Virus record (IMG/VR): IMGVR_UViG_3300044633_000631
Span: 14,741-78,740 of that record
Source: a virus
Direction: 5' to 3' (one strand)
Length of the DNA stretch: 64,000 nt
The position numbers and the translations under genes were made by a program. Shown piece after piece: positions 1-64,000 of this stretch. Numbering within the stretch: the stretch's first letter is position 1; every line of letters starts with the position of its first letter. Below the pieces are notes generated by a model that saw only the letters and a list, made by a program, of their open reading frames with translations, searched no databases and was not told where the DNA came from.

Positions 1-47
1 GCCTCAGTTACGGTAGCATTTGAATTAACACCTTTAACTAGTGCCAT
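1..47 (-). CDS. 5' end of probable head-tail connector protein (runs off window)
   Basis: ATG at 47 after AGGAGTAGG RBS, directly after the capsid stop; MALVKGVNSNATVTEA resembles the NSY-x-T-x-x-EA N-terminus of head completion proteins. Confidence 0.45.
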   Translation of the reverse strand, partial: MALVKGVNSNATVTE

Positions 48-57
48 AACCTACTCC

Positions 58-1299
58 TTAAGAATGGAATACAGGTAAGATACCTAATGATAATGCAGAA
101 GCTGTTTTACGTGTCCATGTACCACGTGCGTTAGCAATAGTACCAGTTGCAGTCAATGCTTTAGAAGTACCGCTTTCAACAACACCCATGTAATTTGCAT
201 CAGATGGGAATTCAGTTTTAGCACCATTCCAATCGTAACCAGCAGGAGATAATACATAACCCCAACGATTCCAAATAGAAGTTGTACCACCACCTTTGTA
301 TTTGTTAGCGTCACGGTAAACTTCAACTGAATCAGGAACCGTCAACTGTTCCATTGCAATCGCACCTGGCAATACAATGAATGAAGTTTTCTTATTAGCA
401 GCAAAAGTAGTTGCAGCACCAACGCCAGCACCAGTACGTAACATTGTTAATTCAGCAGCAGAAAGCGACTGAGCAGCACGTGTAGTGATTAGACGGAATT
501 TACCATTGAAGATTGTGTTAAAGTTAATGTTACCATCAACAATAGTTGTTTCATCGACAAAGTTAGCTGAACGAAATGAAGCCATAGTTTCAGGAGATAC
601 AATTAAGTACGCCCATTCTGGTTCATAATCTTTAAATGCCATACCAAATGCATTTAAGAAACCTTCAGCACGTGAAGCACCTTGATATGCATAGTTAGTA
701 ACCGCACCAGGAGCCACACCATTAGCAGTAACGATTTTCTCAGAACCAAGATCTACGTAGAAACCATATTTCTTATCTGTAGGATCGTTAGAGAATGTTT
801 GACCGCCAAGACCGGTTGAACCTGAACCTGTAGCAGCACCGTTTAATGCTTCAGCTACAGCAACACCTTTCAATACAGAAAGAATAGCATTGTGTTCGTC
901 TTGAGCGCGGGTTTCACCGAAGTCACGACCAATTTTAGCTAAGCCGTCTTGTTGTGTAACAATTTGTTGCATGTTAACTTTTTCGGCACCGTGTGTACGC
1001 ACAGTTTTAATATATGTGCTGTAGTCAGTGTCGTAATTGGTTTTGACGCCGTCTGCAGATTCAGTTAATGACGCAACGTTAATAGTTGGGTTTAACGGTT
1101 TCATCCAACGCATTTGACCAATAAAGGTTTCTGTGCTAGTATCAATTTGTGGATTAGAAGAAGTAATACCTGTGCCAGATAATTTTCTTGCATTGGTATA
1201 AGCTTCATCGCTGTAAGCACCAATTGCTTCTTGTAATACATAGTTATTTGTTAAGCCAGCCTGCATACCTGTAGGCAAGGTACTTGTTGTAACGCCCAT
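58..1299 (-). CDS. major capsid protein
   Basis: 413 aa, follows portal/MuF/scaffold; strongly biased codon usage; coat-protein-like Gly/Ala/Thr composition. Confidence 0.8.
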   Translation of the reverse strand: MGVTTSTLPTGMQAGLTNNYVLQEAIGAYSDEAYTNARKLSGTGITSSNPQIDTSTETFIGQMRWMKPLNPTINVASLTESADGVKTNYDTDYSTYIKTVRTHGAEKVNMQQIVTQQDGLAKIGRDFGETRAQDEHNAILSVLKGVAVAEALNGAATGSGSTGLGGQTFSNDPTDKKYGFYVDLGSEKIVTANGVAPGAVTNYAYQGASRAEGFLNAFGMAFKDYEPEWAYLIVSPETMASFRSANFVDETTIVDGNINFNTIFNGKFRLITTRAAQSLSAAELTMLRTGAGVGAATTFAANKKTSFIVLPGAIAMEQLTVPDSVEVYRDANKYKGGGTTSIWNRWGYVLSPAGYDWNGAKTEFPSDANYMGVVESGTSKALTATGTIANARGTWTRKTASALSLGILPVFHS

Positions 1300-1319
1300 T
1301 TTAATTTTCCTTAAAGTAT

Positions 1320-1958
1320 TTATTTCCTGCGAAGTGATCCTTCAGCAGCACGTTTAAGCACTTCATCTTGTGATAACTGGAATAAAGATTTATTCGAAGT
1401 ATCTTGAGAAGTACTGCTAGAACTTGTCTGACCGGCCCCTGTCGAAACTTTTGGTTTGAATAAGAAAGAATTGTTATCGTCTTCAGAAAATTGTTTTATA
1501 AAGGTTCTTAGATCAGTTCCTGATTTATGCACCCATACTCCATTTTCATTTTGTACAAGTTGCGATGCCACATCCATATATGCCATATCCGCAGCTTTAT
1601 CACTTCTAAACGTATATCCACTAAGAACAGATTTTACTTCTAAATCCCTAGCGAGTTCTATGTTACGTTTTGTTATCGTTTCCAATTTAGCATTGGCTTC
1701 CGCTAACTGAAGTTCATAAACTTCTTTATGTTTTCCTTCTTCTTGAAGTCTTTTTATTTCAGCTTCTTTCTCTTTTTGTTCATACTCAGCAGCTTTCTTT
1801 AACGCATTGTCTCTTTCGCTGTACGCTTTATCGAGTTTTTCTTTGATTGGTTTAAGAGCTTCTTGGATCTTCGTGTCCATATCATCCACAGGAGAATTGG
1901 TAGCAGTAGTATCCGGAGTAATATTATCAGTTTCTTTTTCTTCGACATTTTCGGTCAT
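1320..1958 (-). CDS. capsid scaffolding protein
   Basis: Likely start MTENVEE at 1958; acidic N-terminus, coiled coil, C-terminal FLFKPKVSTGAG motif; immediately upstream of capsid gene. Confidence 0.75.
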   Translation of the reverse strand: MTENVEEKETDNITPDTTATNSPVDDMDTKIQEALKPIKEKLDKAYSERDNALKKAAEYEQKEKEAEIKRLQEEGKHKEVYELQLAEANAKLETITKRNIELARDLEVKSVLSGYTFRSDKAADMAYMDVASQLVQNENGVWVHKSGTDLRTFIKQFSEDDNNSFLFKPKVSTGAGQTSSSSTSQDTSNKSLFQLSQDEVLKRAAEGSLRRK

Positions 1959-2033
1959 TTTATGTTTCCTTTGAGTACAACTCAGTGTTATAAAGTGAAT
2001 ACAATTCACCCTATAGGATATTTGTTTTTAGTA

Positions 2034-2053
2034 TTTAGGGTTAATTTAACGGG
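2034..2053 (-). promoter_or_regulatory. repeated 20-nt motif (putative phage RNAP promoter, class II), copy 1
   Basis: + strand TTTAGGGTTAATTTAACGGG, intergenic, upstream of scaffold/capsid. Confidence 0.7.
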
Positions 2054-2147
2054 TTCTATAATCCCTTAAGATAATTATCTATTAGTATATTTCTAAGGGA
2101 TAGATAATAGACTGATTAACTAAAGGGATTAAATAAAGGGGGACCGC

Positions 2148-2168
2148 TTTAGGGTTAATTTAACGGGG
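2148..2168 (-). promoter_or_regulatory. class II motif, copy 2
   Basis: + strand TTTAGGGTTAATTTAACGGGG. Confidence 0.7.
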
Positions 2169-2192
2169 TCTCTGTAAAGAACCTGTGCATTA

Positions 2193-2327
2193 TCATTTGT
2201 GTTTTGCTCCACATACAGTGCATGTGAACCCTTTCTTCTGATCTGGATTCATCACTCTCATTCCATTGCCATGAAGTTTATCCTGATTAGGATGCTGACA
2301 TGTACATCTTTTAATTTCTGCGTTCAT
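2193..2327 (-). CDS. small Cys/His (zinc-ribbon-like) protein, 44 aa, not in ORF track
   Basis: MNAEIKRCTCQHPNQDKLHGNGMRVMNPDQKKGFTCTVCGAKHK; starts 3 nt after the stop of the MuF-RNAP gene. Confidence 0.6.
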   Translation of the reverse strand: MNAEIKRCTCQHPNQDKLHGNGMRVMNPDQKKGFTCTVCGAKHK

Positions 2328-2330
2328 ATT

Positions 2331-5300
2331 TTAGCCTATACCGTAAAATCCCCAATCATCCTCAAATTTAGTAGGATCAGGAATATCGCTCATTACATCT
2401 TTCTTTGTTAAGATGTCTGCTTCTGTTAATGTTTTACCACCGACAACTGATTTACCAGCAACTGGAATTAATCCTTTATCAATAGCTTCTTCTAAATATT
2501 GATCATATAATTCTTTTGGAAAACCTCTAGCTAACATTTCATCTAAAGTAACCTTGACAGGGTTCTTATCTAGTACGTTAGCATATAGCTTTCTTATACC
2601 CTTCCGGGCCTCCAGCATATCGGCTGCATTGGCGAAAAACGCATCGTGAATGGTGCTTGTGGCAATCTTATTGTCTCGTCCCCATAAATGGAAATTCTTG
2701 ACCAACGTAGCATCGTTTGAGTGATTCCCGTTAACGGCATATGCTGTTCGTGCTTTAGTCGCGTCTGCAATGTCATTTATCTTTCCTTCAGCATTTACTA
2801 CTTGTTCCCACCAAGTGGCTTCTGTTTTCTGTTGCACTTGAACTAAATTATTAACCCAATTACCATCTTTATCTTTATAGACTAATCTTTCTTCAAATGA
2901 CTGGGTAAAGTTTTGCTCAATAACTTTTCCATCAAAATTAACCCATGGGACATTAGTCCAAGACTTGGGCAGCTTATTAGCATAAAATATTTCAAAACCT
3001 TTAGAGATATTTAATTTTTCTATAGGCTCTACTTTAAATACTTTAAATCCAGTTCTACGATCTTTTGGGCCTTTTACACCATAAATAAGATCAGCCAAGG
3101 TTCCGTCAGGTTTCCAACCATCAAATCTCTTTAAAAACTTTTCAGACAAAGCTTCTCCAGGCCTTAATCCTAATATTTCACTAACTCTATCAGGTAATAC
3201 ATAACCCTTTTTACGGGTACCTAATATACTAGTAGCGCCTATAGATTTCCAATCTAATGCAGCTTGTGAAGGCTTAGCATTAGTTAAATAATCTTCAGCT
3301 AGCCTACCAAAGAATTTAGTAAAATCTTTAAGAATAGGAACCTGCTCACCTAAATGTTCAGACATTAATTTAGCAATAGCTTGGAAGTCTTTTGGAGTGA
3401 CAACCATATCATATGAACGTGTCATCTTTTCTACTAGGTCTTTAGTAGCTGGATCAAGGAAGTATAATTGTTCCATTATCTCATCACCAGGGTCTAGTCC
3501 TTTATTAAAGATGTCTTTTACATTTTCTCTTAATTGCTTAAGTTCTGCAGTTGTTTCAGGATCAAACTTTTCATATCTTGCTGCACGTGCCGATATTTCA
3601 TTTAATACTTTGTCTCTATCACTAGCTCTAACTACTAATGTAGGTGCAAATGTTTCAGGCTTTTTAGTTACATTAATCAATTCTTCTTGTAATGCTGAAC
3701 TAAGATCTGCTATAGTCTTTTCTGTGTTTGCAGTAGCAGGTGTAAATCCTGCATCTTCTAAAGCCATTTCAGCAGCTTGTTTATTTGTCTTTAAATTATA
3801 AACACTCGCTTCATCTTTAATGATAGTGTCTTCACCAAACCTGTTTGACTTTAAAATACGTTTTTGAGCTTCTAATAATTTAAAGGCTCTTGAATCGGAA
3901 GGGACATTTAAAGATTTTAAATGCTCATCTAAAAATTCACCGAGTTCTTCAACAACTTGCATAGCAATATATTTCTTAGTATCGCCTTTTGAGCGCTGTT
4001 CAAATTTAGCTTTATTTTCAGCTATCTTTTCTTTAGAAAATTTTTCACCAGTCTTATGATCAAATGTTTTATATGTAGCACGCTCTTTTCTTTCATCTGT
4101 TAATTCAATATCAGAAGTATGTAGCCATTTAAACGTATTTTTTAATTCTGCAGGAGACAACTGACCTTTCATAGCCTTTGAAATTAACTCACCTTGCGAT
4201 TTAATAATCTCATCTACTGTGCCTACATAATTAGGATCTGTTTTATTATCAACACCTAATACTCTTAACAATCCTGCAGAATCTTGACGCTCGGATAATA
4301 AACCTTCTGTTACTTTTGTTTCAACAGGTTTTGCAGGTTTCTTTTCCAATACTTTTGCAAGTTTACCTTCAACATTAAGAATTCCAGTTCTTTCTCCAGC
4401 ACCATAAAACGTAACCATATTTTGAGCTTTTGCAGCTTTACGTAAATCTTTCTCATTTAAACCTAATCTCTCATTTAAAACTTTAAACCGAGGATCATTA
4501 AAAGTTGCAGCAGCAATTTCATCATATAGCCTGCGTTTCTGATTTGTAGGTATGACATTAGATAACGAGGCTAACTGTTTGTTCTTCGTAGTTAACGCAA
4601 TAATCTGAGCACCTGATGATGAAGCATCTTGTTCTAAAGCTAAAGCTGTTTTGTATGCATTCATAGAGCCGCCGGCTTTAAGATGATTATCTATCTTAGC
4701 AGCTTCCATAGCAAATCTCATGAACTTACCAAGTTCCTCACCTTCAATTAATTGCACCATATCTGATTCCAGAATGGCACGTAAATCTGCAGGTCTGGCT
4801 CTTAGCATTTTATTACCAAGGTCTACCATATCTGGCCACAATTTATCAGCAATCTTTTGGCGTCCAGTAAATGACAATGAATTATATCTACCTTCAAATA
4901 CATCATTTAGACCCCCCATAAAGGCACCTATCTGATCTCTGAAGTTTCTATATCCATCTTCGCCAAGAACCTTTTCTACTTCAGTATTTAAGAAAGGTCT
5001 AAATGACTCTCCCGATTGCGGACTAATAAGGCCACGATCATAGATCCTAGCCCGATGATCGACAAAAGCATGATTACTGAAAGCGTAACCATTATTTCTA
5101 AGCCAATCCATAGATTTAAATCGCTCATATGCATCACCACGAGAAGAAATATAATGTTTATACTCGTTTAAATCATTATACTTTTTAGCATTACCACGAT
5201 CATCTTCAAAGTATAGTAATTTCTGAGTAAAGTCGTAAAAGTCATTATCAATTTTATACTTGGATTTGGATGCCCAGTTAAGTGCATCTGCCATATTCTT

Positions 5301-7658
5301 GTCAACAAATTCTACAGGAAAATCTGAAAAACTATTTGTTGATGTAATAGGTATTCTAGTATCTTCTAAACCGAGGACACCATTATCAATAAAATACGTT
5401 TTATAACCCTCGCGAAATAATAACTTATTCTTATCCGTTGTTACACCGACACGAAGGCCGACATCCACTTTCCGTGTGAGCTGTGAGTATTTTTGTACAC
5501 GCGGATCAGTAACACGTATATTATATGATAAGGTGTCATAATAGGGACCAAATAAAGAACCACTAAGTCTACTTTTCATTCTTCTTTTTTGAACACCATA
5601 TGTTTCAACTTCAAAGAAATTATTAACATTTTTAGCTTCAAGTAGCTTCATACCTGTTTCATACCATTTACGTCTAGTGCCGTTCATATTAGCAAGATTA
5701 TATAAATCTCTTCCTAATGCAATAGCAAACTGGTCTCTATCAGGCATATCTGCCATACTTAGCCTGTGAGCAAACTTTAGATAAAATTGCTGTAATGCAG
5801 ATTCAGTTAAACGTTCTTTACCGTTAGGCATTCTTTTTAATACTAAAGGAATTTTGTAATCAAATGTATTACGTAACTCTCTAGCTATTTTAGGTGATAT
5901 AGTGTCTTCCCAGTTATTCTTAGCACGAATATTATCAATGAAATTATCATGTAAGTCTTGTAATTGAGTTGGACCTAATACTGGATCAATATAATTATCT
6001 TGTTTGAGTTTCTTCAATACGTTGATATCACTACGTATCTGAGTTTCAATAGCATCAGAAACATTCATTACATCAAATTTAATTTGACCTTGTACTACAG
6101 CTTTAAAATTATTCCACTGTTCACCATTATTTCTAAATCTAGTAAATAATATACGCAGGTTATCTACCACGACTGCCCTTTCATTAGATCCCATTTTCTC
6201 ACTAAGTAATTCATTAAATTCCTTAATAAATTCCTTATCTTTAGGCTTTAGAACATTACTTTGTTCTGTCAATCTTAAGTTATTATTTAGTACGGACGGA
6301 TTGGGTTGGTATAGTCTTGTATCTTCGTATCGACCTGTGACAGGATTAAAAATGAGTTGATCTTCTGTTGGAAGACTATTAAGTACTCTTGCCTTGGCAG
6401 ATTTCTTAGTATGAATAAGACCACCCCTATAATTAGTGAGTGATAATGTACCGTCTAATTCACCTGATTGCAGTAAATAATAATCTTTAAGTGTTTGTAT
6501 AAGCTTAGTGTTGCCAATTAAATCATCAGGTGTCATGATTGGAAGTTGCATAGCATCAAGTTTAGCTTTAGCATTAGCAAACTTTTTTGTATCATTTGGC
6601 AGTGTATATGTGGGATCGGTCATCCGTCTTAATTCTTTAATCCCAATAGAATTACCTTCGGGATTAGTAAACTGATCTAAGGTAAGCTGCCCGCTTTGGA
6701 ACATACTAACTTTTTTATAATCACCTAAATGCCTTAATTGTACATCTTGTGGCTGACGCTTTAGCCAATCATTGTATGATTCTCTAAGTGGTGTATTACC
6801 GTCATAAAAAGCCTTTTGAGCATCAGTTAAGTTCTCAATATTTCTACGTCTTACTTGTGCTACGCTTTCTAAATCTGCTATATCGCTCCATGATTTAAAT
6901 ACAGGAACTGTTGTAGATCTACAATGCCAATGTGCTGGTGGGAGATGTGTTGTATCGCTAATCGGATAAATTTCACCATCTCTATGGGCACATACTGGGG
7001 TTGTTCGTGCGTCAAGGACAGCAACATATTGCCATCCTTGTAACGCTTTTTCATTTGCTTTATAAATAGCATGATCAGCCTGAGAGGATACAGCTGTAAT
7101 GGCTGTTATTACCAGACCTTTCGACTGCATGCGAGTTATATTATGTACATTTCCTGCACGTACTTGTAGAGCTATTTCATCTACGCTTTTTCCGTCAGCT
7201 ATACCCTTACGTATAACTGCTTCTAATCTAATTTTTTCATTCTTGGCAATACCTGACCATCCCTGTTCCATTGTACCATTTTCGCTTAATGGATTTTTAA
7301 GTACAATTTCTTCAGAGATTCTATTTTTAGGTCTTTCAGTACGCCATATTTTACCCATTGCCACTTCAACTTTTTGATAAGCATATGAGAGTTGATCTGA
7401 GACAAGTGATGAAAGATCTTTTTGAACAGAATTATTAATTGACTTATAAGTCTTTCTTAACTCTTGATCAACTGCTTCTCTGAATCTTTCAAAACCCCTG
7501 CCTGATAGTTCAGCATCTTTAATTAATTTATCTAGTCTAACAACATGACCATCAATTACTAAATCAACTTTACCAGAGACTCTTCTCTCATACAGACGGA
7601 TCATTGCTGCGCGATCTAGTGTTTTGTCGTATATTTGTGTATTACTATTAATGGTCAT
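2331..7658 (-). CDS. MuF/SPP1 gp7-like minor head protein fused to a T7-family single-subunit RNA polymerase (putative virion RNAP)
   Basis: N-terminal ~350 aa: WQYVAVLDARTTPVC..RDG..PPAHWHCRSTTVPV (MuF). C-terminal: DHRARIY, motif A EQDASSSGAQ, motif B RKAAKAQNMVTFYG, NGNHSNDA, motif C TIHDAF. Confidence 0.9.
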   Translation of the reverse strand: MTINSNTQIYDKTLDRAAMIRLYERRVSGKVDLVIDGHVVRLDKLIKDAELSGRGFERFREAVDQELRKTYKSINNSVQKDLSSLVSDQLSYAYQKVEVAMGKIWRTERPKNRISEEIVLKNPLSENGTMEQGWSGIAKNEKIRLEAVIRKGIADGKSVDEIALQVRAGNVHNITRMQSKGLVITAITAVSSQADHAIYKANEKALQGWQYVAVLDARTTPVCAHRDGEIYPISDTTHLPPAHWHCRSTTVPVFKSWSDIADLESVAQVRRRNIENLTDAQKAFYDGNTPLRESYNDWLKRQPQDVQLRHLGDYKKVSMFQSGQLTLDQFTNPEGNSIGIKELRRMTDPTYTLPNDTKKFANAKAKLDAMQLPIMTPDDLIGNTKLIQTLKDYYLLQSGELDGTLSLTNYRGGLIHTKKSAKARVLNSLPTEDQLIFNPVTGRYEDTRLYQPNPSVLNNNLRLTEQSNVLKPKDKEFIKEFNELLSEKMGSNERAVVVDNLRILFTRFRNNGEQWNNFKAVVQGQIKFDVMNVSDAIETQIRSDINVLKKLKQDNYIDPVLGPTQLQDLHDNFIDNIRAKNNWEDTISPKIARELRNTFDYKIPLVLKRMPNGKERLTESALQQFYLKFAHRLSMADMPDRDQFAIALGRDLYNLANMNGTRRKWYETGMKLLEAKNVNNFFEVETYGVQKRRMKSRLSGSLFGPYYDTLSYNIRVTDPRVQKYSQLTRKVDVGLRVGVTTDKNKLLFREGYKTYFIDNGVLGLEDTRIPITSTNSFSDFPVEFVDKNMADALNWASKSKYKIDNDFYDFTQKLLYFEDDRGNAKKYNDLNEYKHYISSRGDAYERFKSMDWLRNNGYAFSNHAFVDHRARIYDRGLISPQSGESFRPFLNTEVEKVLGEDGYRNFRDQIGAFMGGLNDVFEGRYNSLSFTGRQKIADKLWPDMVDLGNKMLRARPADLRAILESDMVQLIEGEELGKFMRFAMEAAKIDNHLKAGGSMNAYKTALALEQDASSSGAQIIALTTKNKQLASLSNVIPTNQKRRLYDEIAAATFNDPRFKVLNERLGLNEKDLRKAAKAQNMVTFYGAGERTGILNVEGKLAKVLEKKPAKPVETKVTEGLLSERQDSAGLLRVLGVDNKTDPNYVGTVDEIIKSQGELISKAMKGQLSPAELKNTFKWLHTSDIELTDERKERATYKTFDHKTGEKFSKEKIAENKAKFEQRSKGDTKKYIAMQVVEELGEFLDEHLKSLNVPSDSRAFKLLEAQKRILKSNRFGEDTIIKDEASVYNLKTNKQAAEMALEDAGFTPATANTEKTIADLSSALQEELINVTKKPETFAPTLVVRASDRDKVLNEISARAARYEKFDPETTAELKQLRENVKDIFNKGLDPGDEIMEQLYFLDPATKDLVEKMTRSYDMVVTPKDFQAIAKLMSEHLGEQVPILKDFTKFFGRLAEDYLTNAKPSQAALDWKSIGATSILGTRKKGYVLPDRVSEILGLRPGEALSEKFLKRFDGWKPDGTLADLIYGVKGPKDRRTGFKVFKVEPIEKLNISKGFEIFYANKLPKSWTNVPWVNFDGKVIEQNFTQSFEERLVYKDKDGNWVNNLVQVQQKTEATWWEQVVNAEGKINDIADATKARTAYAVNGNHSNDATLVKNFHLWGRDNKIATSTIHDAFFANAADMLEARKGIRKLYANVLDKNPVKVTLDEMLARGFPKELYDQYLEEAIDKGLIPVAGKSVVGGKTLTEADILTKKDVMSDIPDPTKFEDDWGFYGIG

Positions 7659-7677
7659 TTGGTATTCCTAGATTAAA

Positions 7678-9276
7678 TTATTCCTTCATAGGTTTTGGTT
7701 TACTACCTGCAGCAGCCGCTTCTGACTGCATAGCATATTGATCATTATATTTTGTTGCAGCAGGAATGATTAATTCATCAGCGTTTACTTCTTGTAATGC
7801 GGCTTCATCATCATATTCAGAATCAAGAATATCATTTGCTTTTAACATCTGTAACCACACGCTTCTTGGTAATAAACCTGATTGATACCATTGAGTAACA
7901 AGATTCAACCAATCAGCACCTAAAGGCACTGGATCAAAATCTGCGGATAAATTAAACACAATATCACATGAATCAATTTGCAGGCCATATCTCCAGTTAA
8001 CCATTAAGCCTATTACTTGCTTTAATGTACTAGAGATTTTTGTACTCAACACACTTAATTGTGCCGTTTGAGCAGCATTACGAATTTCTAATGCAATACC
8101 TGATTGTTCATTTTCAGTTGTAAGCATTCTAATGCCAAGTTTAGCCATTTCATCAATAGATGCTTCAATAGCTTTTTGCATATCTTGTAATGCGTCTGTG
8201 GGTGTTTTTAAGACATCTGCTTTATCATCTTGGCGTAATCTTATCCAAGACCCTAATCCAGCGTCTACAATTTCATCAAATTGTTCATCAGGCATATCTG
8301 ACATAATAACAGGTGTATAAGTAGCTGCACCGTATAGTAAATGATTTCGTCTACTAATTTTATTATATAGGCTAATCTCTTTATCTACGATAGGCATTAA
8401 TAATGGCATAATAGGTTCTATATTACCATTAACAGGCCATGCAGGAATATGCTTTAGCGGTTCCCCGTTATTAAGTATATTGTCAAATGTTTCTATTAAT
8501 TCAAAATGGCCTGAAGGTAGTAATTGCTGCGCTTTCTCACCAATACCCCCTATTTTAAGAGTTTGATCACCATTATCTTTAGTTGTGCCCATGAACTTGC
8601 GGATTTGGTAATTACCTTGTTCGTTTAACTCATGCACCCATACCGTAGGGACTCTCAGAGCATGGAATTCATTAGTAGTATAATCTTCTGAGTAACCTTT
8701 AACAATTACATATTTTAAAACTGTTTTACCAAATACATCTACAGTTGTTGCCCAATTAACAATTGTTTCAGCTTTTTGCAAAATAGGATATGGTTTAATC
8801 ATATCTCTAGTTTCTTTATCTAAGTTCTCAACATCATTAACGGATGGGTGGTCTACAAATACCCATGCACGGGATGTATTGATCTCTTCCCACAATAGTT
8901 CATCAAGAAATGCCACTAGTGTAGAGTCATCACGTCCGATATTGTTGATAAGCCAATCTTTAGCTTCTTCAGGAACTTCATCTGGTAATGTCAATATAGG
9001 AGCTTTTCTTAATAAACCCCCAACAAGCATCTTAGCAAATTGTGCAGTAATGCCTGGTAATTCAGCTTCTGACTTATAAAAGTCATATTGAGCTTGGCTC
9101 ATTGTTGTAGAGAAGGGTATCAGCAAATTGCTAAATCTAATTAGATCAATATACTGATCCAACTCTTTTACAGTACGTTCCCCATTGCATACAGCACGTG
9201 CCTTATTCCACGAAGGTTTAAGATACTCATACGCTTGACAAGGATCCGCAACTGTCTTAGTAGGGCCGTATGTCAT
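7678..9276 (-). CDS. portal protein (DUF4055-like)
   Basis: 532 aa; Y-x-x-Y-K-x-x-A N-terminal motif, ESGIALEIR-like motif (EQSGIALEIR); position upstream of MuF. Confidence 0.8.
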   Translation of the reverse strand: MTYGPTKTVADPCQAYEYLKPSWNKARAVCNGERTVKELDQYIDLIRFSNLLIPFSTTMSQAQYDFYKSEAELPGITAQFAKMLVGGLLRKAPILTLPDEVPEEAKDWLINNIGRDDSTLVAFLDELLWEEINTSRAWVFVDHPSVNDVENLDKETRDMIKPYPILQKAETIVNWATTVDVFGKTVLKYVIVKGYSEDYTTNEFHALRVPTVWVHELNEQGNYQIRKFMGTTKDNGDQTLKIGGIGEKAQQLLPSGHFELIETFDNILNNGEPLKHIPAWPVNGNIEPIMPLLMPIVDKEISLYNKISRRNHLLYGAATYTPVIMSDMPDEQFDEIVDAGLGSWIRLRQDDKADVLKTPTDALQDMQKAIEASIDEMAKLGIRMLTTENEQSGIALEIRNAAQTAQLSVLSTKISSTLKQVIGLMVNWRYGLQIDSCDIVFNLSADFDPVPLGADWLNLVTQWYQSGLLPRSVWLQMLKANDILDSEYDDEAALQEVNADELIIPAATKYNDQYAMQSEAAAAGSKPKPMKE

Positions 9277-9277
9277 A

Positions 9278-9478
9278 CTAAGCCTCTAATAGTCTATTAA
9301 ATTCAACAATAGTGCCTTCAAAATATTCATTTGTCACGCTATTCAAAGCTGTGATTTCCTCTTCAACTTCAGTAGGTGTAATATTCCAGTTAGATGTAAT
9401 TTTATTTACAAATTCTTTTGGTTGTACCTTTGCCATAACTTTAGGGGCTACGGTTAATGTTTCTTGCTGATCTGCCAT
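9278..9478 (-). CDS. hypothetical protein
   Basis: 66-aa ORF tightly packed between lysozyme and portal. Confidence 0.6.
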   Translation of the reverse strand: MADQQETLTVAPKVMAKVQPKEFVNKITSNWNITPTEVEEEITALNSVTNEYFEGTIVEFNRLLEA

Positions 9479-9479
9479 T

Positions 9480-9929
9480 TTATTTTCCTAAAAATTTAGT
9501 TGATTCACGTTTACGTCTATTGGTTAAGCCTGGAACGACTTTACCTTCATCTTTATTCCATCTAAGGAATTGAGCAGCTACTTGATCTTTAGGTGCCCCT
9601 GCATTGAGTCGCTTCAATAATGTAGAACCTTTAAAAGCGGCTACACCTACATTATATGTAAATTCTACTAATGCATCAAATTCGTTTTGTGTTAACGGTA
9701 CAGTTACGTTTTTATCAACTGCACTTGTGTATTGCTTAAGGGTAACTTTGAAAAGTTGTAACGCTCGCTCCTTAGTAATGGGAGCATCCTTTAATGTGAC
9801 TCTAGTACCATTCTCATAGAAAGTACTACCAAAGCCAATAGTAGGGACGCCCTCACCATCTGGATACGGTTGCGATCTAAACCCTTCAGAACCTTTTAAG
9901 TCTTCTGCGCCTTTATCGCTAAGTTCCAT
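9480..9929 (-). CDS. endolysin, GH24 lysozyme
   Basis: EGFRSQPYPDGEGVPTIGFGST (E-x8-D-x5-T), LTQNEFDALVEFTYNVG, GLTNRRKRE. Confidence 0.93.
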   Translation of the reverse strand: MELSDKGAEDLKGSEGFRSQPYPDGEGVPTIGFGSTFYENGTRVTLKDAPITKERALQLFKVTLKQYTSAVDKNVTVPLTQNEFDALVEFTYNVGVAAFKGSTLLKRLNAGAPKDQVAAQFLRWNKDEGKVVPGLTNRRKRESTKFLGK

Positions 9930-9931
9930 AA

Positions 9932-10090
9932 TTATACCGCTGCAACAATAACGCCAATAGCAACTTCTTTTGCTACTTCTTGTACATCAGGATTAGTCAC
10001 AACTTTTTCTGCAACATCTGCTGCTTCGTGTACAGTGTGATTAATAGCTTTTCCTGCATCTTTAAATGCTTTATCTAAACTGTTTGTCAT
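9932..10090 (-). CDS. small protein, 52 aa, hydrophobic C-terminus (not in ORF track)
   Basis: MTNSLDKAFKDAGKAINHTVHEAADVAEKVVTNPDVQEVAKEVAIGVIVAAV; ATGA overlap with upstream stop. Confidence 0.6.
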   Translation of the reverse strand: MTNSLDKAFKDAGKAINHTVHEAADVAEKVVTNPDVQEVAKEVAIGVIVAAV

Positions 10091-10878
10091 GATACAACCT
10101 CTACAATTGTGTCAACAGTTACGTCGACAACATCTTCTACAATGCTGTGAGGTACAATAGGAACTAGTACTTCAACAACCTCTTCTACTGAATCTTTTAA
10201 ATCATCTAAAAATGACATACCAATCTCCGGAAATAATCCTGTATTAATAAAATTAACTACTAGTTCTTTCTCAAAGCCTAACGATTCTAAAACTCTTGGC
10301 GTATGAGGATTTTGTTTTTGCATCTTACAGTAAAAATTTTGTTGATCTATATATAAATCTTCGCTAGAAGAATAATTTACATTTGTTAAATAACACGAAA
10401 GTGAATCGTGTGCTAGCTTTAAAAATGCATCTAATTCGGTTATAGTGTTTATATTACTCGCAGCTACCATATCTTTACTGAATATAGCGCGTGCCCATTC
10501 AGGCAACTCGCGCTCTCTCTTCCAGCTATACTTCTTCGTCTCTGAAGCAAACCAACTAGTTAATGGATGACTATCTTCAGACACAGGAGAGTAATCAAGA
10601 AATGCGCCCGTTACCTTATTAGGGCCAGCCACAATATCTACACCAAAGATAGGAGAATTAGAGGTGATTTTTGGGAATATACAGAGATGCATCATATAGA
10701 TTTTCTTAGTGTCCCGAAGGTCAATAATATCTAAATGAGCTCTACGTATATAATGGTTACTATACACTCTATTTTCCCAACCGAAATCATGCTCTTCATT
10801 CGTATCTTCAGCATAGTTATCTAGTAACACTTTGAATTGTTCAGCCTGAACTGTTAATCTTTCAAAGATTTCACTCAT
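10087..10878 (-). CDS. pcyX: ferredoxin-dependent bilin reductase, PcyX/PcyA family
   Basis: RRAHLD, MMHLCIFP..PIFGVDIVAG..VTGAFLDYSP, RELPEWARAIFS, QNFYC..QKQNPHTPRVL; Asp at the PcyA Glu76 position, as described for PcyX. Confidence 0.85.
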   Translation of the reverse strand: MSEIFERLTVQAEQFKVLLDNYAEDTNEEHDFGWENRVYSNHYIRRAHLDIIDLRDTKKIYMMHLCIFPKITSNSPIFGVDIVAGPNKVTGAFLDYSPVSEDSHPLTSWFASETKKYSWKRERELPEWARAIFSKDMVAASNINTITELDAFLKLAHDSLSCYLTNVNYSSSEDLYIDQQNFYCKMQKQNPHTPRVLESLGFEKELVVNFINTGLFPEIGMSFLDDLKDSVEEVVEVLVPIVPHSIVEDVVDVTVDTIVEVVS

Positions 10879-10917
10879 ACAGTGTGCTGTGCAAGGTCAT
10901 ATAAATAATCTATTAAC

Positions 10918-11451
10918 TCATTGAACTTTTTGTATATCGTGCTCATCTGAAATCTCGTCAAATAATTTTAATACGAAATCAAAACATTTATTAGCTTCAT
11001 CAGCTAAGTCATCTGATAGCAAAGGTCTGATCTTATCGATTAATCCTTGTCTATCTTCGAATTCATACATTTTACCGGAGCCTGGAATGACCTTTTTAAT
11101 CATTTGGCCACCATACATATCTCCGAAATGTCTAACATAAATATGAGCTAAGAGTTGCGCCTTATCTAGTGCTAGTATATGTTGTGAGTACTTTTCAACA
11201 GAATCGTAATTGAGCGCATCACAATCTAATTCATCAAAGTCTTGAAATATTTTAATGGAACGTTCTATCCCTTCAAGGTTATCAAGTACTCCGAGAGACC
11301 TGGCTCTTTCTTCTAAAATAGCATAGCATCTGAATTGTGAATATAGATAGTCTGCATATATTTCTTTTGGTATTGTTCCACTTAACAATAATTTAGTGAA
11401 GCGGTGATTTTCCGCCTCACTATGTTTATCGTGGATTAAGTCACGTAGCAT
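10918..11451 (-). CDS. hemO: heme oxygenase (HemO/Ho1-like)
   Basis: LRDLIHDKHSEAE (proximal His), AHIYVRHFGDMYGGQMI distal helix motif; adjacent to bilin reductase. Confidence 0.9.
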   Translation of the reverse strand: MLRDLIHDKHSEAENHRFTKLLLSGTIPKEIYADYLYSQFRCYAILEERARSLGVLDNLEGIERSIKIFQDFDELDCDALNYDSVEKYSQHILALDKAQLLAHIYVRHFGDMYGGQMIKKVIPGSGKMYEFEDRQGLIDKIRPLLSDDLADEANKCFDFVLKLFDEISDEHDIQKVQ

Positions 11452-11810
11452 TACGCAGGAGGAACAGGTGGAATAAAATCAGCAATTGATTCAATGTTTT
11501 CATAAACTTGCGGTAAGTCTCTTAATTCTTGGCGATAGGCTTTCCATTCTGCAATTTTTTCTTGAGACAGTCCAGTATCAGGAAGTTGCGTCCAATCTGA
11601 TTTTTCTAATAAATAATCACGATGGCTACGGATACCTGCTAATAATTGCTCTGTGGTAACAACCGGTGCTTCATATGGTTCAAAATATTCTACATAGCCT
11701 GCTTCTGTAAGACCGACTTGGTCGCTAAGACCAGTTCTACGCAATACTTCTTCGTATGGGATTTTACTTTCAATAATTATTTCATTTACAACATAGTTAT
11801 ATAATACCAC
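11451..11810 (-). CDS. tail fibre assembly chaperone
   Basis: RDYLLEKSDWTQLPD...WKAYRQELRDLP motif. Confidence 0.8.
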   Translation of the reverse strand: MVLYNYVVNEIIIESKIPYEEVLRRTGLSDQVGLTEAGYVEYFEPYEAPVVTTEQLLAGIRSHRDYLLEKSDWTQLPDTGLSQEKIAEWKAYRQELRDLPQVYENIESIADFIPPVPPA

Positions 11811-12724
11811 TACATATCTCCTGTACCTGTTGATGGGAACCTTCTACCTTCGCCCCATATAATTCTTACACAACCGCGTCCGCCTGGATTCATACCAGCG
11901 CCACCATATGTAGCATTAGACCCTGTGCCAGCTCCGCCACCGCCATATAAGCCGCCACGTCTACCGCCAAAAACACCATAACTCCACCAAGGGTTTTCAC
12001 CTATGGTTCCACTTTCTCCGCCACTACCGCCCTGGCCGCCAGAGTGACTACGATGACTACCACTAGGGCCTTGGCCAAATGGCCCTGTACCACCTCCTGA
12101 AGCACCTCCATGTGTGGAACTATAAGTACCACCTCCTGCTCCTCCACCGCCAGCCCCATTAGAGCTTTGAGCACCGCCATTGCCTGTGTATCCGCCAGCA
12201 CCGCCGCCGCCATATTGACCAGAGGCGCCACCGTTGCCACCGCCATCGCCAACATAACCGCTACTATCCTGACTACCACCACCACCGGATACAACACTTG
12301 TACTAATGAAATAGCTACTTTTGCCGGCATAGGAGCCATTAGCGCCATCACCGCCTTCACCAACTACAACTGTGTAATTTTGGCCTGGAGCTACAGGAAT
12401 ATCATTTCTCCAACCTAAACCTCCACCGCAACCTCCATAATTTGACCATTGGGAGCCGCGACTGGCTTCACCGCCTCCAATGCAAACAACGGAGACCTTA
12501 GTAACACCAGGTGGGCACGTCCAAGTATAAGTTCCTGAACCAAAGCCATAGAGGGCTTGGCCAATAGGACCGCCACCACCACCACCACTAGTACTAGTAC
12601 TTCCAAAAGATAGATTACCTTTCCCATCTGTAACTAAAGGCGCATTGGCTGCACCATCCTTAGAGGGCAATGTAAGAGTAACACCATCTCTTTTCTGAAT
12701 CTGATCTGTTATAATTTTTGTCAT
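11810..12724 (-). CDS. glycine-rich fibre/adhesin protein
   Basis: TWTCPPGVTKVSVVCIGGG, poly-Gly loops, GCVRIIW end. Confidence 0.75.
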   Translation of the reverse strand: MTKIITDQIQKRDGVTLTLPSKDGAANAPLVTDGKGNLSFGSTSTSGGGGGGPIGQALYGFGSGTYTWTCPPGVTKVSVVCIGGGEASRGSQWSNYGGCGGGLGWRNDIPVAPGQNYTVVVGEGGDGANGSYAGKSSYFISTSVVSGGGGSQDSSGYVGDGGGNGGASGQYGGGGAGGYTGNGGAQSSNGAGGGGAGGGTYSSTHGGASGGGTGPFGQGPSGSHRSHSGGQGGSGGESGTIGENPWWSYGVFGGRRGGLYGGGGAGTGSNATYGGAGMNPGGRGCVRIIWGEGRRFPSTGTGDM

Positions 12725-12747
12725 AAGTTATCCTAATAAGGTAAAAT

Positions 12748-12769
12748 GAGTAGGGCAATAACCCTACTC
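12748..12769 (-). terminator. stem-loop, putative terminator
   Basis: GAGTAGGG-caataa-CCCTACTC followed by TTTT on minus strand. Confidence 0.55.
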
Positions 12770-12774
12770 CGTTA

Positions 12775-13164
12775 TTAGACAGACAAAACTGGAAAGACTA
12801 TTTCGTTTGGATAGTCTTTTTGTTTTGCGACATTATCTAAGGCTAGTCTATACTCTGAAATAGACTTCTTTTTGTCCTCAGAATACGCATCCCACAATTC
12901 AGGACTAGTAAGCTCTTTTAATTCTAATTTAAGCTGATCTAACTTACGTTCTGCAGCTCTAGTTAAACGAATTTTATTAAGTTCTTTTTGAAACTCTTTT
13001 AGTTCTGCATCTGCCAATTCTACAATTTTGCCTTTAACTAATTTAAGCTTATTATAGTCAAGAAAACTAGAAGGAATTTCAAAAAATTCCTGTTTAGTTT
13101 CGTCGTCTGGTAAAACATTTTGAGCTTGAATTAGGCTGCCTGTTTCATCAAACCTTGCAAACAT
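12775..13164 (-). CDS. tail fibre assembly chaperone-like protein
   Basis: C-terminal EYRLALDNVAKQKDYPNEIVFP, a degenerate YRQALRD..Q.GFP..I.WP motif. Confidence 0.6.
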   Translation of the reverse strand: MFARFDETGSLIQAQNVLPDDETKQEFFEIPSSFLDYNKLKLVKGKIVELADAELKEFQKELNKIRLTRAAERKLDQLKLELKELTSPELWDAYSEDKKKSISEYRLALDNVAKQKDYPNEIVFPVLSV

Positions 13165-14093
13165 TATCTATCTCCGTACTGAGTAGCGCACTGTGTATAA
13201 TACCTAGGCATATCTAAATTATTAGTAGCATTTCCTAGATTCCGATTAGTACGTAATGTTTCTAACATCCGTAAATCACAAATAACAGAGCCATCAATTA
13301 CAGTATCTAAATTGTAGTAATAATGTGAATCTACGAATTTATTAGTTGTTTGATAGTTGTGTGAAGTTGCATATAAAAGCAATACTGTAGTATTTGCAGG
13401 AATTACTACTGAAGCGTTACCGCCTGTGTTATTGGTACTTGCTGCATAAGTATAAGGTTGTGACCAAGTTCCTGAAATTACAGCACTATAAGTTACGTTG
13501 TTAGTCGGAGTGTATACAGCAAGAGCAGCGCCACCGTATGAGCTAAAATCAGCGCTATGATAAAAAGTAACTGTTTTAGTAATTGATGCGCTGGTAGTAT
13601 TACGTAATGGAAGTACTGACATTGTAATACCAGTATAGTCATCAGTTGTGTTGTTATCATAATATTGCAGCTGGCGCATATGGCCTAAACGCTTGTTATT
13701 TGCATAATAGCATTGGCGATAAATATCACCATTACGGTTGTATGCAAATAAACGATCACTGGTGCTTGTTGGCATACCGTCGCCCATTACCATGTTGAAA
13801 GCCGCATAGGTACTATTAGCATCTGTCGTAGTGTTACCTACGTAGCGTGCTGAGTATATTTGACCCCCAGGGCCGTCACTAGTCCACGAGCCAGTACTGC
13901 CATACACGTTGCCTTGTGCAGCACTTGTTACAATCATACCGATTGTGTTACCTTCGACAGGCGCGAATTTAACACTACTAATTGATAAATTACCATTAGC
14001 ATCACTATACACTGCTCCCGCAGTTGCTGTTGAAGGTAATGTAAATGTTGAACCACCTGGTTTTTGAATTTGATCTACTATAATTTTACCCAT
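13164..14093 (-). CDS. fibre/receptor-binding-like protein
   Basis: N-terminus paralogous to 11810..12724 (KII.DQIQK..G.T.TLPS...D..GNLS); Thr/Asn/Tyr-rich beta body. Confidence 0.6.
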   Translation of the reverse strand: MGKIIVDQIQKPGGSTFTLPSTATAGAVYSDANGNLSISSVKFAPVEGNTIGMIVTSAAQGNVYGSTGSWTSDGPGGQIYSARYVGNTTTDANSTYAAFNMVMGDGMPTSTSDRLFAYNRNGDIYRQCYYANNKRLGHMRQLQYYDNNTTDDYTGITMSVLPLRNTTSASITKTVTFYHSADFSSYGGAALAVYTPTNNVTYSAVISGTWSQPYTYAASTNNTGGNASVVIPANTTVLLLYATSHNYQTTNKFVDSHYYYNLDTVIDGSVICDLRMLETLRTNRNLGNATNNLDMPRYYTQCATQYGDR

Positions 14094-14109
14094 TTTTTAG
14101 CTCCTAGTT

Positions 14110-17100
14110 TTAAAATAAATATGTACGTGGAATGTCGAGAATGCTTACTGTTGATGTTGTGCCTACAGTAACAGTAACCCAATCAGGGATACTATATTGC
14201 TGTTTGGCAGACAAGAAACTGCCTGTTAAAGTTGTACTTGCAGAAGGACTCTTGACCAATGTTTGTAAAACGGTGCCTGTGGTGATATCCACTAAGATTA
14301 CAGCTCCTTCGATTGCAACTGTGCTACTAATTACCGTACCTGTTGTTATATATTTAACTTCATCTTCGCCAACTACATTATCAGTGTCGGTAATAAGAGA
14401 GGTTAACGGATATATAGTTGTCGCATCGATAGCGGCTACTGTAGAAGCATTTCGAGAATCAACATAAGCTTTAACAGCGTGTTCTGTTGGAACGGCTACA
14501 TTAGAATCACCGGATAAGGTCGCATCACTAGAAAACTCATTAATAGTTTCACCAAGCTGTGCTCCAATGGAACCGAGCTTTAATGATGTTAACCCTGCTA
14601 GATCGAAAGCATTAGCATTAAGTGTAGCACGACCAGTAGCCTGATCAATCCTGAAATATTCACCTACTCTAAAGTTACCATCTTGATCGGTACTTACATA
14701 GAAAACACGCCCTGGATAAGCTTCTTCGGTTTCATTACCTTGAGCTGCCGGCTGTGTTGGGAGACCTGGATAATTAGTTGTTGTTACACCGCCAGTACCA
14801 ATACTTAAAAAGTCATGTCCTGTCAAACGAATCTGACTATATTTTGTTCTTACAGTCGCAACAGTCCCGCTAGGCGATCCTGTAGGTTTTTCCTGTGATA
14901 AAATTAATACTAATGTACTAGTATTATTAATATATGTGCCAGAAACACTTTGAATAACGTATGCATAAGTATCACCCACTAAGGAAATACTCGAGCCAGG
15001 CTTAGGCGCTGCGGTCAGATTCGTAACTACTAACACAAAACCTTTCTGATTCTCTAAAGCTCCAGCTGATACAGTACCTGTACCACCACTTGTAAATGTA
15101 AGTGCATCGCCTAATGTAAATGTGCCTGTGGCATTTTTCACATAAAGTTTATTGGCGGAATACTGAACATTAGTCACAGTAGCGCTACCGTTGGGGCCTG
15201 TTACTATATCGTTTTCGTTTATCGAGCCATTGCCATATAGGAAGTTTATTTGTTGACCAACTAAAGCACCTGTAATCGGCGTTTCAGACGTATCATACCC
15301 TCTTGAGACTGCACCCCAAGTACCATAGCTGTTATTGCCATTTAATGCACGAATGAAACCACCGCCCGTAGCTGAATAACCAAAGTAGCAATAATATGTG
15401 AAACAAGATACAATCTCAGCTTTACCACCATCTTTTACCCAGTAGCCTACACCATTATCTGAGATAACAGTATAGCCATGGAAGATCATAGTTCTAGCAC
15501 CAGCGGCATGAATACTACCGTCAATTAATGCCCCAATAGCTCCACTACAAATCGCAGCACATTCCAAAACATAAGGCGATTTGGTCATAACAGGCGATGC
15601 TGGGTTAAATCTTACAACTACACCTTTTATTGTGGATGTTGTGATATCTTCCGCAGTCGTACCTGTAACCCACCCTGTCATACCTTTGAAGGTCATTTTA
15701 TTAAGGATAGACCCATTGCCCATCAAGAACATTGAAGAATTGGCGTTGCTTGTTATACCATCTGTTGATAACCCAGCTTTAGCTTGAATGGTAACAGTAC
15801 GCTGACTATCGCCTACAATCGCTGTATGATCTGGAACAATAATAGGTAATTGTTCATCATAGGTACCAGTCTTAACGAAAATAGTTGCGTTAGTACCACA
15901 CTGTTCTGTAGCATACTTTAAAGTAGCAAATGGTGTAGCTAAATTTCTACCTGAATCTAATGTATCGACACCGTGCGGTGCTACATAGAATATTTTATTA
16001 GATTCTGTTGCACCAGTCCAGTCAATTAGATTGCCTGAAACACCTACCGTTAACGAACGCCCTGTATCACCATTTACAATAGGCGGAAGGACATCCGAAC
16101 CGCCGACAACAAATTGTGACCATTTAGCGGAGTCTTGAACAAATGTCGGCGCTGAAGTGTGAGTTGCAGTTGCAATGTAAGCAGAACCTACAGCATCTTT
16201 AACAATATCGTCAGGTAAATATAAAGTACTTGTTGCCCATGCTCCACGCCATCTAATACCACTATTATACTTACGCCAAGCACCTGCCGCTAAATCTGTG
16301 GCAAATACTGTAGATGCATGTGGTAATAGTGTAATATAAGTATTACCACCATAAGTAACAACTTCATCTATGCCGTAAGCCGTAGCAGTTGTCCAGTCCC
16401 CCTTGTTAGAAATACCGCCTACAATTCTAGTCCAAGATGTTGTGACTGTAGGATTAACATTAGTACTATCGATTACTGCTTGGAATAAAGAACCGCCATA
16501 AGTAATTGTTTGTCCAATCTTATATGCTGTTGCGGGTGACCATACACCTAAGTAAGAAAAGCCTGCGAGATAAATATCCCAATAGCTTGTTTCTGTAGGT
16601 AGATGACCTGTTGTATCTACTTTAGCTTTATAAATATTTGCACCATATGCTACCAAATCGTTAGGCACATACACTGTTGAATTATTATAAATAGCCTTTA
16701 CAGAAACACCTTCAACAAATTTATCCCAGAAAGCTGTTGCTGTGGGTAAATTGTTAGTTGAATCTTGTTTAGCAATATAAGTAGAACCACCATATACAAC
16801 TACATCATTCTTTTGATAAATGCCTGATGAAGAATATGTGCCTTCATACTGAATACCATCTGCAAATTGAGACCAATAAGCTGAGTTAGGAGGTGTTACA
16901 TTAACGGTATCGACAATACATACATATACTTTACCCCCATGTGCTACACCATCACCAATACGATAATTAGTTGAAGTGCTGAATACACCTTTAAATTTAA
17001 AACCCTCTACCATTAACGCCCAATGTGAGGTAGCGGTAGGTAATACACCTGCGGTTTTTAATGCAAATGTATAAACATAAACATTACCGCCATATTTTAC

Positions 17101-17187
17101 AACATCGTTTGTTTCGTAAGATGTAGTTACCAACCACTCTCCCGCGAACTGAAATCTTAGCTTCCCTAAGTCTATATATTGTGTCAT
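14110..17187 (-). CDS. large fibre/spike protein with carbohydrate-binding-like repeats and a probable beta-helix
   Basis: About 7 W/Y-x4-Y-x2-(N/G)DVV-x-YGG-x-x-Y repeats; FYVAPHGVD..G.....PFATLKYA and IFVKTGTYDEQLPI motifs typical of pectin-lyase-like folds. Confidence 0.7.
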   Translation of the reverse strand: MTQYIDLGKLRFQFAGEWLVTTSYETNDVVKYGGNVYVYTFALKTAGVLPTATSHWALMVEGFKFKGVFSTSTNYRIGDGVAHGGKVYVCIVDTVNVTPPNSAYWSQFADGIQYEGTYSSSGIYQKNDVVVYGGSTYIAKQDSTNNLPTATAFWDKFVEGVSVKAIYNNSTVYVPNDLVAYGANIYKAKVDTTGHLPTETSYWDIYLAGFSYLGVWSPATAYKIGQTITYGGSLFQAVIDSTNVNPTVTTSWTRIVGGISNKGDWTTATAYGIDEVVTYGGNTYITLLPHASTVFATDLAAGAWRKYNSGIRWRGAWATSTLYLPDDIVKDAVGSAYIATATHTSAPTFVQDSAKWSQFVVGGSDVLPPIVNGDTGRSLTVGVSGNLIDWTGATESNKIFYVAPHGVDTLDSGRNLATPFATLKYATEQCGTNATIFVKTGTYDEQLPIIVPDHTAIVGDSQRTVTIQAKAGLSTDGITSNANSSMFLMGNGSILNKMTFKGMTGWVTGTTAEDITTSTIKGVVVRFNPASPVMTKSPYVLECAAICSGAIGALIDGSIHAAGARTMIFHGYTVISDNGVGYWVKDGGKAEIVSCFTYYCYFGYSATGGGFIRALNGNNSYGTWGAVSRGYDTSETPITGALVGQQINFLYGNGSINENDIVTGPNGSATVTNVQYSANKLYVKNATGTFTLGDALTFTSGGTGTVSAGALENQKGFVLVVTNLTAAPKPGSSISLVGDTYAYVIQSVSGTYINNTSTLVLILSQEKPTGSPSGTVATVRTKYSQIRLTGHDFLSIGTGGVTTTNYPGLPTQPAAQGNETEEAYPGRVFYVSTDQDGNFRVGEYFRIDQATGRATLNANAFDLAGLTSLKLGSIGAQLGETINEFSSDATLSGDSNVAVPTEHAVKAYVDSRNASTVAAIDATTIYPLTSLITDTDNVVGEDEVKYITTGTVISSTVAIEGAVILVDITTGTVLQTLVKSPSASTTLTGSFLSAKQQYSIPDWVTVTVGTTSTVSILDIPRTYLF

Positions 17188-17396
17188 ACTACTTTCACCC
17201 TTAAATGGCCTGTAGCACTCCAGTCAAACTGGTGAGCATTCCTAGACCATAGCCATTGTTTGTAATCTTCACTATCGATAAAACCTTCTTGAGGTAATAC
17301 AATAGGAGATTCCCCTGAAATAACTTCTACAGTCAATGAACTAGTTTTTGAGTCTACCCTAAAACCATAAAATGTTTCGTCTACGTGATTAAACAT
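17184..17396 (-). CDS. hypothetical protein
   Basis: 70-aa ORF overlapping its neighbours. Confidence 0.6.
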   Translation of the reverse strand: MFNHVDETFYGFRVDSKTSSLTVEVISGESPIVLPQEGFIDSEDYKQWLWSRNAHQFDWSATGHLRVKVV

Positions 17397-17710
17397 TATG
17401 CGACTCCTGTTAACATAGCAAGACGTACGTCAATGGAGTTAGCCAGTGAGCTAATAGCTTTAACTACATCTCCAGACTCTAACACAATCTTACCTTGTAC
17501 GACTTCTTTGCTATCATTACCTTTTAATCTATAATTCTTTAGAAGATAAGTATCAGTAGAATTTGTTATCCAAATACTTATCGGTAAGTCGAAATTGGTA
17601 AGATTTGAGATATTACAGCCGATCAATATTACAGAAGAAGTAGCAGTATATATGGTTGTAGCGGTAGTCCCGATACTAGATGCACTGACTCTTTTAAAAT
17701 TTTGAGCCAT
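17396..17710 (-). CDS. hypothetical virion-associated protein
   Basis: 104 aa beta-rich; KIVLESGDVVK motif common in small phage structural proteins. Confidence 0.55.
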   Translation of the reverse strand: MAQNFKRVSASSIGTTATTIYTATSSVILIGCNISNLTNFDLPISIWITNSTDTYLLKNYRLKGNDSKEVVQGKIVLESGDVVKAISSLANSIDVRLAMLTGVA

Positions 17711-17712
17711 AA

Positions 17713-17880
17713 TTACCCCAATGCGATTGCCATTGCAATTGCAGCATCTGTACTAATCTGTGGAAGCAAATCAGAGAGTTCCTCTATACCTGCTTTTAAA
17801 TTAGTTAAGTTTGTGTCCATTTGTACAATAGTCAAAGGTTCTTCTTGACTCGCGCGTGTAGTTATATCTACCGTAGTCAT
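17713..17880 (-). CDS. small structural-like protein, 55 aa (not in ORF track)
   Basis: MTTVDITTRASQEEPLTIVQMDTNLTNLK...AIAMAIALG; fills the gap exactly. Confidence 0.6.
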   Translation of the reverse strand: MTTVDITTRASQEEPLTIVQMDTNLTNLKAGIEELSDLLPQISTDAAIAMAIALG

Positions 17881-17881
17881 T

Positions 17882-18349
17882 TTATGGTGCTACAGTAATT
17901 TTCCAAGTGATCGCTAAAGTATCTAACGCGCCTTTATTGATTACTGGGAATTTAGTGCGAGCAACCATTAAACCTGTAGTTAAGTCATTAAACAAGCCTG
18001 CCTCACCAATAGCGCCTGTTGCAATACCTGCTGCAAATGAAGCTACATATTGAACTGAATCGTTTAATACAGTTGTCTGTACTCTGACAGCTGCTGAAGA
18101 TAAGCCTACACGAGGTGTTAACGGATTTACTAATACTGCGTCTGTTGCAGAGACAGCTGTTGCTGTTACATCAGTACCGACTTGCATATGTGAAACTACA
18201 GGTGTTGAGGCGTCTAGCATACGTGAAGTAATAAAGGCTAAGCCTGTATTTACCACTAAATTAGTTTCTTCTTGTTGTTTGATATTACCAAATTCATCGG
18301 TCAATACGAGGTTAACAATACCTGCTGGTCTTAAACTATCTTTTAACAT
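17882..18349 (-). CDS. putative structural (fibre-anchoring) protein
   Basis: NLVVNTG...IGEAGLFN...INKGALDTLAITWKIT pattern common in phage structural genes. Confidence 0.55.
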   Translation of the reverse strand: MLKDSLRPAGIVNLVLTDEFGNIKQQEETNLVVNTGLAFITSRMLDASTPVVSHMQVGTDVTATAVSATDAVLVNPLTPRVGLSSAAVRVQTTVLNDSVQYVASFAAGIATGAIGEAGLFNDLTTGLMVARTKFPVINKGALDTLAITWKITVAP

Positions 18350-18359
18350 TTTTTAATCC

Positions 18360-20309
18360 TTAATAAGTGTTATAATCTATGCCGATATAGCCTGGTTCCA
18401 CATATCCGTCTACAAAATAGGATTGTACATTTATGATAGCTTTATCAGAGATCTTACCGGTATCTGTTGGTGTTCTTTCTGGACTAATGGTACCAGTAAA
18501 TATGTCTATGGAATGAATAGTATCGACAATAACTTTATAAAAAGTTTTGGCTGTTATATCAGCTGTTTGAGAAGTGTCATGAACAGCTTTATTGAAGCCG
18601 AATAAGAATTGGTCTGAGTAAGTAAAAAGACTTGAAAGTATTTTATTAAATTCGGCTGAGAATGTGTCAAGTAACTTAGGAAAATCTTTTTCTACGGTAA
18701 AACTCTCTGATTGTAAAGGATCATCATTACCTAGTATATTATCGCTAACTAATAATGTATCAATAATTGATTTATTTATCGTTCTAAAAGATTCTTCTGA
18801 ATAAGATAAAGACGAGATGGCAGCCTTATTTGGTGACAATGATACTATATCTGAATAAACAAACGCTGTGTATAATAATCTTACGACATCCATTTGTATA
18901 GCAATACTATCAGTGCTCTTTGCAATATCAATTAAACCTTTATCAACACTAAATAATAATAATTCAGAGGTATTGAACACTTCGGATAAGTATCTATTAA
19001 ATGTTAATCGAATAGTTATTAAATCTATAGGGTTAAAAGTATTTTCAATATTCTTTGTAACAGATAGTGTTATTCTTTCTTTCGAACTAATAGATTCAAT
19101 AAATAAACGTAAAGCATCAAACTTTAATGATATAATATCAGTAAGTAAACTATTATTCTCAATCGGTTTTACTAAATCAATTGAAGCCTCTTCAATACTT
19201 CTATAGAGAGTATTAACACCCTTTACCGAATAAAAATATAATTCATGACTATGTGTCAATAACTCGCTAACATTCTTACCTATTTCAAGATATCGAGGAT
19301 CCAATGAATTGATATTAGAATTATGTACTTGATCAAACGTAATGTAGCTTATATCGTTTTCTTTAATTGAATTACTAAAGGACTTATCTAAAGTTATAGC
19401 CGCACTATCATTAGCATTATATATTGCTATTAATTTTGTAGTGACATCAAAAGATAATACCTCTGGTACAAATAGAGTTTCATTTGTGACTTTAAACATA
19501 GATGCATATTGCGCATCATCTATGTCGGCTAATCCGAATATATCATCACTACCTCGCATCGTATCTTCAATACTACGATAATATTCAACTATTCTATCTA
19601 AGATATCAGTAGCCGTAGGTATTTCTTGTAATTCTTTTTCAGTATTAAATACAACAAGTTCGCTATTACTAATAAAGTCGAGAGTTGTACGTTTAAATTC
19701 AGCAAGTAAGTCTATAGTGTCTGAAGGTATAGTACTGTCTATTAAGCCTTTATTAAACGATAGTATAGCCTCTTCAGCAGTTTGATATATATCTTCAAAG
19801 AATCTAATTATTGTTAATCGTAATATAACAGAGTCATTGTATTTAAAATTATCAGCTAAGCGTTTCTCAACTTCTATATTAAGCTTATCTTGACTTACAT
19901 TAGCATTATCTACAAGCTTTTTACCTATTGCATTGGAAATAAATTCTTGATAAGATAATGTATTAAGTAAAACTCTATTAAAGGTTGCTGCGACATATAC
20001 GACGTCTGAACTTTTAAAGTAATCTAATGCACCAGTGAATGCTCTTATATCGACTAATGAAGATTTGCCTAAATCATATTGAGCTATTGTTATATCTTTA
20101 AAAGTTTCTATTGCAATAACAGGCGTGGTTGCTACCGAAGAGACTACAGGGATTTTAGGAGCATCACCATAAACCATCTTTGAATTAACTTTACCCTCTG
20201 CTACTGTCTTCTGTGTTTGTGTAGCAATTAATGTAGGGGAAGAAACCCTAGCAATCACTTCGGCTTTAACGGGTAAATCTACATTATATGGGACAAATAT
20301 TCTAGACAT
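18360..20309 (-). CDS. repeat-rich hypothetical structural protein
   Basis: 649 aa with recurring ~19-aa K-x-L-x-D units; C-terminal YFVDGYV motif. Confidence 0.5.
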   Translation of the reverse strand: MSRIFVPYNVDLPVKAEVIARVSSPTLIATQTQKTVAEGKVNSKMVYGDAPKIPVVSSVATTPVIAIETFKDITIAQYDLGKSSLVDIRAFTGALDYFKSSDVVYVAATFNRVLLNTLSYQEFISNAIGKKLVDNANVSQDKLNIEVEKRLADNFKYNDSVILRLTIIRFFEDIYQTAEEAILSFNKGLIDSTIPSDTIDLLAEFKRTTLDFISNSELVVFNTEKELQEIPTATDILDRIVEYYRSIEDTMRGSDDIFGLADIDDAQYASMFKVTNETLFVPEVLSFDVTTKLIAIYNANDSAAITLDKSFSNSIKENDISYITFDQVHNSNINSLDPRYLEIGKNVSELLTHSHELYFYSVKGVNTLYRSIEEASIDLVKPIENNSLLTDIISLKFDALRLFIESISSKERITLSVTKNIENTFNPIDLITIRLTFNRYLSEVFNTSELLLFSVDKGLIDIAKSTDSIAIQMDVVRLLYTAFVYSDIVSLSPNKAAISSLSYSEESFRTINKSIIDTLLVSDNILGNDDPLQSESFTVEKDFPKLLDTFSAEFNKILSSLFTYSDQFLFGFNKAVHDTSQTADITAKTFYKVIVDTIHSIDIFTGTISPERTPTDTGKISDKAIINVQSYFVDGYVEPGYIGIDYNTY

Positions 20310-20898
20310 CCGCCACTAAGTCTGTAGGACTAAACAAGATTTCTACCATTCCTCTAACAGGTTTCCATGTTCTTGTAAAGAGCGACATTGTAGGCTCTGT
20401 TACTCTAAGCTCAAAGAATCCATAACTAGAAAATGTTGTAGTTGGTTGTATTGTCCATGCATAGCCTAGGGTCGATGGAAATTGTACATAAATAATATTG
20501 AGTGTCGTTACTTCCCATAACGGATCAACATTAGGTAATAGCGCACTAATTCTTGCGGCACCATAAAGTAGTCTATAGTATAAGCCATTATAGAGAACGA
20601 CATCTTCTCTGTTATATGCAGCTACAGCACTCCACGTTCCTGCATTAGTTGGAACTCTTACTACCAATTTCGCTTGATGTCCACCATTCTTTATCGTAGT
20701 TGGTGGTGATGTTTGATCTATTTCATTTGCGGCTTCAACAACAACAGCTTCCCATTTATATCCTGCAATAGTAGCGTCTTCAATAAATGATAATGTTATA
20801 GGAAATTCTAATTGCTCACCTTTAATAAATGACCATAATATACTGCCACCGTCATCTATAATGTCGTCTTTTAAATCTGTTAGCTTAGACCTTGCCAT
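20302..20898 (-). CDS. hypothetical structural protein with one carbohydrate-binding-like repeat
   Basis: WSAVAAYNREDVVLYNGLYY repeat, like those in 14110..17187. Confidence 0.55.
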   Translation of the reverse strand: MARSKLTDLKDDIIDDGGSILWSFIKGEQLEFPITLSFIEDATIAGYKWEAVVVEAANEIDQTSPPTTIKNGGHQAKLVVRVPTNAGTWSAVAAYNREDVVLYNGLYYRLLYGAARISALLPNVDPLWEVTTLNIIYVQFPSTLGYAWTIQPTTTFSSYGFFELRVTEPTMSLFTRTWKPVRGMVEILFSPTDLVADV

Positions 20899-21244
20899 TT
20901 CTTAACTCCGACCTATCTGCCTTGTTATCTAACTTACTGAGTACTTGATCCAGTTTCCTCCCTAAAGACTCGCCTAGATCTTTCAAGTCCTGTTTCTTTG
21001 CATAATGGTCTGCCATTTGCAACTCTAGGTCTTCTAGTTTGTCTAGCTTTTTAGATATTTCAGTAAGCTGTAGTTGCATATCACTGCGCTTAACGTAGTC
21101 ATTTGCGATTAATAATTTTAAAGCATTAACTTCCTTCTCAGAGTCTGCTAGGCTCGTTTGTATTCCATTTAATTTTGCTACACCTAAGGTAGCAATGAAA
21201 CTAACAATACCTAAGACTATGTTTACCCAGTCTTGTGTATCCAT
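20885..21244 (-). CDS. membrane-anchored coiled-coil protein (holin/XhlA-like candidate)
   Basis: Likely start MDTQDW at 21244; one N-terminal TM helix then coiled coil. Confidence 0.5.
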   Translation of the reverse strand: MDTQDWVNIVLGIVSFIATLGVAKLNGIQTSLADSEKEVNALKLLIANDYVKRSDMQLQLTEISKKLDKLEDLELQMADHYAKKQDLKDLGESLGRKLDQVLSKLDNKADRSELRNGKV

Positions 21245-21254
21245 TTTCAATCCT

Positions 21255-22580
21255 TTAGAAATTAAACCCACGAGAAACCCGTTTCCCGCCCGTTTGTATT
21301 GGATAGAGATATTCTGTGGCATATCTAATACCGTCAGAAAAATGCTCTATATTTTCGGACTTATCAATTGTCGCGATATCTAAGTTGCGGTCTGTCCATT
21401 TTGTTCTTTCTAAGGATAAAATAGTACCGGAACATCTAGGATGTACATACAGGTCTATTTTACCTGAAGCTGTTAATAGTTTACGGTTTACAGCAGCTAC
21501 ACTATCAATAATAGGTGGTGCAGCCCTGTGTGCTCTACATATAATGCCATATGTCTCTAATATACTAAAGTCAGTACGGCCTACTGGAGCAGAAGTCTTT
21601 CTAGCACGACCAGAAGGATCTGGATATGCATATATCTTATGGCCTTTATATTTTTCTTTAATAGCAATAGCCAGTGATTCTGTATCAGGATGCCCTTGGA
21701 ACTCATCAATAAATTGCATTTGATGCCCTCTAAGTGTGAAGACACTAGAACACTGACGCATGACGTTAAAGTCAATACATATATGAACATCTTCACCTTC
21801 CATAAGGTCTTCTAATGTAGCATCAACATGTTTCTTACGATCAAAACAGTAGAATACACTGTTGCCTGATTCAGCAAATTGTGCTAAGTATTCTGATGCC
21901 CATGTTACTGGGTCAATCTTATCTTTAATCTTTTCTATTTCTTGTTGATCTAAGAATGGCGATTGTAAATAATCATACTGATAAAATCCCCAATCAGAGT
22001 CTGATTCATGATATGTAGATAGTGTATGAAAGAAATTATATCCTTTGGGTGTACTAATAACTAATGAACGTCCAGGACTTCTAGCACCATAACTTAATGC
22101 TCTTTTGTTAGACCATCTAGTGGCAATAGTAGGCTGTATTACAGACATCCATGCGTCTTCAGCACCAAGACCTTTGGTACATGATGATATCTCATCCCAT
22201 ACGACAAAATAAGAACCCTTGCCACGCATACGTTCTACTGATTCATATGATAATAATCTTAATTCAACATTATTAGCGAACCAAAATCGTCCTAAGTCAC
22301 GGGACATTTTGATAGAATAGTCTTCCATTCCCAAGTCGTATGCTATTAAAGGAAAATAAATATCCTTTACTTGATCATAAGTAGGAGCAATGATGTACAC
22401 TGTCTTATTAGGCACCTTAGCTGCTAGCTCGAGTAATTCAAATACAGCTGTAACTGCACACACAGCAGCCATATATGATTTACCCCAACCCCTCGCGCAA
22501 CACACTACGGCGTATCTTAATTTCTGCTCTACAAATAAATGTTTATATATTTCAGATTGTGCTGGATGAAGGTTAATCAT
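21255..22580 (-). CDS. terL: terminase large subunit
   Basis: LHPAQ Q-motif, Walker A CARGWGKS, Walker B VVWDE, STPKG, nuclease IDFN and HFSDGIRY. Confidence 0.95.
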   Translation of the reverse strand: MINLHPAQSEIYKHLFVEQKLRYAVVCCARGWGKSYMAAVCAVTAVFELLELAAKVPNKTVYIIAPTYDQVKDIYFPLIAYDLGMEDYSIKMSRDLGRFWFANNVELRLLSYESVERMRGKGSYFVVWDEISSCTKGLGAEDAWMSVIQPTIATRWSNKRALSYGARSPGRSLVISTPKGYNFFHTLSTYHESDSDWGFYQYDYLQSPFLDQQEIEKIKDKIDPVTWASEYLAQFAESGNSVFYCFDRKKHVDATLEDLMEGEDVHICIDFNVMRQCSSVFTLRGHQMQFIDEFQGHPDTESLAIAIKEKYKGHKIYAYPDPSGRARKTSAPVGRTDFSILETYGIICRAHRAAPPIIDSVAAVNRKLLTASGKIDLYVHPRCSGTILSLERTKWTDRNLDIATIDKSENIEHFSDGIRYATEYLYPIQTGGKRVSRGFNF

Positions 22581-22700
22581 ATAATACTAAGTCAATGAGA
22601 TCGTTTAAAACGCATATACCTAAATACACCAATACAACAACAACCCATGTTGATGTCTCTAAAAAGGCATATGATGCAAACATAATTAAATTAGTAAACA

Positions 22701-22886
22701 TTATAATGTAATCCAAATCAAGAATGATATCGCTACTGCTGTCTGACATAGTAGGGCCTTAATTGCTAGTTGTTCGTTTTTAGGGATAAAATAAATTGTT
22801 AACATCATCAATGCTACTTGTGAGAACACAAATAACAGTTGAGCATTTTCACTCATAATCGTCGTCGTCACTATCACTATACTCAC
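22701..22886 (-). CDS. small membrane protein
   Basis: Two hydrophobic segments; real start probably MSENAQ. Confidence 0.45.
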   Translation of the reverse strand: MSIVIVTTTIMSENAQLLFVFSQVALMMLTIYFIPKNEQLAIKALLCQTAVAISFLIWITL

Positions 22887-23283
22887 CTATAATGTGTGTA
22901 TCACCTTCTTTAGTTAAATTAATAACTAATGGGGATCTCATTTTATCTTCTATAATATTAGTCTCTGGAACACGTCCATATTTATAACGCAACAGTTTAT
23001 CTGACACAGCTGTCATCTTATCTATTAGGTTCATATGTGTCTGTTCATTATACCATTTAGTCTTACCTGTAGATGTTAATGGTACTATTTTATTATCACG
23101 CCAGTCATTATAATATTGTAATTGTTCTTCTAAGAATCTATACTGGTGCACTAATGCTTCAATAGGGTCAAACCCTAAATCTTTAAGCTTAGCTACACTC
23201 AAACGTCCACCAGCAGTTAAATTACTCAGACGTTGTATCTTGACACCATCTTCTCTCTTCAGTGGCTTTGTCTGTGTGTCCAT
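22849..23283 (-). CDS. probable terminase small subunit
   Basis: 144 aa, upstream of terL; LGFDPIEAL and LLRYKYG..P motifs; acidic tail. Confidence 0.6.
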   Translation of the reverse strand: MDTQTKPLKREDGVKIQRLSNLTAGGRLSVAKLKDLGFDPIEALVHQYRFLEEQLQYYNDWRDNKIVPLTSTGKTKWYNEQTHMNLIDKMTAVSDKLLRYKYGRVPETNIIEDKMRSPLVINLTKEGDTHIIGEYSDSDDDDYE

Positions 23284-23369
23284 AGTTTACTCACATTTCA
23301 GTTTGCATTCAATGAGTTACGTCTCCGTAGCCCTCTATTTTAAAAATTAACAATTATTTATTATTAATC

Positions 23370-23389
23370 TTAGGGTTAATTTAACGGGG
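23370..23389 (-). promoter_or_regulatory. class II motif, copy 3
   Basis: TTAGGGTTAATTTAACGGGG upstream of the terminase operon. Confidence 0.7.
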
Positions 23390-23523
23390 TTTTCTATATG
23401 TCTCAGCGCTTTGCCCTTTAGGAAAAAGCCAGGGATCCCCTAAGGGATATATTTATTAGATTAATTATTATTGATTAATAACTAAGGATTAACAACTAAT
23501 GGATTATAATTCAGGGGAGCGGC

Positions 23524-23544
23524 TTTAGGGTTAATTTAACGGGG
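23524..23544 (-). promoter_or_regulatory. class II motif, copy 4
   Basis: TTTAGGGTTAATTTAACGGGG. Confidence 0.7.
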
Positions 23545-23550
23545 TTAAGT

Positions 23551-23754
23551 CTATACGACAATATAGAAAGTTGATCGTGAAGATCGACAATATGAACCAT
23601 CACTCATATACCAATTAAATTCTGTTTCTATTCCCATTGGCGGTTGTATCGTAGTATCTTGCCCTGTTATTACTACTGTTGGTGATTTATATGCTACCTG
23701 TAATGTTCTACCAATAGTATCTGTTATTGTGGAGCCTAATATTATATCGTTCAT
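23551..23754 (-). CDS. small protein, divergent member of paralog family A
   Basis: Likely start MNDIILG; ILGSTITDTIGRTLQV...WYMSDGSY. Confidence 0.45.
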   Translation of the reverse strand: MNDIILGSTITDTIGRTLQVAYKSPTVVITGQDTTIQPPMGIETEFNWYMSDGSYCRSSRSTFYIVV

Positions 23755-23757
23755 AAG

Positions 23758-23807
23758 AAAAAAAAAAATAAGGGGCCCTCCTACCACCCCGAAGGGCAGT
23801 AGGAGGG
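23758..23807 (-). terminator. intrinsic terminator-like hairpin
   Basis: CCCTCCTAC..CCC-CGAA-GGG..GTAGGAGGG (UUCG loop on minus strand) followed by a long T run. Confidence 0.7.
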
Positions 23808-23813
23808 AAAAGG

Positions 23814-23999
23814 TTAATCACGCAAGTGTAAAATTTTTACTAGAAATGAAACTGGAAATGCTAAAATTTGCCAAATTACTTTACCTATAAATCGACATAA
23901 AACTGTAAGATCATCAGGCGCATGTAAATGACAAGGCTCAATTGTTTTATTAATCATGATTTCCCCGCATTTGCCACATGAATAATATGAATCATCCAT
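23814..23999 (-). CDS. hypothetical protein (CxxC plus hydrophobic C-terminus)
   Basis: 61-aa ORF in operon. Confidence 0.5.
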   Translation of the reverse strand: MDDSYYSCGKCGEIMINKTIEPCHLHAPDDLTVLCRFIGKVIWQILAFPVSFLVKILHLRD

Positions 24000-24355
24000 T
24001 AGAATACCTCCTTAACTAAATCATGACTTGTTTCTTCATGCATGTAATATCTACCATTCTCATAAAACCAAGAACCATTGCACGCTTGACCAAGTCTAGC
24101 GGCCCAATAATTACCATAACCATCATAGTGTTTAACAACATACCGATCACCGTCTGCGTTACTATATATGTGATCAATTTCTAGTTTCATAGGCATCACT
24201 AGAGACTCATTAGCAGATGTACATACACCATTCCCAAAATACCAATCAAGCTCTTCATTGAATAAATCAACACCGACAAATTTATCATCTTTTTCATATA
24301 TTATATAAACACGATGATTGTCCCCATTTCTATATTCTTTGCAAACTTCAATCAT
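23999..24355 (-). CDS. paralog family A protein (2 domains)
   Basis: IEVCKEYRNGDNHRV... and LEIDHIYSNADGDRY...ENGRY...HDLVKEV. Confidence 0.65.
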   Translation of the reverse strand: MIEVCKEYRNGDNHRVYIIYEKDDKFVGVDLFNEELDWYFGNGVCTSANESLVMPMKLEIDHIYSNADGDRYVVKHYDGYGNYWAARLGQACNGSWFYENGRYYMHEETSHDLVKEVF

Positions 24356-24549
24356 TATCTTAACCCCATTGCCGTTTCAATTTTAGCCAGATCTTCTTCA
24401 TTTAGCAAATAGTCTGACCAAGCATTAACCTCATCATATGAAATCCTTACAGAGAAATTCTTTCCAGATTTTGAAATACATACTTCTGAGATTCTATCAA
24501 GGTTAATCAATACATTAGTTCCTTGATCTGTGACTTTTATAAAGTTCAT
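24355..24549 (-). CDS. small protein, paralog family B
   Basis: MNFIKVTDQGTNVLINLDRISEV. Confidence 0.6.
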   Translation of the reverse strand: MNFIKVTDQGTNVLINLDRISEVCISKSGKNFSVRISYDEVNAWSDYLLNEEDLAKIETAMGLR

Positions 24550-24896
24550 TTTATTTTCTCCTTTAAAGGATAGTGACTAGCGCATTCTGCTTTACCATCT
24601 ACAGCATATCGTGCAGTTGTGTGTCCGATGGTGTTAGGGTACATAATGCCGATAACAGGATACCTTCCGCTAGGGCTAATACTAGCGATAAACACGTGGT
24701 TATTCCAATGATCTAACCATGTATCCCCTGCTTTAATGTTTTCTACAACTAAATCAACAAGCCCATAACCTTCTTTAGAGTACCATTCAAGCTCACCAGT
24801 AAATGTATTCTCGCCTACGAACTGATCATGTTCTTTAAACAATATTCTAACACGTTGACCATTTGTGTTTTTATACTCTTTGTCTACTTCAATCAT
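24546..24896 (-). CDS. paralog family A protein (2 domains)
   Basis: Likely start MIEVDKEYKNTNGQRV; second domain IKAGDTW...RYPVIG...YAVDGK. Confidence 0.65.
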   Translation of the reverse strand: MIEVDKEYKNTNGQRVRILFKEHDQFVGENTFTGELEWYSKEGYGLVDLVVENIKAGDTWLDHWNNHVFIASISPSGRYPVIGIMYPNTIGHTTARYAVDGKAECASHYPLKEKIK

Positions 24897-25075
24897 TACA
24901 GTTTGCCTCATTTTGTTCAATGAAGTGATCCAGAATCTCTTGAGTGACAACAATAGTTGTCATACCTGGAATCGGTTGATTTGAATACACAGCGTTATCA
25001 TAGATAACATATGGTGTACCGACTAAACTAATAAAATATAATGCACAGTAACTCATTTCACTTCCTCAATTAAAT

Positions 25076-25741
25076 TTAATAACGCCATCTCTTCTTCGAT
25101 TCAAGCAATGCTGCAATTTTGCTTTCCATAATGTAGGGGTCTTCAATCACTTCGCGCACTTCTAAAAACTTACCATGGCGTCCTACTGAAACTATTTCGA
25201 ATGTAGCCATTTTGTACTTTGTATCTAGCACACTTCCACAGACTTGTCCGATTTTTGAAAAATGATCCTGTCCAAAATAAAGATTTACATCAATTATGCC
25301 TGACGCTCTTTCAAGGAAGCCTGTGTCTCCTACTGCGGCTCGTTTAAAATGTTTAGACTCGTTTAAGATTTTATGGCCAGCACTGCTGTCATTCTCGAAA
25401 ACATGCGGTGTACTATCAACGATTCTCTCAATTTCACCGACTGCTAAATAGGGATTTGCTACAACACTGGTGACTACTAATGTTATATTATTACCACTAC
25501 GCTTTATAATTTCGAATGTAGCTACCCTGTATTCATAAGGGAAGGCATTTCCATAAGTCGCGGGTAAATCCCCAATATGGCGTTGTTTGCCTGTTATTGG
25601 ATCAAAGACAATTACTTGCAAAGTGCTAGAGAGTTTTCTTTCACGCTGTAATGCGCCTCTATACCCTGCAGCAATACGTGGATAAAGTGCTTCTTTCTCG
25701 AATGCGCCTTTAGGTTTAAACATAGTAAATTTACAGTTCAT
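25076..25741 (-). CDS. protein with an internal duplication (HIRAN-like candidate)
   Basis: Two repeats: G.L.R....V......IG.L/V....Y(R/K)(V/M)ATFEI. Confidence 0.55.
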   Translation of the reverse strand: MNCKFTMFKPKGAFEKEALYPRIAAGYRGALQRERKLSSTLQVIVFDPITGKQRHIGDLPATYGNAFPYEYRVATFEIIKRSGNNITLVVTSVVANPYLAVGEIERIVDSTPHVFENDSSAGHKILNESKHFKRAAVGDTGFLERASGIIDVNLYFGQDHFSKIGQVCGSVLDTKYKMATFEIVSVGRHGKFLEVREVIEDPYIMESKIAALLESKKRWRY

Positions 25742-25944
25742 TGTACTTCCTCCACTAAATCGTTATCATCAAAATCGCCATTAATAAATTTTCCATCTAA
25801 TGTAAATGTCGCGGGATCTAATATCCAATCTTCATATGTTGCAGCAATAACAGGATACGTAATATCTTTATCACCGATGTACACGACTTCCCAAATCTGT
25901 CCGTCTATGCTTTTGTACTTTTTGCCCACTTCTAATTTTAACAT
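25738..25944 (-). CDS. paralog family A protein
   Basis: LEVGKKYKSIDGQ...YPVIA...FTLDGKF...NDLVEEV. Confidence 0.7.
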   Translation of the reverse strand: MLKLEVGKKYKSIDGQIWEVVYIGDKDITYPVIAATYEDWILDPATFTLDGKFINGDFDDNDLVEEVQ

Positions 25945-26146
25945 TGTGCTTCTCCACTTTTGCTATGAATGTATGAATATGATGTCCACCAAGAATATCT
26001 CCAACCCATGCCATGACAATAGGTTTCTTAGAATACATCATATTGTGTTTGTACTCAAACTTATCACCATCAATGTCAACGCCCGTGAAGGCGCTGACGT
26101 TTGACGATAATATTAAAAATAATATTATTAGAGGCATTCTTCCCAC
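25871..26146 (-). CDS. hypothetical protein with signal-peptide-like N-terminus
   Basis: MPLIILFLILSSNVSA; the 3' part overlaps the next gene, so boundaries are uncertain. Confidence 0.35.
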   Translation of the reverse strand: MGRMPLIILFLILSSNVSAFTGVDIDGDKFEYKHNMMYSKKPIVMAWVGDILGGHHIHTFIAKVEKHNVKIRSGQKVQKHRRTDLGSRVHR

Positions 26147-26337
26147 TTCTTGAATTGTTCAATTACCTTCATTGAAGTTTCTCTTGAAACAATATACCGT
26201 CTAGTGTGTTCATTTGGCCCTTTATACTTTAGCGCAATTATACGCTTATCAACAGCAATATTACGAACACTATCAGTATCAACACAAACGAGACTGCCTC
26301 TTTTTGTCATAAACTTAATTAACATAATTTGCTCCAT
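26128..26337 (-). CDS. small protein, paralog family B
   Basis: MLIKFMTKRGSLVCVDTDSVRNI. Confidence 0.55.
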   Translation of the reverse strand: MEQIMLIKFMTKRGSLVCVDTDSVRNIAVDKRIIALKYKGPNEHTRRYIVSRETSMKVIEQFKKWEECL

Positions 26338-26525
26338 TGGAATCTTAATGCACGAGCTATTTCATGCCAAGTTTCATATGTGACAGTGTGGCATTTATTG
26401 TGAGTAGGATATGAAACGCCTACATAGTACTTCTTATCATCTGAATAAAGCGCTACACTCTCTGTTGCATTAAAGTTGATTGTAATTAACTCATCTTCTG
26501 TACTCTTAATTACTATAATATTCAT
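26319..26525 (-). CDS. small protein, paralog family B
   Basis: MNIIVIKSTEDELITINFNATESV. Confidence 0.55.
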   Translation of the reverse strand: MNIIVIKSTEDELITINFNATESVALYSDDKKYYVGVSYPTHNKCHTVTYETWHEIARALRFQWSKLC

Positions 26526-26983
26526 GCGTCCATCCCAATAAATTTCATACCAAGTTCACTTCGTTGGGCATTTCTATACTCTAGTGCTTCTGTCAATGTT
26601 CTACATCTTTTTGAAATAACTTTACCTTTGTGATTCATAGCGACATCATACACAACTCTTTCAGCTGATACTGTTGGTCTAATATTTCTATAAACACTTT
26701 TAACGCTTGTGCCATCTTTCAGATATAGATTTTCAATTCTAGTGTTCTGTTTATTGTTATCAACATAGCCCAGATAATCTAATTGTGTAAGTTCATCGCC
26801 ATGATGGTATGTCCACACAAGTCGTGCCGCAACATACATTCTATGGTTTACCTGAATGATTCGATTTCTATCAGGATCGAACCTTACAGCGTTGTGGCTT
26901 TGCTTAAATTTTGAATCTCTCCAATATAAACAACCTGTTATCGCGTCATAATCGAATAGTCTTCTAACTTCTTTTTGATTCAT
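26522..26983 (-). CDS. HNH homing-endonuclease-like protein lacking catalytic His
   Basis: LFDYDAITGCLYW, AARLVWTYHHG, GYVDNNKQNTRIENL, AP2-like C-terminus. Confidence 0.7.
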   Translation of the reverse strand: MNQKEVRRLFDYDAITGCLYWRDSKFKQSHNAVRFDPDRNRIIQVNHRMYVAARLVWTYHHGDELTQLDYLGYVDNNKQNTRIENLYLKDGTSVKSVYRNIRPTVSAERVVYDVAMNHKGKVISKRCRTLTEALEYRNAQRSELGMKFIGMDA

Positions 26984-27317
26984 TTGAAATACCTCTTAGT
27001 AGTATTGAAAATTTGCCCAAGATTGGTAATGGGCTGTTTAAAGTATACATGTTAGCGATTCTGATGTTAAATGAGTCTTTGTCTTTAAACGCTATAGGCT
27101 CATTAGGCCATTCCCCGTAATACAATCTCCACGCAAGACGTGCTGCAGATGTTTGTTTTTTCGCAGAACCTGGTACACGAACTACACAGCGCACACCTCT
27201 ACTTTTACCAACGCTTTGTGTAAGACATGCATTAGCGCCATTATGCCTTGTAATTGTGCCATTAATAGCATTATAAATAAAATACCTTTCTTTAATCAAA
27301 ACTTCAAACTCTTTCAT
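26964..27317 (-). CDS. HNH homing-endonuclease-like protein lacking catalytic His
   Basis: YNAINGTIT, AARLAWRLYYGEWP, AFKDKDSFNIRIANM. Confidence 0.7.
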   Translation of the reverse strand: MKEFEVLIKERYFIYNAINGTITRHNGANACLTQSVGKSRGVRCVVRVPGSAKKQTSAARLAWRLYYGEWPNEPIAFKDKDSFNIRIANMYTLNSPLPILGKFSILLRGISNESKRS

Positions 27318-27319
27318 AA

Positions 27320-27997
27320 TTAACCTCGATTAATAAAGTCCAACACATCGCGTCCTAATGCAATTAAATCATTTTCAGAGATGTTATCAGCTAGAATCAA
27401 TATAGACCCCTCTTTAATCTCTAATAAGAATTCATAATCATTTCTTCTAAACTTAGCAATCCTACCTTCTGAACTTATAATACTAAATGTACCAGATGTA
27501 GGATCAGTGTTAAGTTTAATACCTGGTTGAGTAGAGATAATCTCTTTTAAACGCAAGAATGCTTGATCACTACCAATAGAAACTTTAACTTCCATCCCAT
27601 CGACTTTACAATTAGGGTATAAAAGCTTTAGCAGGTCTATGTGAGAGTCAAGAGAACATTTTAAAGTTTTATATTCAAGATCTACAATAGCATTTCTAGG
27701 GCGTGCTTTTAAAGCTTTTTCTATTGCCAAGCCAAGATACTCGTTGCATTTTCCTTTTTGTTTATAAGAAACAAAAGGTATTTTATCAACTAATTCAATG
27801 TAAGTTTTTAATGGCATTTGGCCACGTACTGTTGCTTCGCGAGATGTTACCATAAGGTCTTGAATAGTGACTAGTTCAATGCCCTGGATTATTAATTCAT
27901 TCGCTACTTGTACCAATGTTTTAAATTCCTTACGAGCAATATCTTCAACTTGAAGACGCACGCTATTGTTTGTATATGCTGTTAAATATCTCATCAT
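27320..27997 (-). CDS. hypothetical protein
   Basis: 225-aa ORF with GGAG RBS. Confidence 0.6.
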   Translation of the reverse strand: MMRYLTAYTNNSVRLQVEDIARKEFKTLVQVANELIIQGIELVTIQDLMVTSREATVRGQMPLKTYIELVDKIPFVSYKQKGKCNEYLGLAIEKALKARPRNAIVDLEYKTLKCSLDSHIDLLKLLYPNCKVDGMEVKVSIGSDQAFLRLKEIISTQPGIKLNTDPTSGTFSIISSEGRIAKFRRNDYEFLLEIKEGSILILADNISENDLIALGRDVLDFINRG

Positions 27998-28018
27998 TTC
28001 TTTATCTCCAGTTTTTGA

Positions 28019-28051
28019 TTAAAAACCCCTCAACCATTAAGGTCAAGGGGT
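28019..28051 (-). terminator. terminator-like hairpin
   Basis: ACCCCT..ACC-ATTAA-GGT..AGGGGT then TTTTT on minus strand, right after 28064..28678. Confidence 0.6.
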
Positions 28052-28063
28052 GTTTGTTAAAAA

Positions 28064-28678
28064 TTACTTACCAGCTTTTGCTTCACGTTTTAAACGATTA
28101 GCTTCACGTTTTGCAGCCAATTCAGCTACAGCTTCTGGGCCTTTAGACTCAGCTTCTGCATCTTCTTCAGCACGTTTCTTAGCTTGGTATTCTGCTAAAC
28201 CAGCAGCAGCTTTGGGTGACACTTCGCGTTTTTCAACGCCAGCGCTATAAGCTTCCAAGATAGCAGCAGAGTTACTAACAACATAATCAGCAAGTTCAGG
28301 ATTACCTGATGCTTGTAAGATTTCTGTTTTAGCGGCTTCTACTTTTTCTTCAGCAGTTAAACGTTTTACAGCAGGCCATCTGAACGAATCTAAAACAGCT
28401 TTTGCATTGTCAAATAAGAAACCTGAAGTGATTTCCGCAAGTGCTTTTTCCAATTTGTTATAATCAGATTTAGTCACACGACGAATAGTACCACTTTCGA
28501 AAGCAGATTCAACTGTGTCTTGGTTATCAACTAACCATTCTGCAACGTCTGTTTGATTGCTTACAGCTGTTAACATAGCTGCTAAAATCAATGGACGTCT
28601 AACAAAGTTTAATGCTTCTGCTTTAGTTGCAAATGTTTGACCGTTTACTACGAATGCTTGTTGGATTTGGACTGACAT
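28064..28678 (-). CDS. abundant-type hypothetical protein (Ala-rich, basic C-tail)
   Basis: 204 aa with capsid-like codon bias and AAGGAA RBS; has its own upstream motif and downstream terminator. Confidence 0.7.
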   Translation of the reverse strand: MSVQIQQAFVVNGQTFATKAEALNFVRRPLILAAMLTAVSNQTDVAEWLVDNQDTVESAFESGTIRRVTKSDYNKLEKALAEITSGFLFDNAKAVLDSFRWPAVKRLTAEEKVEAAKTEILQASGNPELADYVVSNSAAILEAYSAGVEKREVSPKAAAGLAEYQAKKRAEEDAEAESKGPEAVAELAAKREANRLKREAKAGK

Positions 28679-28799
28679 GATGAATTCCTTAAGATAAATT
28701 ATTAATTAATATTTATCTGTGCGGTCCCACTTAGTGCGCTTTTGCCCAATGCTCTTACAGTTCTTAATACGAGATGAGAATCTAACTTCTTATTTGAAA

Positions 28800-28819
28800 T
28801 TAGGGTTAATTTAACGGGG
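28800..28819 (-). promoter_or_regulatory. class II motif, copy 5
   Basis: TTAGGGTTAATTTAACGGGG. Confidence 0.7.
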
Positions 28820-28866
28820 TTGGCACACTCGCATTACAACCCGAACCCGTTAAGGTACTGCTTTTG

Positions 28867-29202
28867 CTACGCGTTGGCCACAGACGGCACGAGGAACCTG
28901 TCCCATGCCTGCAGGGATGCCTCAGACGCGGTTGCCAGCTCTGCCCCCGTTTCTGGCCCAAATTTGGGCACCCTGATGCCAGCGGGTAGCACGGGCTGTG
29001 AGTCACCAACTTCCACAAGATTGAGGTCATTGTACGGATCATTCTTATTAACTAATCCCTCCATAGTCCATGAAGTATGTTCCCAATCACCGTCATCTAA
29101 ATACAACCCAAGTACAGGATAGCCATAGCGCTCCTCAATAATACCCAAAAGCACAACTTCCCGGCCATCTTGTGTCTCATATGCTTTATCTAAATCAATC
29201 AT
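28867..29202 (-). CDS. paralog family A protein
   Basis: MIDLDKAYETQDGREV...YPVLGLY...WTMEG...DLNLVEV. Confidence 0.7.
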   Translation of the reverse strand: MIDLDKAYETQDGREVVLLGIIEERYGYPVLGLYLDDGDWEHTSWTMEGLVNKNDPYNDLNLVEVGDSQPVLPAGIRVPKFGPETGAELATASEASLQAWDRFLVPSVANA

Positions 29203-29456
29203 TTGTATACTCCACTTAGTTTAATACCTTCAGGCAATACAGGCAGTTCATCACTAAACTCTTTTAAATCACGACCCATCGGTTCTTCATCATCGTAAAC
29301 ATATCCTTCGATAGTCCATGTTTCTCCTGTCCATTCGCTATAATTGTCTAAATACGCACCCACTACACTATATGGGTTTTCTTCAGACGATAAGATTGCA
29401 AATAGCACTACTGGACGTTCATTGCGGGTTACATATGTTTTATTTAAATCAATCAT
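29199..29456 (-). CDS. paralog family A protein
   Basis: MIDLNKTYVTRNERPV...YSVVGAY...WTIEG...RDLKE; shares PVLP.GI tail with neighbour. Confidence 0.7.
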   Translation of the reverse strand: MIDLNKTYVTRNERPVVLFAILSSEENPYSVVGAYLDNYSEWTGETWTIEGYVYDDEEPMGRDLKEFSDELPVLPEGIKLSGVYK

Positions 29457-29698
29457 TTTCTTACTACCCCTTGGCTTGGATCACTTAATTCAACAAGCTC
29501 ATAAATGTGCTTGCCTTCGATTACAACACCACCAATGTTTGTTTGGTGGACTTGACGATAGTCTTCGTACTTCATATTAACTACAACTACCGATACCGCT
29601 ATTGCTATCATCATTCCGATAATAGCAGATATTAAATCAAATTTGTGTAACATGTTCTTAACCTCTTGGTTTATTAACTCTTTCATATTATTGCGCAA
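29453..29698 (-). CDS. small membrane protein
   Basis: One TM helix (ISAIIGMMIAIAVSVVVV). Confidence 0.55.
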   Translation of the reverse strand: MRNNMKELINQEVKNMLHKFDLISAIIGMMIAIAVSVVVVNMKYEDYRQVHQTNIGGVVIEGKHIYELVELSDPSQGVVRK

Positions 29699-29897
29699 CT
29701 AAATCTAAATCATTATCTACAATACTTTCATCGCATCGCCCGTCTATCATCCAACGCTCATCAATCCATTCCTGATAGTCAGTATCATAATAACGCCCTA
29801 ACACTGGATAATCAGTTTTAACTGATGTGATAATTTGGTGTACTTCCGCTTTGAAGCCACACTGTGTGCGATACTTCTTTTGAATTTCGATTTTCAT
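29688..29897 (-). CDS. paralog family A protein
   Basis: IEIQKKYRTQCG...YPVLGRY...WMIDGR...DLDLV. Confidence 0.7.
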   Translation of the reverse strand: MKIEIQKKYRTQCGFKAEVHQIITSVKTDYPVLGRYYDTDYQEWIDERWMIDGRCDESIVDNDLDLVAQ

Positions 29898-29900
29898 AAC

Positions 29901-30056
29901 CTACCCCGGTGGATTGCATGAGTAGCACATGCAGTTTCTGTGATAGCCGTGTGGGCCAAGAATTCTGTCACCATCTTCTTCCCAGTTTTCTTCTTGAGGT
30001 TCTGGATCATAATCCCACTCTTGATCATCACTTAATTGACCTCTATAAAATGTCAT
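29901..30056 (-). CDS. acidic peptide with HxxCxCxxC motif, 51 aa (not in ORF track)
   Basis: MTFYRGQLSDDQEWDYDPEPQEENWEEDGDRILGPHGYHRNCMCYSCNPPG. Confidence 0.55.
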   Translation of the reverse strand: MTFYRGQLSDDQEWDYDPEPQEENWEEDGDRILGPHGYHRNCMCYSCNPPG

Positions 30057-30079
30057 ATCTTATCTCTCAGTAAATGCCG

Positions 30080-30358
30080 CTAATTAAGAAGATTTGTTAA
30101 CTGATCACTTTCTACGCAACCGTGCAGGGTGCCATAAGATGGAAAGTAGCCTGTCAGGCTACAAGTCCCTCCATCTTCAAAGTAGATGCTTTCATTAGAG
30201 AAATTGAAGCCAATTATCGTCTTCGGCCCTCTTCTCGCGGTTCCCCATGTCTGGCCTATTGCGAATTCAGTCCCGTTTACACGAATGCGTTTCTTTGACT
30301 TATGAATCTCCAATTCACCACCAAAGCGATGGTAAGGTTGCCACTCTTGATCACTCAT
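30080..30358 (-). CDS. divergent paralog family A protein
   Basis: FAIGQTWGTARRGP...LTGYF...DQL. Confidence 0.5.
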   Translation of the reverse strand: MSDQEWQPYHRFGGELEIHKSKKRIRVNGTEFAIGQTWGTARRGPKTIIGFNFSNESIYFEDGGTCSLTGYFPSYGTLHGCVESDQLTNLLN

Positions 30359-30503
30359 GTCTCATCTCTCCGCTCTGGTTCATTCAACTTAGTTTCAGCC
30401 GCATGTTCTAATTGTTTAATGTACACGTACACATCGTACGGTACTTTGAAATGCGCAAGTTTACGCGTTTTTAAATCGGGGATTGCTACAAAGTATGAAC
30501 CTG

Positions 30504-30608
30504 TCACGTATCCTCCTCCTCGTCATCCCATTCCCATTCATCATCAAGTTCTTCTTCATCATCGTCGATCCAAGTCTCGTCCTCGCCATGATTTTCATAT
30601 ATAGCCAT
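30504..30608 (-). CDS. very acidic 34-aa peptide (not in ORF track)
   Basis: MAIYENHGEDETWIDDDEEELDDEWEWDDEEEDT; GAGG RBS. Confidence 0.55.
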   Translation of the reverse strand: MAIYENHGEDETWIDDDEEELDDEWEWDDEEEDT

Positions 30609-30610
30609 TG

Positions 30611-31483
30611 TTAAACCTCTTTAATTAAGTCTTCATCACTGTAAGCGCCACAGTCATAATAATAACCTTTGCGTGTATATATACGTAAGGAATCATCACT
30701 CGCGCCCATTGCAACAACATGTTCATCATCTCTAATGTGTATTATCTCATACTTTTCACCACGTTCGTTAACATACATACTACCAACTTCTAAACAGAGT
30801 CCATTGAATTCCCCCACAAGACTTGTTTCTGCGATAGGAAATTGCTGTCCCTTGAGCAATCCTGTTAATTTAGTTGCAAGTCCTGATTCAACTCTATAAA
30901 CATGACCTTTGGCACCAATATAAAGCTTTTTATCATCTGGAGGAAAGACATCAACTATATCATAATCAGACTGTTCATTTTCAAATATTTCACCATATTT
31001 ACTTACACCAAACTTGCAACCATTAGTTGTACTATATTCATATCTATAGAACCCTACGTCACTGGTTGTTTTTGTTATACTAGCCATTTGACCGCTACGT
31101 GTTACATAAATACCGCCTACTTTTACTTTAGGAGGTCTCAGCAAATCGCACTCAGACTTTGTATCAATATACATCTTACCATCTATTGTGTAGTCATAGC
31201 CATTATCACCACTAAATACATATCTACCATAATGCTCTATATCTGTTAATGTTACAGGGTTTCCCTCTCGTGTAAAATACTGACGACCCGCTTTAAACTT
31301 AAAATTACGTACACGTTCTACTAAATCCCAATCTGATTCGTCATAATCAAATCTTTTACCATCCTTCGTTACTGTATAATCAGCATTTGTACCAAACGGA
31401 TACACAGGACTCTCTGTCGTCTCAATAATTCTGACAACTTTACCGTGACGTGTTCTATACTTCTTGTTCAGTTTTATTTTCAT
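30611..31483 (-). CDS. paralog family A protein with 4-5 tandem domains
   Basis: KKYRTRHG..DWDLV; GRQYFTREG..ECDLL; GGIYVTRSG..DYDIV; GSMYVNERG..EDLIKEV. Confidence 0.75.
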   Translation of the reverse strand: MKIKLNKKYRTRHGKVVRIIETTESPVYPFGTNADYTVTKDGKRFDYDESDWDLVERVRNFKFKAGRQYFTREGNPVTLTDIEHYGRYVFSGDNGYDYTIDGKMYIDTKSECDLLRPPKVKVGGIYVTRSGQMASITKTTSDVGFYRYEYSTTNGCKFGVSKYGEIFENEQSDYDIVDVFPPDDKKLYIGAKGHVYRVESGLATKLTGLLKGQQFPIAETSLVGEFNGLCLEVGSMYVNERGEKYEIIHIRDDEHVVAMGASDDSLRIYTRKGYYYDCGAYSDEDLIKEV

Positions 31484-31602
31484 TTTCGATTTCCTTCTGG
31501 ATTTTAAATAGGTTCTTTAGCTGTCTGTTTCTGATCAAAAGCTCTTGTTCTAACAACTGAATAGCATGCTTCTTTTCAATTATTAGAATTTCCACCTGCC
31601 TT

Positions 31603-32973
31603 TCATAAATGTAAAGTGGCGTCATCATACATACCGTCCTGAATGTTCAATAAATGTTCTAGAGTATCTGCTTCATCTTTATCGTAGCGTCTCTCAATGA
31701 ACTTAGGCTCAAATAATGAGTAGTTACCTTTCTCATCACAAATTACTTCTGAATACGTTACACCTATAATTGCATATAACCAATCTCCTCTGTTGTTCCA
31801 AATCTCTTGTGTCAATGCATCTGTTAAGTTACCTACACCAACACTTAAGTCACCATCTTCTGTTACACATAATAGTGAACCGAATGTTTCTTTATTAGCA
31901 CCTGTTCCTGGTATAAATTCAATGACTCTTAACTCACACTCGAATTCTTTCTTAAACTTAACACCACCAGTTGTAGTGCCATCTCTCCATAGCATATCTT
32001 TTTTCTTAAGCATACTGCCTTCTTTTCCTTGTCTAACAAGTTCTATGAAATGCGTTTCTGCTTCTTGAAGATTATTAACAATCCGTGTATCAATTATTCT
32101 TGTCCATTTACATGCAATGCCTAGATTAGCATCAGAGAGGTGTAGTAAGTCAAAGTGTAAGTTATTCAATCTAGAGTAATAAGGCTCATCATCTGCCCCG
32201 TTAGCAATACCTGACAACTTTACTCGATCCCAAACCATGAATACAGGTTTTTCTTCTGGCTTAAAGCTGCCGCCTAAATTAACTCTACGTATGATACCGT
32301 TACTAGTTTTACGTTCCAGAATTTCTCCATTTACTTCTACTAATAATTCACCATGATACTGATATCCATCTTTCATATGAGGACTTAATTCAAATATCAG
32401 ATCATAGTACTCATAGACATTCATTGGCTGGTAATTACGTGATAACATTGAAATATCACCAGCACTCTTAGTGATGTTTACAAACAAGCCATTAGCCTTT
32501 TCTTGGGAGAATGCAGGAAATGGAAACTTATCCATCTTAACATTCTTAGGAAGGCTAAACCGCATATATTTCTTAATAGGTATGAATTCAGATTGCTTTG
32601 CCTTGTTAATAGATTTCACATCAAAGCCAGCATCTAAACTTTTATTAAGAATTTGACAGAATAGTACTTGAGATTTGGGTGTTAATGTTTGCAAATGTTC
32701 ATTAATAATCGTCTTTGCTTGATTACCTGTTAGTCTTCTTTTAGCTAGGTTATCTAATAAGGTGAATGTAGCATTGTTGAACATATCACGACCAGTTTTA
32801 AAAGGTTCTTCTACATTCCTAATACCATACATGATGAATGGATCATATGCATGCCATATAATATCTTCAAACATTTCATCTTCTAACCCATATGCTAACA
32901 TATGAATCTTTTCATTCTTAGAAGGCTGTTGTGCTATTGCCAATAATAAATCATATACGTCATCACTATTCAT
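31603..32973 (-). CDS. ATP-dependent DNA ligase
   Basis: Motif I QEKANG, YHGELLV, FMVWD, EGSMLK, KFKKE, SLFEPKFIERRYDK. Confidence 0.9.
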   Translation of the reverse strand: MNSDDVYDLLLAIAQQPSKNEKIHMLAYGLEDEMFEDIIWHAYDPFIMYGIRNVEEPFKTGRDMFNNATFTLLDNLAKRRLTGNQAKTIINEHLQTLTPKSQVLFCQILNKSLDAGFDVKSINKAKQSEFIPIKKYMRFSLPKNVKMDKFPFPAFSQEKANGLFVNITKSAGDISMLSRNYQPMNVYEYYDLIFELSPHMKDGYQYHGELLVEVNGEILERKTSNGIIRRVNLGGSFKPEEKPVFMVWDRVKLSGIANGADDEPYYSRLNNLHFDLLHLSDANLGIACKWTRIIDTRIVNNLQEAETHFIELVRQGKEGSMLKKKDMLWRDGTTTGGVKFKKEFECELRVIEFIPGTGANKETFGSLLCVTEDGDLSVGVGNLTDALTQEIWNNRGDWLYAIIGVTYSEVICDEKGNYSLFEPKFIERRYDKDEADTLEHLLNIQDGMYDDATLHL

Positions 32974-33048
32974 TTCTTAATCCCCAATAATACCTTTAGA
33001 ATATCCCAAGCTAATTCAGCTAATTGTTTATACATAAATTTCTCCGAT

Positions 33049-33072
33049 TAAAAGGGGAACCGAAGTTCCCCT
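33049..33072 (-). terminator. intrinsic terminator
   Basis: Minus strand AGGGGAAC-TTCG-GTTCCCCT-TTT, after the nrd genes. Confidence 0.75.
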
Positions 33073-33218
33073 AAGATTAATTCCACGCTAAATATTCATT
33101 AATACGATAACCAGTAGTTCCCCACTGGTATGCTTGAACATACTTATACTTACGATATAATGCTCGTAATTGTTTTCTGCGATCTCTGCTATTACCGCTT
33201 AACACAAAATGACTTGGG

Positions 33219-34919
33219 CTAAGCATGACAGGCGATGCATTCTCCTGCTGCGTTTGATTTGATTCCATTAGTAGTCCTGATATAATATAATGACTTAATA
33301 CCTTCATCCTGAAATGCCATTTGATGAATCTGTGAGATATAAGCTTCACTCTCATCGGCACTAAAGAAAAGGTTAATAGATTGAGCCTGATCAATATATC
33401 TTTGACGAGCAGATGCAAGTCTAATAATTGCTTCAGGTGAAATTTCGAATGCTGTTTTAAACACAGCCTTTTCTTCATCAGTTAGATAATCTTCATTCTG
33501 AACTGAACCATTATCATCTACGATACGCTTCATTGCAGCTGTTACATCTTCACCGTGAGACTTAATGATTTCTCTAAGCTTAGGTGATGATCTAAACATT
33601 TTGCCACCAGCGGTGTTTTGTACAAATGCATTCTTGTAGATTGGTTCAATACCTTGTGACATACCCCCTGCAAATAATGCTGATGATAAGTTAGGTGCAA
33701 TAGCTATTAAATGTGTATTACGCATTCCATGACCACGACACCATTCAGGTTCGCCCCATTCACGAGCCATCCATCTTGATGCATCTCGCGCTCTGTCATA
33801 CAAGTGATAGAACATTGATTGACTGAGATTGTGAGCTTCAAATGAATCAAATGGTAGCATCTTTTCTTGTAAGTAACTGTGGAAGCCTAACATGCCTAAA
33901 CCTAATGCTCTAGATTTTTCAGAGAACCTTACAATACGCTCCATACCCTTACGCTTCTTACCAATTTCAATTTGATCTTGGTTAACGCAATCTAAGAACA
34001 CTGTAGCAATGAATACAGCATCTGTCTTACTCCAATCATCATAGTATAATGCATTCATAGATGATAATACACATGCAAATGTATATTCTTCTTCTTTATA
34101 TTTACCACTGAACAATGCTATTTCAGTACATAAGTTTGAAGCTTTAACTTCTAACCCCTTAGCTGCATACATTGGAGGATTGGCACGATTTACTTTATCG
34201 ATAAAGAAGAAGTAACCTTTACCAAGCAGTCTAAGCTTCATTGCACGCTGGTAACGTCTGATAGCATCTGCATCACCGTTGTTAAGACGTTCAATAAACG
34301 CATCATTGATAATCCAACCTACATTGGCATCATCAGGATGCTTTGTTATATGTGTCACAAGCTCATCAAAGTCAGCATGGTCAATTTCTAAGTAACCTGC
34401 CCATGCACCACGTCTCTGTGATCCCTGAGAGATATCTTGTGCTACCTTTACAAAGCCTTTAAATACAGGCAATACACCAGAAGCACTGCCAGCAACACCA
34501 CTGATAGTGCTACCCCTAGAACGGATATTTCCAAGGTAGTTAGACGTTCCGTAACCTTGTTGACTAAGTACTGCAACTTCTTTTTGTTTTTCATAAAAGT
34601 CATATACTTGATCCTCTATTGAGCCACCTGAACAACTGACAGGGCATCCGAAACCTGTACCCATATTTGCCATCACAGGCGTACTAGGGATTAACCAACC
34701 TTTCCACATGATATCAAAGAACTTATCTTCCCATGTGACTGGATCAGGTGTATAGGATGCTGCATGTCTAGCTATTCGTGTGTATATTGATAACAAATCA
34801 GGATACTTCTCTGATACGTACTTTTCTTTCAATAATTGCCAACTGTTTGTGATAATCCAAGGTGGTAATCTACCCTCCGCTTGTAATCGTTTACGTTCTA
34901 AACTTAACTCTCTATACAT
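33219..34919 (-). CDS. nrdA: ribonucleotide reductase class I alpha subunit (no ATP cone)
   Basis: STPVMAN, PVSC, RRGAWAGY, SNLCTEI, AIAPNLSS, SLYY, C-terminal CIACHA; likely start MYRELS at 34919. Confidence 0.92.
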   Translation of the reverse strand: MYRELSLERKRLQAEGRLPPWIITNSWQLLKEKYVSEKYPDLLSIYTRIARHAASYTPDPVTWEDKFFDIMWKGWLIPSTPVMANMGTGFGCPVSCSGGSIEDQVYDFYEKQKEVAVLSQQGYGTSNYLGNIRSRGSTISGVAGSASGVLPVFKGFVKVAQDISQGSQRRGAWAGYLEIDHADFDELVTHITKHPDDANVGWIINDAFIERLNNGDADAIRRYQRAMKLRLLGKGYFFFIDKVNRANPPMYAAKGLEVKASNLCTEIALFSGKYKEEEYTFACVLSSMNALYYDDWSKTDAVFIATVFLDCVNQDQIEIGKKRKGMERIVRFSEKSRALGLGMLGFHSYLQEKMLPFDSFEAHNLSQSMFYHLYDRARDASRWMAREWGEPEWCRGHGMRNTHLIAIAPNLSSALFAGGMSQGIEPIYKNAFVQNTAGGKMFRSSPKLREIIKSHGEDVTAAMKRIVDDNGSVQNEDYLTDEEKAVFKTAFEISPEAIIRLASARQRYIDQAQSINLFFSADESEAYISQIHQMAFQDEGIKSLYYIRTTNGIKSNAAGECIACHA

Positions 34920-35910
34920 TTTTTGGTGTCCATGTAAATTTGGCTTCTGCCCAATCCCTACGATAATCATTGCCTTGCGCAATGAAAGTGTCATGTAATG
35001 TACTTGATTCAATATCTAAATAAAACCAATCAGCAATCGGATTATATTTAGGTTCAAAGATAGCTGGATAACCTAATCTCTCTAGGCATATATCTAATCT
35101 AGATTGTACGAAGTTTTCAAGCATTAATGCATTAATGCCAGGAATATCACCTTTGTCAAAGATCTTTTTGATGATTTGTTTTTCATGTTCAAACAAAATC
35201 CATGCAGTAATCTCTAGTTCATTAGCAAGTCTTTCATGTGCTAAGTATTCCTCAGCCTCTATTGCTTCATGATATAGAGTGTTGAACAAATAAGCACCAG
35301 CTTGACTATGAATGTTCTCGTCAATAGCGGAGAAATTAATTCCTGCATTAATATTTTGAAATTTATTTTTGCCATTATTATTAAAGTGCTTTAAGAATGC
35401 AAAACTAGAATAAAGAATAGCGCCTTCAATCATACTAAACACACCTACTGATTTTAACTTATCATAGGTTGTTTCTGATTGTGTAGCTACTTTCTCTAAC
35501 CATTCCATTCTATCTTTCAAGATTGGATCGTCTAGGTATGCTAAATAAAACTCAGGGTTATCTAACCCTAGCAATTCATTAATTTTATTATAGAATGGTG
35601 CATGAATGTTCAGCTCAAACATTGCAAATACTGAAGCCATTCTTTGAACATCTGGACGTGGAAAATGCTTACATATATAATCACGCCAGTAGTTATTTCC
35701 AACATTAACTTCATAGTGTACAAAAAGCAAAAGAACACTGACAATTCCGTGGTACTCTGCTGCTGTACAATTTGTTCGTAATTCATGGATATCTTTCTCC
35801 ACTTCAATTTCATCTGCTGTCCACAATATGGACGTTTGTTCTTCAGCGAAGTTAACTAACGCTGGATAGTCTGTACCGTAGCATTCTCTTTCTTCAAGAA
35901 TTTGTGCCAT
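34912..35910 (-). CDS. nrdB: ribonucleotide reductase class I beta subunit
   Basis: W.ADEI, ELNIHAPFY, EGAILYSSF, DENIH. Confidence 0.9.
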   Translation of the reverse strand: MAQILEERECYGTDYPALVNFAEEQTSILWTADEIEVEKDIHELRTNCTAAEYHGIVSVLLLFVHYEVNVGNNYWRDYICKHFPRPDVQRMASVFAMFELNIHAPFYNKINELLGLDNPEFYLAYLDDPILKDRMEWLEKVATQSETTYDKLKSVGVFSMIEGAILYSSFAFLKHFNNNGKNKFQNINAGINFSAIDENIHSQAGAYLFNTLYHEAIEAEEYLAHERLANELEITAWILFEHEKQIIKKIFDKGDIPGINALMLENFVQSRLDICLERLGYPAIFEPKYNPIADWFYLDIESSTLHDTFIAQGNDYRRDWAEAKFTWTPKNV

Positions 35911-37527
35911 TTAAATCTCCATAAAATCATCTGGGTGTAATAGTATTGAAGCTGATAACCTACCTGTTGGATAGTCATAATCAACACCTGGTACGTTTCC
36001 TGTTAGACCTGTGAATCTGCTTTTCAGTACTCTCATCTTAATATGATTTCTTATTCTATCATCATCATGTGACATGTCACGTGCGAATGCTATGATATCA
36101 TTTGAAATTTGTTTAATTGAGCCTGAACCCTTAATATCATCTAAAGATGGTAATTGACCTTCTTCAAATGATGTCTTGCCTGTAGGTGTCTTCCTTAAAT
36201 GTGACACTAAGCCAATCCATACGGGATATCTTTTACATAATCTAAGTAAATCATTCATAGTTTTATCTATGGCTTCATTACCTGTTAGTCCATCTACACC
36301 TTCTGAAACCAGGATTGTAATGTGATCGATGAATAGATATTTACAACCTGATAATGCCATATACTCTAGCTTTTCAAACAGAGTTGAATCTTCCATAGAA
36401 CCTTGATGGTCTAATACCATAATTCTATCATCACCAAACACTGCTCTAAAGCCTGATTCTAATTCACTTTCTGTTAATTCTCTATATGAAGGATTGACAT
36501 TCAACGGAATACCCGAGAGTTTACGTGTAGTCTCAGCAGGTGATTCTTCTAATGATACAATACCTACCATTGCAGGGGTAGTATCTATAATATGCCACAC
36601 AATTTCTCTGAGAATAGTTGACTTACCTGAGCCTGTACCAGAAGTAAATAGTACAATCTCATTTTCACGCATACCTTTAGTCTTAGTATTTAATGCATCT
36701 AAACACATGGGATATGGTACAGATTCAGTATCATTGTAAGCTTTTAAAGCTTCCCATAATTCATCTCTACCTAAGATACCTACAGGCGTGTATTTAGACG
36801 CTTCCCAAATAGCAATTAATAATTGTTGGCCGCCTTTCTCAAGTAACATTTGACTTGGATCTTTAACAGGCAATTTAGCTAATCTTACTTTATCAGCACC
36901 TATATATTTAATAGCTTCTGCTTTAGCTTTTTCACCAGCTTCATCAGTATCAAGGCATAATACTACTGTGTCAAATGACCTTACCCAATCTCTATGCGCT
37001 AAGAGTGTCTTAACATTAGATGCTGAGGGAATTGAGACTACAGGATAAATTTTTCCATACTTATCTAATGATGCTTGTGCTACTGCCATTGCATCTAATT
37101 CACCCTCAGTTACAATCAACCTCTTACCACCTGTGCCAAACTTATCCATACCGAATAAAGTTGTTGGTTTACCTATACATGAAAACATCTTAGGTAGCTT
37201 TCTAACTTTATAAATACCTTCACCGTAAGGATAATAGTGTGTATCTACTTCGCCATCTTCATTAAATGCTGATTTAACATCAAAGAATTCCGCTACTTCC
37301 TTAGATATCTTTCTATCTTTAAAGCCAGCAGTTCTTAGTTTTTCTACATCTAGTACAAAAGGTTTCTTAGGTTTTTCCACGTGAGTGAACTCCTTATTTT
37401 TGTTAGCGGGAAACCAAGTTTGACAGCTAAAGCATGTAGCTGTGCCGTTCTCATAGATCTGAAGTGCATCTGAAGAACCGCAATCTGGATTTGGACATGG
37501 TTGATTGTGAATTACTATTTTACCCAT
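35911..37527 (-). CDS. T7 gp4-like primase-helicase
   Basis: Zn finger CP..DCGSSDA..CFSC, TOPRIM TEGELDAM/DTDEAG, Walker A GTGSGKS, IDHIT, KGSGSIKQ. Confidence 0.95.
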   Translation of the reverse strand: MGKIVIHNQPCPNPDCGSSDALQIYENGTATCFSCQTWFPANKNKEFTHVEKPKKPFVLDVEKLRTAGFKDRKISKEVAEFFDVKSAFNEDGEVDTHYYPYGEGIYKVRKLPKMFSCIGKPTTLFGMDKFGTGGKRLIVTEGELDAMAVAQASLDKYGKIYPVVSIPSASNVKTLLAHRDWVRSFDTVVLCLDTDEAGEKAKAEAIKYIGADKVRLAKLPVKDPSQMLLEKGGQQLLIAIWEASKYTPVGILGRDELWEALKAYNDTESVPYPMCLDALNTKTKGMRENEIVLFTSGTGSGKSTILREIVWHIIDTTPAMVGIVSLEESPAETTRKLSGIPLNVNPSYRELTESELESGFRAVFGDDRIMVLDHQGSMEDSTLFEKLEYMALSGCKYLFIDHITILVSEGVDGLTGNEAIDKTMNDLLRLCKRYPVWIGLVSHLRKTPTGKTSFEEGQLPSLDDIKGSGSIKQISNDIIAFARDMSHDDDRIRNHIKMRVLKSRFTGLTGNVPGVDYDYPTGRLSASILLHPDDFMEI

Positions 37528-38035
37528 CTTTTGGCCATTGAATTAAACATTCTGGTGACATTTTAGTGATCATAGTTAATCGTACTCTGTGATCGTGTGA
37601 TACATTTTCTTTGACATCCCATGATACCTTCTCGATTTGTTTATTATACCACTTGAGTGTTACTGGGGTTTCAACATGGCATAATGACCATGTCTCTGCC
37701 CAAGCTAAGGAGCCTTTGGTAGTGTATTCATCAAGGACAATAAACTTGAACTCTTTCTTCGGTCTGCTAGCGAAATGAGCCGCCAAACTGTTAGAGCTAG
37801 ATTTATATCTACGCCAATCAGATTCTTGTCCATAAGTAGCTTTACCATATGATCTGTAATTCTTCTTGCCAAGATAGAATCTATCCAAGACCGTATCATA
37901 TATAATGTAGATGAATCCCACATATTGTTTATTTCCTACGTTCATCTGTCTATTAAAACACCAGTGTCCATTATCAAATTTACTAATATCTGAATTGGAC
38001 ACGGTGTGGTTTATTTTACCTTTAAATTCAGCCAT
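37520..38035 (-). CDS. GIY-YIG family endonuclease
   Basis: GFIYIIYD...FYLGKK...ESDWRRYKSSS...WYN. Confidence 0.75.
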   Translation of the reverse strand: MAEFKGKINHTVSNSDISKFDNGHWCFNRQMNVGNKQYVGFIYIIYDTVLDRFYLGKKNYRSYGKATYGQESDWRRYKSSSNSLAAHFASRPKKEFKFIVLDEYTTKGSLAWAETWSLCHVETPVTLKWYNKQIEKVSWDVKENVSHDHRVRLTMITKMSPECLIQWPKDG

Positions 38036-38819
38036 CTCTAATTTCCTGTGCTAATGGCCAGTTATCAAAACAGAAATAATCATCATATGTATTCTGTATG
38101 TTGATAAGCTTTGCATTAGCTAATAGATATTCAGGCCATTCATCACCATTAGCTTTTATATATTGTTCAATTACTGCCTCTTGGAATTCCTCATCTGTTG
38201 TGCAATGTGCTAAAGCTTTTGATGCTTTCACTGGCCCCATTTTCCAAATGCCAGGTATATTATCCGTGGCATCGCCTTTTAATACTTGTTCGTAGAAGTT
38301 TCTTTTAGCATCAAGCTCTGAGACTTCTGTAATTGTTTTATGCTTTATATTATAGTGCTTTCCAGGGATCATTAATAGATCCTTATCTATTGAGCATATA
38401 ACATAATCTATATTATGAGACCTACATTCATTTGCCCATATACGTAATAAATCATCAGCTTCGCGTCCATCTGCAGCTATAGCGATCTCGTGCATTACTG
38501 CTAGCTTTCTTACAAATGGTACAAAAAGATTAGGTGGACCAGCTGTACGATGCTTCTTATAGTCTACAAATATTTCGTCTCTATAGTTGCCTTCACCCTT
38601 AACAGCCATACAGTAATCACTTGCAAATGTCTCCTCCATAATCACTTCTAACATACTTTCAAAGTTACGCCATATTGCTTTACGATACTCTGTATCTTCT
38701 TCTTTAGTGAATACTTGAGGTATTACGTTACCCTCATCATCAAGATATGTGACACCATCAGTACGGTTGTAACAGCAGTTGTGGGCAAGTATATCGCCAT
38801 CAATCAGTGCTATCAGCAT
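38028..38819 (-). CDS. 5'-3' exonuclease (T7 gp6/FEN-like)
   Basis: LIDGDI, YKKHR, EADD, SIDKDL, GDATDNIPGI..MGPVKA. Confidence 0.9.
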   Translation of the reverse strand: MLIALIDGDILAHNCCYNRTDGVTYLDDEGNVIPQVFTKEEDTEYRKAIWRNFESMLEVIMEETFASDYCMAVKGEGNYRDEIFVDYKKHRTAGPPNLFVPFVRKLAVMHEIAIAADGREADDLLRIWANECRSHNIDYVICSIDKDLLMIPGKHYNIKHKTITEVSELDAKRNFYEQVLKGDATDNIPGIWKMGPVKASKALAHCTTDEEFQEAVIEQYIKANGDEWPEYLLANAKLINIQNTYDDYFCFDNWPLAQEIRDG

Positions 38820-39105
38820 CTAAAACTCCCATTTCCTGAGACAATTTCATTCTTAGCAATGTGCGATCAATCTTATCTCTGATATCAGGCACTCTTTCGC
38901 AATTCAATCTAATATTACACTCTGATGAAAGAAGTATTAAAATAGCTTGTACATCAGATAGCTCTGATTTAAGCTTTTCTTTGTTAGTCTTTTCATACAA
39001 TTCATATTTATGATCAAGTGTGAATCTTAAACATTTAGACGCTTCCTGTGCGGCTTCTGAGAGTTCTTCCATTAAACATACAAGTAGATATTGTTCTTTA
39101 TTCAT
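38800..39105 (-). CDS. MazG-like nucleotide pyrophosphohydrolase
   Basis: EELSEAAQEASK...ELSDV. Confidence 0.65.
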   Translation of the reverse strand: MNKEQYLLVCLMEELSEAAQEASKCLRFTLDHKYELYEKTNKEKLKSELSDVQAILILLSSECNIRLNCERVPDIRDKIDRTLLRMKLSQEMGVLDADSTD

Positions 39106-40973
39106 TAGTGAATCTCATACCAGTCATTGCCAATTTTTCCGCTACCATCCATAATCTCAACACCGAATAGTTTTGGGCCGTCTGCAAAAGCTTGTTTACC
39201 TATTTCTGCTGCTTGTTCAGCAAACTCTTCAGGCACCATAAAGTCAATTTCATCATGCATCATAATTAAGGGTTGGTACGGAATTCCTGCAGATTCGAGT
39301 CGCTCCATTGCAAGCATACATGCTGCTCCGCAAGTAATTTTCTCTGCCGATTGCAGTAGATAGACAAGAAGCTTATGGAAACTGTCAACATACACACGAG
39401 TACCAGCCAAGCTAGGTATATAACCATCTCCCTTTTTCTTTGTGTTTCCATATATTTTCTCCAACTTTTCACTTAAGTCTTTAAACCCTGGAACAGCTTT
39501 AATAAAGCCTGATTTCAATTTCTTACCTTTAACATCATCATGCGAGCCAAAGATATATGACCAAAGCTTTCCACCACTGGCTCCGAATAAGAATGCGTAT
39601 AGAATTCTTTTGGCATTCGCTCTTGGTACTACATAATTCATCTTTAAATCTTTCTTTAAGATCTCAGTAAGAATATCAGCATTAAATTGATGGATATCAC
39701 CATTAAGTAATGTATCAATAAATGTAGCATTATTCAAATAATGTGCTAAGCCTCTAGCTTGATTACCTGATGAATCACAGCCTACAAGCTTCCAGCCAGG
39801 CTTACATGAGAACAATTCCCGCATTTCTCTACCCCATGGTGAATCTCCTGACGGTACGTTAACAATAATAGAGTGTCTAGCACGCATACTTGGTGTACCG
39901 ATTGTCATACAATCACCGTGCAGATTGCCTTGAGCATCTACGTTCTTTAACCATGTTGTTAAAATGCCTTGCCTAGCCTTTGCAGTTAAGAAATCTTTAT
40001 AGAGCTTACCATCACCACCTAAGAATTCTAAACTATCTTCTGTAATCTTAGGTGTAGTTTTCGCTTTTCTTCCTGTAATAGGATCAGCTTTATAATTCCA
40101 ATCATTAGGAACCCAACCATGTCTATATAGAAATATCTTTACATCTGTTACCGAGTCCAGACTAAGAGGTTCGACTTGAATACGGCAATACTCACCATCG
40201 ACAATGCGATCATCAGGATCGAACCCACTCCAAGGATCCACATCAAACCACCGAGCAGTATGCGCATCATAACATCCATCCTTTCTATATTTAGGTCTCT
40301 TTACTTCTACAATACCAAGTTTCTTATCTACAGCGACTATCTTTAAGCCAAGTTTTGAATTTAGTGCAGTATACGTCTTATCCATTTCAACTTGTAATCT
40401 GTCATAAAGTATATGTGCTTTATCTAAATTAAATGGCCATCCACCTAAGTTAGCTTCGGCACACCACTTACTTACTGCATGTTCTACTTTAATATACTCT
40501 TTGACTTTAGGATTCTTTTCAGACACTTCAATCAATTCCTGCTTTAATATCTCTAATACCTTGACATTTAATGAAACGTCGTTATTACAGTATTCACCCA
40601 TTTGTTCAGAATATCCAGACCAGTCTTCAAACTCTTGTTTAGGAAACTCTAAATATTCACCCCAACGTTTTAAACCATGCCCATCATTACCGAACCTCCT
40701 ATAGTCTAATACTTGTGAAAGAATAAGTGTATCTACAGCTTTTACGCTCTTAGGTAATTCATAGTTGAATAGCTTCTTTAATACAGCTAAGTCATATCCA
40801 ATAATATTATGGCCCATAACTTGTCTAGCATTATTGAATAGTTGTATCCAATTCATATCTCCTTGCAAAAATTGCATTCGCTTATTAGCACTTACATCAT
40901 GAACAACCATGATCCACATTTGTGTTACGTCTTTTAATAGTCCATCGGTTTCAATGTCGAATACATAATTCAT
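39105..40973 (-). CDS. family A DNA polymerase (T7 gp5-like) with 3'-5' exonuclease
   Basis: FDIETDG, GHNIIGYD, YCNNDV; motif A CDSSGNQAR, motif B RANAKRILYAFLFG, motif C MHDE; likely start 40973. Confidence 0.93.
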   Translation of the reverse strand: MNYVFDIETDGLLKDVTQMWIMVVHDVSANKRMQFLQGDMNWIQLFNNARQVMGHNIIGYDLAVLKKLFNYELPKSVKAVDTLILSQVLDYRRFGNDGHGLKRWGEYLEFPKQEFEDWSGYSEQMGEYCNNDVSLNVKVLEILKQELIEVSEKNPKVKEYIKVEHAVSKWCAEANLGGWPFNLDKAHILYDRLQVEMDKTYTALNSKLGLKIVAVDKKLGIVEVKRPKYRKDGCYDAHTARWFDVDPWSGFDPDDRIVDGEYCRIQVEPLSLDSVTDVKIFLYRHGWVPNDWNYKADPITGRKAKTTPKITEDSLEFLGGDGKLYKDFLTAKARQGILTTWLKNVDAQGNLHGDCMTIGTPSMRARHSIIVNVPSGDSPWGREMRELFSCKPGWKLVGCDSSGNQARGLAHYLNNATFIDTLLNGDIHQFNADILTEILKKDLKMNYVVPRANAKRILYAFLFGASGGKLWSYIFGSHDDVKGKKLKSGFIKAVPGFKDLSEKLEKIYGNTKKKGDGYIPSLAGTRVYVDSFHKLLVYLLQSAEKITCGAACMLAMERLESAGIPYQPLIMMHDEIDFMVPEEFAEQAAEIGKQAFADGPKLFGVEIMDGSGKIGNDWYEIH

Positions 40974-40987
40974 ATATAATTTCCAAA

Positions 40988-41017
40988 TAAAAGGCACCCC
41001 AGTATTAGTGAGGTGCC
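40988..41017 (-). terminator. possible hairpin/terminator
   Basis: GGCACC...GGTGCC with downstream TTTT on minus strand. Confidence 0.4.
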
Positions 41018-41024
41018 GATTTTG

Positions 41025-41729
41025 TTATAGGATGCTTTCTACTTCTCCAACCTTTATCGGTCTGCCGGCCTTTTTATAGGCGATTAGGTACTTTAAGTAC
41101 CATAAAGCTTTTTGGAGTTCTTGTAGAGAATCATCCTTTTGACCATTACGGTCAAGGTATTTTCTTATTTGTAATTCAACTGCTGCTTCGAATTTCACTG
41201 GATCACGCAGTGTAGGTATTCTACTCATTGTGTCTAACCATTGTAATTCATCTACATATCCCTTATAATGCTTAGGGTCTACTGCATTATTTACTTCTTG
41301 AGTTTTTTTACGATAATTCATTAGATAATTATCTAAAGCTTCTTCGTCATGGAATACAATTTCGTTTCCATTACTTTCTGTAATTACTGCGGTTAAATGG
41401 TCATTGTTTAAATTATACTCAGTAACATCACGAATATTCTCATTTAAATATTCATTAATAGTTGCTTTATATACTATTTGAAGATCATATAAAAATGAAA
41501 TTGTACGCTCTTTCTTTTTCCAATGTCTTCGATCTATTTGTTCATACCACGCATCAAGTTCATCAACATTTCTAATAAAAGAAATTCTTTGAAGCGGCAT
41601 ATTATTTGTTTCTGCTTTTATAAAATATCCGTCTTTAAAATTAGAAATCATACTATCTAATTCACATTCTCTAATAAAAGCTACAAATTGGTGATCTTTA
41701 TTAAGTATTTTGTATGTATAATTTATCAT
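41025..41729 (-). CDS. DUF3310/T7 gp1.7-like C-terminal domain protein
   Basis: AVDPKHY...KYLDRNGQKDDSLQELQKALWYL. Confidence 0.65.
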   Translation of the reverse strand: MINYTYKILNKDHQFVAFIRECELDSMISNFKDGYFIKAETNNMPLQRISFIRNVDELDAWYEQIDRRHWKKKERTISFLYDLQIVYKATINEYLNENIRDVTEYNLNNDHLTAVITESNGNEIVFHDEEALDNYLMNYRKKTQEVNNAVDPKHYKGYVDELQWLDTMSRIPTLRDPVKFEAAVELQIRKYLDRNGQKDDSLQELQKALWYLKYLIAYKKAGRPIKVGEVESIL

Positions 41730-41733
41730 ATAT

Positions 41734-42225
41734 TTAGAATACGTCATCGTCAGTTTCATTACTGCTGAATTCACGTTCATATTCTGTCTCACCGAAATCA
41801 TCTTCGCTGATACGTGGAGTATATACTATATGCTTTGTTAATTGTACTGTCATAAGGGTAAAGCCTTTCTTTGTAACCCCCATTGGATCTTTATATTCGT
41901 ATTCAAATACACGAATATTACCGATGGATCCATTTCCAATCGTGTTGGGATCAATAGGTCTTAATTTACCATCAATCAATTTCACAGGTTCATTTGGTGT
42001 ACCGTCTGATTTAATAGACTTCTTTTTCAGATTAGCTCTGAAATATGTATCACCATCATCTGGAACGATAGCCTTGACAGTCAATCCAATAGCTTCCCAT
42101 TCTTTCTTTTTCTCTTTGTCGGTAGTCCGAATTTGGAGTTCCCATGTAGGATTTTCTTTATTAAACTTGCCGTTTGGTTTACCAAGTTTAGCGAAATAAA
42201 TTTCTACGTCATATAACTTTGCCAT
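41734..42225 (-). CDS. ssDNA-binding protein (T7 gp2.5-like)
   Basis: Start MAKLYDV at 42225; IGNGS motif; acidic tail ending in F. Confidence 0.8.
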   Translation of the reverse strand: MAKLYDVEIYFAKLGKPNGKFNKENPTWELQIRTTDKEKKKEWEAIGLTVKAIVPDDGDTYFRANLKKKSIKSDGTPNEPVKLIDGKLRPIDPNTIGNGSIGNIRVFEYEYKDPMGVTKKGFTLMTVQLTKHIVYTPRISEDDFGETEYEREFSSNETDDDVF

Positions 42226-42251
42226 TGCTGTTCTCTCTTTTGATTTCTGAA

Positions 42252-42271
42252 TTAGGGTTAATTTAACGGGG
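42252..42271 (-). promoter_or_regulatory. class II motif, copy 6
   Basis: TTAGGGTTAATTTAACGGGG, 27 nt upstream of SSB; overlaps hairpin GGGTCTCTA/TAGAGACCC (42269-42294). Confidence 0.72.
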
Positions 42272-42301
42272 TCTCTAAGCATTTATAGAGACCCACATTT
42301 A

Positions 42302-42712
42302 TTAGGAAATATTTACTGATTCTTGCACGTTTTCATTTACTTTAGCAAGTTCTTCTGGAATGAACCAAACCGGACCGCCTGCATTTGTAGTGATGAAATG
42401 AAACTCATACCAGTCAGAGTCTTCGATTTTTCGAGCAATATCAAATGAACCAGGATCTAACGCAAGATTAGTTTCTCTAAATACACCATTATCATCCATG
42501 CCCATAAATGTTACATGCAAGAAATCTCCAAAAGATTCTAGAATATGAAGATTACCGCCAAATTCATGAATGTAACCTGCAGCATCATGTGTGCTCATTA
42601 AGATGTTTGAAAAGTGTTGCCACAGTGGTTTCCAATGCGGATGATCTTCTTTTCCATAAAAGAAGTCGCGTACATGTGAGTTTTGTCTAAATGTAATCAT
42701 GCTTTTAACCAT
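42302..42712 (-). CDS. hypothetical protein
   Basis: 136-aa ORF; ITTNAGGPVWFIP. Confidence 0.6.
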   Translation of the reverse strand: MVKSMITFRQNSHVRDFFYGKEDHPHWKPLWQHFSNILMSTHDAAGYIHEFGGNLHILESFGDFLHVTFMGMDDNGVFRETNLALDPGSFDIARKIEDSDWYEFHFITTNAGGPVWFIPEELAKVNENVQESVNIS

Positions 42713-42832
42713 TCTGAAAATAAATTAATATAACGATCAACTGTTGCTACAGAATCCTCGTATCCACTTTTGCCTTCACCTAGCATTGCTCTTAATAGCT
42801 TAAGCAAACTAAGTACTTCAATTACTTCTTCT

Positions 42833-43000
42833 TTAAGCACTAGCATTATCTCGTACCATAGCTTGAACATAAAGTGGAGTAACATCGGGAGGTGCGCATG
42901 CTGCAACTCCGCCCAGTGGCATCCAACCTTGGTGCAATAGCTCTACTACCATGTTTTCTAAAAGTTTACAGCTTACAGCTTCTAATAATTGATATTGCAT
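42833..43000 (-). CDS. DUF1737-like small protein (not in ORF track)
   Basis: MQYQLLEAVSCKLLENMVVELLHQGWMPLGGVAAC...YVQAMVR. Confidence 0.55.
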   Translation of the reverse strand: MQYQLLEAVSCKLLENMVVELLHQGWMPLGGVAACAPPDVTPLYVQAMVRDNASA

Positions 43001-43004
43001 TTGA

Positions 43005-43211
43005 CTAATCATTTCTTATACCTGTTCTTTCTTTAGCTTTAAGTTGTCTTTCCCAATTAACTAAATATGGTTCAATGGATTCTTTATCCCATGTGGCATC
43101 TGCTCCATGATTAGGTAATCGTCCTGAATACAATGCCATACCTAGTTGCATCTGGTTGATACCTAATCTAATCATTACATCTCTAGTGCTTACTCTCATT
43201 TTTGATTCCAT
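43005..43211 (-). CDS. HTH (excisionase/MerR-like) DNA-binding protein
   Basis: STRDVMIRLGIN...GRLP...W. Confidence 0.55.
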   Translation of the reverse strand: MESKMRVSTRDVMIRLGINQMQLGMALYSGRLPNHGADATWDKESIEPYLVNWERQLKAKERTGIRND

Positions 43212-43497
43212 GAATAATTATAATCGTTTCAAGTTCAGCAATCTTATCTTGAAGTTTTTCATTCAGTTCAGATTGTGTACGCGCAACCTTATACCAATGA
43301 ATATTCTTATACATTACAAAAAGTAATGAGCACCATAGTGCTATATCACCGTAAGACATCATCTATTTTTACCTCTATAATTTTTAATATATCAATTCCA
43401 AAGATTCTAAGAGGAATATAAAAAATGAATAGCAATACAAATAATGGTATTACCACCGCCAATGAAAACATGGCTTGACAAATATCTTTAAACATAA

Positions 43498-43764
43498 TTA
43501 TTTCCACATTGCCGATTGTTGTTGTTGATTCAAAGTCAGACTCTTGACTTTATTCTCAAATGCTACTAATGTAACATATTCTTCTCCAGCTAAGTAAGCG
43601 GTTTTATACATATGATCAATATTACTATCTAGTAATGCTCTATCAAGCATATGTTTATTTCGTGGTGTGAATGTTTCATCATTCCACTGGTCACAGACGT
43701 ATTCCTCAAATGCGTCTATCTCTAAATTTAAAACATAGTTAATCGTACTCAGAATATTATCCAT
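43498..43764 (-). CDS. hypothetical protein
   Basis: Likely start MDNILS after AAGGAG. Confidence 0.55.
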   Translation of the reverse strand: MDNILSTINYVLNLEIDAFEEYVCDQWNDETFTPRNKHMLDRALLDSNIDHMYKTAYLAGEEYVTLVAFENKVKSLTLNQQQQSAMWK

Positions 43765-43774
43765 TTGGTTCTCC

Positions 43775-44161
43775 TTAGAAAAATAATAAATCGCCAATTT
43801 TTACCATTTTAACATTTGTTCTGAAGCGCTTGCCTAAAGGCACATTATTAAAATGCGTATAGCCTTCTGTTAATTTAGTAGTTCTGAGATTTCTGAATAA
43901 CATTTTTCGCGCCAATTCATATTGCTTATCCAACACATCTCTATCGGCTTTACCTTTAGGGTGGGGTGTTTTCATACCATGTCGTGCCCATGTAAACAAA
44001 CCTGGATCACGTTGAATAACATGACATAGATTTTCTCCTGGACGTGCGTGTTCAATTAATACTTGACCTACACCTAACATAGTATCAACTGGTTGGTTTC
44101 TTGCCTCGAAATACATTACAGCTACGAGACAACCTATTGATGTTAACATACTTTCCTCCAT
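43775..44161 (-). CDS. SleB-like cell wall hydrolase (Hydrolase_2)
   Basis: CLVAVMYFEARNQP...VGQV...C.VI....FTW...THF...IGDLLFF. Confidence 0.8.
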   Translation of the reverse strand: MEESMLTSIGCLVAVMYFEARNQPVDTMLGVGQVLIEHARPGENLCHVIQRDPGLFTWARHGMKTPHPKGKADRDVLDKQYELARKMLFRNLRTTKLTEGYTHFNNVPLGKRFRTNVKMVKIGDLLFF

Positions 44162-44202
44162 TTTTGTTTTGAGCAGTTAAAGCATACTCAGGCTTTTATT
44201 AG

Positions 44203-44550
44203 CTATTCCAGCTCTTTGTAGAATTTAACAATGAGTCGCGGAGGAATTGGTGAATACAGCTGTAAGGGATTTACCTCGGTATTCACACAAGCCGAAATAC
44301 CACAACAGCTACTAGCTGTCTCAAAAGAAACCTCTACTTCATCAGTTACTGGATTAACCATAATCGTGTTTATCATATCATACACAGGGCCACTTACCTC
44401 ATGCGCAGCTTTATTTTGATAATAGACTCGCGCATGCAAACCCAGGGTATATACTTCCTTTGGACCTGATACAGCATCTTCATCGGTCAGTGTCAAGTAG
44501 CCTATTTTCTCGTAAGCTGCCACAAGTAACTCTGCAATCGTTGTCGGCAT
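44203..44550 (-). CDS. hypothetical protein
   Basis: Likely start MPTTIA. Confidence 0.5.
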   Translation of the reverse strand: MPTTIAELLVAAYEKIGYLTLTDEDAVSGPKEVYTLGLHARVYYQNKAAHEVSGPVYDMINTIMVNPVTDEVEVSFETASSCCGISACVNTEVNPLQLYSPIPPRLIVKFYKELE

Positions 44551-44551
44551 A

Positions 44552-44869
44552 TCAGTAAACCTCCACGAAATTAATTTGATAAGACCAATCATCGCCTTTG
44601 ACGATGAAGATTTCAAAATTACATCCTGGATCAATCTCTTCTTGATCTACTCGCTGACAAAAAGAATTCGGGTCGCAGCTACGACACACTTTCATGAAGT
44701 CTTCCACACGTCCGTTAAAATCTTCAAAAACATCTTTAATGTCATTTTCTGTAAATGTTGAAACAACTTCGACAACGCCATTACAATTCCAAATAACATG
44801 TGCATAAAGCTTTTTCCCAAGGCAATTATTCAACAAAAAAGCATTGGATTCTTCTTTTGAAATAAACAT
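44552..44869 (-). CDS. hypothetical protein
   Basis: Likely start MFISKEE. Confidence 0.5.
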   Translation of the reverse strand: MFISKEESNAFLLNNCLGKKLYAHVIWNCNGVVEVVSTFTENDIKDVFEDFNGRVEDFMKVCRSCDPNSFCQRVDQEEIDPGCNFEIFIVKGDDWSYQINFVEVY

Positions 44870-44870
44870 A

Positions 44871-45074
44871 TTAACCCCATTTTTGTAAGATAAAAATTGT
44901 GTAAGATCCGTGGTAACCTTCTGTACCACCTGTTGTAATTACATCTGTTAATTCATATTCAGATTCCATTAATGCTTGTAGTTCAGAGTAGTCAGCTTTA
45001 TGGCCAACAGCAATGTTTAGTATCTTTACTTCGTGTTTCTTCTTTGGTTGTGTTAAACCTATTACATTGCTCAT
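44871..45074 (-). CDS. hypothetical protein
   Basis: Likely start MSNVIG, overlapping the upstream stop. Confidence 0.5.
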   Translation of the reverse strand: MSNVIGLTQPKKKHEVKILNIAVGHKADYSELQALMESEYELTDVITTGGTEGYHGSYTIFILQKWG

Positions 45075-45355
45075 ACCGCAAATCCATACCATTTGCCAAC
45101 AGGCATTATCGGGTTAGCAAGAAACTTGCACATCGGATTTGTGATCTCAATGGCTTCTCTCTCTTTCTTTCTTAAGTTATGCATACATGCTTTTAAATCA
45201 ACACCACTATAAACATAAGTTATGCTACCGTTTTTATTACGTATAGAATCTACTGGATCTGCTTGACTTTTTACGATACGTGTACGAACAGTATTAGGTG
45301 TTGTTCCAGTCAATTCTGCGTATTCATGTATTGTAAATCTTTGTGGCTGTGTCAT
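45071..45355 (-). CDS. HTH DNA-binding protein
   Basis: FTIHEYAELTGTTPNTVRTRI; directly downstream of RNAP. Confidence 0.65.
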   Translation of the reverse strand: MTQPQRFTIHEYAELTGTTPNTVRTRIVKSQADPVDSIRNKNGSITYVYSGVDLKACMHNLRKKEREAIEITNPMCKFLANPIMPVGKWYGFAV

Positions 45356-45363
45356 ATAAACTC

Positions 45364-47583
45364 CTATGCGAAAGCGTATTCGCTTTCTAGAATTAAATTA
45401 ATATCAAGATCACCCATCTCAAGATAAGTAAGATCTCCGTCAATATCATCCATTATTGGAAACAATGGATTATCTTTATAAAGTTCTACAAATGTCTCGC
45501 GAACTATTCTAAAGAGATTTGGCATGTCAGCAAATAAACAACCATAGCTGTCATGAATTGTTGTAATTGTAAAATCACAACGGTGTGTAGTAAGTGCTAA
45601 GTGTGCTGCATCTAAACTATGAATAACGTTAGGTGCTGCTCCTTGAGACTGCTTACCTTTACTAGGAACCACATCTTCAATAAAACATATTGCTAATTGA
45701 AAAGTGTTTTCATAATAACCTGTAGATTTACGTGACCCAACTGGTGGCCCATACTGTACATAAATCTTTTTAACTTTACCTTCTGTATAATTTTGTACCA
45801 CAGGAAAGTTTACTATTGGAACATTCCATGATAAAAATTCTTCAATTTTCTCACAGTTTCTTCCGGCATTCTCAAATATATTTAACAGCCTCATTGGCTT
45901 CTCTAATGAAGCTTTACAATCTTCAAATACTAATCTGCCCAGCCAAGCTCCCCATTTATGCTCCATATGAAGTAGCAAGTCTATTCCATGCTTTTTTGCA
46001 TCAAGGATTTGTTGCTCTCCCAATCCATAGCTGCTACCTCCATAAGGAAGAGTCATAGTGTTTCTTTTAACTATCTTCCTTCTTTGTTTCAAATCCTTTA
46101 TACGATTCCAAAATACAGGTGCTGCAACAGAGCCAATATCAGCCCATTGTTGTTTATAGGCTTTAATTTGAGCTACTAGTTGATTCCTAATTTCAGACTT
46201 AGGTTCGGATGCAGTAATCTTTTTCTTTAATTTAATTAAGCCATCTATAAAATCTTCACATTGAAAGATTAAATCCGCTGGCATTCTTGCTATGTCATTA
46301 GATATTTTATTCCATACATGTTCGGCAACATATGCATATAAATCACCTGGAAGTTCTAATGGAATTAAATTAACATATGGAGCTGTTATTTCATCTCTTG
46401 TTAATGCAGATAAATGTTGTGAGCCGTTCGTTGATCCGTCAATAAAACATTCAACATGTGACTCATACTCTAAATATCTTGGTCCCAATTTTAAAGCATT
46501 TCTTAATTCAATACATGCACTTAAGAATTGCCATGGCTTATCTCCTGACATCCATCCTTGATTTACTTTTGGACTTTCTGCATATGATAATAAAATCTCT
46601 TGATTGTCTAATACCCACTGATATCGGTCTTTGAGATTGATCTTATCCGTCTTTGCACCATCTTCACGTCCTGATGAACCTGCCCAGTTACTGGCGATAG
46701 ATACACATAGCCAAAAGAAACCCTCTTCACCAATTACTTTCTTATCTTGACGCATTAAAAGACCTTTAGCAATATCACTAGATTGTTCATGGAGATATGC
46801 CGTTGTTGGATATTTCCTTCCACGGAAATCAAGGTAATACATATGGTAAAATACAGTATCCATGAACTTATCTGCTATAGATAGAATAGCTTTTGTTTCC
46901 CTTAATTTAGTAGTCTTAGCTTGAGGATTTTGCTGCTCCCATATATCACTAAATGCATCAGTATGGTTATTCAATGCCCATTTAGAAACATTATAAACTT
47001 CTTTGTTTATTTGCCAACCCGTATTTAAGCTCTTATTTACTGAATCAAATACTATAGGATGTGTTGCAGGTGTTAATTTTGTTGGAACATCTTTATTACC
47101 CGTCTTGACTAATACTTGTCCAGTAGGGTGTTTGAATTCTGTATAAGATTCATATGGTGTTACTGAAGGTAATTTACCCTTGGCACCTTCTCTGCTTACA
47201 CTTTCCCATAGTAATTGTATTGTCGCATCATCTAAGACTTCTACAATATATGTTGCATGACCATTACCAGCAGAACCTAGTACTGCTCTAAGCATTCCAA
47301 GCTCTTCAAATGAGTATAGTATGAATGCACCAGTCTTAGCCGCAACAGATGAATCTTTCTTTAAACCTCGTCTTACTGAATGCCCAATAATGCTAATGAC
47401 TTCTACCATTAATATTTGTTTGTTTACAGCACCTCTCTTTGGACGAGTGTATAAGTATACGTTAGATATTATTACATCTAATACGCTTTCTAAGTCAATT
47501 TCTTTTAGAAATTTTAGCGGACTTTGAGGAGCTATTTCTAATTGCATCCTTCTTTTTAATGACTTCAATAGTTGTATTCTCAT
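45364..47583 (-). CDS. T7-family single-subunit DNA-directed RNA polymerase
   Basis: DFRGRKYP, DKPWQFL, motif A DGSTNGSQHL, motif B RKIVKRNTMTLPYG, APNVIHSLDAAHL, motif C IHDSYG. Confidence 0.96.
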   Translation of the reverse strand: MRIQLLKSLKRRMQLEIAPQSPLKFLKEIDLESVLDVIISNVYLYTRPKRGAVNKQILMVEVISIIGHSVRRGLKKDSSVAAKTGAFILYSFEELGMLRAVLGSAGNGHATYIVEVLDDATIQLLWESVSREGAKGKLPSVTPYESYTEFKHPTGQVLVKTGNKDVPTKLTPATHPIVFDSVNKSLNTGWQINKEVYNVSKWALNNHTDAFSDIWEQQNPQAKTTKLRETKAILSIADKFMDTVFYHMYYLDFRGRKYPTTAYLHEQSSDIAKGLLMRQDKKVIGEEGFFWLCVSIASNWAGSSGREDGAKTDKINLKDRYQWVLDNQEILLSYAESPKVNQGWMSGDKPWQFLSACIELRNALKLGPRYLEYESHVECFIDGSTNGSQHLSALTRDEITAPYVNLIPLELPGDLYAYVAEHVWNKISNDIARMPADLIFQCEDFIDGLIKLKKKITASEPKSEIRNQLVAQIKAYKQQWADIGSVAAPVFWNRIKDLKQRRKIVKRNTMTLPYGGSSYGLGEQQILDAKKHGIDLLLHMEHKWGAWLGRLVFEDCKASLEKPMRLLNIFENAGRNCEKIEEFLSWNVPIVNFPVVQNYTEGKVKKIYVQYGPPVGSRKSTGYYENTFQLAICFIEDVVPSKGKQSQGAAPNVIHSLDAAHLALTTHRCDFTITTIHDSYGCLFADMPNLFRIVRETFVELYKDNPLFPIMDDIDGDLTYLEMGDLDINLILESEYAFA

Positions 47584-47785
47584 CTGATCCTTTGCTGTTT
47601 AAAATACTGGAGAACGCACATAGTAGTAATAAATTAAATATCGGCATTGTCACCACTATTTACTAAATGTACTACTGTTGCCATAATTACTACAGGTGTA
47701 GTCAATCCGAATAATACGGAAGCTAACCATACTGTTGCCGCATAATTTAATGTATTAGTCATAGAAAGAAAAAAATAAGGGTTAA

Positions 47786-47843
47786 CCCTCCCACATCCCT
47801 AATACACCCCCAATTAAGGGAATGTATTAGGGATGTGGGAGGG
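47786..47843. terminator. perfect 21-bp inverted repeat (terminator or RNase III-type hairpin)
   Basis: CCCTCCCACATCCCTAATACA (47786-47806) / TGTATTAGGGATGTGGGAGGG (47823-47843); T-rich tract follows on minus strand. Confidence 0.65.
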
Positions 47844-47880
47844 GATATTCTTACTTACAGAGTCAACAGACTCTGACTTT

Positions 47881-48273
47881 CTATGGCAGTGTTCGAAGCT
47901 CTTTAAGTAGTTCGTAATCCTTTTTGCCTATATAGATCGGGTTGAGGGACCCTTTTAAATTTACAACTGGATAAACACTTATTCCATCTTTTACAAATTC
48001 CTTTAAAAGATAGATATCTTCAACATCTAACTTTTTAGCACTGAAAGTATATTCCGGTGGTTTATCTTTTTTGTCCACTGGATAGTGACCTTCTAGAACA
48101 ATATAACCATTCCACTTAGCCTCCTTTGCTAAACGTCTTAATTCACGTTTAGCTTTTATAGCTTCAAGTTTTTTCTTCTTCTTAAAATCCTCATCAGCTT
48201 CTTTTATGAAGTCTTGACAGTCTTTAGTAAAGAAGATCCCAACTGCAATTGCCACAATCCAAAGAGGGTTCAT
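47881..48273 (-). CDS. early protein with N-terminal TM anchor
   Basis: 130 aa; AGGAGG RBS. Confidence 0.6.
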   Translation of the reverse strand: MNPLWIVAIAVGIFFTKDCQDFIKEADEDFKKKKKLEAIKAKRELRRLAKEAKWNGYIVLEGHYPVDKKDKPPEYTFSAKKLDVEDIYLLKEFVKDGISVYPVVNLKGSLNPIYIGKKDYELLKELRTLP

Positions 48274-48545
48274 AGTAACAACCCTCCTAAAAGGAATGGT
48301 ACAATGAGTATAATGTCAAACACTAGCCTCCCGATATTAAGCAAATAGTGATACATATACCAGCTGTTGATTCCAACTGGCATTGTTACAACTGCAACAG
48401 CTCCAATTACAACTGCTGTAGCAGCTATAGTTGATGTTACAATTTCCACTTGAGCCTCAATAGCGGTCTCAGCAGGTGTTCTTGAGTCTTCTAGTTTGTT
48501 TAAAACTAAGGCACCCAAACCAACAAGTAATACTAATGGTATCAT
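48270..48545 (-). CDS. early hydrophobic membrane protein
   Basis: 91 aa, about 3 hydrophobic segments. Confidence 0.55.
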   Translation of the reverse strand: MIPLVLLVGLGALVLNKLEDSRTPAETAIEAQVEIVTSTIAATAVVIGAVAVVTMPVGINSWYMYHYLLNIGRLVFDIILIVPFLLGGLLL

Positions 48546-48823
48546 TTCTTTTCTCCAAATAATGCATCAAATAAAGTGTATACAGCAAAGCCAACAACTA
48601 CCCCTGCTACAATAGGGTTTAATACAACAGCTGTTCCTGTTGCAGCAGCTGTCGCAAACGGTGTAACAATCGTTTGTGCACCTACTTGTAAGGCTGTTCG
48701 TGTAACAACTACAGAAGCTACTTCTGCAATTATTATTGGCGCTTGCGCAGCTACGTAAGAGCCTGCGAGATATCCAGCTGATACTGGGGCCACTACATCT
48801 AAAACTTTGCTTAGTTCGCTCAT
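48542..48823 (-). CDS. early Ala/Val-rich hydrophobic protein
   Basis: 93 aa; GAGG RBS. Confidence 0.55.
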   Translation of the reverse strand: MSELSKVLDVVAPVSAGYLAGSYVAAQAPIIIAEVASVVVTRTALQVGAQTIVTPFATAAATGTAVVLNPIVAGVVVGFAVYTLFDALFGEKK

Positions 48824-48852
48824 TGTAAGCTTCCTCTTGGAATGTGAAGTTA

Positions 48853-49104
48853 TTAAAGATTAATTTTGAATGAATAAATGCCTTTTTCAGATATACGTAG
48901 GTCTGAGCCTTCATGCATCCAAATAAGATAGCCAGCTTCTCCTACGTCGAGTGTGCTAACAATAGCCCAGGGATTTCCATCAGGCGGATATATTGCTGTT
49001 ACTTCAGAGTTATTTCTTTTTCCTTCATAAACTTGACCTGTTAATTCAGAGTCATTAAGAAGATTTAATTCTACTATTACACATGCAATTTTAATTAATT
49101 TCAT
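48853..49104 (-). CDS. early hypothetical protein
   Basis: 83-aa ORF with AAGG RBS. Confidence 0.55.
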   Translation of the reverse strand: MKLIKIACVIVELNLLNDSELTGQVYEGKRNNSEVTAIYPPDGNPWAIVSTLDVGEAGYLIWMHEGSDLRISEKGIYSFKINL

Positions 49105-49319
49105 TTTGATTTACCTTTTAGTTAGATTGCATTGCTGCGATTGTAGCCATGATTGCGGCCATTTGATCTTCTACATTGTTGTCTAGAGCTTTGATACTTT
49201 CATCATGAGCAATTTTCATTGCTTCTAATTCAGAATAGACTGCTGCTTTTGCTTGTTGAATTGAGTTCATTTTATTACCTTTGATTTTAATTAAGTTAGT
49301 TGAGGTACCTTATTGTACT

Positions 49320-49343
49320 TCATATAAGATACCTCTTTTTCCG
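49320..49343 (-). promoter_or_regulatory. repeated 24-nt motif (putative early/class I promoter), copy 1
   Basis: Minus strand CGGAAAAAGAGGTATCTTATATGA, just after a UUCG terminator. Confidence 0.55.
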
Positions 49344-49346
49344 CGT

Positions 49347-49375
49347 TTAAAAGGGATAGTCCGAAGACCATCCCT
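49347..49375 (-). terminator. intrinsic terminator
   Basis: Minus strand AGGGATGGTC-TTCG-GACTATCCCT-TTT. Confidence 0.7.
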
Positions 49376-49378
49376 GTG

Positions 49379-49681
49379 TTAAAGCACCAGCACCCCCTGC
49401 TGGTAAATATGCCCTTCCGTTAAGACACATAGTTTGAAGTCATCTCCATTCAACTTCTCTAGCATAGCTGCTAGACTATCAACATCTCTACCTACCCACG
49501 TGACGTTGTCCCACGTGTACTGGACAACATTGCCAATACGCACGCGCGTATTAGCCGCATCTAAGATATTAATCACTGCAGAGTAATCCTCTGCATCGAC
49601 TTCTTCATAGTCCCAGGGGACGTGGTGTCGGATATCGATATCTAAATTGTTTTCAATTACAAACATTACTGTACTTTTCAT
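49379..49681 (-). CDS. early hypothetical protein
   Basis: 100 aa; AAGGAG RBS. Confidence 0.6.
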   Translation of the reverse strand: MKSTVMFVIENNLDIDIRHHVPWDYEEVDAEDYSAVINILDAANTRVRIGNVVQYTWDNVTWVGRDVDSLAAMLEKLNGDDFKLCVLTEGHIYQQGVLVL

Positions 49682-49857
49682 TTTTGCTCCTTCAAAGCTG
49701 CCTTAAGAAAGGTATCAAAGGCTTCTGAGTTTTTCTCTTTCTTTTTACGGAAAGGGAATGGCACACCCTTAGAGTTTATTAGCGCTAATTGTTGGATAGG
49801 TGTTACTCTATTGTGTTTCATGATATACTCCTTAGTTATAATAATCGATATTGATTA

Positions 49858-49881
49858 TCATATAAGATACCATTATTTCCG
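49858..49881 (-). promoter_or_regulatory. class I motif, copy 2
   Basis: Minus strand CGGAAATAATGGTATCTTATATGA, upstream of the first early ORF. Confidence 0.55.
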
Positions 49882-49941
49882 TATTAGGAATTAACAATTA
49901 ATGGATAATGACTAAAGGGTTAATTGAGGGGGGACGTCTGA

Positions 49942-49958
49942 AGGGTTAATTCAACGGG
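49942..49958 (-). promoter_or_regulatory. class II motif, variant copy 7
   Basis: AGGGTTAATTCAACGGG (1 mismatch in the core). Confidence 0.5.
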
Positions 49959-49959
49959 T

Positions 49960-50230
49960 TCGGTGCTGAAAACTGCGACACGCCCCGCACTGAGAGTGCC
50001 AGTTCTGCGACCAGAAACTGCCCTACACGGCACGCGGACGGCACGCTGCCCCCTCAGTGATGCCCCCGTCTCAGGCGGCCCACACACGCCCAACTTTGAG
50101 AGGTGTGAAATCTGCCCGTCTCTGCCACGCTGAGGCTGCCCCATGCCTGTCGTATAGCTGGCCACTCAGTCGCCACGTCTACCCCCGTTCCTGTGCGAAT
50201 AAATGCCCCAACCGTAGTCAGGGCATCTCA
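49960..50230. other. GC-rich non-coding block (possible genome terminus/packaging or origin region)
   Basis: Abrupt GC rise in an AT-rich genome, between phoH and the early genes; no credible ORF. Confidence 0.45.
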
Positions 50231-50234
50231 AATT

Positions 50235-50903
50235 TTACAAATAGGCTTTCACAATTTCTTTACAGATACCACTACGTACAATATCATCAACATCAAAAGT
50301 AACTATACCAACTTTATTAATACCATGTAATCTAGTAATAGCATCAGCTAATCCTGAATTACCTTTAATATCTTTCTGTTGTATATCACCATCAATAACT
50401 ACTTTAGTATTCTCACCAATTCTAGTTAAGAACATTTTCATTTGAGCAGGAGTACAATTTTGAGCTTCATCTAATAATACGAATGTATTTTCAAATGTAC
50501 TTCCTCTGATAAATGCCAATGGTCTTGCTTCAATTACTTTACGTTTAAATAAGTAATCTGTAAATGAATGACCTAATCTTTTGTTTAATATATCTTTTAT
50601 TGGATCAACGTAGGGAGCATATTTTTCCTCAAGCTCTCCTGGTAAGTATCCAAACGATTCACCGGCTTCTACCGCAGGCCTTGTAACAATGATCTTTGAT
50701 ATTCGCTTGTTCTGTAGTAATTGAGCAGCATATGATAATGCTACATATGATTTACCTGTACCAGCAACCCCAACACCAAATGTTATTATATTTGATTTGA
50801 TGGAATTTAAATATCTTTTCTGTGCATCTGTTAAAAGCTGTAAGTCCTTTTCAGTAGTGGGTTCTACAACGTTTTCTTCAGTACGTCTAGATTTTTTCGC
50901 CAT
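50235..50903 (-). CDS. phoH: PhoH family ATPase
   Basis: GVAGTGKS, TRPAVEAGE..GYLPG, RGSTF, DEAQN, GD..QKD, DIVRS. Confidence 0.95.
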   Translation of the reverse strand: MAKKSRRTEENVVEPTTEKDLQLLTDAQKRYLNSIKSNIITFGVGVAGTGKSYVALSYAAQLLQNKRISKIIVTRPAVEAGESFGYLPGELEEKYAPYVDPIKDILNKRLGHSFTDYLFKRKVIEARPLAFIRGSTFENTFVLLDEAQNCTPAQMKMFLTRIGENTKVVIDGDIQQKDIKGNSGLADAITRLHGINKVGIVTFDVDDIVRSGICKEIVKAYL

Positions 50904-50918
50904 GTGTTTTTTCCCTTT

Positions 50919-51101
50919 TTATTCAGGATCTTTAGACGTGATACTGCCGCCACCCAAAACGGCAACCGACAGCGCGAGTAAACTATCCATTTCTTCAGGT
51001 GTTAATACTAACACTTTAAATGAACTTAAGATAGCTAATGTAGCTGAAATAATACCGAACCATGTAGATGGCTCTCTTAATCTGGATGTGATATAACTCA
51101 T
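50919..51101 (-). CDS. small 2-TM protein, holin-like
   Basis: SRLREPSTWFGI plus two TM segments. Confidence 0.6.
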   Translation of the reverse strand: MSYITSRLREPSTWFGIISATLAILSSFKVLVLTPEEMDSLLALSVAVLGGGSITSKDPE

Positions 51102-51109
51102 AATTTTTC

Positions 51110-52948
51110 CTATGTTATTGTTAAATTAAATACACCTGTTTGACTGCTGTAACCCATACATTTTATATAATAATCTTGACCAGCTAAGCAACCGTACGAG
51201 AATAGCGCGGAACCTGCGCCACCTGAATCGTCGTCTTGAATTAGCAAAGTGCCCGTGTAATCATACATCAGCATAAAGTTATCTCCGATTGCACCGGTCA
51301 AAGCAAATTGATACGTCTTCCCGACAGCTGGGGTGAATCTGTAAGTCACGTTCGAAGTGGCTACGGCAACAGCGCCTTGAGTCGTGCCTGTGGTCGTAAT
51401 AGCTGTACAACTTCCACCATAAATCGATAACGCGTGCGCACCGCTGTTGGGCGGACTAAATGCCCTTGCCTTTATGAGATACGTGGTGTTAGCGGCTAAG
51501 GTGCCGGTCGCTTGCGAGTTATTAAGGTAAGCCGAATCATCATCACTAAATTGGATGGTCATACCACTACTATCATAAATTTCAACAAAAGGATCTACTG
51601 CAGATGTTAATACAAATGTATAACTTCCACTCGTGGTTGGGGTGAATGAATACCATGTTGGGAAGGCATTCCCAGTAGCACGTGCGGTACGTGTTCCCGC
51701 TGTGATTACAGTGGCTGAGGGAGGCGTGGCTGACGCGATCGTTGTGAAAGTATCGGTCTCATTCATTCCTTTGTTAAAGCCACCCCCTGTACTGAATTGT
51801 GCCGCTACATCGACATAATATTTTGTGGAAGCAGCTAGGCCAGAAAATACGTGTGTTGAGCTTGCGCCGCTATAACTGGCGAGCGGTGTTCCCGTATTAG
51901 ATAATGAAGGGAATAAATCAATGTAGTAAGTACCTATAGAATACGTCCCTGTATAGGTCAAAGAGACCGTGGCAGAACCTGAATTTATGCCACTGACTGA
52001 TACATTTAGAGTACCTAGGACGTTCGTTGCGGTTGCAACGGCAGAACTGGTACCGACATCTGAATCGGGATAGTTGGCTGCTTTCGCTTTAACAAAAAGA
52101 TAATATGTGCCCGGGGTCAAAGTATTAACGCTTGTAAATGTTGTGCTAGTCTGAGTAGTTGTTACACTATTAAACGTCACATCATAACTTGTAGCGTTTG
52201 TAACTGCACTCCATGTAAATGATACTTGATTGACTGAACCGGTGGCCGCCGTAAACGAAGGTGTAGAGAGTTTAGCATTTGTTACGATTATATTACCAGA
52301 TGTAGCAGCATCTGAGTTAGTGTAGTTTGCGGCCTTGGCCACAACACTCAAAGAGTAAGTCCCTGCGGCAACGCCCGATGCGATGTTAAATGTAAGACCA
52401 GTTTGAGTTGTAGTATTGCCATTAAACGTCACATCATAACTTGTAGCATTAGAGACTGCAGTCCATGCGAAAGATACCGAGTTAACACCACCAGCTACTA
52501 CTGAATATAGTGGGGTCGCTAATTTAGGTGAGGTTACATTGACAGTGGTGGATACACCGGCATCTGAACTCGTGAAGCCAGTTGCTTTAGCCACTACAGA
52601 TAAGGCATATGAACCGGCATTGACTCCACTTGTTCTAGCAAATGTCGTGCTTGTTTGATTTGTGGTAGTGCCGTTGAATGTAACATCATAACTTGTGGCG
52701 CTAGTAATCGCATTCCATGTAAACGAAACAGTACCTGCGCCACCCGTAGCCGCTGTAAATGTAGGCGTCCCAAGTTTTACAACGCTACTCTTTCCCCATC
52801 CATCAGACATAGAAATTGTCCCTGAAGTTCTTCCAAAGAGAGCCCTGACTGCTGTATCATTCATACTGATAGCTGTATTACTTGCAAAACCTAACTCTAT
52901 ATTAACCTGTGATAATGAGATACTATTTGGAGAGACGGGTAATGTCAT
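51110..52948 (-). CDS. fibre-tip adhesin with FN3-like repeats and PPC-like domains
   Basis: N-terminal ISLSQVNIELG...ISMSD.WGKS attachment motif; three ~85-aa VSF.W.A...ATSYDVTFN repeats; two YD..G.....DDDS modules. Confidence 0.7.
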   Translation of the reverse strand: MTLPVSPNSISLSQVNIELGFASNTAISMNDTAVRALFGRTSGTISMSDGWGKSSVVKLGTPTFTAATGGAGTVSFTWNAITSATSYDVTFNGTTTNQTSTTFARTSGVNAGSYALSVVAKATGFTSSDAGVSTTVNVTSPKLATPLYSVVAGGVNSVSFAWTAVSNATSYDVTFNGNTTTQTGLTFNIASGVAAGTYSLSVVAKAANYTNSDAATSGNIIVTNAKLSTPSFTAATGSVNQVSFTWSAVTNATSYDVTFNSVTTTQTSTTFTSVNTLTPGTYYLFVKAKAANYPDSDVGTSSAVATATNVLGTLNVSVSGINSGSATVSLTYTGTYSIGTYYIDLFPSLSNTGTPLASYSGASSTHVFSGLAASTKYYVDVAAQFSTGGGFNKGMNETDTFTTIASATPPSATVITAGTRTARATGNAFPTWYSFTPTTSGSYTFVLTSAVDPFVEIYDSSGMTIQFSDDDSAYLNNSQATGTLAANTTYLIKARAFSPPNSGAHALSIYGGSCTAITTTGTTQGAVAVATSNVTYRFTPAVGKTYQFALTGAIGDNFMLMYDYTGTLLIQDDDSGGAGSALFSYGCLAGQDYYIKCMGYSSQTGVFNLTIT

Positions 52949-55900
52949 TACGTAGCTCCTCTATTTGCAATTGTTGCTCTTTTATAGCTTCAATTAATAA
53001 TGGTATAATCTTCTGGTAATCTACACCAAGAAATCCATCATCTTTTTCATGAACAGCTTCCGGAATAACTTCCATTATTTCCTGAGCAATTACACCTATA
53101 TCATTTCGCTTGAATAGGTCTTGATTTTGCTTAGCGTAATAGTCATCATTCCAGGTGAAAGTATATCCATTTATTTTAGATAGTTTTTCAATGGGATTTG
53201 AAATTAATACAATATTATGTTTCAATCTTTTATCTGAACCATTGTATGCCGTTATATTCGCAGTAGCAGTTATATTTCCAGTTACATATACATTCCCAGA
53301 GGCTCTGAGCGCATATGAGGGGTCGCATATATAAACTGAAGTTCGAGTAGAGCCAGGTGACATATTAAACTGACTGGCAAAGTATCCTGCGTACTGAGCG
53401 GTATCCGCTCCACTGGTGCCGTAAGAAGCATGTGAACCTAAACTAACTTGGAAAGCATTATTTCCAGCCTCTGAACTGTAAGTTACGTTAAAAGCTCTAC
53501 AAAACTCATTATTTAGATAATAACCTGTTTCGCCCATACGTATTAAAGTACTGCCGTTGACGTCCGGTTTCCCATTATGACCCCAAAACATCGTTTCCAT
53601 ACCTACACCCGCTCTATTTACGAAATCACTCGGGTGCCTTATCTTTGCTTGGTAAGCTATCCTAACAGGTTGTTCAGCAGACCCTGCTGGATTTGCGTAT
53701 ACAACTGTATAGTCGCCAATAACGCTATCTCCGGCGGAAAATAATAAGTTATTAGTATTTGAATACGTTCTAAACTCATGACTAGTTCTATCTTCATTAA
53801 TAGTTAACCGTTCTCCCGTTCCAGATGTAGATTTTAACTCTCCTGTAAATGTTGTTATGGCCTCTAGGCTGCCAACTTTAAATAAACTAAGATAAGGTAC
53901 ACCCCACACTGTATTTTGGTAGTCTCCATTTGGCTGATATATCGCATCAGTCTGCCATTGCTTCTCCCCAGTAGCTACAGTATAAGGTGTTTCTGACCAA
54001 GTTATAATATTCCAAAACAAATCGTAGGCTATTGCTGGCAATGCGCCATCTGTAGACGCCATAGGTGTTTGAGGCTCATAACCAGTATATAGTTGTTTGT
54101 AGTATAACCTTTTTGCAGTTTTACCTGATGGACCTGGAACTGTAGAAGGACTACCATCGATACCATCTTTCATACTGACTACAGGTGTTGTCCATCCTGT
54201 AACTGCAATATTACCTACATAGCCTGCACGCGCAGATACAACCGCCCTTGAGGTATAAACTGGGGTAGTTCCTGCGGGTATTGCGTAACTCCATGTCGCT
54301 CCCGTCGAAGTTGGCATGGTCACCAGAGTATTCCCACTACTAAAACTGTATAAACCTCCGGAAGGAGTAGTAGATGGCGCCCCTCTTGTATAAATGGTAA
54401 TTTCCGCAATACTTGATCCTTCAATCTTAATTGGAGTATTCCATGTAAAACTACTCGCGCCTAATAGTTTATAGCCAACGGATGACCACATCGGCTCTGT
54501 GCTATCAGGCACTAGATCGACATTAGAATACCAATTAGCCGGTGCGCCTACAACAGAGGGCGCTGCTGCACTTCGTCTAAAAATAATATCTACTGAATCG
54601 CCTGTATCGCCTTTTATAGATAAGCCTTGATCTCCTTTCTCGCCTTTAATTTTAGAAGGGGTAGACCATGTACCATATGATAATACAACTCCTGTGGCAC
54701 TTAAAGTATTCACTTGCTGGCTCATCCAAATTGTCGTTGTATCAGGAATAGGCCCCCACCCTGTGGCAGTCTGCGTAGATGATGCTGGAAGCGTTGGAGC
54801 ATTTGTAGCAGAACTATAAGTAAAGCGTATAGTACCACTAGTGCCATCTTTTGAGATTGCAACAGGAAATGACCATACAGCTGAATGCGGAGGTAAGCCA
54901 TCACTAGTGAAGATTCTGGTTGCCATATATAATTGATCGGTACCAGCAGGCACCCCATCCGACCAACCTGTAGCAGCTGGACTGCTAAATGTACCACCTG
55001 CAGGTCTATCAACCAATGGGGTTGCACTTCGGTTGAAGCATATCCCATTAACTTGGCCTTGCCCTACTGCACCTGGAGAACCATTCTCTCCTCTTATCTT
55101 AACAATTGATACTGTTGCTTCACCATTTGCTGTGACGGTGGTTCGCATGTATTGATCTAATGGTACACCAATTGGATGCCAGTTTGTAGAACCGTCTACA
55201 CTAAACTCTAGTTTTGTATCTGATGTAGAGACCAATTCAGTAGGTGTTTTCCATACTAGCGCTTGAGGTGATTCTCCATCACTTGTAAATAAACGACTAC
55301 TCATCCATACTGTCAGGTTGGTGCCATTGTCTTCCGGTATGCCATCAGACCAGCCGGAAGGTACAGGTAGTAAGAAAGAGCCGTCTGTTGGTGTATCAGG
55401 TTTTAAAATACTACGTTTAAATATAGTACTGGTAAATGAAGTTGTTTTTAATTGAGTGAACGGAATTGTTAATGAATCGCTCATTATTGAAAATGTCGTC
55501 GCGTCTACAACTTTTACACTCGTAGCCATTGAAGCATTCGTAGTTGATACTGTAATCGAGTTGCTCGTATCTGTCTGCACAACGCCAGCTATTGTCCACT
55601 GGTGAGTCGCCGATGCGTAAGGAGTGCTAAAAGTTATTGTTGTAGGTACCAATACTCCGATTTCACTGCGTTCTATTTTAGAAACACTAGCCGTTATCAT
55701 TTTTGTATTAAATGTATTTAAATTTAATACTAGATCACTTTCAACAAGATCAGAATACGTCCCGTCAGCTCTATAACCCCTAACTGCAAAAACAGTACTA
55801 ATGTATGGAATAATTTGGTTAATGCTATATGTTGTCGCTTTAATGTCTGATGCGAGTAATACAAAAGTGGCCACACCCTGTGTTTCGTATCTAGCATAAT

Positions 55901-58157
55901 ATAAGTCATAACTCACTGTTAATGAATCATTTGTAGTCCATTTTACTTCGCCCAGTGCAGTACTTTTTGGATCATAATAAGGCGTATAAACAGGCTTAGA
56001 AGGGGTAGGTACAACAGTGCTCGTTACAGGGACACTGACAGTAGGCGCTAAAAATTCAGTAATATCTGAATTTAAGACAGGCGCATATACAGCAGATACT
56101 TTACATATATTATTAATATCAATTTCAACTTGTAAAATTCTTAGCCTAGTCGGAACTGAATTAGTTATTGTTTTACTTGTAAGCGTTACAATATCTCCAG
56201 GCTCTAATAGCTTATTAGTTATAATATAACTAAAAGATATTGCATAAGTGTCTCTACTTTTCTCAACAGTGTACTTAGCTAATAACGCTGCATGGTAGTA
56301 GTCAGTTATACCTGAAGCCGATATTTCATTTGAAGATAGTATATAACCGTCTTGCGAAAGGAGTGTATTGTATTTCCCTGAGTCACTCGGCACTGCAATG
56401 AAATCGGTATAAGTTTCATCTGCACTGTTCCAAATCTGGGCACCGCTCGTAGCTTGTGATAACGTACCTGCCATGCCAAATAAAGCAGCACCCGTACATT
56501 CGACTGTTATGGAATATCTGCCTGCGGTCAAAGCCTTCACGCTACTTGTATACAACCCATTTGAAGCGTATCCATCGACAATCATGACACTGGTTTCGAG
56601 ATTCACCATCCTTACACGGTGATTGGAGTCTCCAGATGCAATTCTCAATCTATAATCATCAGCCAACGCTGTAGGTATATAAATCTTGTAAACAAATGTA
56701 AACCCAGCGGATTCGCCAGACCATACGGCATAATTGTTTAAAAGAGTTGGCCCTACGTTTGCACCATTATTTTCCTCACCCCAGTTAGTGCGGGTGGATC
56801 GACTGTATCTAAAAGGTCCAACACCTCTATAGGGCGCTGAATCGGTAATTTTAGGTGGCCATGATACTTTCTCTTCTACAAATTCTGCTGATTCATTTTT
56901 AAAAGTGACTGTACAATAGTTATATTTAGAAGATGACGGTGGAAAGGATTTAAGCACTTCTTGTGATAGCACTAAATCGCTATCTGTTATTGTGACACCT
57001 GTAGGATTATCTAAGAGTAGTTTATATTTACCCCCAGACCAGACTAAAGAAGCTTCCGGCATAGATAGCAAAATAGACTTTACATTTTCTGAAATAGATT
57101 TAGAAGTATCTAGTACAATATTACATTCATACTTACGTAAGGGTTCTGTAACTGACGGTGCCGCATTATAAGGAGCAACTAAAGTATTACCTAGTTGAGT
57201 AGGGTTGTAAAATTTGCCACTTCTTGCAGACATGACTTTCATATCAGCATTTGCAATGACTTGATCACAAACAGCTGCAGTCTCTCTAAATGAATTCAAA
57301 TCTAACATAGATTCTGTTATTCTCAAAGAATCGTCCAAGCTGCCACAATCTAGCAAATAATCCAATAGCACCCAAGCTGGGTTATTAGAATACACCCTAG
57401 TAGGCAAAATTGCTGTATTGCCCGGGTTCAATGTTGTTCTTATTTTTCGACCTTCGATAAGAAACTTAACCTTTGGAACGGAAGTGAACTGTGGATTCAT
57501 TGCATTCAATTTAAACGCACAAGAAGCATACGCAATATTAGTAAATGCTGCTGCCTTACGTCTAGGTTGATTTGCAGTCATGACTGCGTCTGTCCCGCCA
57601 TTTGTATGTATATCAATCCTAAGAGCAGACTGATTAGAATGTTTGCTATCCCATTTACTTCTTGCGCTACCTCCTAAGTCGGGAGATGAGATGTATTTAT
57701 CATCAACAAGACATTCTACAACACGGTTGATATCACCCCTTGCGATAGTATACTGTGCATATAGTAAATCTGATACTGCATCAGTTGGATATGTAGTGTC
57801 TAATTTAAGTGCCGATTGTGCAGGCACTATTAGAGATGATGTGATTGTTTTTGTAGCATCTGTTGGATCTATAGTTACGACAGATAACGAAGATGCTGGA
57901 ATGGCAGACGGACCAGCTTGAAAAGTTTGTTGACTATTAACTGTGACACCTGTCATTGTAAATTTCTTTGTAGTGTCTGCATATACTAATGTCCCTTCGA
58001 CAAGACCTCTACCATATACTAAAGGTAAGTATCCTGTTACCATCTTAGCTTCAGGTGTTATACCAGTTGTCTTTTCAGGCGGCTCAGGCTTAGTCCATTC
58101 TTCATAGATTGCCCAAAGTATAAGACCTGTTTTAACAATATCAGAAAATGTTATCAT
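52923..58157 (-). CDS. tail tip/central fibre protein with C-terminal S74-type intramolecular chaperone
   Basis: LPLVYGR, IEGRKI, YSNNPAWVLLDYL, LEPGDIVTL, collagen-like GEKGDQG, SDKRLKHNI...GVIAQEI...VDYQKIIPLLIEAIKE. Confidence 0.85.
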   Translation of the reverse strand: MITFSDIVKTGLILWAIYEEWTKPEPPEKTTGITPEAKMVTGYLPLVYGRGLVEGTLVYADTTKKFTMTGVTVNSQQTFQAGPSAIPASSLSVVTIDPTDATKTITSSLIVPAQSALKLDTTYPTDAVSDLLYAQYTIARGDINRVVECLVDDKYISSPDLGGSARSKWDSKHSNQSALRIDIHTNGGTDAVMTANQPRRKAAAFTNIAYASCAFKLNAMNPQFTSVPKVKFLIEGRKIRTTLNPGNTAILPTRVYSNNPAWVLLDYLLDCGSLDDSLRITESMLDLNSFRETAAVCDQVIANADMKVMSARSGKFYNPTQLGNTLVAPYNAAPSVTEPLRKYECNIVLDTSKSISENVKSILLSMPEASLVWSGGKYKLLLDNPTGVTITDSDLVLSQEVLKSFPPSSSKYNYCTVTFKNESAEFVEEKVSWPPKITDSAPYRGVGPFRYSRSTRTNWGEENNGANVGPTLLNNYAVWSGESAGFTFVYKIYIPTALADDYRLRIASGDSNHRVRMVNLETSVMIVDGYASNGLYTSSVKALTAGRYSITVECTGAALFGMAGTLSQATSGAQIWNSADETYTDFIAVPSDSGKYNTLLSQDGYILSSNEISASGITDYYHAALLAKYTVEKSRDTYAISFSYIITNKLLEPGDIVTLTSKTITNSVPTRLRILQVEIDINNICKVSAVYAPVLNSDITEFLAPTVSVPVTSTVVPTPSKPVYTPYYDPKSTALGEVKWTTNDSLTVSYDLYYARYETQGVATFVLLASDIKATTYSINQIIPYISTVFAVRGYRADGTYSDLVESDLVLNLNTFNTKMITASVSKIERSEIGVLVPTTITFSTPYASATHQWTIAGVVQTDTSNSITVSTTNASMATSVKVVDATTFSIMSDSLTIPFTQLKTTSFTSTIFKRSILKPDTPTDGSFLLPVPSGWSDGIPEDNGTNLTVWMSSRLFTSDGESPQALVWKTPTELVSTSDTKLEFSVDGSTNWHPIGVPLDQYMRTTVTANGEATVSIVKIRGENGSPGAVGQGQVNGICFNRSATPLVDRPAGGTFSSPAATGWSDGVPAGTDQLYMATRIFTSDGLPPHSAVWSFPVAISKDGTSGTIRFTYSSATNAPTLPASSTQTATGWGPIPDTTTIWMSQQVNTLSATGVVLSYGTWSTPSKIKGEKGDQGLSIKGDTGDSVDIIFRRSAAAPSVVGAPANWYSNVDLVPDSTEPMWSSVGYKLLGASSFTWNTPIKIEGSSIAEITIYTRGAPSTTPSGGLYSFSSGNTLVTMPTSTGATWSYAIPAGTTPVYTSRAVVSARAGYVGNIAVTGWTTPVVSMKDGIDGSPSTVPGPSGKTAKRLYYKQLYTGYEPQTPMASTDGALPAIAYDLFWNIITWSETPYTVATGEKQWQTDAIYQPNGDYQNTVWGVPYLSLFKVGSLEAITTFTGELKSTSGTGERLTINEDRTSHEFRTYSNTNNLLFSAGDSVIGDYTVVYANPAGSAEQPVRIAYQAKIRHPSDFVNRAGVGMETMFWGHNGKPDVNGSTLIRMGETGYYLNNEFCRAFNVTYSSEAGNNAFQVSLGSHASYGTSGADTAQYAGYFASQFNMSPGSTRTSVYICDPSYALRASGNVYVTGNITATANITAYNGSDKRLKHNIVLISNPIEKLSKINGYTFTWNDDYYAKQNQDLFKRNDIGVIAQEIMEVIPEAVHEKDDGFLGVDYQKIIPLLIEAIKEQQLQIEELRNDITRLSK

Positions 58158-58654
58158 TATTTCTTACCCCATTGAAGCATTAGTTTAGAAACATCATCTT
58201 GCGATCTTTCAAAGCAAGTGTCGCCTACTGCAGGTGGATAGTCCTTGCTAATGTGCCATCCCGCAACTGAATCAAGGACATACATAGGACTTGCGCATGT
58301 GAGTTTAATTAAGGATTCTCCAATAGCATCTGTTTTCAAATAGGAATCAATTCCTGAGATAACACCTTTATATGCAATTACAATTGTTACATCACTATCA
58401 GTGACATATACATTTTTAACAGTTACCGGCATTCCATTTGAGAAACTGCTTAAAGAAGAGTTAGCTAACTCTATCCCGTATGTAACCTGTTTTATATCTG
58501 AAACAACTATAGGTGATACAGAAACTAGTCGAGAATCAGCAAGGTAAACAACACCCTCTACCGTCTCATTTTTATAACTAGAAGTCGTATTTATACTTCC
58601 TATGGTTGCAATAACGAACATATCTTTTAATGTTCCTGTCGCAAAATTTCTCAT
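58157..58654 (-). CDS. minor tail protein
   Basis: Position between distal tail and tip; GDTCFE...WGK C-terminus. Confidence 0.6.
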   Translation of the reverse strand: MRNFATGTLKDMFVIATIGSINTTSSYKNETVEGVVYLADSRLVSVSPIVVSDIKQVTYGIELANSSLSSFSNGMPVTVKNVYVTDSDVTIVIAYKGVISGIDSYLKTDAIGESLIKLTCASPMYVLDSVAGWHISKDYPPAVGDTCFERSQDDVSKLMLQWGKK

Positions 58655-59481
58655 AACGCCTCTATCAATTTAACTTGGCCTGTGGTCATCATAATACCAT
58701 CGCTGTACACCATGCCTGAGATAACATCTGTATCGTACTTGGCATTCATTTCTACTTCTGTATATTTTACAGCCGTTGTAGTAGTTATTGGCAATCGTAA
58801 CTCTGGAAATATTACCAAAGAAGTCGTATGGCTAACCACCATATAAACCTTTGGATCAATACCGAAAGTTATAAAGAGACCTACTGGCAATTTTTTATTA
58901 GTATTAGAAACAATTGGTAGACTAGTTACACCAGCAAGCGCTGCGCCAACTGTCAATTCCGTTTCTGAGTCAATAAAATAAGACTTAGGTTTACTATGTC
59001 CAGGATTCCCAGGAATTAAAGTTGTAACAGTTAATGTCTTTGCTACTGCATCTGTAGATGTTATTATTCCAACACCAATTATACTTTTATTAAGGACACT
59101 TACATAATTAAAATTAGATGGGGTTACTACTGTAAACACATTACCATTTTCTTTATTTAGTGTTGCTGTTATTTCTAATGGTTTTTCTATTTGTAATTGT
59201 GCCCCATAATTCTGAGGCATTTTAATTTTAAAACTTTCGGATGACCCTTTAGTCACTAGGTGTGCAAATAAATCGTTAGCAGTACCAACGAGGGGTTCAA
59301 GATTCGCATCTATCTCCCAACGTTGGACATTACGTTTTACCGAAACTCTAGATAATGAAAGGGTATCCGAACTAAATACTGGTTGATTGCTTTTAACTGT
59401 CAATGGGGCAATAAATTTAGCAATCATCTCAGTACCGTTCAGGATACCGTATGACATATTAACCTCTATAATTACGCTCAC
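58651..59481 (-). CDS. distal tail/baseplate protein
   Basis: Follows tape measure; QRWEI, KVYMV...IFPELR, C-terminal LIEAL. Confidence 0.6.
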   Translation of the reverse strand: MSVIIEVNMSYGILNGTEMIAKFIAPLTVKSNQPVFSSDTLSLSRVSVKRNVQRWEIDANLEPLVGTANDLFAHLVTKGSSESFKIKMPQNYGAQLQIEKPLEITATLNKENGNVFTVVTPSNFNYVSVLNKSIIGVGIITSTDAVAKTLTVTTLIPGNPGHSKPKSYFIDSETELTVGAALAGVTSLPIVSNTNKKLPVGLFITFGIDPKVYMVVSHTTSLVIFPELRLPITTTTAVKYTEVEMNAKYDTDVISGMVYSDGIMMTTGQVKLIEAL

Positions 59482-62400
59482 GATTGTACTGATTCACACC
59501 AGCCGCGATTTGCGGTAGCATTTGTGAAATCTCAGCACGTGTTTGGCGAGAAATATCGCCTGTTATATTCATATTAATAACACTATTATTAGTAATAGTA
59601 TTTGTTGTACTATTAGCTTTTGATGCAGTTGGTACAGCCATAATAGGTGAAGCCGCAGAAGAAATGGTTGCACCTGAATTAATAGCTTCCACTAAAGCGC
59701 GGTTTTTTGCAGTGGCTGCAGCGTTGATAACAAATTCGCCATTAGATAACATTGTTGGAATTGAATCAGATGTACCTGTCCCTGGGCCTGTAATCAAACC
59801 GCCTGTTGCAGCTGTGCCAAAGCCATAATAATCCGAGCCTCCGCTACCTGAGAAGAAAGAACTCAAAATATTAGCACCTAATCCTAGTAATATACTAAGA
59901 CCTGCACTCTGACCTACTGATTTAAGCAAACTCATTGCTGTTTCGCCAGGATTGGTTGTAACAGTTGCCATTAGCGCTGTTATACCATCTGACAGGTCTG
60001 TCATATTGTTATTGCTAAATCCAAAATCATTTTTCCAGCCTGCATCCCAATTAGATGCCATTCCCGTACCTTGAACATCTTTTGCAAGGGTAATTGCAGG
60101 ATTAGGATCAGCTGCCCAATCTTTTAATAAATTACCAGAACCCACAGCAAACATTGGAACTTGGGTTATTGGATCTGTTGTGAATTTAAAGTTAGAAGGT
60201 CCTGAGGGTTTAGAGACAGCCAATGGTTTATAATCTTTATATAAACGATAATCATAATATTGCTCTGCAGTCAATGTTTGTGCTTTGTCAGACAGACCTA
60301 CCCAACTTAATACTCGATCCCATAATCCATAATTAGGATTAGGATATGTTGATTGATCGATAACTGTCGGTAAATTCGAATTTGCCCTAATATCTGTTAA
60401 TATATTAGCGCCCCAATCTTGATTCAATTTACCAGACAAAGAAGATGTTAATTCATTAAAATTAATGTCGTTACTAAGTAAATCTAATTCAGCGGGGGAA
60501 ACAGGACTTCCTACTGCGCCTGTTATTGAGTCTAAAGCCTTATTTGCGTATATAGAATCAGAAAATATCTTGGGATAGAATTGAGATAATCCTGCAGCAG
60601 TTGAAGTATCATATGCCTGTAATACAGGAGGGACTCCAGCATCAGCACCCGCAGGTTTTATTAACCAATTTCCTATCTTGTCTAACATTGTTGGCGGACG
60701 AAGTTTATTAATATCAAAGTTAGACTTACCTAAAACCCAATCAGCCCCTAATGTCTGCTCGGAAGTCATTGCGCCGCCGGCTTTTACATAAGCAACTAAT
60801 TGATCCAAGTTTGCCTTAGCTCCGGAAACATTTTTAGGGCTCGCATTCTTATCTAATAGAAATGGAAAGTACGAACCATTAGGATTATCAGCACTACCTT
60901 GCAATGTATAACCTGCCCAAGTATCTGATGCAAATTGTTCTCCCAAGAATTTTGCGTCAAATGGGAATTTAGTTTTAACATTATCTAAAGCAAATAGTGT
61001 ATCTGGTAGTTTAAAATCAGGTAACGCACCTACCTTTCCTGCATCAATATAGCCATCCGCAGTCATGCTATTATAAAAATCTTTTAGCGAAATAGCTGTA
61101 TCAGTGCCAGTTTTATACAATTTATCAGCCAAGTAAGAAGCCATTTTAACACTATCGGAACCAAACTTCTTAACGCCTGTTGGTGATAATAGTTCTTTAA
61201 TATGCGCAAAAGGATCAGAACCTTGATTAAGTCCAACCTTCCTCGTTGAAAGATCAACAGTCATATATGGAGTAGTTGATGTTTTTGCAGGTACTTTTGG
61301 CTGTATCCAATCTGACACTTTTGTTTGCTTAGTGGCAACTTTCTTAACTAACTGTGCAGAAATCTTTTGTTGGGTTTCAGCAGGTACCTTGATTTCAGGG
61401 AATTTCCATTTCCCTTGGGTGTCCAATTGTAAAACAGGTTTATCTACGGGAACACGTTCAGCAATTGTTTCACCTTGCGTGTTTGTTAAGCCTAAGACAG
61501 TTTCGCGAATCTTAGCTCCAGTAGCAACATCATCTTCAGTATAATTATAAGAACCTGTATTGCTATCCAACCCCCAATGGCCCATACCTAATTGCTTATC
61601 TGAAATTAAACTAGCCATTACATTGGCAGGAATACTATAACCATTTAAAGCTACTTGATTAGTCTTGGATGCATTTGCAGCAACTTGTTTAAGTATACTT
61701 GCATTTTTGTCATCAGAGATTAACTTGTCAATACCTGTTGCGTCTTGTGTATACCCAGCCTTTTCTAAGAAATCTTTGAGTTCTTTATTACCGCCTACAG
61801 TGGCTAAACTTGCATCTATTACCTTGCCAATATTGAATTCATTAGTATTAGCAGCACCTAAGTATCTATTACCAACCGTTAAACCCTTAGCAATCTTTTC
61901 GGCTTGAGTTCCTACAACTTCTGTCCATTTTTGATTCCAAGCACCAACTGAATTTATGTCATTTGCACCTAAATTTGCAAAAACCTTTGGGTTAGCAACA
62001 GTATCTTTCACATATTTATTATGTGCTGCAACTCTAGAAAATATATCAGCACTATGAGCTACGTAATTCTGCTTGCCTTGGTCAGTTAGAATATGCCAAC
62101 TACTTGAGGGGGCCATTGGCTTAGGTGCCAGTAACGCATCTTTAGTGGCTTCACTAAACGAATCCATACCTGCCGGTAAAACTTCTTTATAAGACCATTC
62201 ACCAGTTACAGCGTCTTTTGTGCCCTTGGATTTAGTAGATCCTAGTGCATTTGTATAAGTCAAGTCTGCAAGAGTAGTAAAATTAGGATCAATTTTATAA
62301 TCATTTGCAGATAATCCGGATATGTTTCCTGCTACAGCGTTAATCAAACTTTCTCTATTTAGAGTACTAGTGCCAACAGCGAGAGTATCGCCCATAGTAG

Positions 62401-64000
62401 GCACCCAATCAGACATTTCTCCAGTATTATCCCAAGAGTATTTCCCTAGCGCTGTCCTAACTAATTGGCCTGCACCACTAATGCCCTTCATCATTAATTT
62501 ATTGAAAGCAGCAATGCCGTAATCCTTTCCACCATAATTAACAGAAGAATTTGAAGGCAATCCTGATGTAAATGCAGAACCCAATGAGTCCATTATAGGC
62601 GCATATTCAGGCATCCAATAATGCCCTGTAGGATTACCATTAGCATCATAAGTTTTTAATTTACCTAATGCATCAAAGAATCCTTTATTATCTTTAGTTG
62701 CATATTTACCACTTTTAATACCTGCCGCATAGTCTCCAATTGTTAGGTCACCAGGCAATCCTTTTCCAAAAGTACCAGCTCTAATTTGATTAAGTACATC
62801 AGCATATTCTGCTGTTTGTTTTGCCGGTATTACATACTCCCCATTCGATAATCGAACTGGAATTGAATCCGATGTACCAGTACCAGGGCCTTTAACTAGA
62901 CCGCTGAGAGGAATGTCTTTGCCAGTTCCTGCTAAACCCCCTGTAGCTTGCGGGAATAAACTAGCAACAGAATCAATTCTTATGCCTTTTACCAAGTCAG
63001 TGAGGAAGTCAAAGGCTACCGTCCCGAGTGATTTTATCTCATTCGCCCATTTACTAGGTTCAAAAGCTGGCAAATCAATATTACCGAACCACTCCGCAAT
63101 ATCACCAGAAATATCATTAGATAAATTAGGAAATATTTTGGAAGGATCAAAGCTAAATAATCCAGCCCAATCTACTTTGTTTATTTCTGTGCCAATATAT
63201 TCAAACGGCTTTAACAAAGTTTTACCAACTTCTTTGATTGGTTGCAAAGAAAGATAATCAGAAAATTTAGTCTCTGTAACTAATTTACCGATATATGTAA
63301 AGGGCTTTAGTACAGCTTTTCCAACACCAGAAAGATCTTCTAATGATATGTAATCACTAAACTTTTTGGCAGAAACTTGGTTATAAATCCAAGTAAACGG
63401 TGTTAAAGCTGCTTTAAATGTTTTGGTTACAGTTTCTATAGAAAAGAATTTACTATAATCAATACTGGTAGGAAGATTATTAGAAAGATATGTAAAAGGT
63501 TTTAAAGGAATTTTAGCAACATCTATTATATCTTCTGTAGTAAACATAGTACTAAAATCGATCTCTTTGATTTTACCATATGCCCATGCAAAGGGTGTTA
63601 AAGGAATTTTAGCAATACTAAGTACGTTATCAGTAGTAAAGCTATCCTTCATGGGATCAAAAACGGTCTCTTTGATTTTATCATATGCCCATATAAAGGG
63701 TGTTAAAGGAAGTTTAGCAACACTAAGTATTTTATCAATATTAAAGCTATCCTTCATACTACTAAAATCGGTCTCTTTGATTTTATCATATGCCCATATA
63801 AAGGGTGTTAAAGGGAGTTTAGCAACACTAAGTATTTTATCAATATTAAAGCTATCCTTCATACTACTAAAATCGGTCTCTTTGATTTTATCATATGCCC
63901 ATATAAAGGGTGTTAAAGGGAGTTTAGCAACACTAAGTATTTTATCAATATTAAAGCTATCCTTCATACTACTAAAATCGGTCTCTTTGATTTTATCATA
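59459..64000 (-). CDS. tape measure protein, C-terminal part (5' end outside window)
   Basis: Open frame to the window edge; amphipathic 35-aa repeats; two GPGTGTSDSIP..LSNGE motifs; INMNITGD C-terminus. Confidence 0.8.
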   Translation of the reverse strand, partial: YDKIKETDFSSMKDSFNIDKILSVAKLPLTPFIWAYDKIKETDFSSMKDSFNIDKILSVAKLPLTPFIWAYDKIKETDFSSMKDSFNIDKILSVAKLPLTPFIWAYDKIKETVFDPMKDSFTTDNVLSIAKIPLTPFAWAYGKIKEIDFSTMFTTEDIIDVAKIPLKPFTYLSNNLPTSIDYSKFFSIETVTKTFKAALTPFTWIYNQVSAKKFSDYISLEDLSGVGKAVLKPFTYIGKLVTETKFSDYLSLQPIKEVGKTLLKPFEYIGTEINKVDWAGLFSFDPSKIFPNLSNDISGDIAEWFGNIDLPAFEPSKWANEIKSLGTVAFDFLTDLVKGIRIDSVASLFPQATGGLAGTGKDIPLSGLVKGPGTGTSDSIPVRLSNGEYVIPAKQTAEYADVLNQIRAGTFGKGLPGDLTIGDYAAGIKSGKYATKDNKGFFDALGKLKTYDANGNPTGHYWMPEYAPIMDSLGSAFTSGLPSNSSVNYGGKDYGIAAFNKLMMKGISGAGQLVRTALGKYSWDNTGEMSDWVPTMGDTLAVGTSTLNRESLINAVAGNISGLSANDYKIDPNFTTLADLTYTNALGSTKSKGTKDAVTGEWSYKEVLPAGMDSFSEATKDALLAPKPMAPSSSWHILTDQGKQNYVAHSADIFSRVAAHNKYVKDTVANPKVFANLGANDINSVGAWNQKWTEVVGTQAEKIAKGLTVGNRYLGAANTNEFNIGKVIDASLATVGGNKELKDFLEKAGYTQDATGIDKLISDDKNASILKQVAANASKTNQVALNGYSIPANVMASLISDKQLGMGHWGLDSNTGSYNYTEDDVATGAKIRETVLGLTNTQGETIAERVPVDKPVLQLDTQGKWKFPEIKVPAETQQKISAQLVKKVATKQTKVSDWIQPKVPAKTSTTPYMTVDLSTRKVGLNQGSDPFAHIKELLSPTGVKKFGSDSVKMASYLADKLYKTGTDTAISLKDFYNSMTADGYIDAGKVGALPDFKLPDTLFALDNVKTKFPFDAKFLGEQFASDTWAGYTLQGSADNPNGSYFPFLLDKNASPKNVSGAKANLDQLVAYVKAGGAMTSEQTLGADWVLGKSNFDINKLRPPTMLDKIGNWLIKPAGADAGVPPVLQAYDTSTAAGLSQFYPKIFSDSIYANKALDSITGAVGSPVSPAELDLLSNDINFNELTSSLSGKLNQDWGANILTDIRANSNLPTVIDQSTYPNPNYGLWDRVLSWVGLSDKAQTLTAEQYYDYRLYKDYKPLAVSKPSGPSNFKFTTDPITQVPMFAVGSGNLLKDWAADPNPAITLAKDVQGTGMASNWDAGWKNDFGFSNNNMTDLSDGITALMATVTTNPGETAMSLLKSVGQSAGLSILLGLGANILSSFFSGSGGSDYYGFGTAATGGLITGPGTGTSDSIPTMLSNGEFVINAAATAKNRALVEAINSGATISSAASPIMAVPTASKANSTTNTITNNSVINMNITGDISRQTRAEISQMLPQIAAGVNQYNRERNYRG
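63550..64000. repeat. 105-bp tandem repeat inside tape measure
   Basis: ATATAAAGGGTGTTAAAGG at 63691, 63796 and 63901; unit MKDSFNIDKILSVAKLPLTPFIWAYDKIKETDFSS. Confidence 0.9.

Follow-up and report, generated by a model that had tools for sequence, protein, structure and literature searches.

A MuF minor head protein fused to a T7-fold RNA polymerase, a candidate capsid-delivered enzyme in a clade of siphophages

The window that we analysed (64,000 nucleotides, positions 14,741 to 78,740 of the IMG/VR record IMGVR_UViG_3300044633_000631) comes from lake metagenomes and is part of the complete 78.7-kb genome of a siphophage. It contains one gene that encodes a MuF-type minor head domain followed by a single-subunit RNA polymerase of the T7 fold (Table 1). 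The gene had originally been predicted as an uninterrupted ORF of 1775 aa between the portal and the scaffold and capsid genes. ORF translation places it on the minus strand, where it runs from 7658 down to 2331 with 1775 codons and a single terminal stop, and the Pfam and PHROGs matches of the neighbours agree with the predicted slot. This slot is that of the MuF family. The order portal, fusion, scaffold, capsid is kept in the relatives, and most related loci have a portal-sized ORF immediately 5' of the fusion gene. The gene belongs to a late head operon that starts at 23545, and the gap between portal and fusion gene is free of promoter motifs.

Table 1. Features of the fusion locus and of the related transcription elements, in window coordinates.
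Feature	Residues	Position	Strand	Evidence and remarks
Major head protein gene		58-1299	minus	Downstream of fusion gene; phrog_206 / phrog_247 cover scaffold and head genes
Scaffold gene		1320-2009	minus	Downstream of fusion gene; phrog_206 / phrog_247 cover scaffold and head genes
Two tandem motif copies		2035-2055 and 2149-2169	minus	Exact; between fusion and scaffold genes
MuF-RNA polymerase fusion gene	1-1775	2331-7658	minus	1775 aa + stop; ORF translation, both Pfam domains above cut-offs
T7-fold single-subunit RNA polymerase region	360-1775	2334-6581	minus	Model, Foldseek, VIA, hhalign
HSND and motif C TIHDAF	1646-1649 and 1669-1674 (with IHD; catalytic Asp1672)	2637-2723	minus	Pair with HSLD / TIHDSY of stand-alone polymerase
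Beta-hairpin region at T7 specificity-loop segment	1568-1608	2835-2957	minus	Strands at model residues 993-1033
Optional insertion module	1109-1338	3645-4334	minus	~22 residues past motif B; absent from relative L022
Motif B RKAAKAQNMVTFYG	1073-1086 (K1077, Y1085, G1086)	4401-4442	minus	Pairs with T7 RSVTKRSVMTLAYG
Motif A DASSSGAQ	1011-1018 (catalytic Asp1011)	4605-4628	minus	Pairs with T7 DGSCSGIQ
DHRARIY	867-873	5040-5060	minus	Counterpart of T7 D.RGR.Y; pairs with T7 MDWRGRVY and stand-alone polymerase
Flexible linker	350-359	6582-6611	minus	Sole stretch with pLDDT <50 in model of residues 1-600
MuF / SPP1 gp7-type minor head (head morphogenesis) domain	1-349	6612-7658	minus	phrog_241, PF04233
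Portal gene		7678-9276	minus	phrog_145 2.8e-56, DUF4055; ends 19 nt upstream of fusion gene
Two tandem motif copies		23370-23545	minus	Upstream of packaging/head operon holding fusion gene
Motif copy		28800-28820	minus	Promoter-like
Motif copy		42252-42272	minus	Promoter-like; upstream of replication genes
Stand-alone canonical T7-like RNA polymerase, putative non-virion polymerase	739 aa	45364-47583	minus	PF00940 3.7e-65, phrog_414 7e-112
Variant motif copy		49940-49960	minus	3 mismatches; head of early operon, ~2.4 kb upstream of stand-alone polymerase gene

A stop or frameshift between the two domains, raised as a possibility with the original prediction, was searched for in metagenome contigs, and the frame proved intact. 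One DNA contig from a lake metagenome spans 1111-7625 with zero differences, and a contig from a run of a second study bridges 2761-4400, again with zero differences. Both domains also lie in one frame in more than 400 homologous protein clusters. The continuous MuF-polymerase frame is therefore not an assembly artefact.

The first ~350 residues had been assigned to MuF from their motifs, and the profiles concur. Phage_Mu_F (PF04233) matches residues 146-250 with 53.3 bits (curated cut-off 29.6), and the head morphogenesis family phrog_241 of PHROGs matches residues 1-349 (5e-62). The LD.RT..C ... PP.H..CRS core of the family is present, with LDARTT at residues 215-220 and PPAHWHCRS at residues 240-248; L215, D216, T219, C223, P240, P241, H243, C246, R247 and S248 are invariant across 47 homologs. 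By HMM, motif and gene position, the N-terminus thus belongs with SPP1 gp7 and Mu F. SPP1 gp7 is a virion protein bound to the portal. As far as about residue 330, most pLDDT values of the N-terminal model lie at 87-96, and a Foldseek search of the PDB with the model of the N-terminal 600 residues returned nothing at E ≤ 0.001, i.e., no solved MuF-like structure was recognised. The predicted complex of the portal (532 aa) with MuF residues 1-350, made with our own alignments, scored 0.00, which is evidence neither way. The fusion protein is the only MuF homolog in the complete genome, therefore any MuF head function must come from it.

The polymerase half is too divergent for phmmer (the whole fusion protein gave no match at E ≤ 1 among PDB sequences) and therefore required comparisons of structures and profiles. 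RNA_pol (PF00940) matches with 39 bits (curated cut-off 22), and the RNA polymerase family phrog_414 with 2e-22. The model of residues 576-1775 (pLDDT 81.6) was matched to T7 RNAP by Foldseek (1e-13), and VIA superposed 539 residues on the T7 elongation complex at 3.4 Å (Z 31). In T7 complexes with the N-terminal domain, the model pairs from its residue ~1-11 onward with T7 residues ~45-73; the predicted structure has the right-hand polymerase fold and the N-terminal domain. The hhalign comparison with T7 RNAP residues 394-878 gave a probability of 99.1 (E 1.6e-18). The profile and structure searches suggested with the original prediction thus recovered Phage_Mu_F, RNA_pol PF00940 and the T7 fold.

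The catalytic motifs listed at the outset (DHRARIY, DASSSGAQ, RKAAKAQNMVTFYG, HSND and IHD) were all located and aligned with T7, and every motif quoted in the original prediction occurs exactly once in the fusion protein. The fold is that of T7 RNAP, and motifs A, B and C, D.R.R.Y and the specificity-loop region align with their T7 counterparts; in the printed part of the hhalign alignment, WTNVPWVNFDGK... of the fusion stands opposite CAVHWVTPDGF... of T7. Conservation is strong at these positions. D867, R869, R871, Y873 and H1646-D1649 are invariant in the homolog alignment, D1011 is invariant across 28 diverse homologs, and conservation is 90% or more at K1074, K1077, Y1085, G1086, D1649 and D1672, with homologs as distant as about 14-20% identity included. 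Some relatives carry group I introns that split the fusion gene exactly within the codons of motif B. With its catalytic residues conserved and its predicted fold complete, the fused polymerase apparently is functional.

A module of 230 aa past motif B is optional. It is lacking in a relative with 91% nucleotide identity (L022), and in three homologs (P0014, P0015 and P0017) it is placed before motif A. It aligns with residues 933-1148 of an N4-like virion RNAP (41% identity, 1e-45), which makes three insertion sites, two in the MuF-polymerases and one in the N4-like enzyme. The module was modelled with low pLDDT. It had no match in Pfam and PHROG searches nor in a tblastn search of cultured phages, and the top score of an Atlas search was 0.82 at most. 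We rejected both an intron and an intein: Rfam has no match in the window, the reading frame continues through the module, its protein sequence is conserved, and it lacks a Cys/Ser start, a His-Asn end and flanking repeats. The sharing of an optional 230-aa module with an N4-like virion polymerase is new in this analysis; as a sequence similarity, it indicates gene flow with the type of enzyme whose prototype, N4 gp50, is packaged.

The survey across phage genomes that had been proposed showed the fusion to be widespread, with at least 354 IMG/VR loci, more than 400 protein clusters and cultured Naomviridae. Among 28 diverse representatives, MuF was found in 25 and the RNA_pol cut-off was reached by 21; the polymerase cargo is kept across the 354 loci and in representatives down to about 20% identity. 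We saw no unfused form of the fused-polymerase subfamily among the homologs, the shorter matches looking like contig fragments. The split gene of EBPR siphovirus 1 (gp47 / HNH / gp49) had no Rfam intron at the gathering threshold. The cultured members are the roseophages DSS3_VP1 and DSS3_PM1 (Naomviridae, grown on Ruegeria pomeroyi). Their orthologue of the fusion gene, DSS3VP1_00028, occupies the same slot between portal and coat, with 31% identity across 73% of the query. Its annotation says no more than 'minor head protein-like', and the paper describing the Naomviridae never mentions an RNA polymerase. These phages have dU-DNA, whereas profile searches of the present genome with PF00383 (Dcd) and PF12917 (Dtm) found no homolog, so the fusion does not depend on the uracil-DNA trait of the Naomviridae. 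In the literature, our searches returned no paper describing a MuF-RNA polymerase fusion, in line with the original statement that no characterised example was known, but that statement missed the wide spread of the fusion, cultured Naomviridae included, and the published precedent of phage P23-45 (see below). Iyer et al. 2017 listed N4-type polymerases only in N4-like phages and reported no MuF-polymerase fusion (PMC5512222).

The genome encodes a second polymerase of 739 aa in its early region, which shares only 22-26% identity with the fused one, over the motif blocks. With a polymerase gene in the structural module and another in the early region, the genome has the arrangement of the virion / non-virion polymerase relay of N4 and P23-45. 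Both were present in seven out of the seven complete genomes checked (including the cultured DSS3_VP1 and five complete relatives); the stand-alone enzyme of the DSS3 roseophages has 735 aa. The fusion protein shares its fold with T7 RNAP, yet gene 1 of the Autographiviridae, which the host polymerase transcribes, encodes an early, soluble, unfused enzyme of 883 aa. Its true counterpart here is the separate gene for the 739-aa polymerase.

A 21-nt promoter-like motif, A[AC]CCCGTTAAATTAACCCTAA, is confined to the coding strand, where its copies lie between genes, and is conserved across relatives. It contains AATTAACCCT, which we take to be as in the T3 promoter. In about 30 relatives the motif core directly follows the stop of the fusion gene. 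In the relative G001 the early copy has a perfect core and lies ~2.3 kb 5' of the estimated start of the stand-alone polymerase gene. The phage-type motif family is the only recognisable promoter 5' of the early operon; host promoters there may have been missed, and the lack of enrichment in sigma-70-like sites in the early region (18 found vs 26 expected) is a weak indication. K-mer enrichment for a second class of promoters returned this one motif family alone, and a repeat scan of 47500-50300 for N4-type hairpin promoters gave nothing convincing. The single family speaks against a packaged early polymerase, given that in N4 and P23-45 the virion enzyme and the non-virion enzyme each use promoters of their own. 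Next to the early phage-type promoter lies a GC-rich stretch of ~230 nt (49960-50200) that folds no better than shuffles (z -0.34) and may be a genome end.

Metatranscriptome contigs cover the fusion gene, with the linker between MuF and polymerase bridged. The depths of these contigs sum to about 15-125 on the fusion gene vs about 230-590 on scaffold and capsid, whereas the depth of DNA runs is nearly flat. Contig depth cannot rank genes and the metatranscriptome contigs may include DNA, so we take from these values no more than a hint of activity at the tandem promoters (2035-2169). The absence of RNA contigs beyond 10400 was rejected as a finding, because it coincides with loose ends that reflect strain differences.

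N4 gp50 is packaged in the virion and has about 3500 aa. Like the fusion, this enzyme of the Schitoviridae has the T7 fold and a single subunit, its gene lies among late/virion genes, and N4 also has a second T7-like polymerase for its later genes. The logic that we propose for the present phage is the same: a packaged enzyme would start the infection. The architectures differ. N4 gp50 has N- and C-terminal ejection and encapsidation domains, whereas the fusion protein, at about half that length, begins with MuF and ends with the polymerase thumb/palm. N4 is a podophage with hairpin promoters; the present phage is a siphophage, and no such promoters were found in it. The fusion protein has 15 PHROG matches, which do not include phrog_2206, the family of N4-like virion polymerases (a true member, P0176, scores E = 0), and only the 230-aa module is common to the two types. 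In structure, the fused polymerase model resembles T7 RNAP (Z 31) more than it does the virion enzyme of N4 (Z 21.8); homology is therefore no argument for packaging.

In Thermus phage P23-45, gp96 unites a virion RNA polymerase with the tape measure protein, and gp64 is the non-virion polymerase (PMC10770324). It is a siphophage with a fusion of polymerase and structural protein, as here, and its first polymerase transcribes the gene of the second, much like the relay proposed below. Both phages have giant tape measures (5002 aa in P23-45, 5362 aa here). The P23-45 enzymes, however, are of the two-barrel, cellular type and the present ones of the T7 type; the carrier is a tail protein in P23-45 and a head protein here; and P23-45 has two distinct, experimentally shown promoter motifs where we found one family. 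Other MuF fusions are regarded as delivered effectors, and the layout of MuF with a C-terminal enzyme matches this pattern (PMC5512222). Their cargo is a small and variable toxin or RNase, in contrast to the 1400-aa polymerase that is conserved throughout the present clade; the variable C-terminal cargo of MuF polymorphic toxins and polyvalent effectors is not what we observe. The 1775-aa cargo far exceeds characterised MuF proteins, which speaks against a packaged polymerase.

By analogy with N4 gp50 or the P23-45 tape-measure fusion, we propose that the fusion protein is probably a capsid-packaged, co-ejected early polymerase. The idea that MuF delivers the enzyme was part of the original prediction, and it is partly supported in that the anatomy fits: a sole MuF, a late head operon, a conserved polymerase, a second polymerase and a phage-type early promoter. 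The MuF domain would bring the protein into the procapsid at the portal, like SPP1 gp7, and the tethered, catalytically competent polymerase would thereby be carried into the virion. When the phage infects, DNA and protein would exit the capsid together, and the protein would start transcription of the early operon at the phage-type promoter. This operon includes the gene of the 739-aa polymerase, which would then run middle and late transcription. Late synthesis of the fused polymerase agrees with its being packaged for the following cycle. We infer in this scheme the packaging, ejection and activity of the protein and the assignment of promoters to polymerases, as well as delivery and host-independent early transcription.

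The late operon would also suit a polymerase that is never delivered, and acts late in the cell with MuF either cleaved off or placing the enzyme at assembling heads, in late transcription or in coupling transcription to packaging. With one promoter family, a second polymerase of similar specificity could boost late expression. We find this unlikely: the stand-alone polymerase already supplies a dedicated enzyme, with perfect promoter copies preceding the late genes, hundreds of loci keep the polymerase joined to the sole MuF and no unfused form was seen, and the linker is short and has no known protease site.

Alternatively, the enzyme might be packaged and ejected for another main job. In T7, transcription drives part of the entry of the genome, and T7-like and mitochondrial polymerases can prime replication. 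The fused polymerase might thus act as a motor, drawing the genome inwards as it transcribes, or supply the primers with which replication first begins. This would rely on the same anatomy, with the enzyme attached to a portal/DNA-end protein and a phage-type promoter at the start of the early region, beside the possible genome end. Such roles are compatible with early transcription, with which they would probably coincide, and the genome has its own primase-helicase; either as the main function seems improbable to us. That the polymerase fold turned non-catalytic, e.g., into a large DNA-binding plug or DNA-end anchor extending the DNA binding of SPP1 gp7, would agree with its divergence from canonical enzymes (only 39 bits in Pfam, no PDB sequence match) and its large lineage-specific insertions, but is very hard to reconcile with the conservation of both catalytic Asp, the motif B Lys/Tyr and HS.D down to about 14-20% identity and with intron homing sites within motif B.

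Virion-carried RNA polymerases are known in a few unrelated designs: N4 gp50, the multisubunit enzymes of phiKZ/AR9, gp66 of crAss-like phages and the tape-measure fusion of P23-45. If the packaged early polymerase is real, its tethering to MuF would add a route through a head protein, MuF (a very common but poorly understood head protein) would gain a concrete role in cargo delivery, and the start of infection would be explained for a large and environmentally abundant clade of phages. A more encompassing reading, which we put forward only tentatively, is that a widespread clade of 70-80-kb siphophages from freshwater, marine and wastewater environments, including Naomviridae, uses MuF to carry a capsid-delivered T7-type polymerase. 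Virion-borne transcription would then have been solved independently for a third time, N4 and the two-barrel fusions being the other two cases. By using the promoter family of the ordinary polymerase, the delivered enzyme would set off a self-amplifying relay that dispenses with the host polymerase, and the 230-aa module at three sites would mark a pool of genes common to packaged polymerases. On the practical side, a polymerase that is compact and promoter-specific and has a defined 21-nt candidate promoter would be of interest as well. Delivery is directly testable, because DSS3_VP1 and DSS3_PM1 are in culture.

The MuF-RNA polymerase fusion gene is one uninterrupted frame, as the original prediction had read it, and lies on the minus strand; the motifs quoted there were all recovered, each once in the protein (table). 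Both assigned identities also held. The protein passed the Pfam cut-offs for Phage_Mu_F (PF04233; 53.3 bits, cut-off 29.6) and RNA_pol (PF00940; 39 bits, cut-off 22). In PHROGs, residues 1-349 matched the head morphogenesis family phrog_241 (5e-62), and the protein also matched the RNA polymerase family phrog_414 (2e-22). Pfam and PHROGs identities of the flanking genes likewise bore out the portal-MuF-scaffold-capsid slot, within the packaging/head operon. The long frame is not an assembly artefact, since two metagenome contigs from different studies span parts of it with zero differences (a DNA contig over window 1111-7625, the other over 2761-4400). PF04233 matched the whole genome once in the profile search, within the fusion, and any MuF contribution to head assembly must therefore come from this protein. 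A 44-aa ORF with a zinc-ribbon-like C.C ... C..C pattern (2196-2327, minus strand) starts 4 nt past the fusion stop, upstream of tandem promoter-like motifs.

Features of the fusion protein and of the phage genome (window positions unless stated otherwise)
Feature	Position	Strand	Remark
Fusion gene	7658 down to 2331	minus	1775 codons and one terminal stop (ORF list, translation)
LDARTT	residues 215-220		one occurrence
PPAHWHCRS	residues 240-248		one occurrence
DHRARIY	residues 867-873		one occurrence
DASSSGAQ	residues 1011-1018		one occurrence
RKAAKAQNMVTFYG	residues 1073-1086		one occurrence
HSND	residues 1646-1649		one occurrence
TIHDAF	residues 1669-1674		one occurrence
Optional module, residues 1109-1338	3645-4334	minus	230-aa in-frame insertion, ~22 residues after motif B
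Portal gene	7678-9276	minus	19 nt upstream of fusion gene
Scaffold gene	1320-2009	minus	flanks fusion gene
Major head protein gene	58-1299	minus	flanks fusion gene
Stand-alone T7-like polymerase, 739 aa	45364-47583	minus	PF00940 3.7e-65; phrog_414 7e-112
Promoter-like motif, two tandem copies	2035-2169	minus	between fusion and scaffold genes
Promoter-like motif, two tandem copies	23370-23545	minus	before packaging/head operon
Promoter-like motif, one copy	28800	minus	exact
Promoter-like motif, one copy	42252	minus	before replication genes
Variant promoter-like motif	49940-49960	minus	3 mismatches; head of early operon
Tape measure ORF, 5362 aa	genome 11605..1 and 78740..74199 (window 59459-64000 and L003:2-11605)	minus	crosses contig junction

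In the predicted model of residues 1-600 (pLDDT 85.3), confidence is low only over residues 350-359, and the protein is therefore laid out as MuF (1-349), linker (350-359) and polymerase region (360-1775). With the model of residues 576-1775 (pLDDT 81.6, pTM 0.77), Foldseek found T7 RNA polymerase at 1e-13. VIA-align superposed 539 residues on the T7 elongation complex (Z 31, 3.4 Å), with Z 22-31 for mitochondrial polymerases and 17.6-21.8 for N4 mini-vRNAP crystal structures. Where T7 complexes contain the N-terminal domain, the alignment starts at model residue ~1-11 and T7 residue ~45-73, so this domain has a counterpart in the fused polymerase. A profile of 53 homologs aligned with T7 RNAP residues 394-878 (probability 99.1), pairing DHRARIY with D.RGRVY, DASSSGAQ with DGSCSGIQ, RKAAKAQNMVTFYG with RSVTKRSVMTLAYG, and the strand-rich residues 1567-1608 with the specificity-loop region.

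A word-indexed search returned 418 clusters at 90% identity (976-3107 aa, typically ~1540 aa), with annotations for the two Pfam domains in nearly all of them. Searched exhaustively, the 50% representatives yielded 143 clusters. Among 28 diverse representatives, MuF was found in 25 and RNA_pol passed in 21. We confirmed at least 354 fusion loci in IMG/VR, usually with a portal-sized ORF immediately upstream. Over the polymerase part, matches among cultured or named phages were confined to the Naomviridae roseophages DSS3_VP1 and DSS3_PM1 (31% identity) and EBPR siphovirus 1 (58%), in which an HNH gene separates the two annotated parts of the gene. Rfam placed group I introns in the fusion genes of four IMG/VR relatives (L037, L074, L077 and L094; 66-89 bits) and, at a different site, in that of L040 (56-89 bits across all five). 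The interrupted genes of relatives are therefore intron-bearing, and reading them as pseudogenes is ruled out. The L077 intron (L077:9188-10074) lies within the motif B codons; the first exon ends in ...DLRKASKA, and next come a 198-aa ORF, which probably encodes a homing endonuclease, and the second exon. Homing here is to the catalytic O-helix, the usual target in essential polymerase genes. The HNH gene of EBPR siphovirus 1 lies at the corresponding place.

The optional module is missing in a relative 91% identical in nucleotides, and in other lineages it is located before motif A. As an in-frame insertion without flanking repeats, it was rejected as an intron or intein. Sequence searches gave no match in cultured phages, Pfam and PHROGs gave no known family, and model confidence is low across it. 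The module shares 41% identity (1e-45) with residues 933-1148 of an N4-like virion polymerase, a 3748-aa protein identified by phrog_2206 (E = 0). The prototype of these enzymes, N4 gp50, is packaged. The distribution of the module suggests exchange between MuF-polymerases and the N4-like type.

Identity between the stand-alone and fused polymerases amounts to only 22-26%, over collinear motif blocks. DSS3_VP1 and five complete uncultured relatives each encode both enzymes. The gene for the stand-alone enzyme lies ~2.4 kb inside a run of small genes lacking annotation, with the tail genes and a terminator before it and the replication genes after it, where an early gene would be expected. A hairpin with 39-nt arms and a T-run (47773-47856, minus strand) separates it from the first early genes; this is likely a terminator or attenuator and could gate its expression. 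In the complete relative G003, the Pfam match of this polymerase is split between two open frames of 548 and 404 aa (71554-73603), which may reflect interruption by a mobile element here too.

The 21-nt motif A[AC]CCCGTTAAATTAACCCTAA occurs in six exact copies, all intergenic and on the coding strand only (chance expectation 0.09). Its core stands immediately past the fusion stop in ~30 relatives and recurs, strand-specifically, 5-8 times in each of five complete relatives, in one of them ~2.3 kb upstream of the stand-alone polymerase gene (gene start estimated). This pattern is as expected of a single-subunit polymerase promoter, and the motif may belong to either phage enzyme. K-mer enrichment, and a repeat scan of 47500-50300, found no second motif class. 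Sigma-70-like sites are not enriched before the early operon, although host promoters there may have escaped the scan. Between the post-tail terminator and the first early motif, ~230 nt (49960-50200, minus strand) look much richer in GC than the genome as a whole (37%), with short repeated words (GGGGCAGC / GAGACGGG) and no significant RNA fold; this may be a packaging site, genome end or origin.

We favour, as probable, a packaged and ejected early polymerase that hands over to the stand-alone enzyme. The fusion protein would be made late, brought into procapsids by its MuF domain and ejected with the DNA; it would then transcribe the early operon until the stand-alone polymerase takes over. 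All steps but the first are inferred by analogy with SPP1 gp7 and MuF-effector fusions (PMC5512222), with N4, and with the tape-measure-fused polymerase of P23-45, which transcribes the second polymerase's gene (PMC10770324). The only recognisable signal before the early operon, which includes the stand-alone polymerase gene, is the phage-type motif, so its reader ought to precede the synthesis of that polymerase. Two rival readings are both unlikely: a late intracellular role for the fusion, and a packaged enzyme that serves mainly in DNA entry or priming. D1011 is invariant in 28 representatives with identities down to about 14-20%, and conservation is 90% or more at K1074, K1077, Y1085, G1086, D1649 and D1672; this argues for a working enzyme, and a non-catalytic structural role is very improbable.

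No description of a MuF-polymerase fusion came up in full-text literature searches, and the Naomviridae paper nowhere mentions RNA polymerase. Database entries give both Pfam domains, yet the protein is named only head morphogenesis protein. Iyer et al. considered N4-like virion polymerases confined to N4-like phages (PMC5512222). The packaged fusion proposed here would add to the virion-borne phage RNA polymerases already known.

The full record (78,740 bp) has a 58-bp end repeat, indicating a circular assembly, and is 100% complete by CheckV. All genes lie on one strand. The phage is a siphophage, with tail-fibre genes and a TMP_3-type tape measure. This single ORF begins with TMP_3, carries an SLT transglycosylase at residues ~3050-3150 and has two occurrences of tape-measure C-terminal motifs. 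It is about as long as the tape measure of the extremely long-tailed P23-45 (5002 aa), and the tail is therefore likely to be very long. Lake-water metagenomes from 18 studies contain at least part of the stretch. Adjoining the lysozyme gene of this lake-water phage is a ferredoxin-dependent bilin reductase gene (PF05996, 1.9e-22; 10087-10878, minus strand); contigs of related strains, from RNA libraries and DNA, end at ~10050-10090, and the gene may be strain-variable. A possible tail spike or depolymerase is also encoded in the late operon, a 1025-aa protein (14110-17187, minus strand) that contains CBM_5_12 repeats and gave a weak pectinesterase-like match.

Follow-up and report, generated by a model that had tools for sequence, protein, structure and literature searches.

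Two divergent T7-type RNA polymerases, one fused to a MuF head protein, and a proposed polymerase relay in a long-tailed freshwater phage

IMGVR_UViG_3300044633_000631 is a complete, 78.7-kb, long-tailed freshwater phage that encodes two very different T7-type RNA polymerases (RNAPs), and the question is how transcription is divided between them. Nearly all of its genes share a single reading direction, the morphogenesis genes are of siphovirus type, and the tape-measure protein is a giant of 5,362 aa. An earlier note on this DNA had proposed a cascade in which an injected RNAP makes early RNA, including that of a second RNAP which then transcribes the middle and late operons. Here, we describe an analysis of a window of 64,000 nucleotides (positions 14,741 to 78,740 of the record), to which all coordinates refer (Table 1). 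We present evidence that the two polymerases belong to old, separate lineages, and we describe two classes of promoter-like motif whose placement suggests that a packaged enzyme acts first and a free enzyme afterwards.

The gene that drew attention to this locus does encode a stand-alone, 739-aa T7-like RNAP (RNAP739). The protein belongs to the family of PF00940 (Pfam RNA_pol), which it matches at 220.9 bits against a cut-off of 22 (E 3.7e-65), and it carries the motifs quoted before, DGSTNGSQH at aa 382 and PNVIHSLD at aa 651, as well as IHDS at aa 677. It is 28% identical to T7 RNAP over 647 aa (E 1e-52); D382/R502/K506/Y514/G515/H655/H677/D678 align with T7 D537/R627/K631/Y639/G640/H784/H811/D812, and D252/R254/R256 of the T/DxxGR motif align with T7 D421/R423/R425. 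With all T7 catalytic residues aligned, RNAP739 looks active. Its specificity loop is longer than that of T7, and it does not have a full T7-type N-terminal promoter-binding domain: residues 1-157 stand opposite T7 residues 1-295, and in the alignment with T7 the AT-rich recognition loop is absent, the segment of T7 residues 93-101 being deleted. Short N-terminal domains also occur in other phage RNAPs, and RNAP739 therefore still counts as T7-like. The gene lies at the end of the early genes, as had been stated, but not just before the replication module, since approximately 3 kb of small ORFs (45355-42302) separate the two. The module itself is T7-like, with DNA polymerase I, primase-helicase, exonuclease, and ligase.

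The second polymerase forms part of a 1775-aa ORF in the late operon, and the earlier description of a MuF-fused RNAP among the late head genes proved accurate. Domain matches place Phage_Mu_F at aa 146-250, phrog_414 at aa 864-1096, and RNA_pol at aa 1607-1716. The N-terminal part belongs to the MuF family (53.3 bits against PF04233, cut-off 29.6; gene adjoining the portal gene), and the RNAP part scores 39 bits against PF00940 (cut-off 22). No other protein of the genome matches MuF, and as the sole SPP1 gp7-type protein the fusion is predicted to be incorporated at the portal of the procapsid and to exit the capsid with the DNA. The polymerase motifs DHRARIY (aa 867), DASSSGAQI (aa 1011), VNGNHSND (aa 1642), and IHDA (aa 1671) are all present; across 35 homologues, some of only 19% identity, D1011, D1672, D1649, and R871 never vary, and K1074, K1077, Y1085, G1086, and H1646 reach at least 90% conservation. 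The fusion thus apparently contains an active enzyme, a complete T7-type RNAP with intact catalytic residues. An AF2 model of this part (pLDDT 78.4, pTM 0.75) has a high-confidence polymerase core, and its top Foldseek matches are T7 RNAP elongation complexes (6e-14, probability 1). In VIA-align the model superimposes on T7 and mitochondrial RNAPs with Z scores of 27-29 (approximately 505 residues, rmsd approximately 3 Å, 17-18% identity) and on the N4 mini-vRNAP with a Z score of 20 (11-12% identity); the family profile of the fused enzyme matches T7 RNAP at 4e-33 and gives no match to N4 vRNAP. The modelled structure is thus closer to the T7 and mitochondrial enzymes than to N4 vRNAP.

The fused enzyme has at least 380 homologue clusters (90% identity), mostly of approximately 1541 aa and bearing both Pfam domains. 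One member is gp108 of the cultured Naomviridae phage DSS3_VP1, a 1463-aa protein with an RNA_pol match that is annotated only as "head morphogenesis". Among deposited records the fused enzyme comes closest to that of EBPR siphovirus 1 (JF412302; 56-61% identity), a partial record that includes neither an early region nor a free RNAP. Its MuF-RNAP gene is interrupted at motif B, where a group I intron-like element with an HNH ORF is inserted (40.5 bits, under the Rfam gathering score of 50), and is annotated as three genes. Among the relatives, group I introns or intron-like elements interrupt both RNAP genes exactly at motif B, which fits genes that have to yield intact enzymes. In the window, an insertion that most relatives lack follows motif B of the fused enzyme; it is the low-pLDDT part of the model and has homologues inside other giant proteins (P0178, P0179, and P0182). 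An intein or a known domain was considered for this insertion and rejected, Pfam matches being sub-threshold only. In one relative a GNAT insertion precedes motif A, and the two insertions indicate that the fold tolerates large additions.

The two polymerases share approximately 22% identity over only 200 aa (E 1e-4), and in a tree of both, a comparison that the earlier note had called for, they fall into separate, well-supported clades. One clade (SH-aLRT 97), next to the Autographiviridae (99), unites the free enzymes of the window, G001, DSS3_VP1, and Kolga; a second (100) holds the fused enzymes, DSS3_VP1 gp108 among them, and the N4 enzymes lie outside it. These comparisons indicate that the two RNAPs are old, separate lineages and bear out the view that neither is a recent duplicate of the other. 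Both genes were found in all four complete relatives tested and in DSS3_VP1, whose free RNAP is gp080 (35% identity) and whose gene order is the same as in the window. This tally comprises four complete contigs and DSS3_VP1 because the profiles of more distant relatives yielded little in viral contigs (A1, no usable pattern; P0202, none; P0136, only 5). Kolga possesses the free RNAP and lacks the fused one.

Table 1. Features of the window discussed in the text
Feature	Position	Strand	Basis or context
Class-1 variant CCCGTTGAATTAACCCT, subtype Ia, with downstream CGTCCCCCC/AT-rich extension	49942..49958	-	Very head of early region
Class-2 copy a (CGGAAA-N4-GGTATCTTATATGA)	49858..49881	-	37 nt upstream of first early ORF
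UUCG-loop hairpin and T-run, ending first early unit	49349..49373	-	Read from sequence
Class-2 copy b	49320..49343	-	Directly after UUCG hairpin terminator
Strong hairpin (stem of approximately 21 bp), then AACCCTTATTTTTTT	47769..47844	-	Between early ORFs and 42-aa ORF + RNAP739
Stand-alone 739-aa T7-like RNAP (RNAP739)	45364..47583	-	Pfam RNA_pol 3.7e-65; phrog_414 3e-112
Hairpin abutting class-1 motif, likely end of RNAP739 transcription unit	42269..42294	-	Sequence
Class-1 motif heading replication module	42254..42270	-	Start codon 28 nt after
Class-1 motif heading 204-aa gene block	28802..28818	-	Motif match
Class-1 motif, subtype Ia, first of tandem pair before terminase/late operon	23527..23543	-	Motif match
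Class-1 motif, second of tandem pair before terminase/late operon	23372..23388	-	Motif match
Portal protein gene	7678..9276	-	phrog_145 2.8e-56; immediately upstream of MuF-RNAP gene
1775-aa MuF-RNAP fusion, candidate virion RNAP (vRNAP)	2331..7658	-	Phage_Mu_F, RNA_pol, phrog_241, phrog_414
MuF / SPP1-gp7-type head-morphogenesis part, aa 1-350	6609..7658	-	phrog_241 5e-62 at aa 1-349; PF04233
Complete T7-type RNAP part, aa 621-1775	2331..5798	-	AF2 model, Foldseek, VIA-align, family profile
230-aa in-frame K/E-rich insertion, aa 1108-1337, right after motif B	3648..4337	-	Alignment with P0004, P0013, P0016
Class-1 motif, subtype Ia, first of tandem pair between MuF-RNAP and scaffold/capsid genes	2151..2167	-	Motif match
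Class-1 motif, second of tandem pair between MuF-RNAP and scaffold/capsid genes	2037..2053	-	Motif match

Two classes of short, directional motif mark the spacers of this genome. Class 1, a 17-nt motif of the form CCCGTTAAATTAACCCT, has seven matches in the window against 0.01 expected, all of them in non-coding spacers and oriented with the coding strand; the motif heads the replication, middle, and late operons. It stands at the same places in the genomes G001 and G003 and occurs in variant form in EBPR siphovirus 1, before the terminase gene and after the MuF-RNAP gene. The presence of class 1 before late operons suggests that late genes may be read by a phage enzyme rather than by host RNAP. 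The class is not uniform, as the three copies of subtype Ia share an extra downstream element. DSS3_VP1 has a repeated motif of its own downstream of the RNAP gene, ATAGGGTGCGTTAAAGAGGGGG, which differs in sequence from class 1 of the window.

Class 2, CGGAAA-N4-GGTATCTTATATGA, is directional and intergenic and has two matches in the window against 0.05 expected, both upstream of the RNAP739 gene and nowhere else. G001 shows the same restriction, as do two of the three G003 copies, and copy a is conserved in G001, G003, and DSS3_VP1. In the last of these the class-2 homologue GGCATCTATAATGA occurs twice, right after the tape-measure gene at the head of the early region. A match of the pattern in Lachnospiraceae was set aside as chance, for its spacer differs and its context looks coding.

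These observations are best accommodated, in our judgement and with somewhat better than even confidence, by a relay of two polymerases in which the packaged, fused RNAP starts infection and the free RNAP then reads most genes. The MuF-fused enzyme would be ejected with the DNA and would read the two class-2 promoters heading the early region, making the early RNAs and, by read-through of a conserved terminator, the mRNA of RNAP739. RNAP739 would, in turn, read the class-1 promoters of the replication module, the terminase/tail operon, and the scaffold/capsid operon. Finally, the late operon, which includes the MuF-RNAP gene itself, would yield the fused enzyme for loading into the next generation of particles. 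We infer that the fusion is packaged and ejected, that each enzyme is paired with its own motif class, and that the programme does not depend on host RNAP. Divergence of the specificity loops relative to that of the motifs was tried as a guide to this pairing and rejected: between the window and DSS3_VP1 the loops of the two enzymes have diverged equally (35% and 38% identity), and they thus assign neither enzyme to a motif. The cascade put forward earlier is in part upheld, with two conserved promoter-like classes suitably placed and a layout that recurs in relatives; a terminator and an early class-1 copy complicate it.

The terminator lies between the class-2 promoters and the RNAP739 gene, a complication for the relay in its own right. 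Similar terminators stand upstream of the RNAP gene in G001, G002, G004, and DSS3_VP1, at most approximately 30 nt from the RNAP start codon in the last three, and expression of the gene thus needs read-through. No promoter-like motif was found between the 47769-47844 terminator and the RNAP739 gene, and a third motif upstream of this gene was rejected, six genomes sharing only the hairpin and AACCCTTATTTTTTT terminator. The other complication is that a class-1 copy opens the early region; G001 has a perfect match in the corresponding place. Contigs from freshwater RNA libraries cover the RNAP739 gene, and their depth is 10 to 30 times greater immediately past the class-1 copy at 42270, a weak hint from three runs of one freshwater sample, available as contigs in which starts, ends, and strand are not readable. 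Breaks of RNA contigs at 42249/42250 may simply reflect the repeated motif, and the lack of RNA-contig cover over 47480-48975 proves nothing.

A less probable but serious alternative, one that we consider unlikely, is a programme of the T7 style, in which host RNAP reads class 2 and makes the early RNAs, including that of RNAP739, and RNAP739 reads class 1; the fused enzyme would then serve another or auxiliary task, such as DNA uptake, replication priming, or back-up transcription. T7 (Autographiviridae) shares several features with this phage: the free enzyme is homologous, the layout is near-unidirectional, the RNAP gene preceding a replication module of T7 type, and the 17-nt promoters head operons, some in tandem and followed by AT-rich sequence, with one copy before the early genes. 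Kolga copes with the free RNAP alone. Class 2 also contains a -10-like hexamer (TATATG in the window, TATAAT in DSS3_VP1), TTGACA/G stands approximately 17 nt upstream of two G003 copies, and exact copies are present in MAG contigs of Crenothrix and Cellvibrionales that have no phage polymerase in the vicinity, an unsurprising place for a promoter read by the host. Against such a programme, no -35-like hexamer accompanies the copies of the window and G001, and approximately 24-26 nt of class 2 are conserved across phages of 37-47% GC, one of them cultured on Ruegeria, well beyond the needs of a sigma-70 promoter. Kolga, which lacks the fused RNAP, also lacks class 2. The early region shows no enrichment of sigma-70-like sites, with 24 of them where 33 would be expected, and selection holds the catalytic residues of the fused enzyme invariant, so that it must polymerise something. 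As a system, T7 differs from this phage in several respects: it has no virion RNAP and leaves its early RNA to host RNAP, its polymerase has the longer N-terminal domain and the AT-rich recognition loop noted above, and the morphogenesis genes here are those of a siphovirus.

It is improbable that both enzymes read class 1, with the packaged one starting at the 49958 copy, timing set by DNA entry and terminators, and class 2 serving as a host promoter or other signal. The early class-1 copy does stand upstream of the whole early region, and class 1 is heterogeneous; but the two enzymes differ in both the length and the sequence of their specificity-loop regions, and class 2 is as strictly conserved as class 1 and confined to the early region. 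In T7, moreover, the phage promoter phiOL precedes the early genes and yet is not the early promoter. Least probable is a single real transcriptase beside a fusion whose RNAP part is structural cargo, a plug domain, or primase-like, as the insertions beside motif B and before motif A might be taken to indicate, since the family preserves motifs T/DxxGR, A, B, and C intact, with little or no variation, the core is modelled with high confidence, and the intron-like element of EBPR siphovirus 1 suggests splicing back to an intact frame.

The favoured relay resembles that of N4 (Schitoviridae), a podovirus in which virion RNAP gp50 acts first, RNAPII (gp15/gp16) second, and host RNAP last, and the description of N4-like logic built from different parts is a fair one. 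In both cases an RNAP of the T7 superfamily forms part of a giant virion protein (in this phage a predicted one) that would enter the cell along with the DNA, a second phage RNAP is found among the early genes, a few early promoters lie at the entering end, and later genes have a separate class; in the window the second RNAP lies downstream of an early-only class, class 2 being upstream of 47583. The parts differ. N4 gp50 is not a MuF fusion, and its promoters are hairpins in single-stranded DNA; no hairpin or inverted repeat is conserved in class 2, and the carrier here is a MuF protein of a siphovirus-type phage. The fused enzyme does not belong to the gp50 lineage, in view of the missing profile match, its Z score of 20 against 28 for the T7/mitochondrial enzymes, and its place in the tree. 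The second enzyme of N4 is a split heterodimer, and the late genes of N4 use host RNAP; RNAP739 is a single chain, sister to the Autographiviridae RNAPs, and class 1 also heads late operons.

The Thermus siphovirus P23-45 has a virion RNAP, gp96, fused to its tape-measure protein, and a non-virion RNAP, gp64; the former leaves the particle at infection and transcribes pre-early genes, including that of the second RNAP (PMC10770324). The two phages have in common a siphovirus particle, the fusion of an RNAP to a structural protein, a second RNAP, and a giant tape-measure protein (5,002 aa in P23-45). They differ in that both P23-45 enzymes are of the two-barrel, cellular type and both of those here are right-hand, T7-type enzymes, and in that the carrier is the tape-measure protein rather than a portal-associated MuF head protein. 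Also comparable are DSS3_VP1 and DSS3_PM1 (Naomviridae), roseophages with dU-DNA and a marine alphaproteobacterial host (PMC8323127), which have both RNAP genes, the gene order, and a doubled class-2 homologue at the early head in common with the window, and differ in protein sequence (approximately 31-35% identity) and in their class-1 counterpart, ATAGGGTGCGTTAAAGAGGGGG. The paper on DSS3_VP1 (PMC8323127) mentions neither polymerase, and a further paper on this phage likewise names no RNAP.

The proposed relay is a variant of the N4 / P23-45 type that we found in no publication; a search that did not cover subscription journals returned none on the MuF-RNAP fusion or on two RNAPs in these phages. 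Virion-delivered RNAPs are known to us from only a few phage groups, the N4-like, crAss-like, and phiKZ-like phages and P23-45. If the relay is correct, a large group of long-tailed phages with global distribution would join these, and a new route of polymerase loading would come to light, in which the enzyme is fused to the MuF head protein located at the portal. The family of the fused enzyme takes in cultured Naomviridae, so that deposited "head morphogenesis" genes can be re-annotated, and with DSS3_VP1 and its host Ruegeria pomeroyi DSS-3 in culture the relay is directly testable. It may also help explain how unusual phage DNA, such as the dU-DNA of Naomviridae, is transcribed, and the two new T7-type enzymes with their candidate promoters of 17 and 24 nt are possible orthogonal expression tools.

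Some further features of the early region belong here. None of the early ORFs has an informative PHROGs match or resembles a known host-RNAP inhibitor in that comparison. A GC-rich block at 49935-50240 was considered as a structured RNA and rejected (fold z-score 0.07), and no Rfam family was found within the whole window.

More tentatively, and with considerable doubt on our part, the relay may extend to a whole siphovirus-type family, from freshwater relatives of EBPR siphovirus 1 to marine Naomviridae, that is independent of host RNAP, and to bacterial islands that sense the incoming polymerase. In such a family a portal-docked MuF protein would carry in a T7-type enzyme with a private early promoter, which would hand over to a second T7-type enzyme. 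The class-2 copies in islands would then act as a defence trigger or a satellite switch that senses the incoming polymerase; in this reading, exact class-2 copies stand before the own genes of bacterial chromosomal islands, beside toxin-antitoxin, WYL, and resolvase genes.

The window spans bases 14741-78740 of its source contig. This contig (78,740 bp, 37% GC) carries a 58-bp terminal overlap and is therefore a complete, circularly closed phage genome, in which nearly all large ORFs lie on the minus strand. An earlier note had claimed two RNA polymerases (RNAPs) in this genome, a stand-alone T7-like enzyme of 739 aa (RNAP739) and a second one fused to MuF in the late head operon. The ORF and its Pfam and PHROG matches confirm the first, domain matches confirm the second, and every RNAP motif string quoted in that note was found where it had been placed. 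In an alignment with T7 RNAP and relatives, T7 residues D537, R627, K631, Y639, G640, H784, H811 and D812 correspond to D382, R502, K506, Y514, G515, H655, H677 and D678 of RNAP739. The N-terminal domain of RNAP739 is about half the T7 length and lacks the AT-rich recognition loop, and its specificity loop is longer than that of T7.

Genes, terminator and promoter-like motifs, with gene rows in minus-strand order; positions refer to the window unless a contig is named
Feature	Position	Strand	Remarks
Tail genes and PhoH gene	end at 50235	-	
GC-rich non-coding block			270 bp
Small ORFan early genes	49821-47881		
Strong terminator	47844-47769	-	21-bp-stem hairpin, then AACCCTTATTTTTTT; between class 2 units and RNAP739
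42-aa ORF	47634-47762		
RNAP739	45364-47583	-	739 aa; Pfam RNA_pol 3.7e-65; PHROG RNA polymerase family 3e-112
Further small ORFs			13 ORFs
T7-like replication module			kinase, DNA polymerase I, exonuclease, primase-helicase, RNR, ligase
Unknown-gene block			
Terminase, fibre genes, portal			followed by MuF-RNAP
MuF-RNAP fusion	2331-7658	-	1775 aa; Phage_Mu_F aa 146-250; RNA_pol aa 864-1096 and 1607-1716
Scaffold, capsid, tail genes, tape measure			tape-measure protein of 5,362 aa spans contig junction
Class 1, single-mismatch variant	49958	-	head of early region
Class 1	42270	-	heads replication module; start codon 28 nt past motif
Class 1	28818	-	heads 204-aa gene block
Class 1, tandem pair	23543 and 23388	-	heads terminase operon
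Class 1, tandem pair	2167 and 2053	-	heads scaffold/capsid operon
Class 2	49881 and 49343	-	both upstream of RNAP739 gene
Class 2, MAG contigs	L122 3819-3842; L123 2724-2747; L124 7088-7111		

The fusion is the sole MuF of the genome; the portal gene lies directly upstream, and a head-morphogenesis PHROG covers aa 1-349. Across 35 aligned homologues (identity down to 19%), no substitution is seen at D1011 (motif A), D1672 (motif C), R871 (T/DxxGR) or D1649, and conservation is 90% or higher at K1077, Y1085, G1086 and H1646. A profile of the family matches T7 RNAP (4e-33), mitochondrial RNAPs (about 1e-24) and, weakly, N4 RNAPII; it gave no match to the N4 virion RNAP. An AlphaFold model of aa 621-1775 (pLDDT 78.4, pTM 0.75) is of low confidence only in a few loops and in an insertion of 230 aa. 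Its best structural matches are RNAPs of T7 and of mitochondria (6e-14 by Foldseek; Z 27-29 by VIA-align, with about 505 residues superposed at an rmsd of about 3 Å); N4 mini-vRNAP aligns with Z of about 20. Together, the conserved residues, profile and model matches indicate a full T7-type polymerase in the C-terminal 1150 residues, with a predicted equivalent of the N-terminal domain. By profile, tree and structure comparison, the fused enzyme falls outside the N4 gp50 lineage. The 230-aa insertion is K/E-rich, follows motif B (window 3648-4337), is missing from most relatives and has homologous stretches in other giant proteins (3748, 1660 and 1183 aa); one relative, P0015, has a GNAT-like insertion ahead of motif A in its place.

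Identity between RNAP739 and the fused enzyme is about 22% across 200 residues. A tree built from 22 sequences (661 columns) places RNAP739 in one clade (SH-aLRT 97) with the free RNAPs of the relative genome G001, of the cultured Naomviridae roseophage DSS3_VP1 and of Kolga, a Pelagibacter phage, with Autographiviridae as neighbours (99). DSS3_VP1 gp108 and MuF-fused proteins from metagenomes form a clade with the fused enzyme (support 100), and the N4 enzymes lie elsewhere on long branches. The low identity and separate clades argue for two old, separate lineages that travelled together, and bear out the earlier view that the pair is no recent duplication. Clustered at 90% identity, the fused protein forms at least 380 clusters, mostly of about 1541 aa with both Pfam domains and on contigs of 65-90 kb; at 50% clustering the family comprises 147 representatives, and canonical T7-like RNAPs were matched only weakly. 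Each of the four complete relatives examined (74-81 kb) encodes a homologue of RNAP739 (58-91% identity). RNA_pol matches two loci of DSS3_VP1, gp080 and gp108 (1463 aa, "head morphogenesis"), and one of Kolga. RNA polymerase is absent from the text of the Naomviridae paper (PMC8323127), a later paper on Naomviridae dU-DNA likewise makes no mention of it, and no description of a MuF-RNAP fusion was found in the literature searched. The two-RNAP design, for which that literature yielded no publication, occurs widely, has gone unannotated in the genomes deposited so far and lends itself to testing in a cultured relative.

Two classes of promoter-like motif accompany these genes. Class 1, CCCGTTAAATTAACCCT, occurs seven times (0.01 expected), six times without a mismatch and once with one, always in non-coding spacers and on the coding strand, and is found at matching positions in G001 and a second relative, G003. 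In EBPR siphovirus 1 the variant ACCGTTnnnTTAACCCA precedes the terminase gene and also follows the MuF-RNAP gene. DSS3_VP1 has six copies of its own repeat, ATAGGGTGCGTTAAAGAGGGGG, of which three are just downstream of the RNAP gene and the others are in the regions of terminase and portal. Class 2, CGGAAA-N4-GGTATCTTATATGA, is present in two copies (0.05 expected), as it is in G001; two of the three copies in G003 are upstream of its RNAP gene. In DSS3_VP1, GGCATCTATAATGA occurs twice within a 43-nt repeat directly past the tape-measure gene, and in Kolga, which has no fused RNAP, class 2 was not found in the early region.

An enzyme made after infection cannot be the first to read promoters of its own gene's region, and the reader of class 2 therefore has to be in place from time zero. 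From the layout, this reader would be either the fused enzyme, presumably packaged, or the RNAP of the host; class 1 would be read by something made later, for which RNAP739 is the only encoded candidate. We consider it reasonably probable that the two polymerases form a relay, the fused enzyme reading class 2 and RNAP739 then reading class 1. Contigs from three RNA libraries of one freshwater sample have a depth of 120-390 over 40748-42243, just downstream of the class 1 copy at 42270, and of 8-40 over 42244-47479, upstream of it, with the RNAP739 gene covered at depth 8-35; this jump is only a hint in favor of the relay. Further support comes from elements at motif B of both RNAP genes. The free gene of G003 is split exactly there by a group I intron (L102 1331-1564; Rfam 78 bits), and those of the relative G004 and several viral contigs are interrupted at the same site; no intron model matched the G004 split. 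In EBPR siphovirus 1, motif B of the fused gene is split by an element that resembles a group I intron and bears an HNH ORF (L002 28901-29127; 40.5 bits, E 2e-8), and the record annotates the gene as three separate genes. Group I-type elements home to conserved sites in genes that need restoration by splicing.

A T7-style scheme, in which host RNAP reads class 2 and makes the early RNAs including that of RNAP739, seems to us unlikely, and three observations keep it alive. First, a -10-like hexamer lies within class 2, and TTGACA/G lies upstream of two of the G003 copies. Second, when 185,579 prokaryote genomes were scanned, exact copies of the 26-nt CGCGGAAAAATCGGTATCTTATATGA turned up in three MAG contigs, one of Crenothrix and two of Cellvibrionales. 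These copies lie ahead of unknown ORFs, beside resolvase, HTH (HTH-transposase), MazE/PIN and WYL genes, and neither homologues of this phage's proteins nor phage genes were found near them; they are compatible with either a host-read promoter or islands listening for the phage polymerase, and hint at gammaproteobacterial hosts. Third, the terminator between the class 2 units and RNAP739 is conserved and fits the relay poorly. A similar element precedes the RNAP gene in G001, G002, G004 and DSS3_VP1, and in the last three it lies about 30 nt or less from the start codon. This leaves no room for a promoter, and RNAP739 expression must thus use read-through or antitermination; the conservation of the element suggests a deliberate gate. 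In those three genomes the terminator directly abuts the RNAP gene, unlike in the window, where the 42-aa ORF, which is hydrophobic, is wedged between them.

Functionally, the systems nearest to the relay that we favor are that of N4 and the P23-45 pair, a tape-measure-fused virion RNAP with a non-virion RNAP (PMC10770324). In contrast to both, the two enzymes here are T7-type, the carrier is a MuF head protein, the particle is long-tailed, as read from its genes, and the phage's own candidate promoters also head late operons. The earlier description of N4-like logic built from different parts is a reasonable one, and the relay itself is inferred from the layout.

Three class 1 copies (49958, 23543 and 2167) form a subtype, Ia, with an extra CGTCCCCC and an AT-rich element, each 75-155 nt upstream of another promoter-like site. 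In both tandem pairs (23372-23543 and 2037-2167) these additions are on the first copy. The T7 primary origin consists of the tandem promoters phi1.1A/B followed by AT-rich DNA, and by analogy the tandem pairs might double as replication origins.

The tape-measure ORF occupies 59459-64000 of the window and continues past the window's edge (G000:C1, the source contig, 1-11605 and 74199-78740), reaching its full length once the genome is circularized, and contains 105-bp tandem repeats (window 63440-64000). The P23-45 tape-measure protein is shorter, at 5,002 aa (PMC10770324). The non-coding block at 49960-50235, between PhoH, the last late gene, and the early region, is about 60% GC, abounds in GGGGCAG-like words and is kept in G001; RNA folding of the block gave no signal (z 0.07), Rfam had no family that matched it, and it could be a packaging site or physical genome end. 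Two free-standing homing-endonuclease genes are also present, one SegE-like GIY-YIG (37520-38035, between the exonuclease and primase-helicase genes) and one HNH (26522-26983, inside the unknown-gene block).
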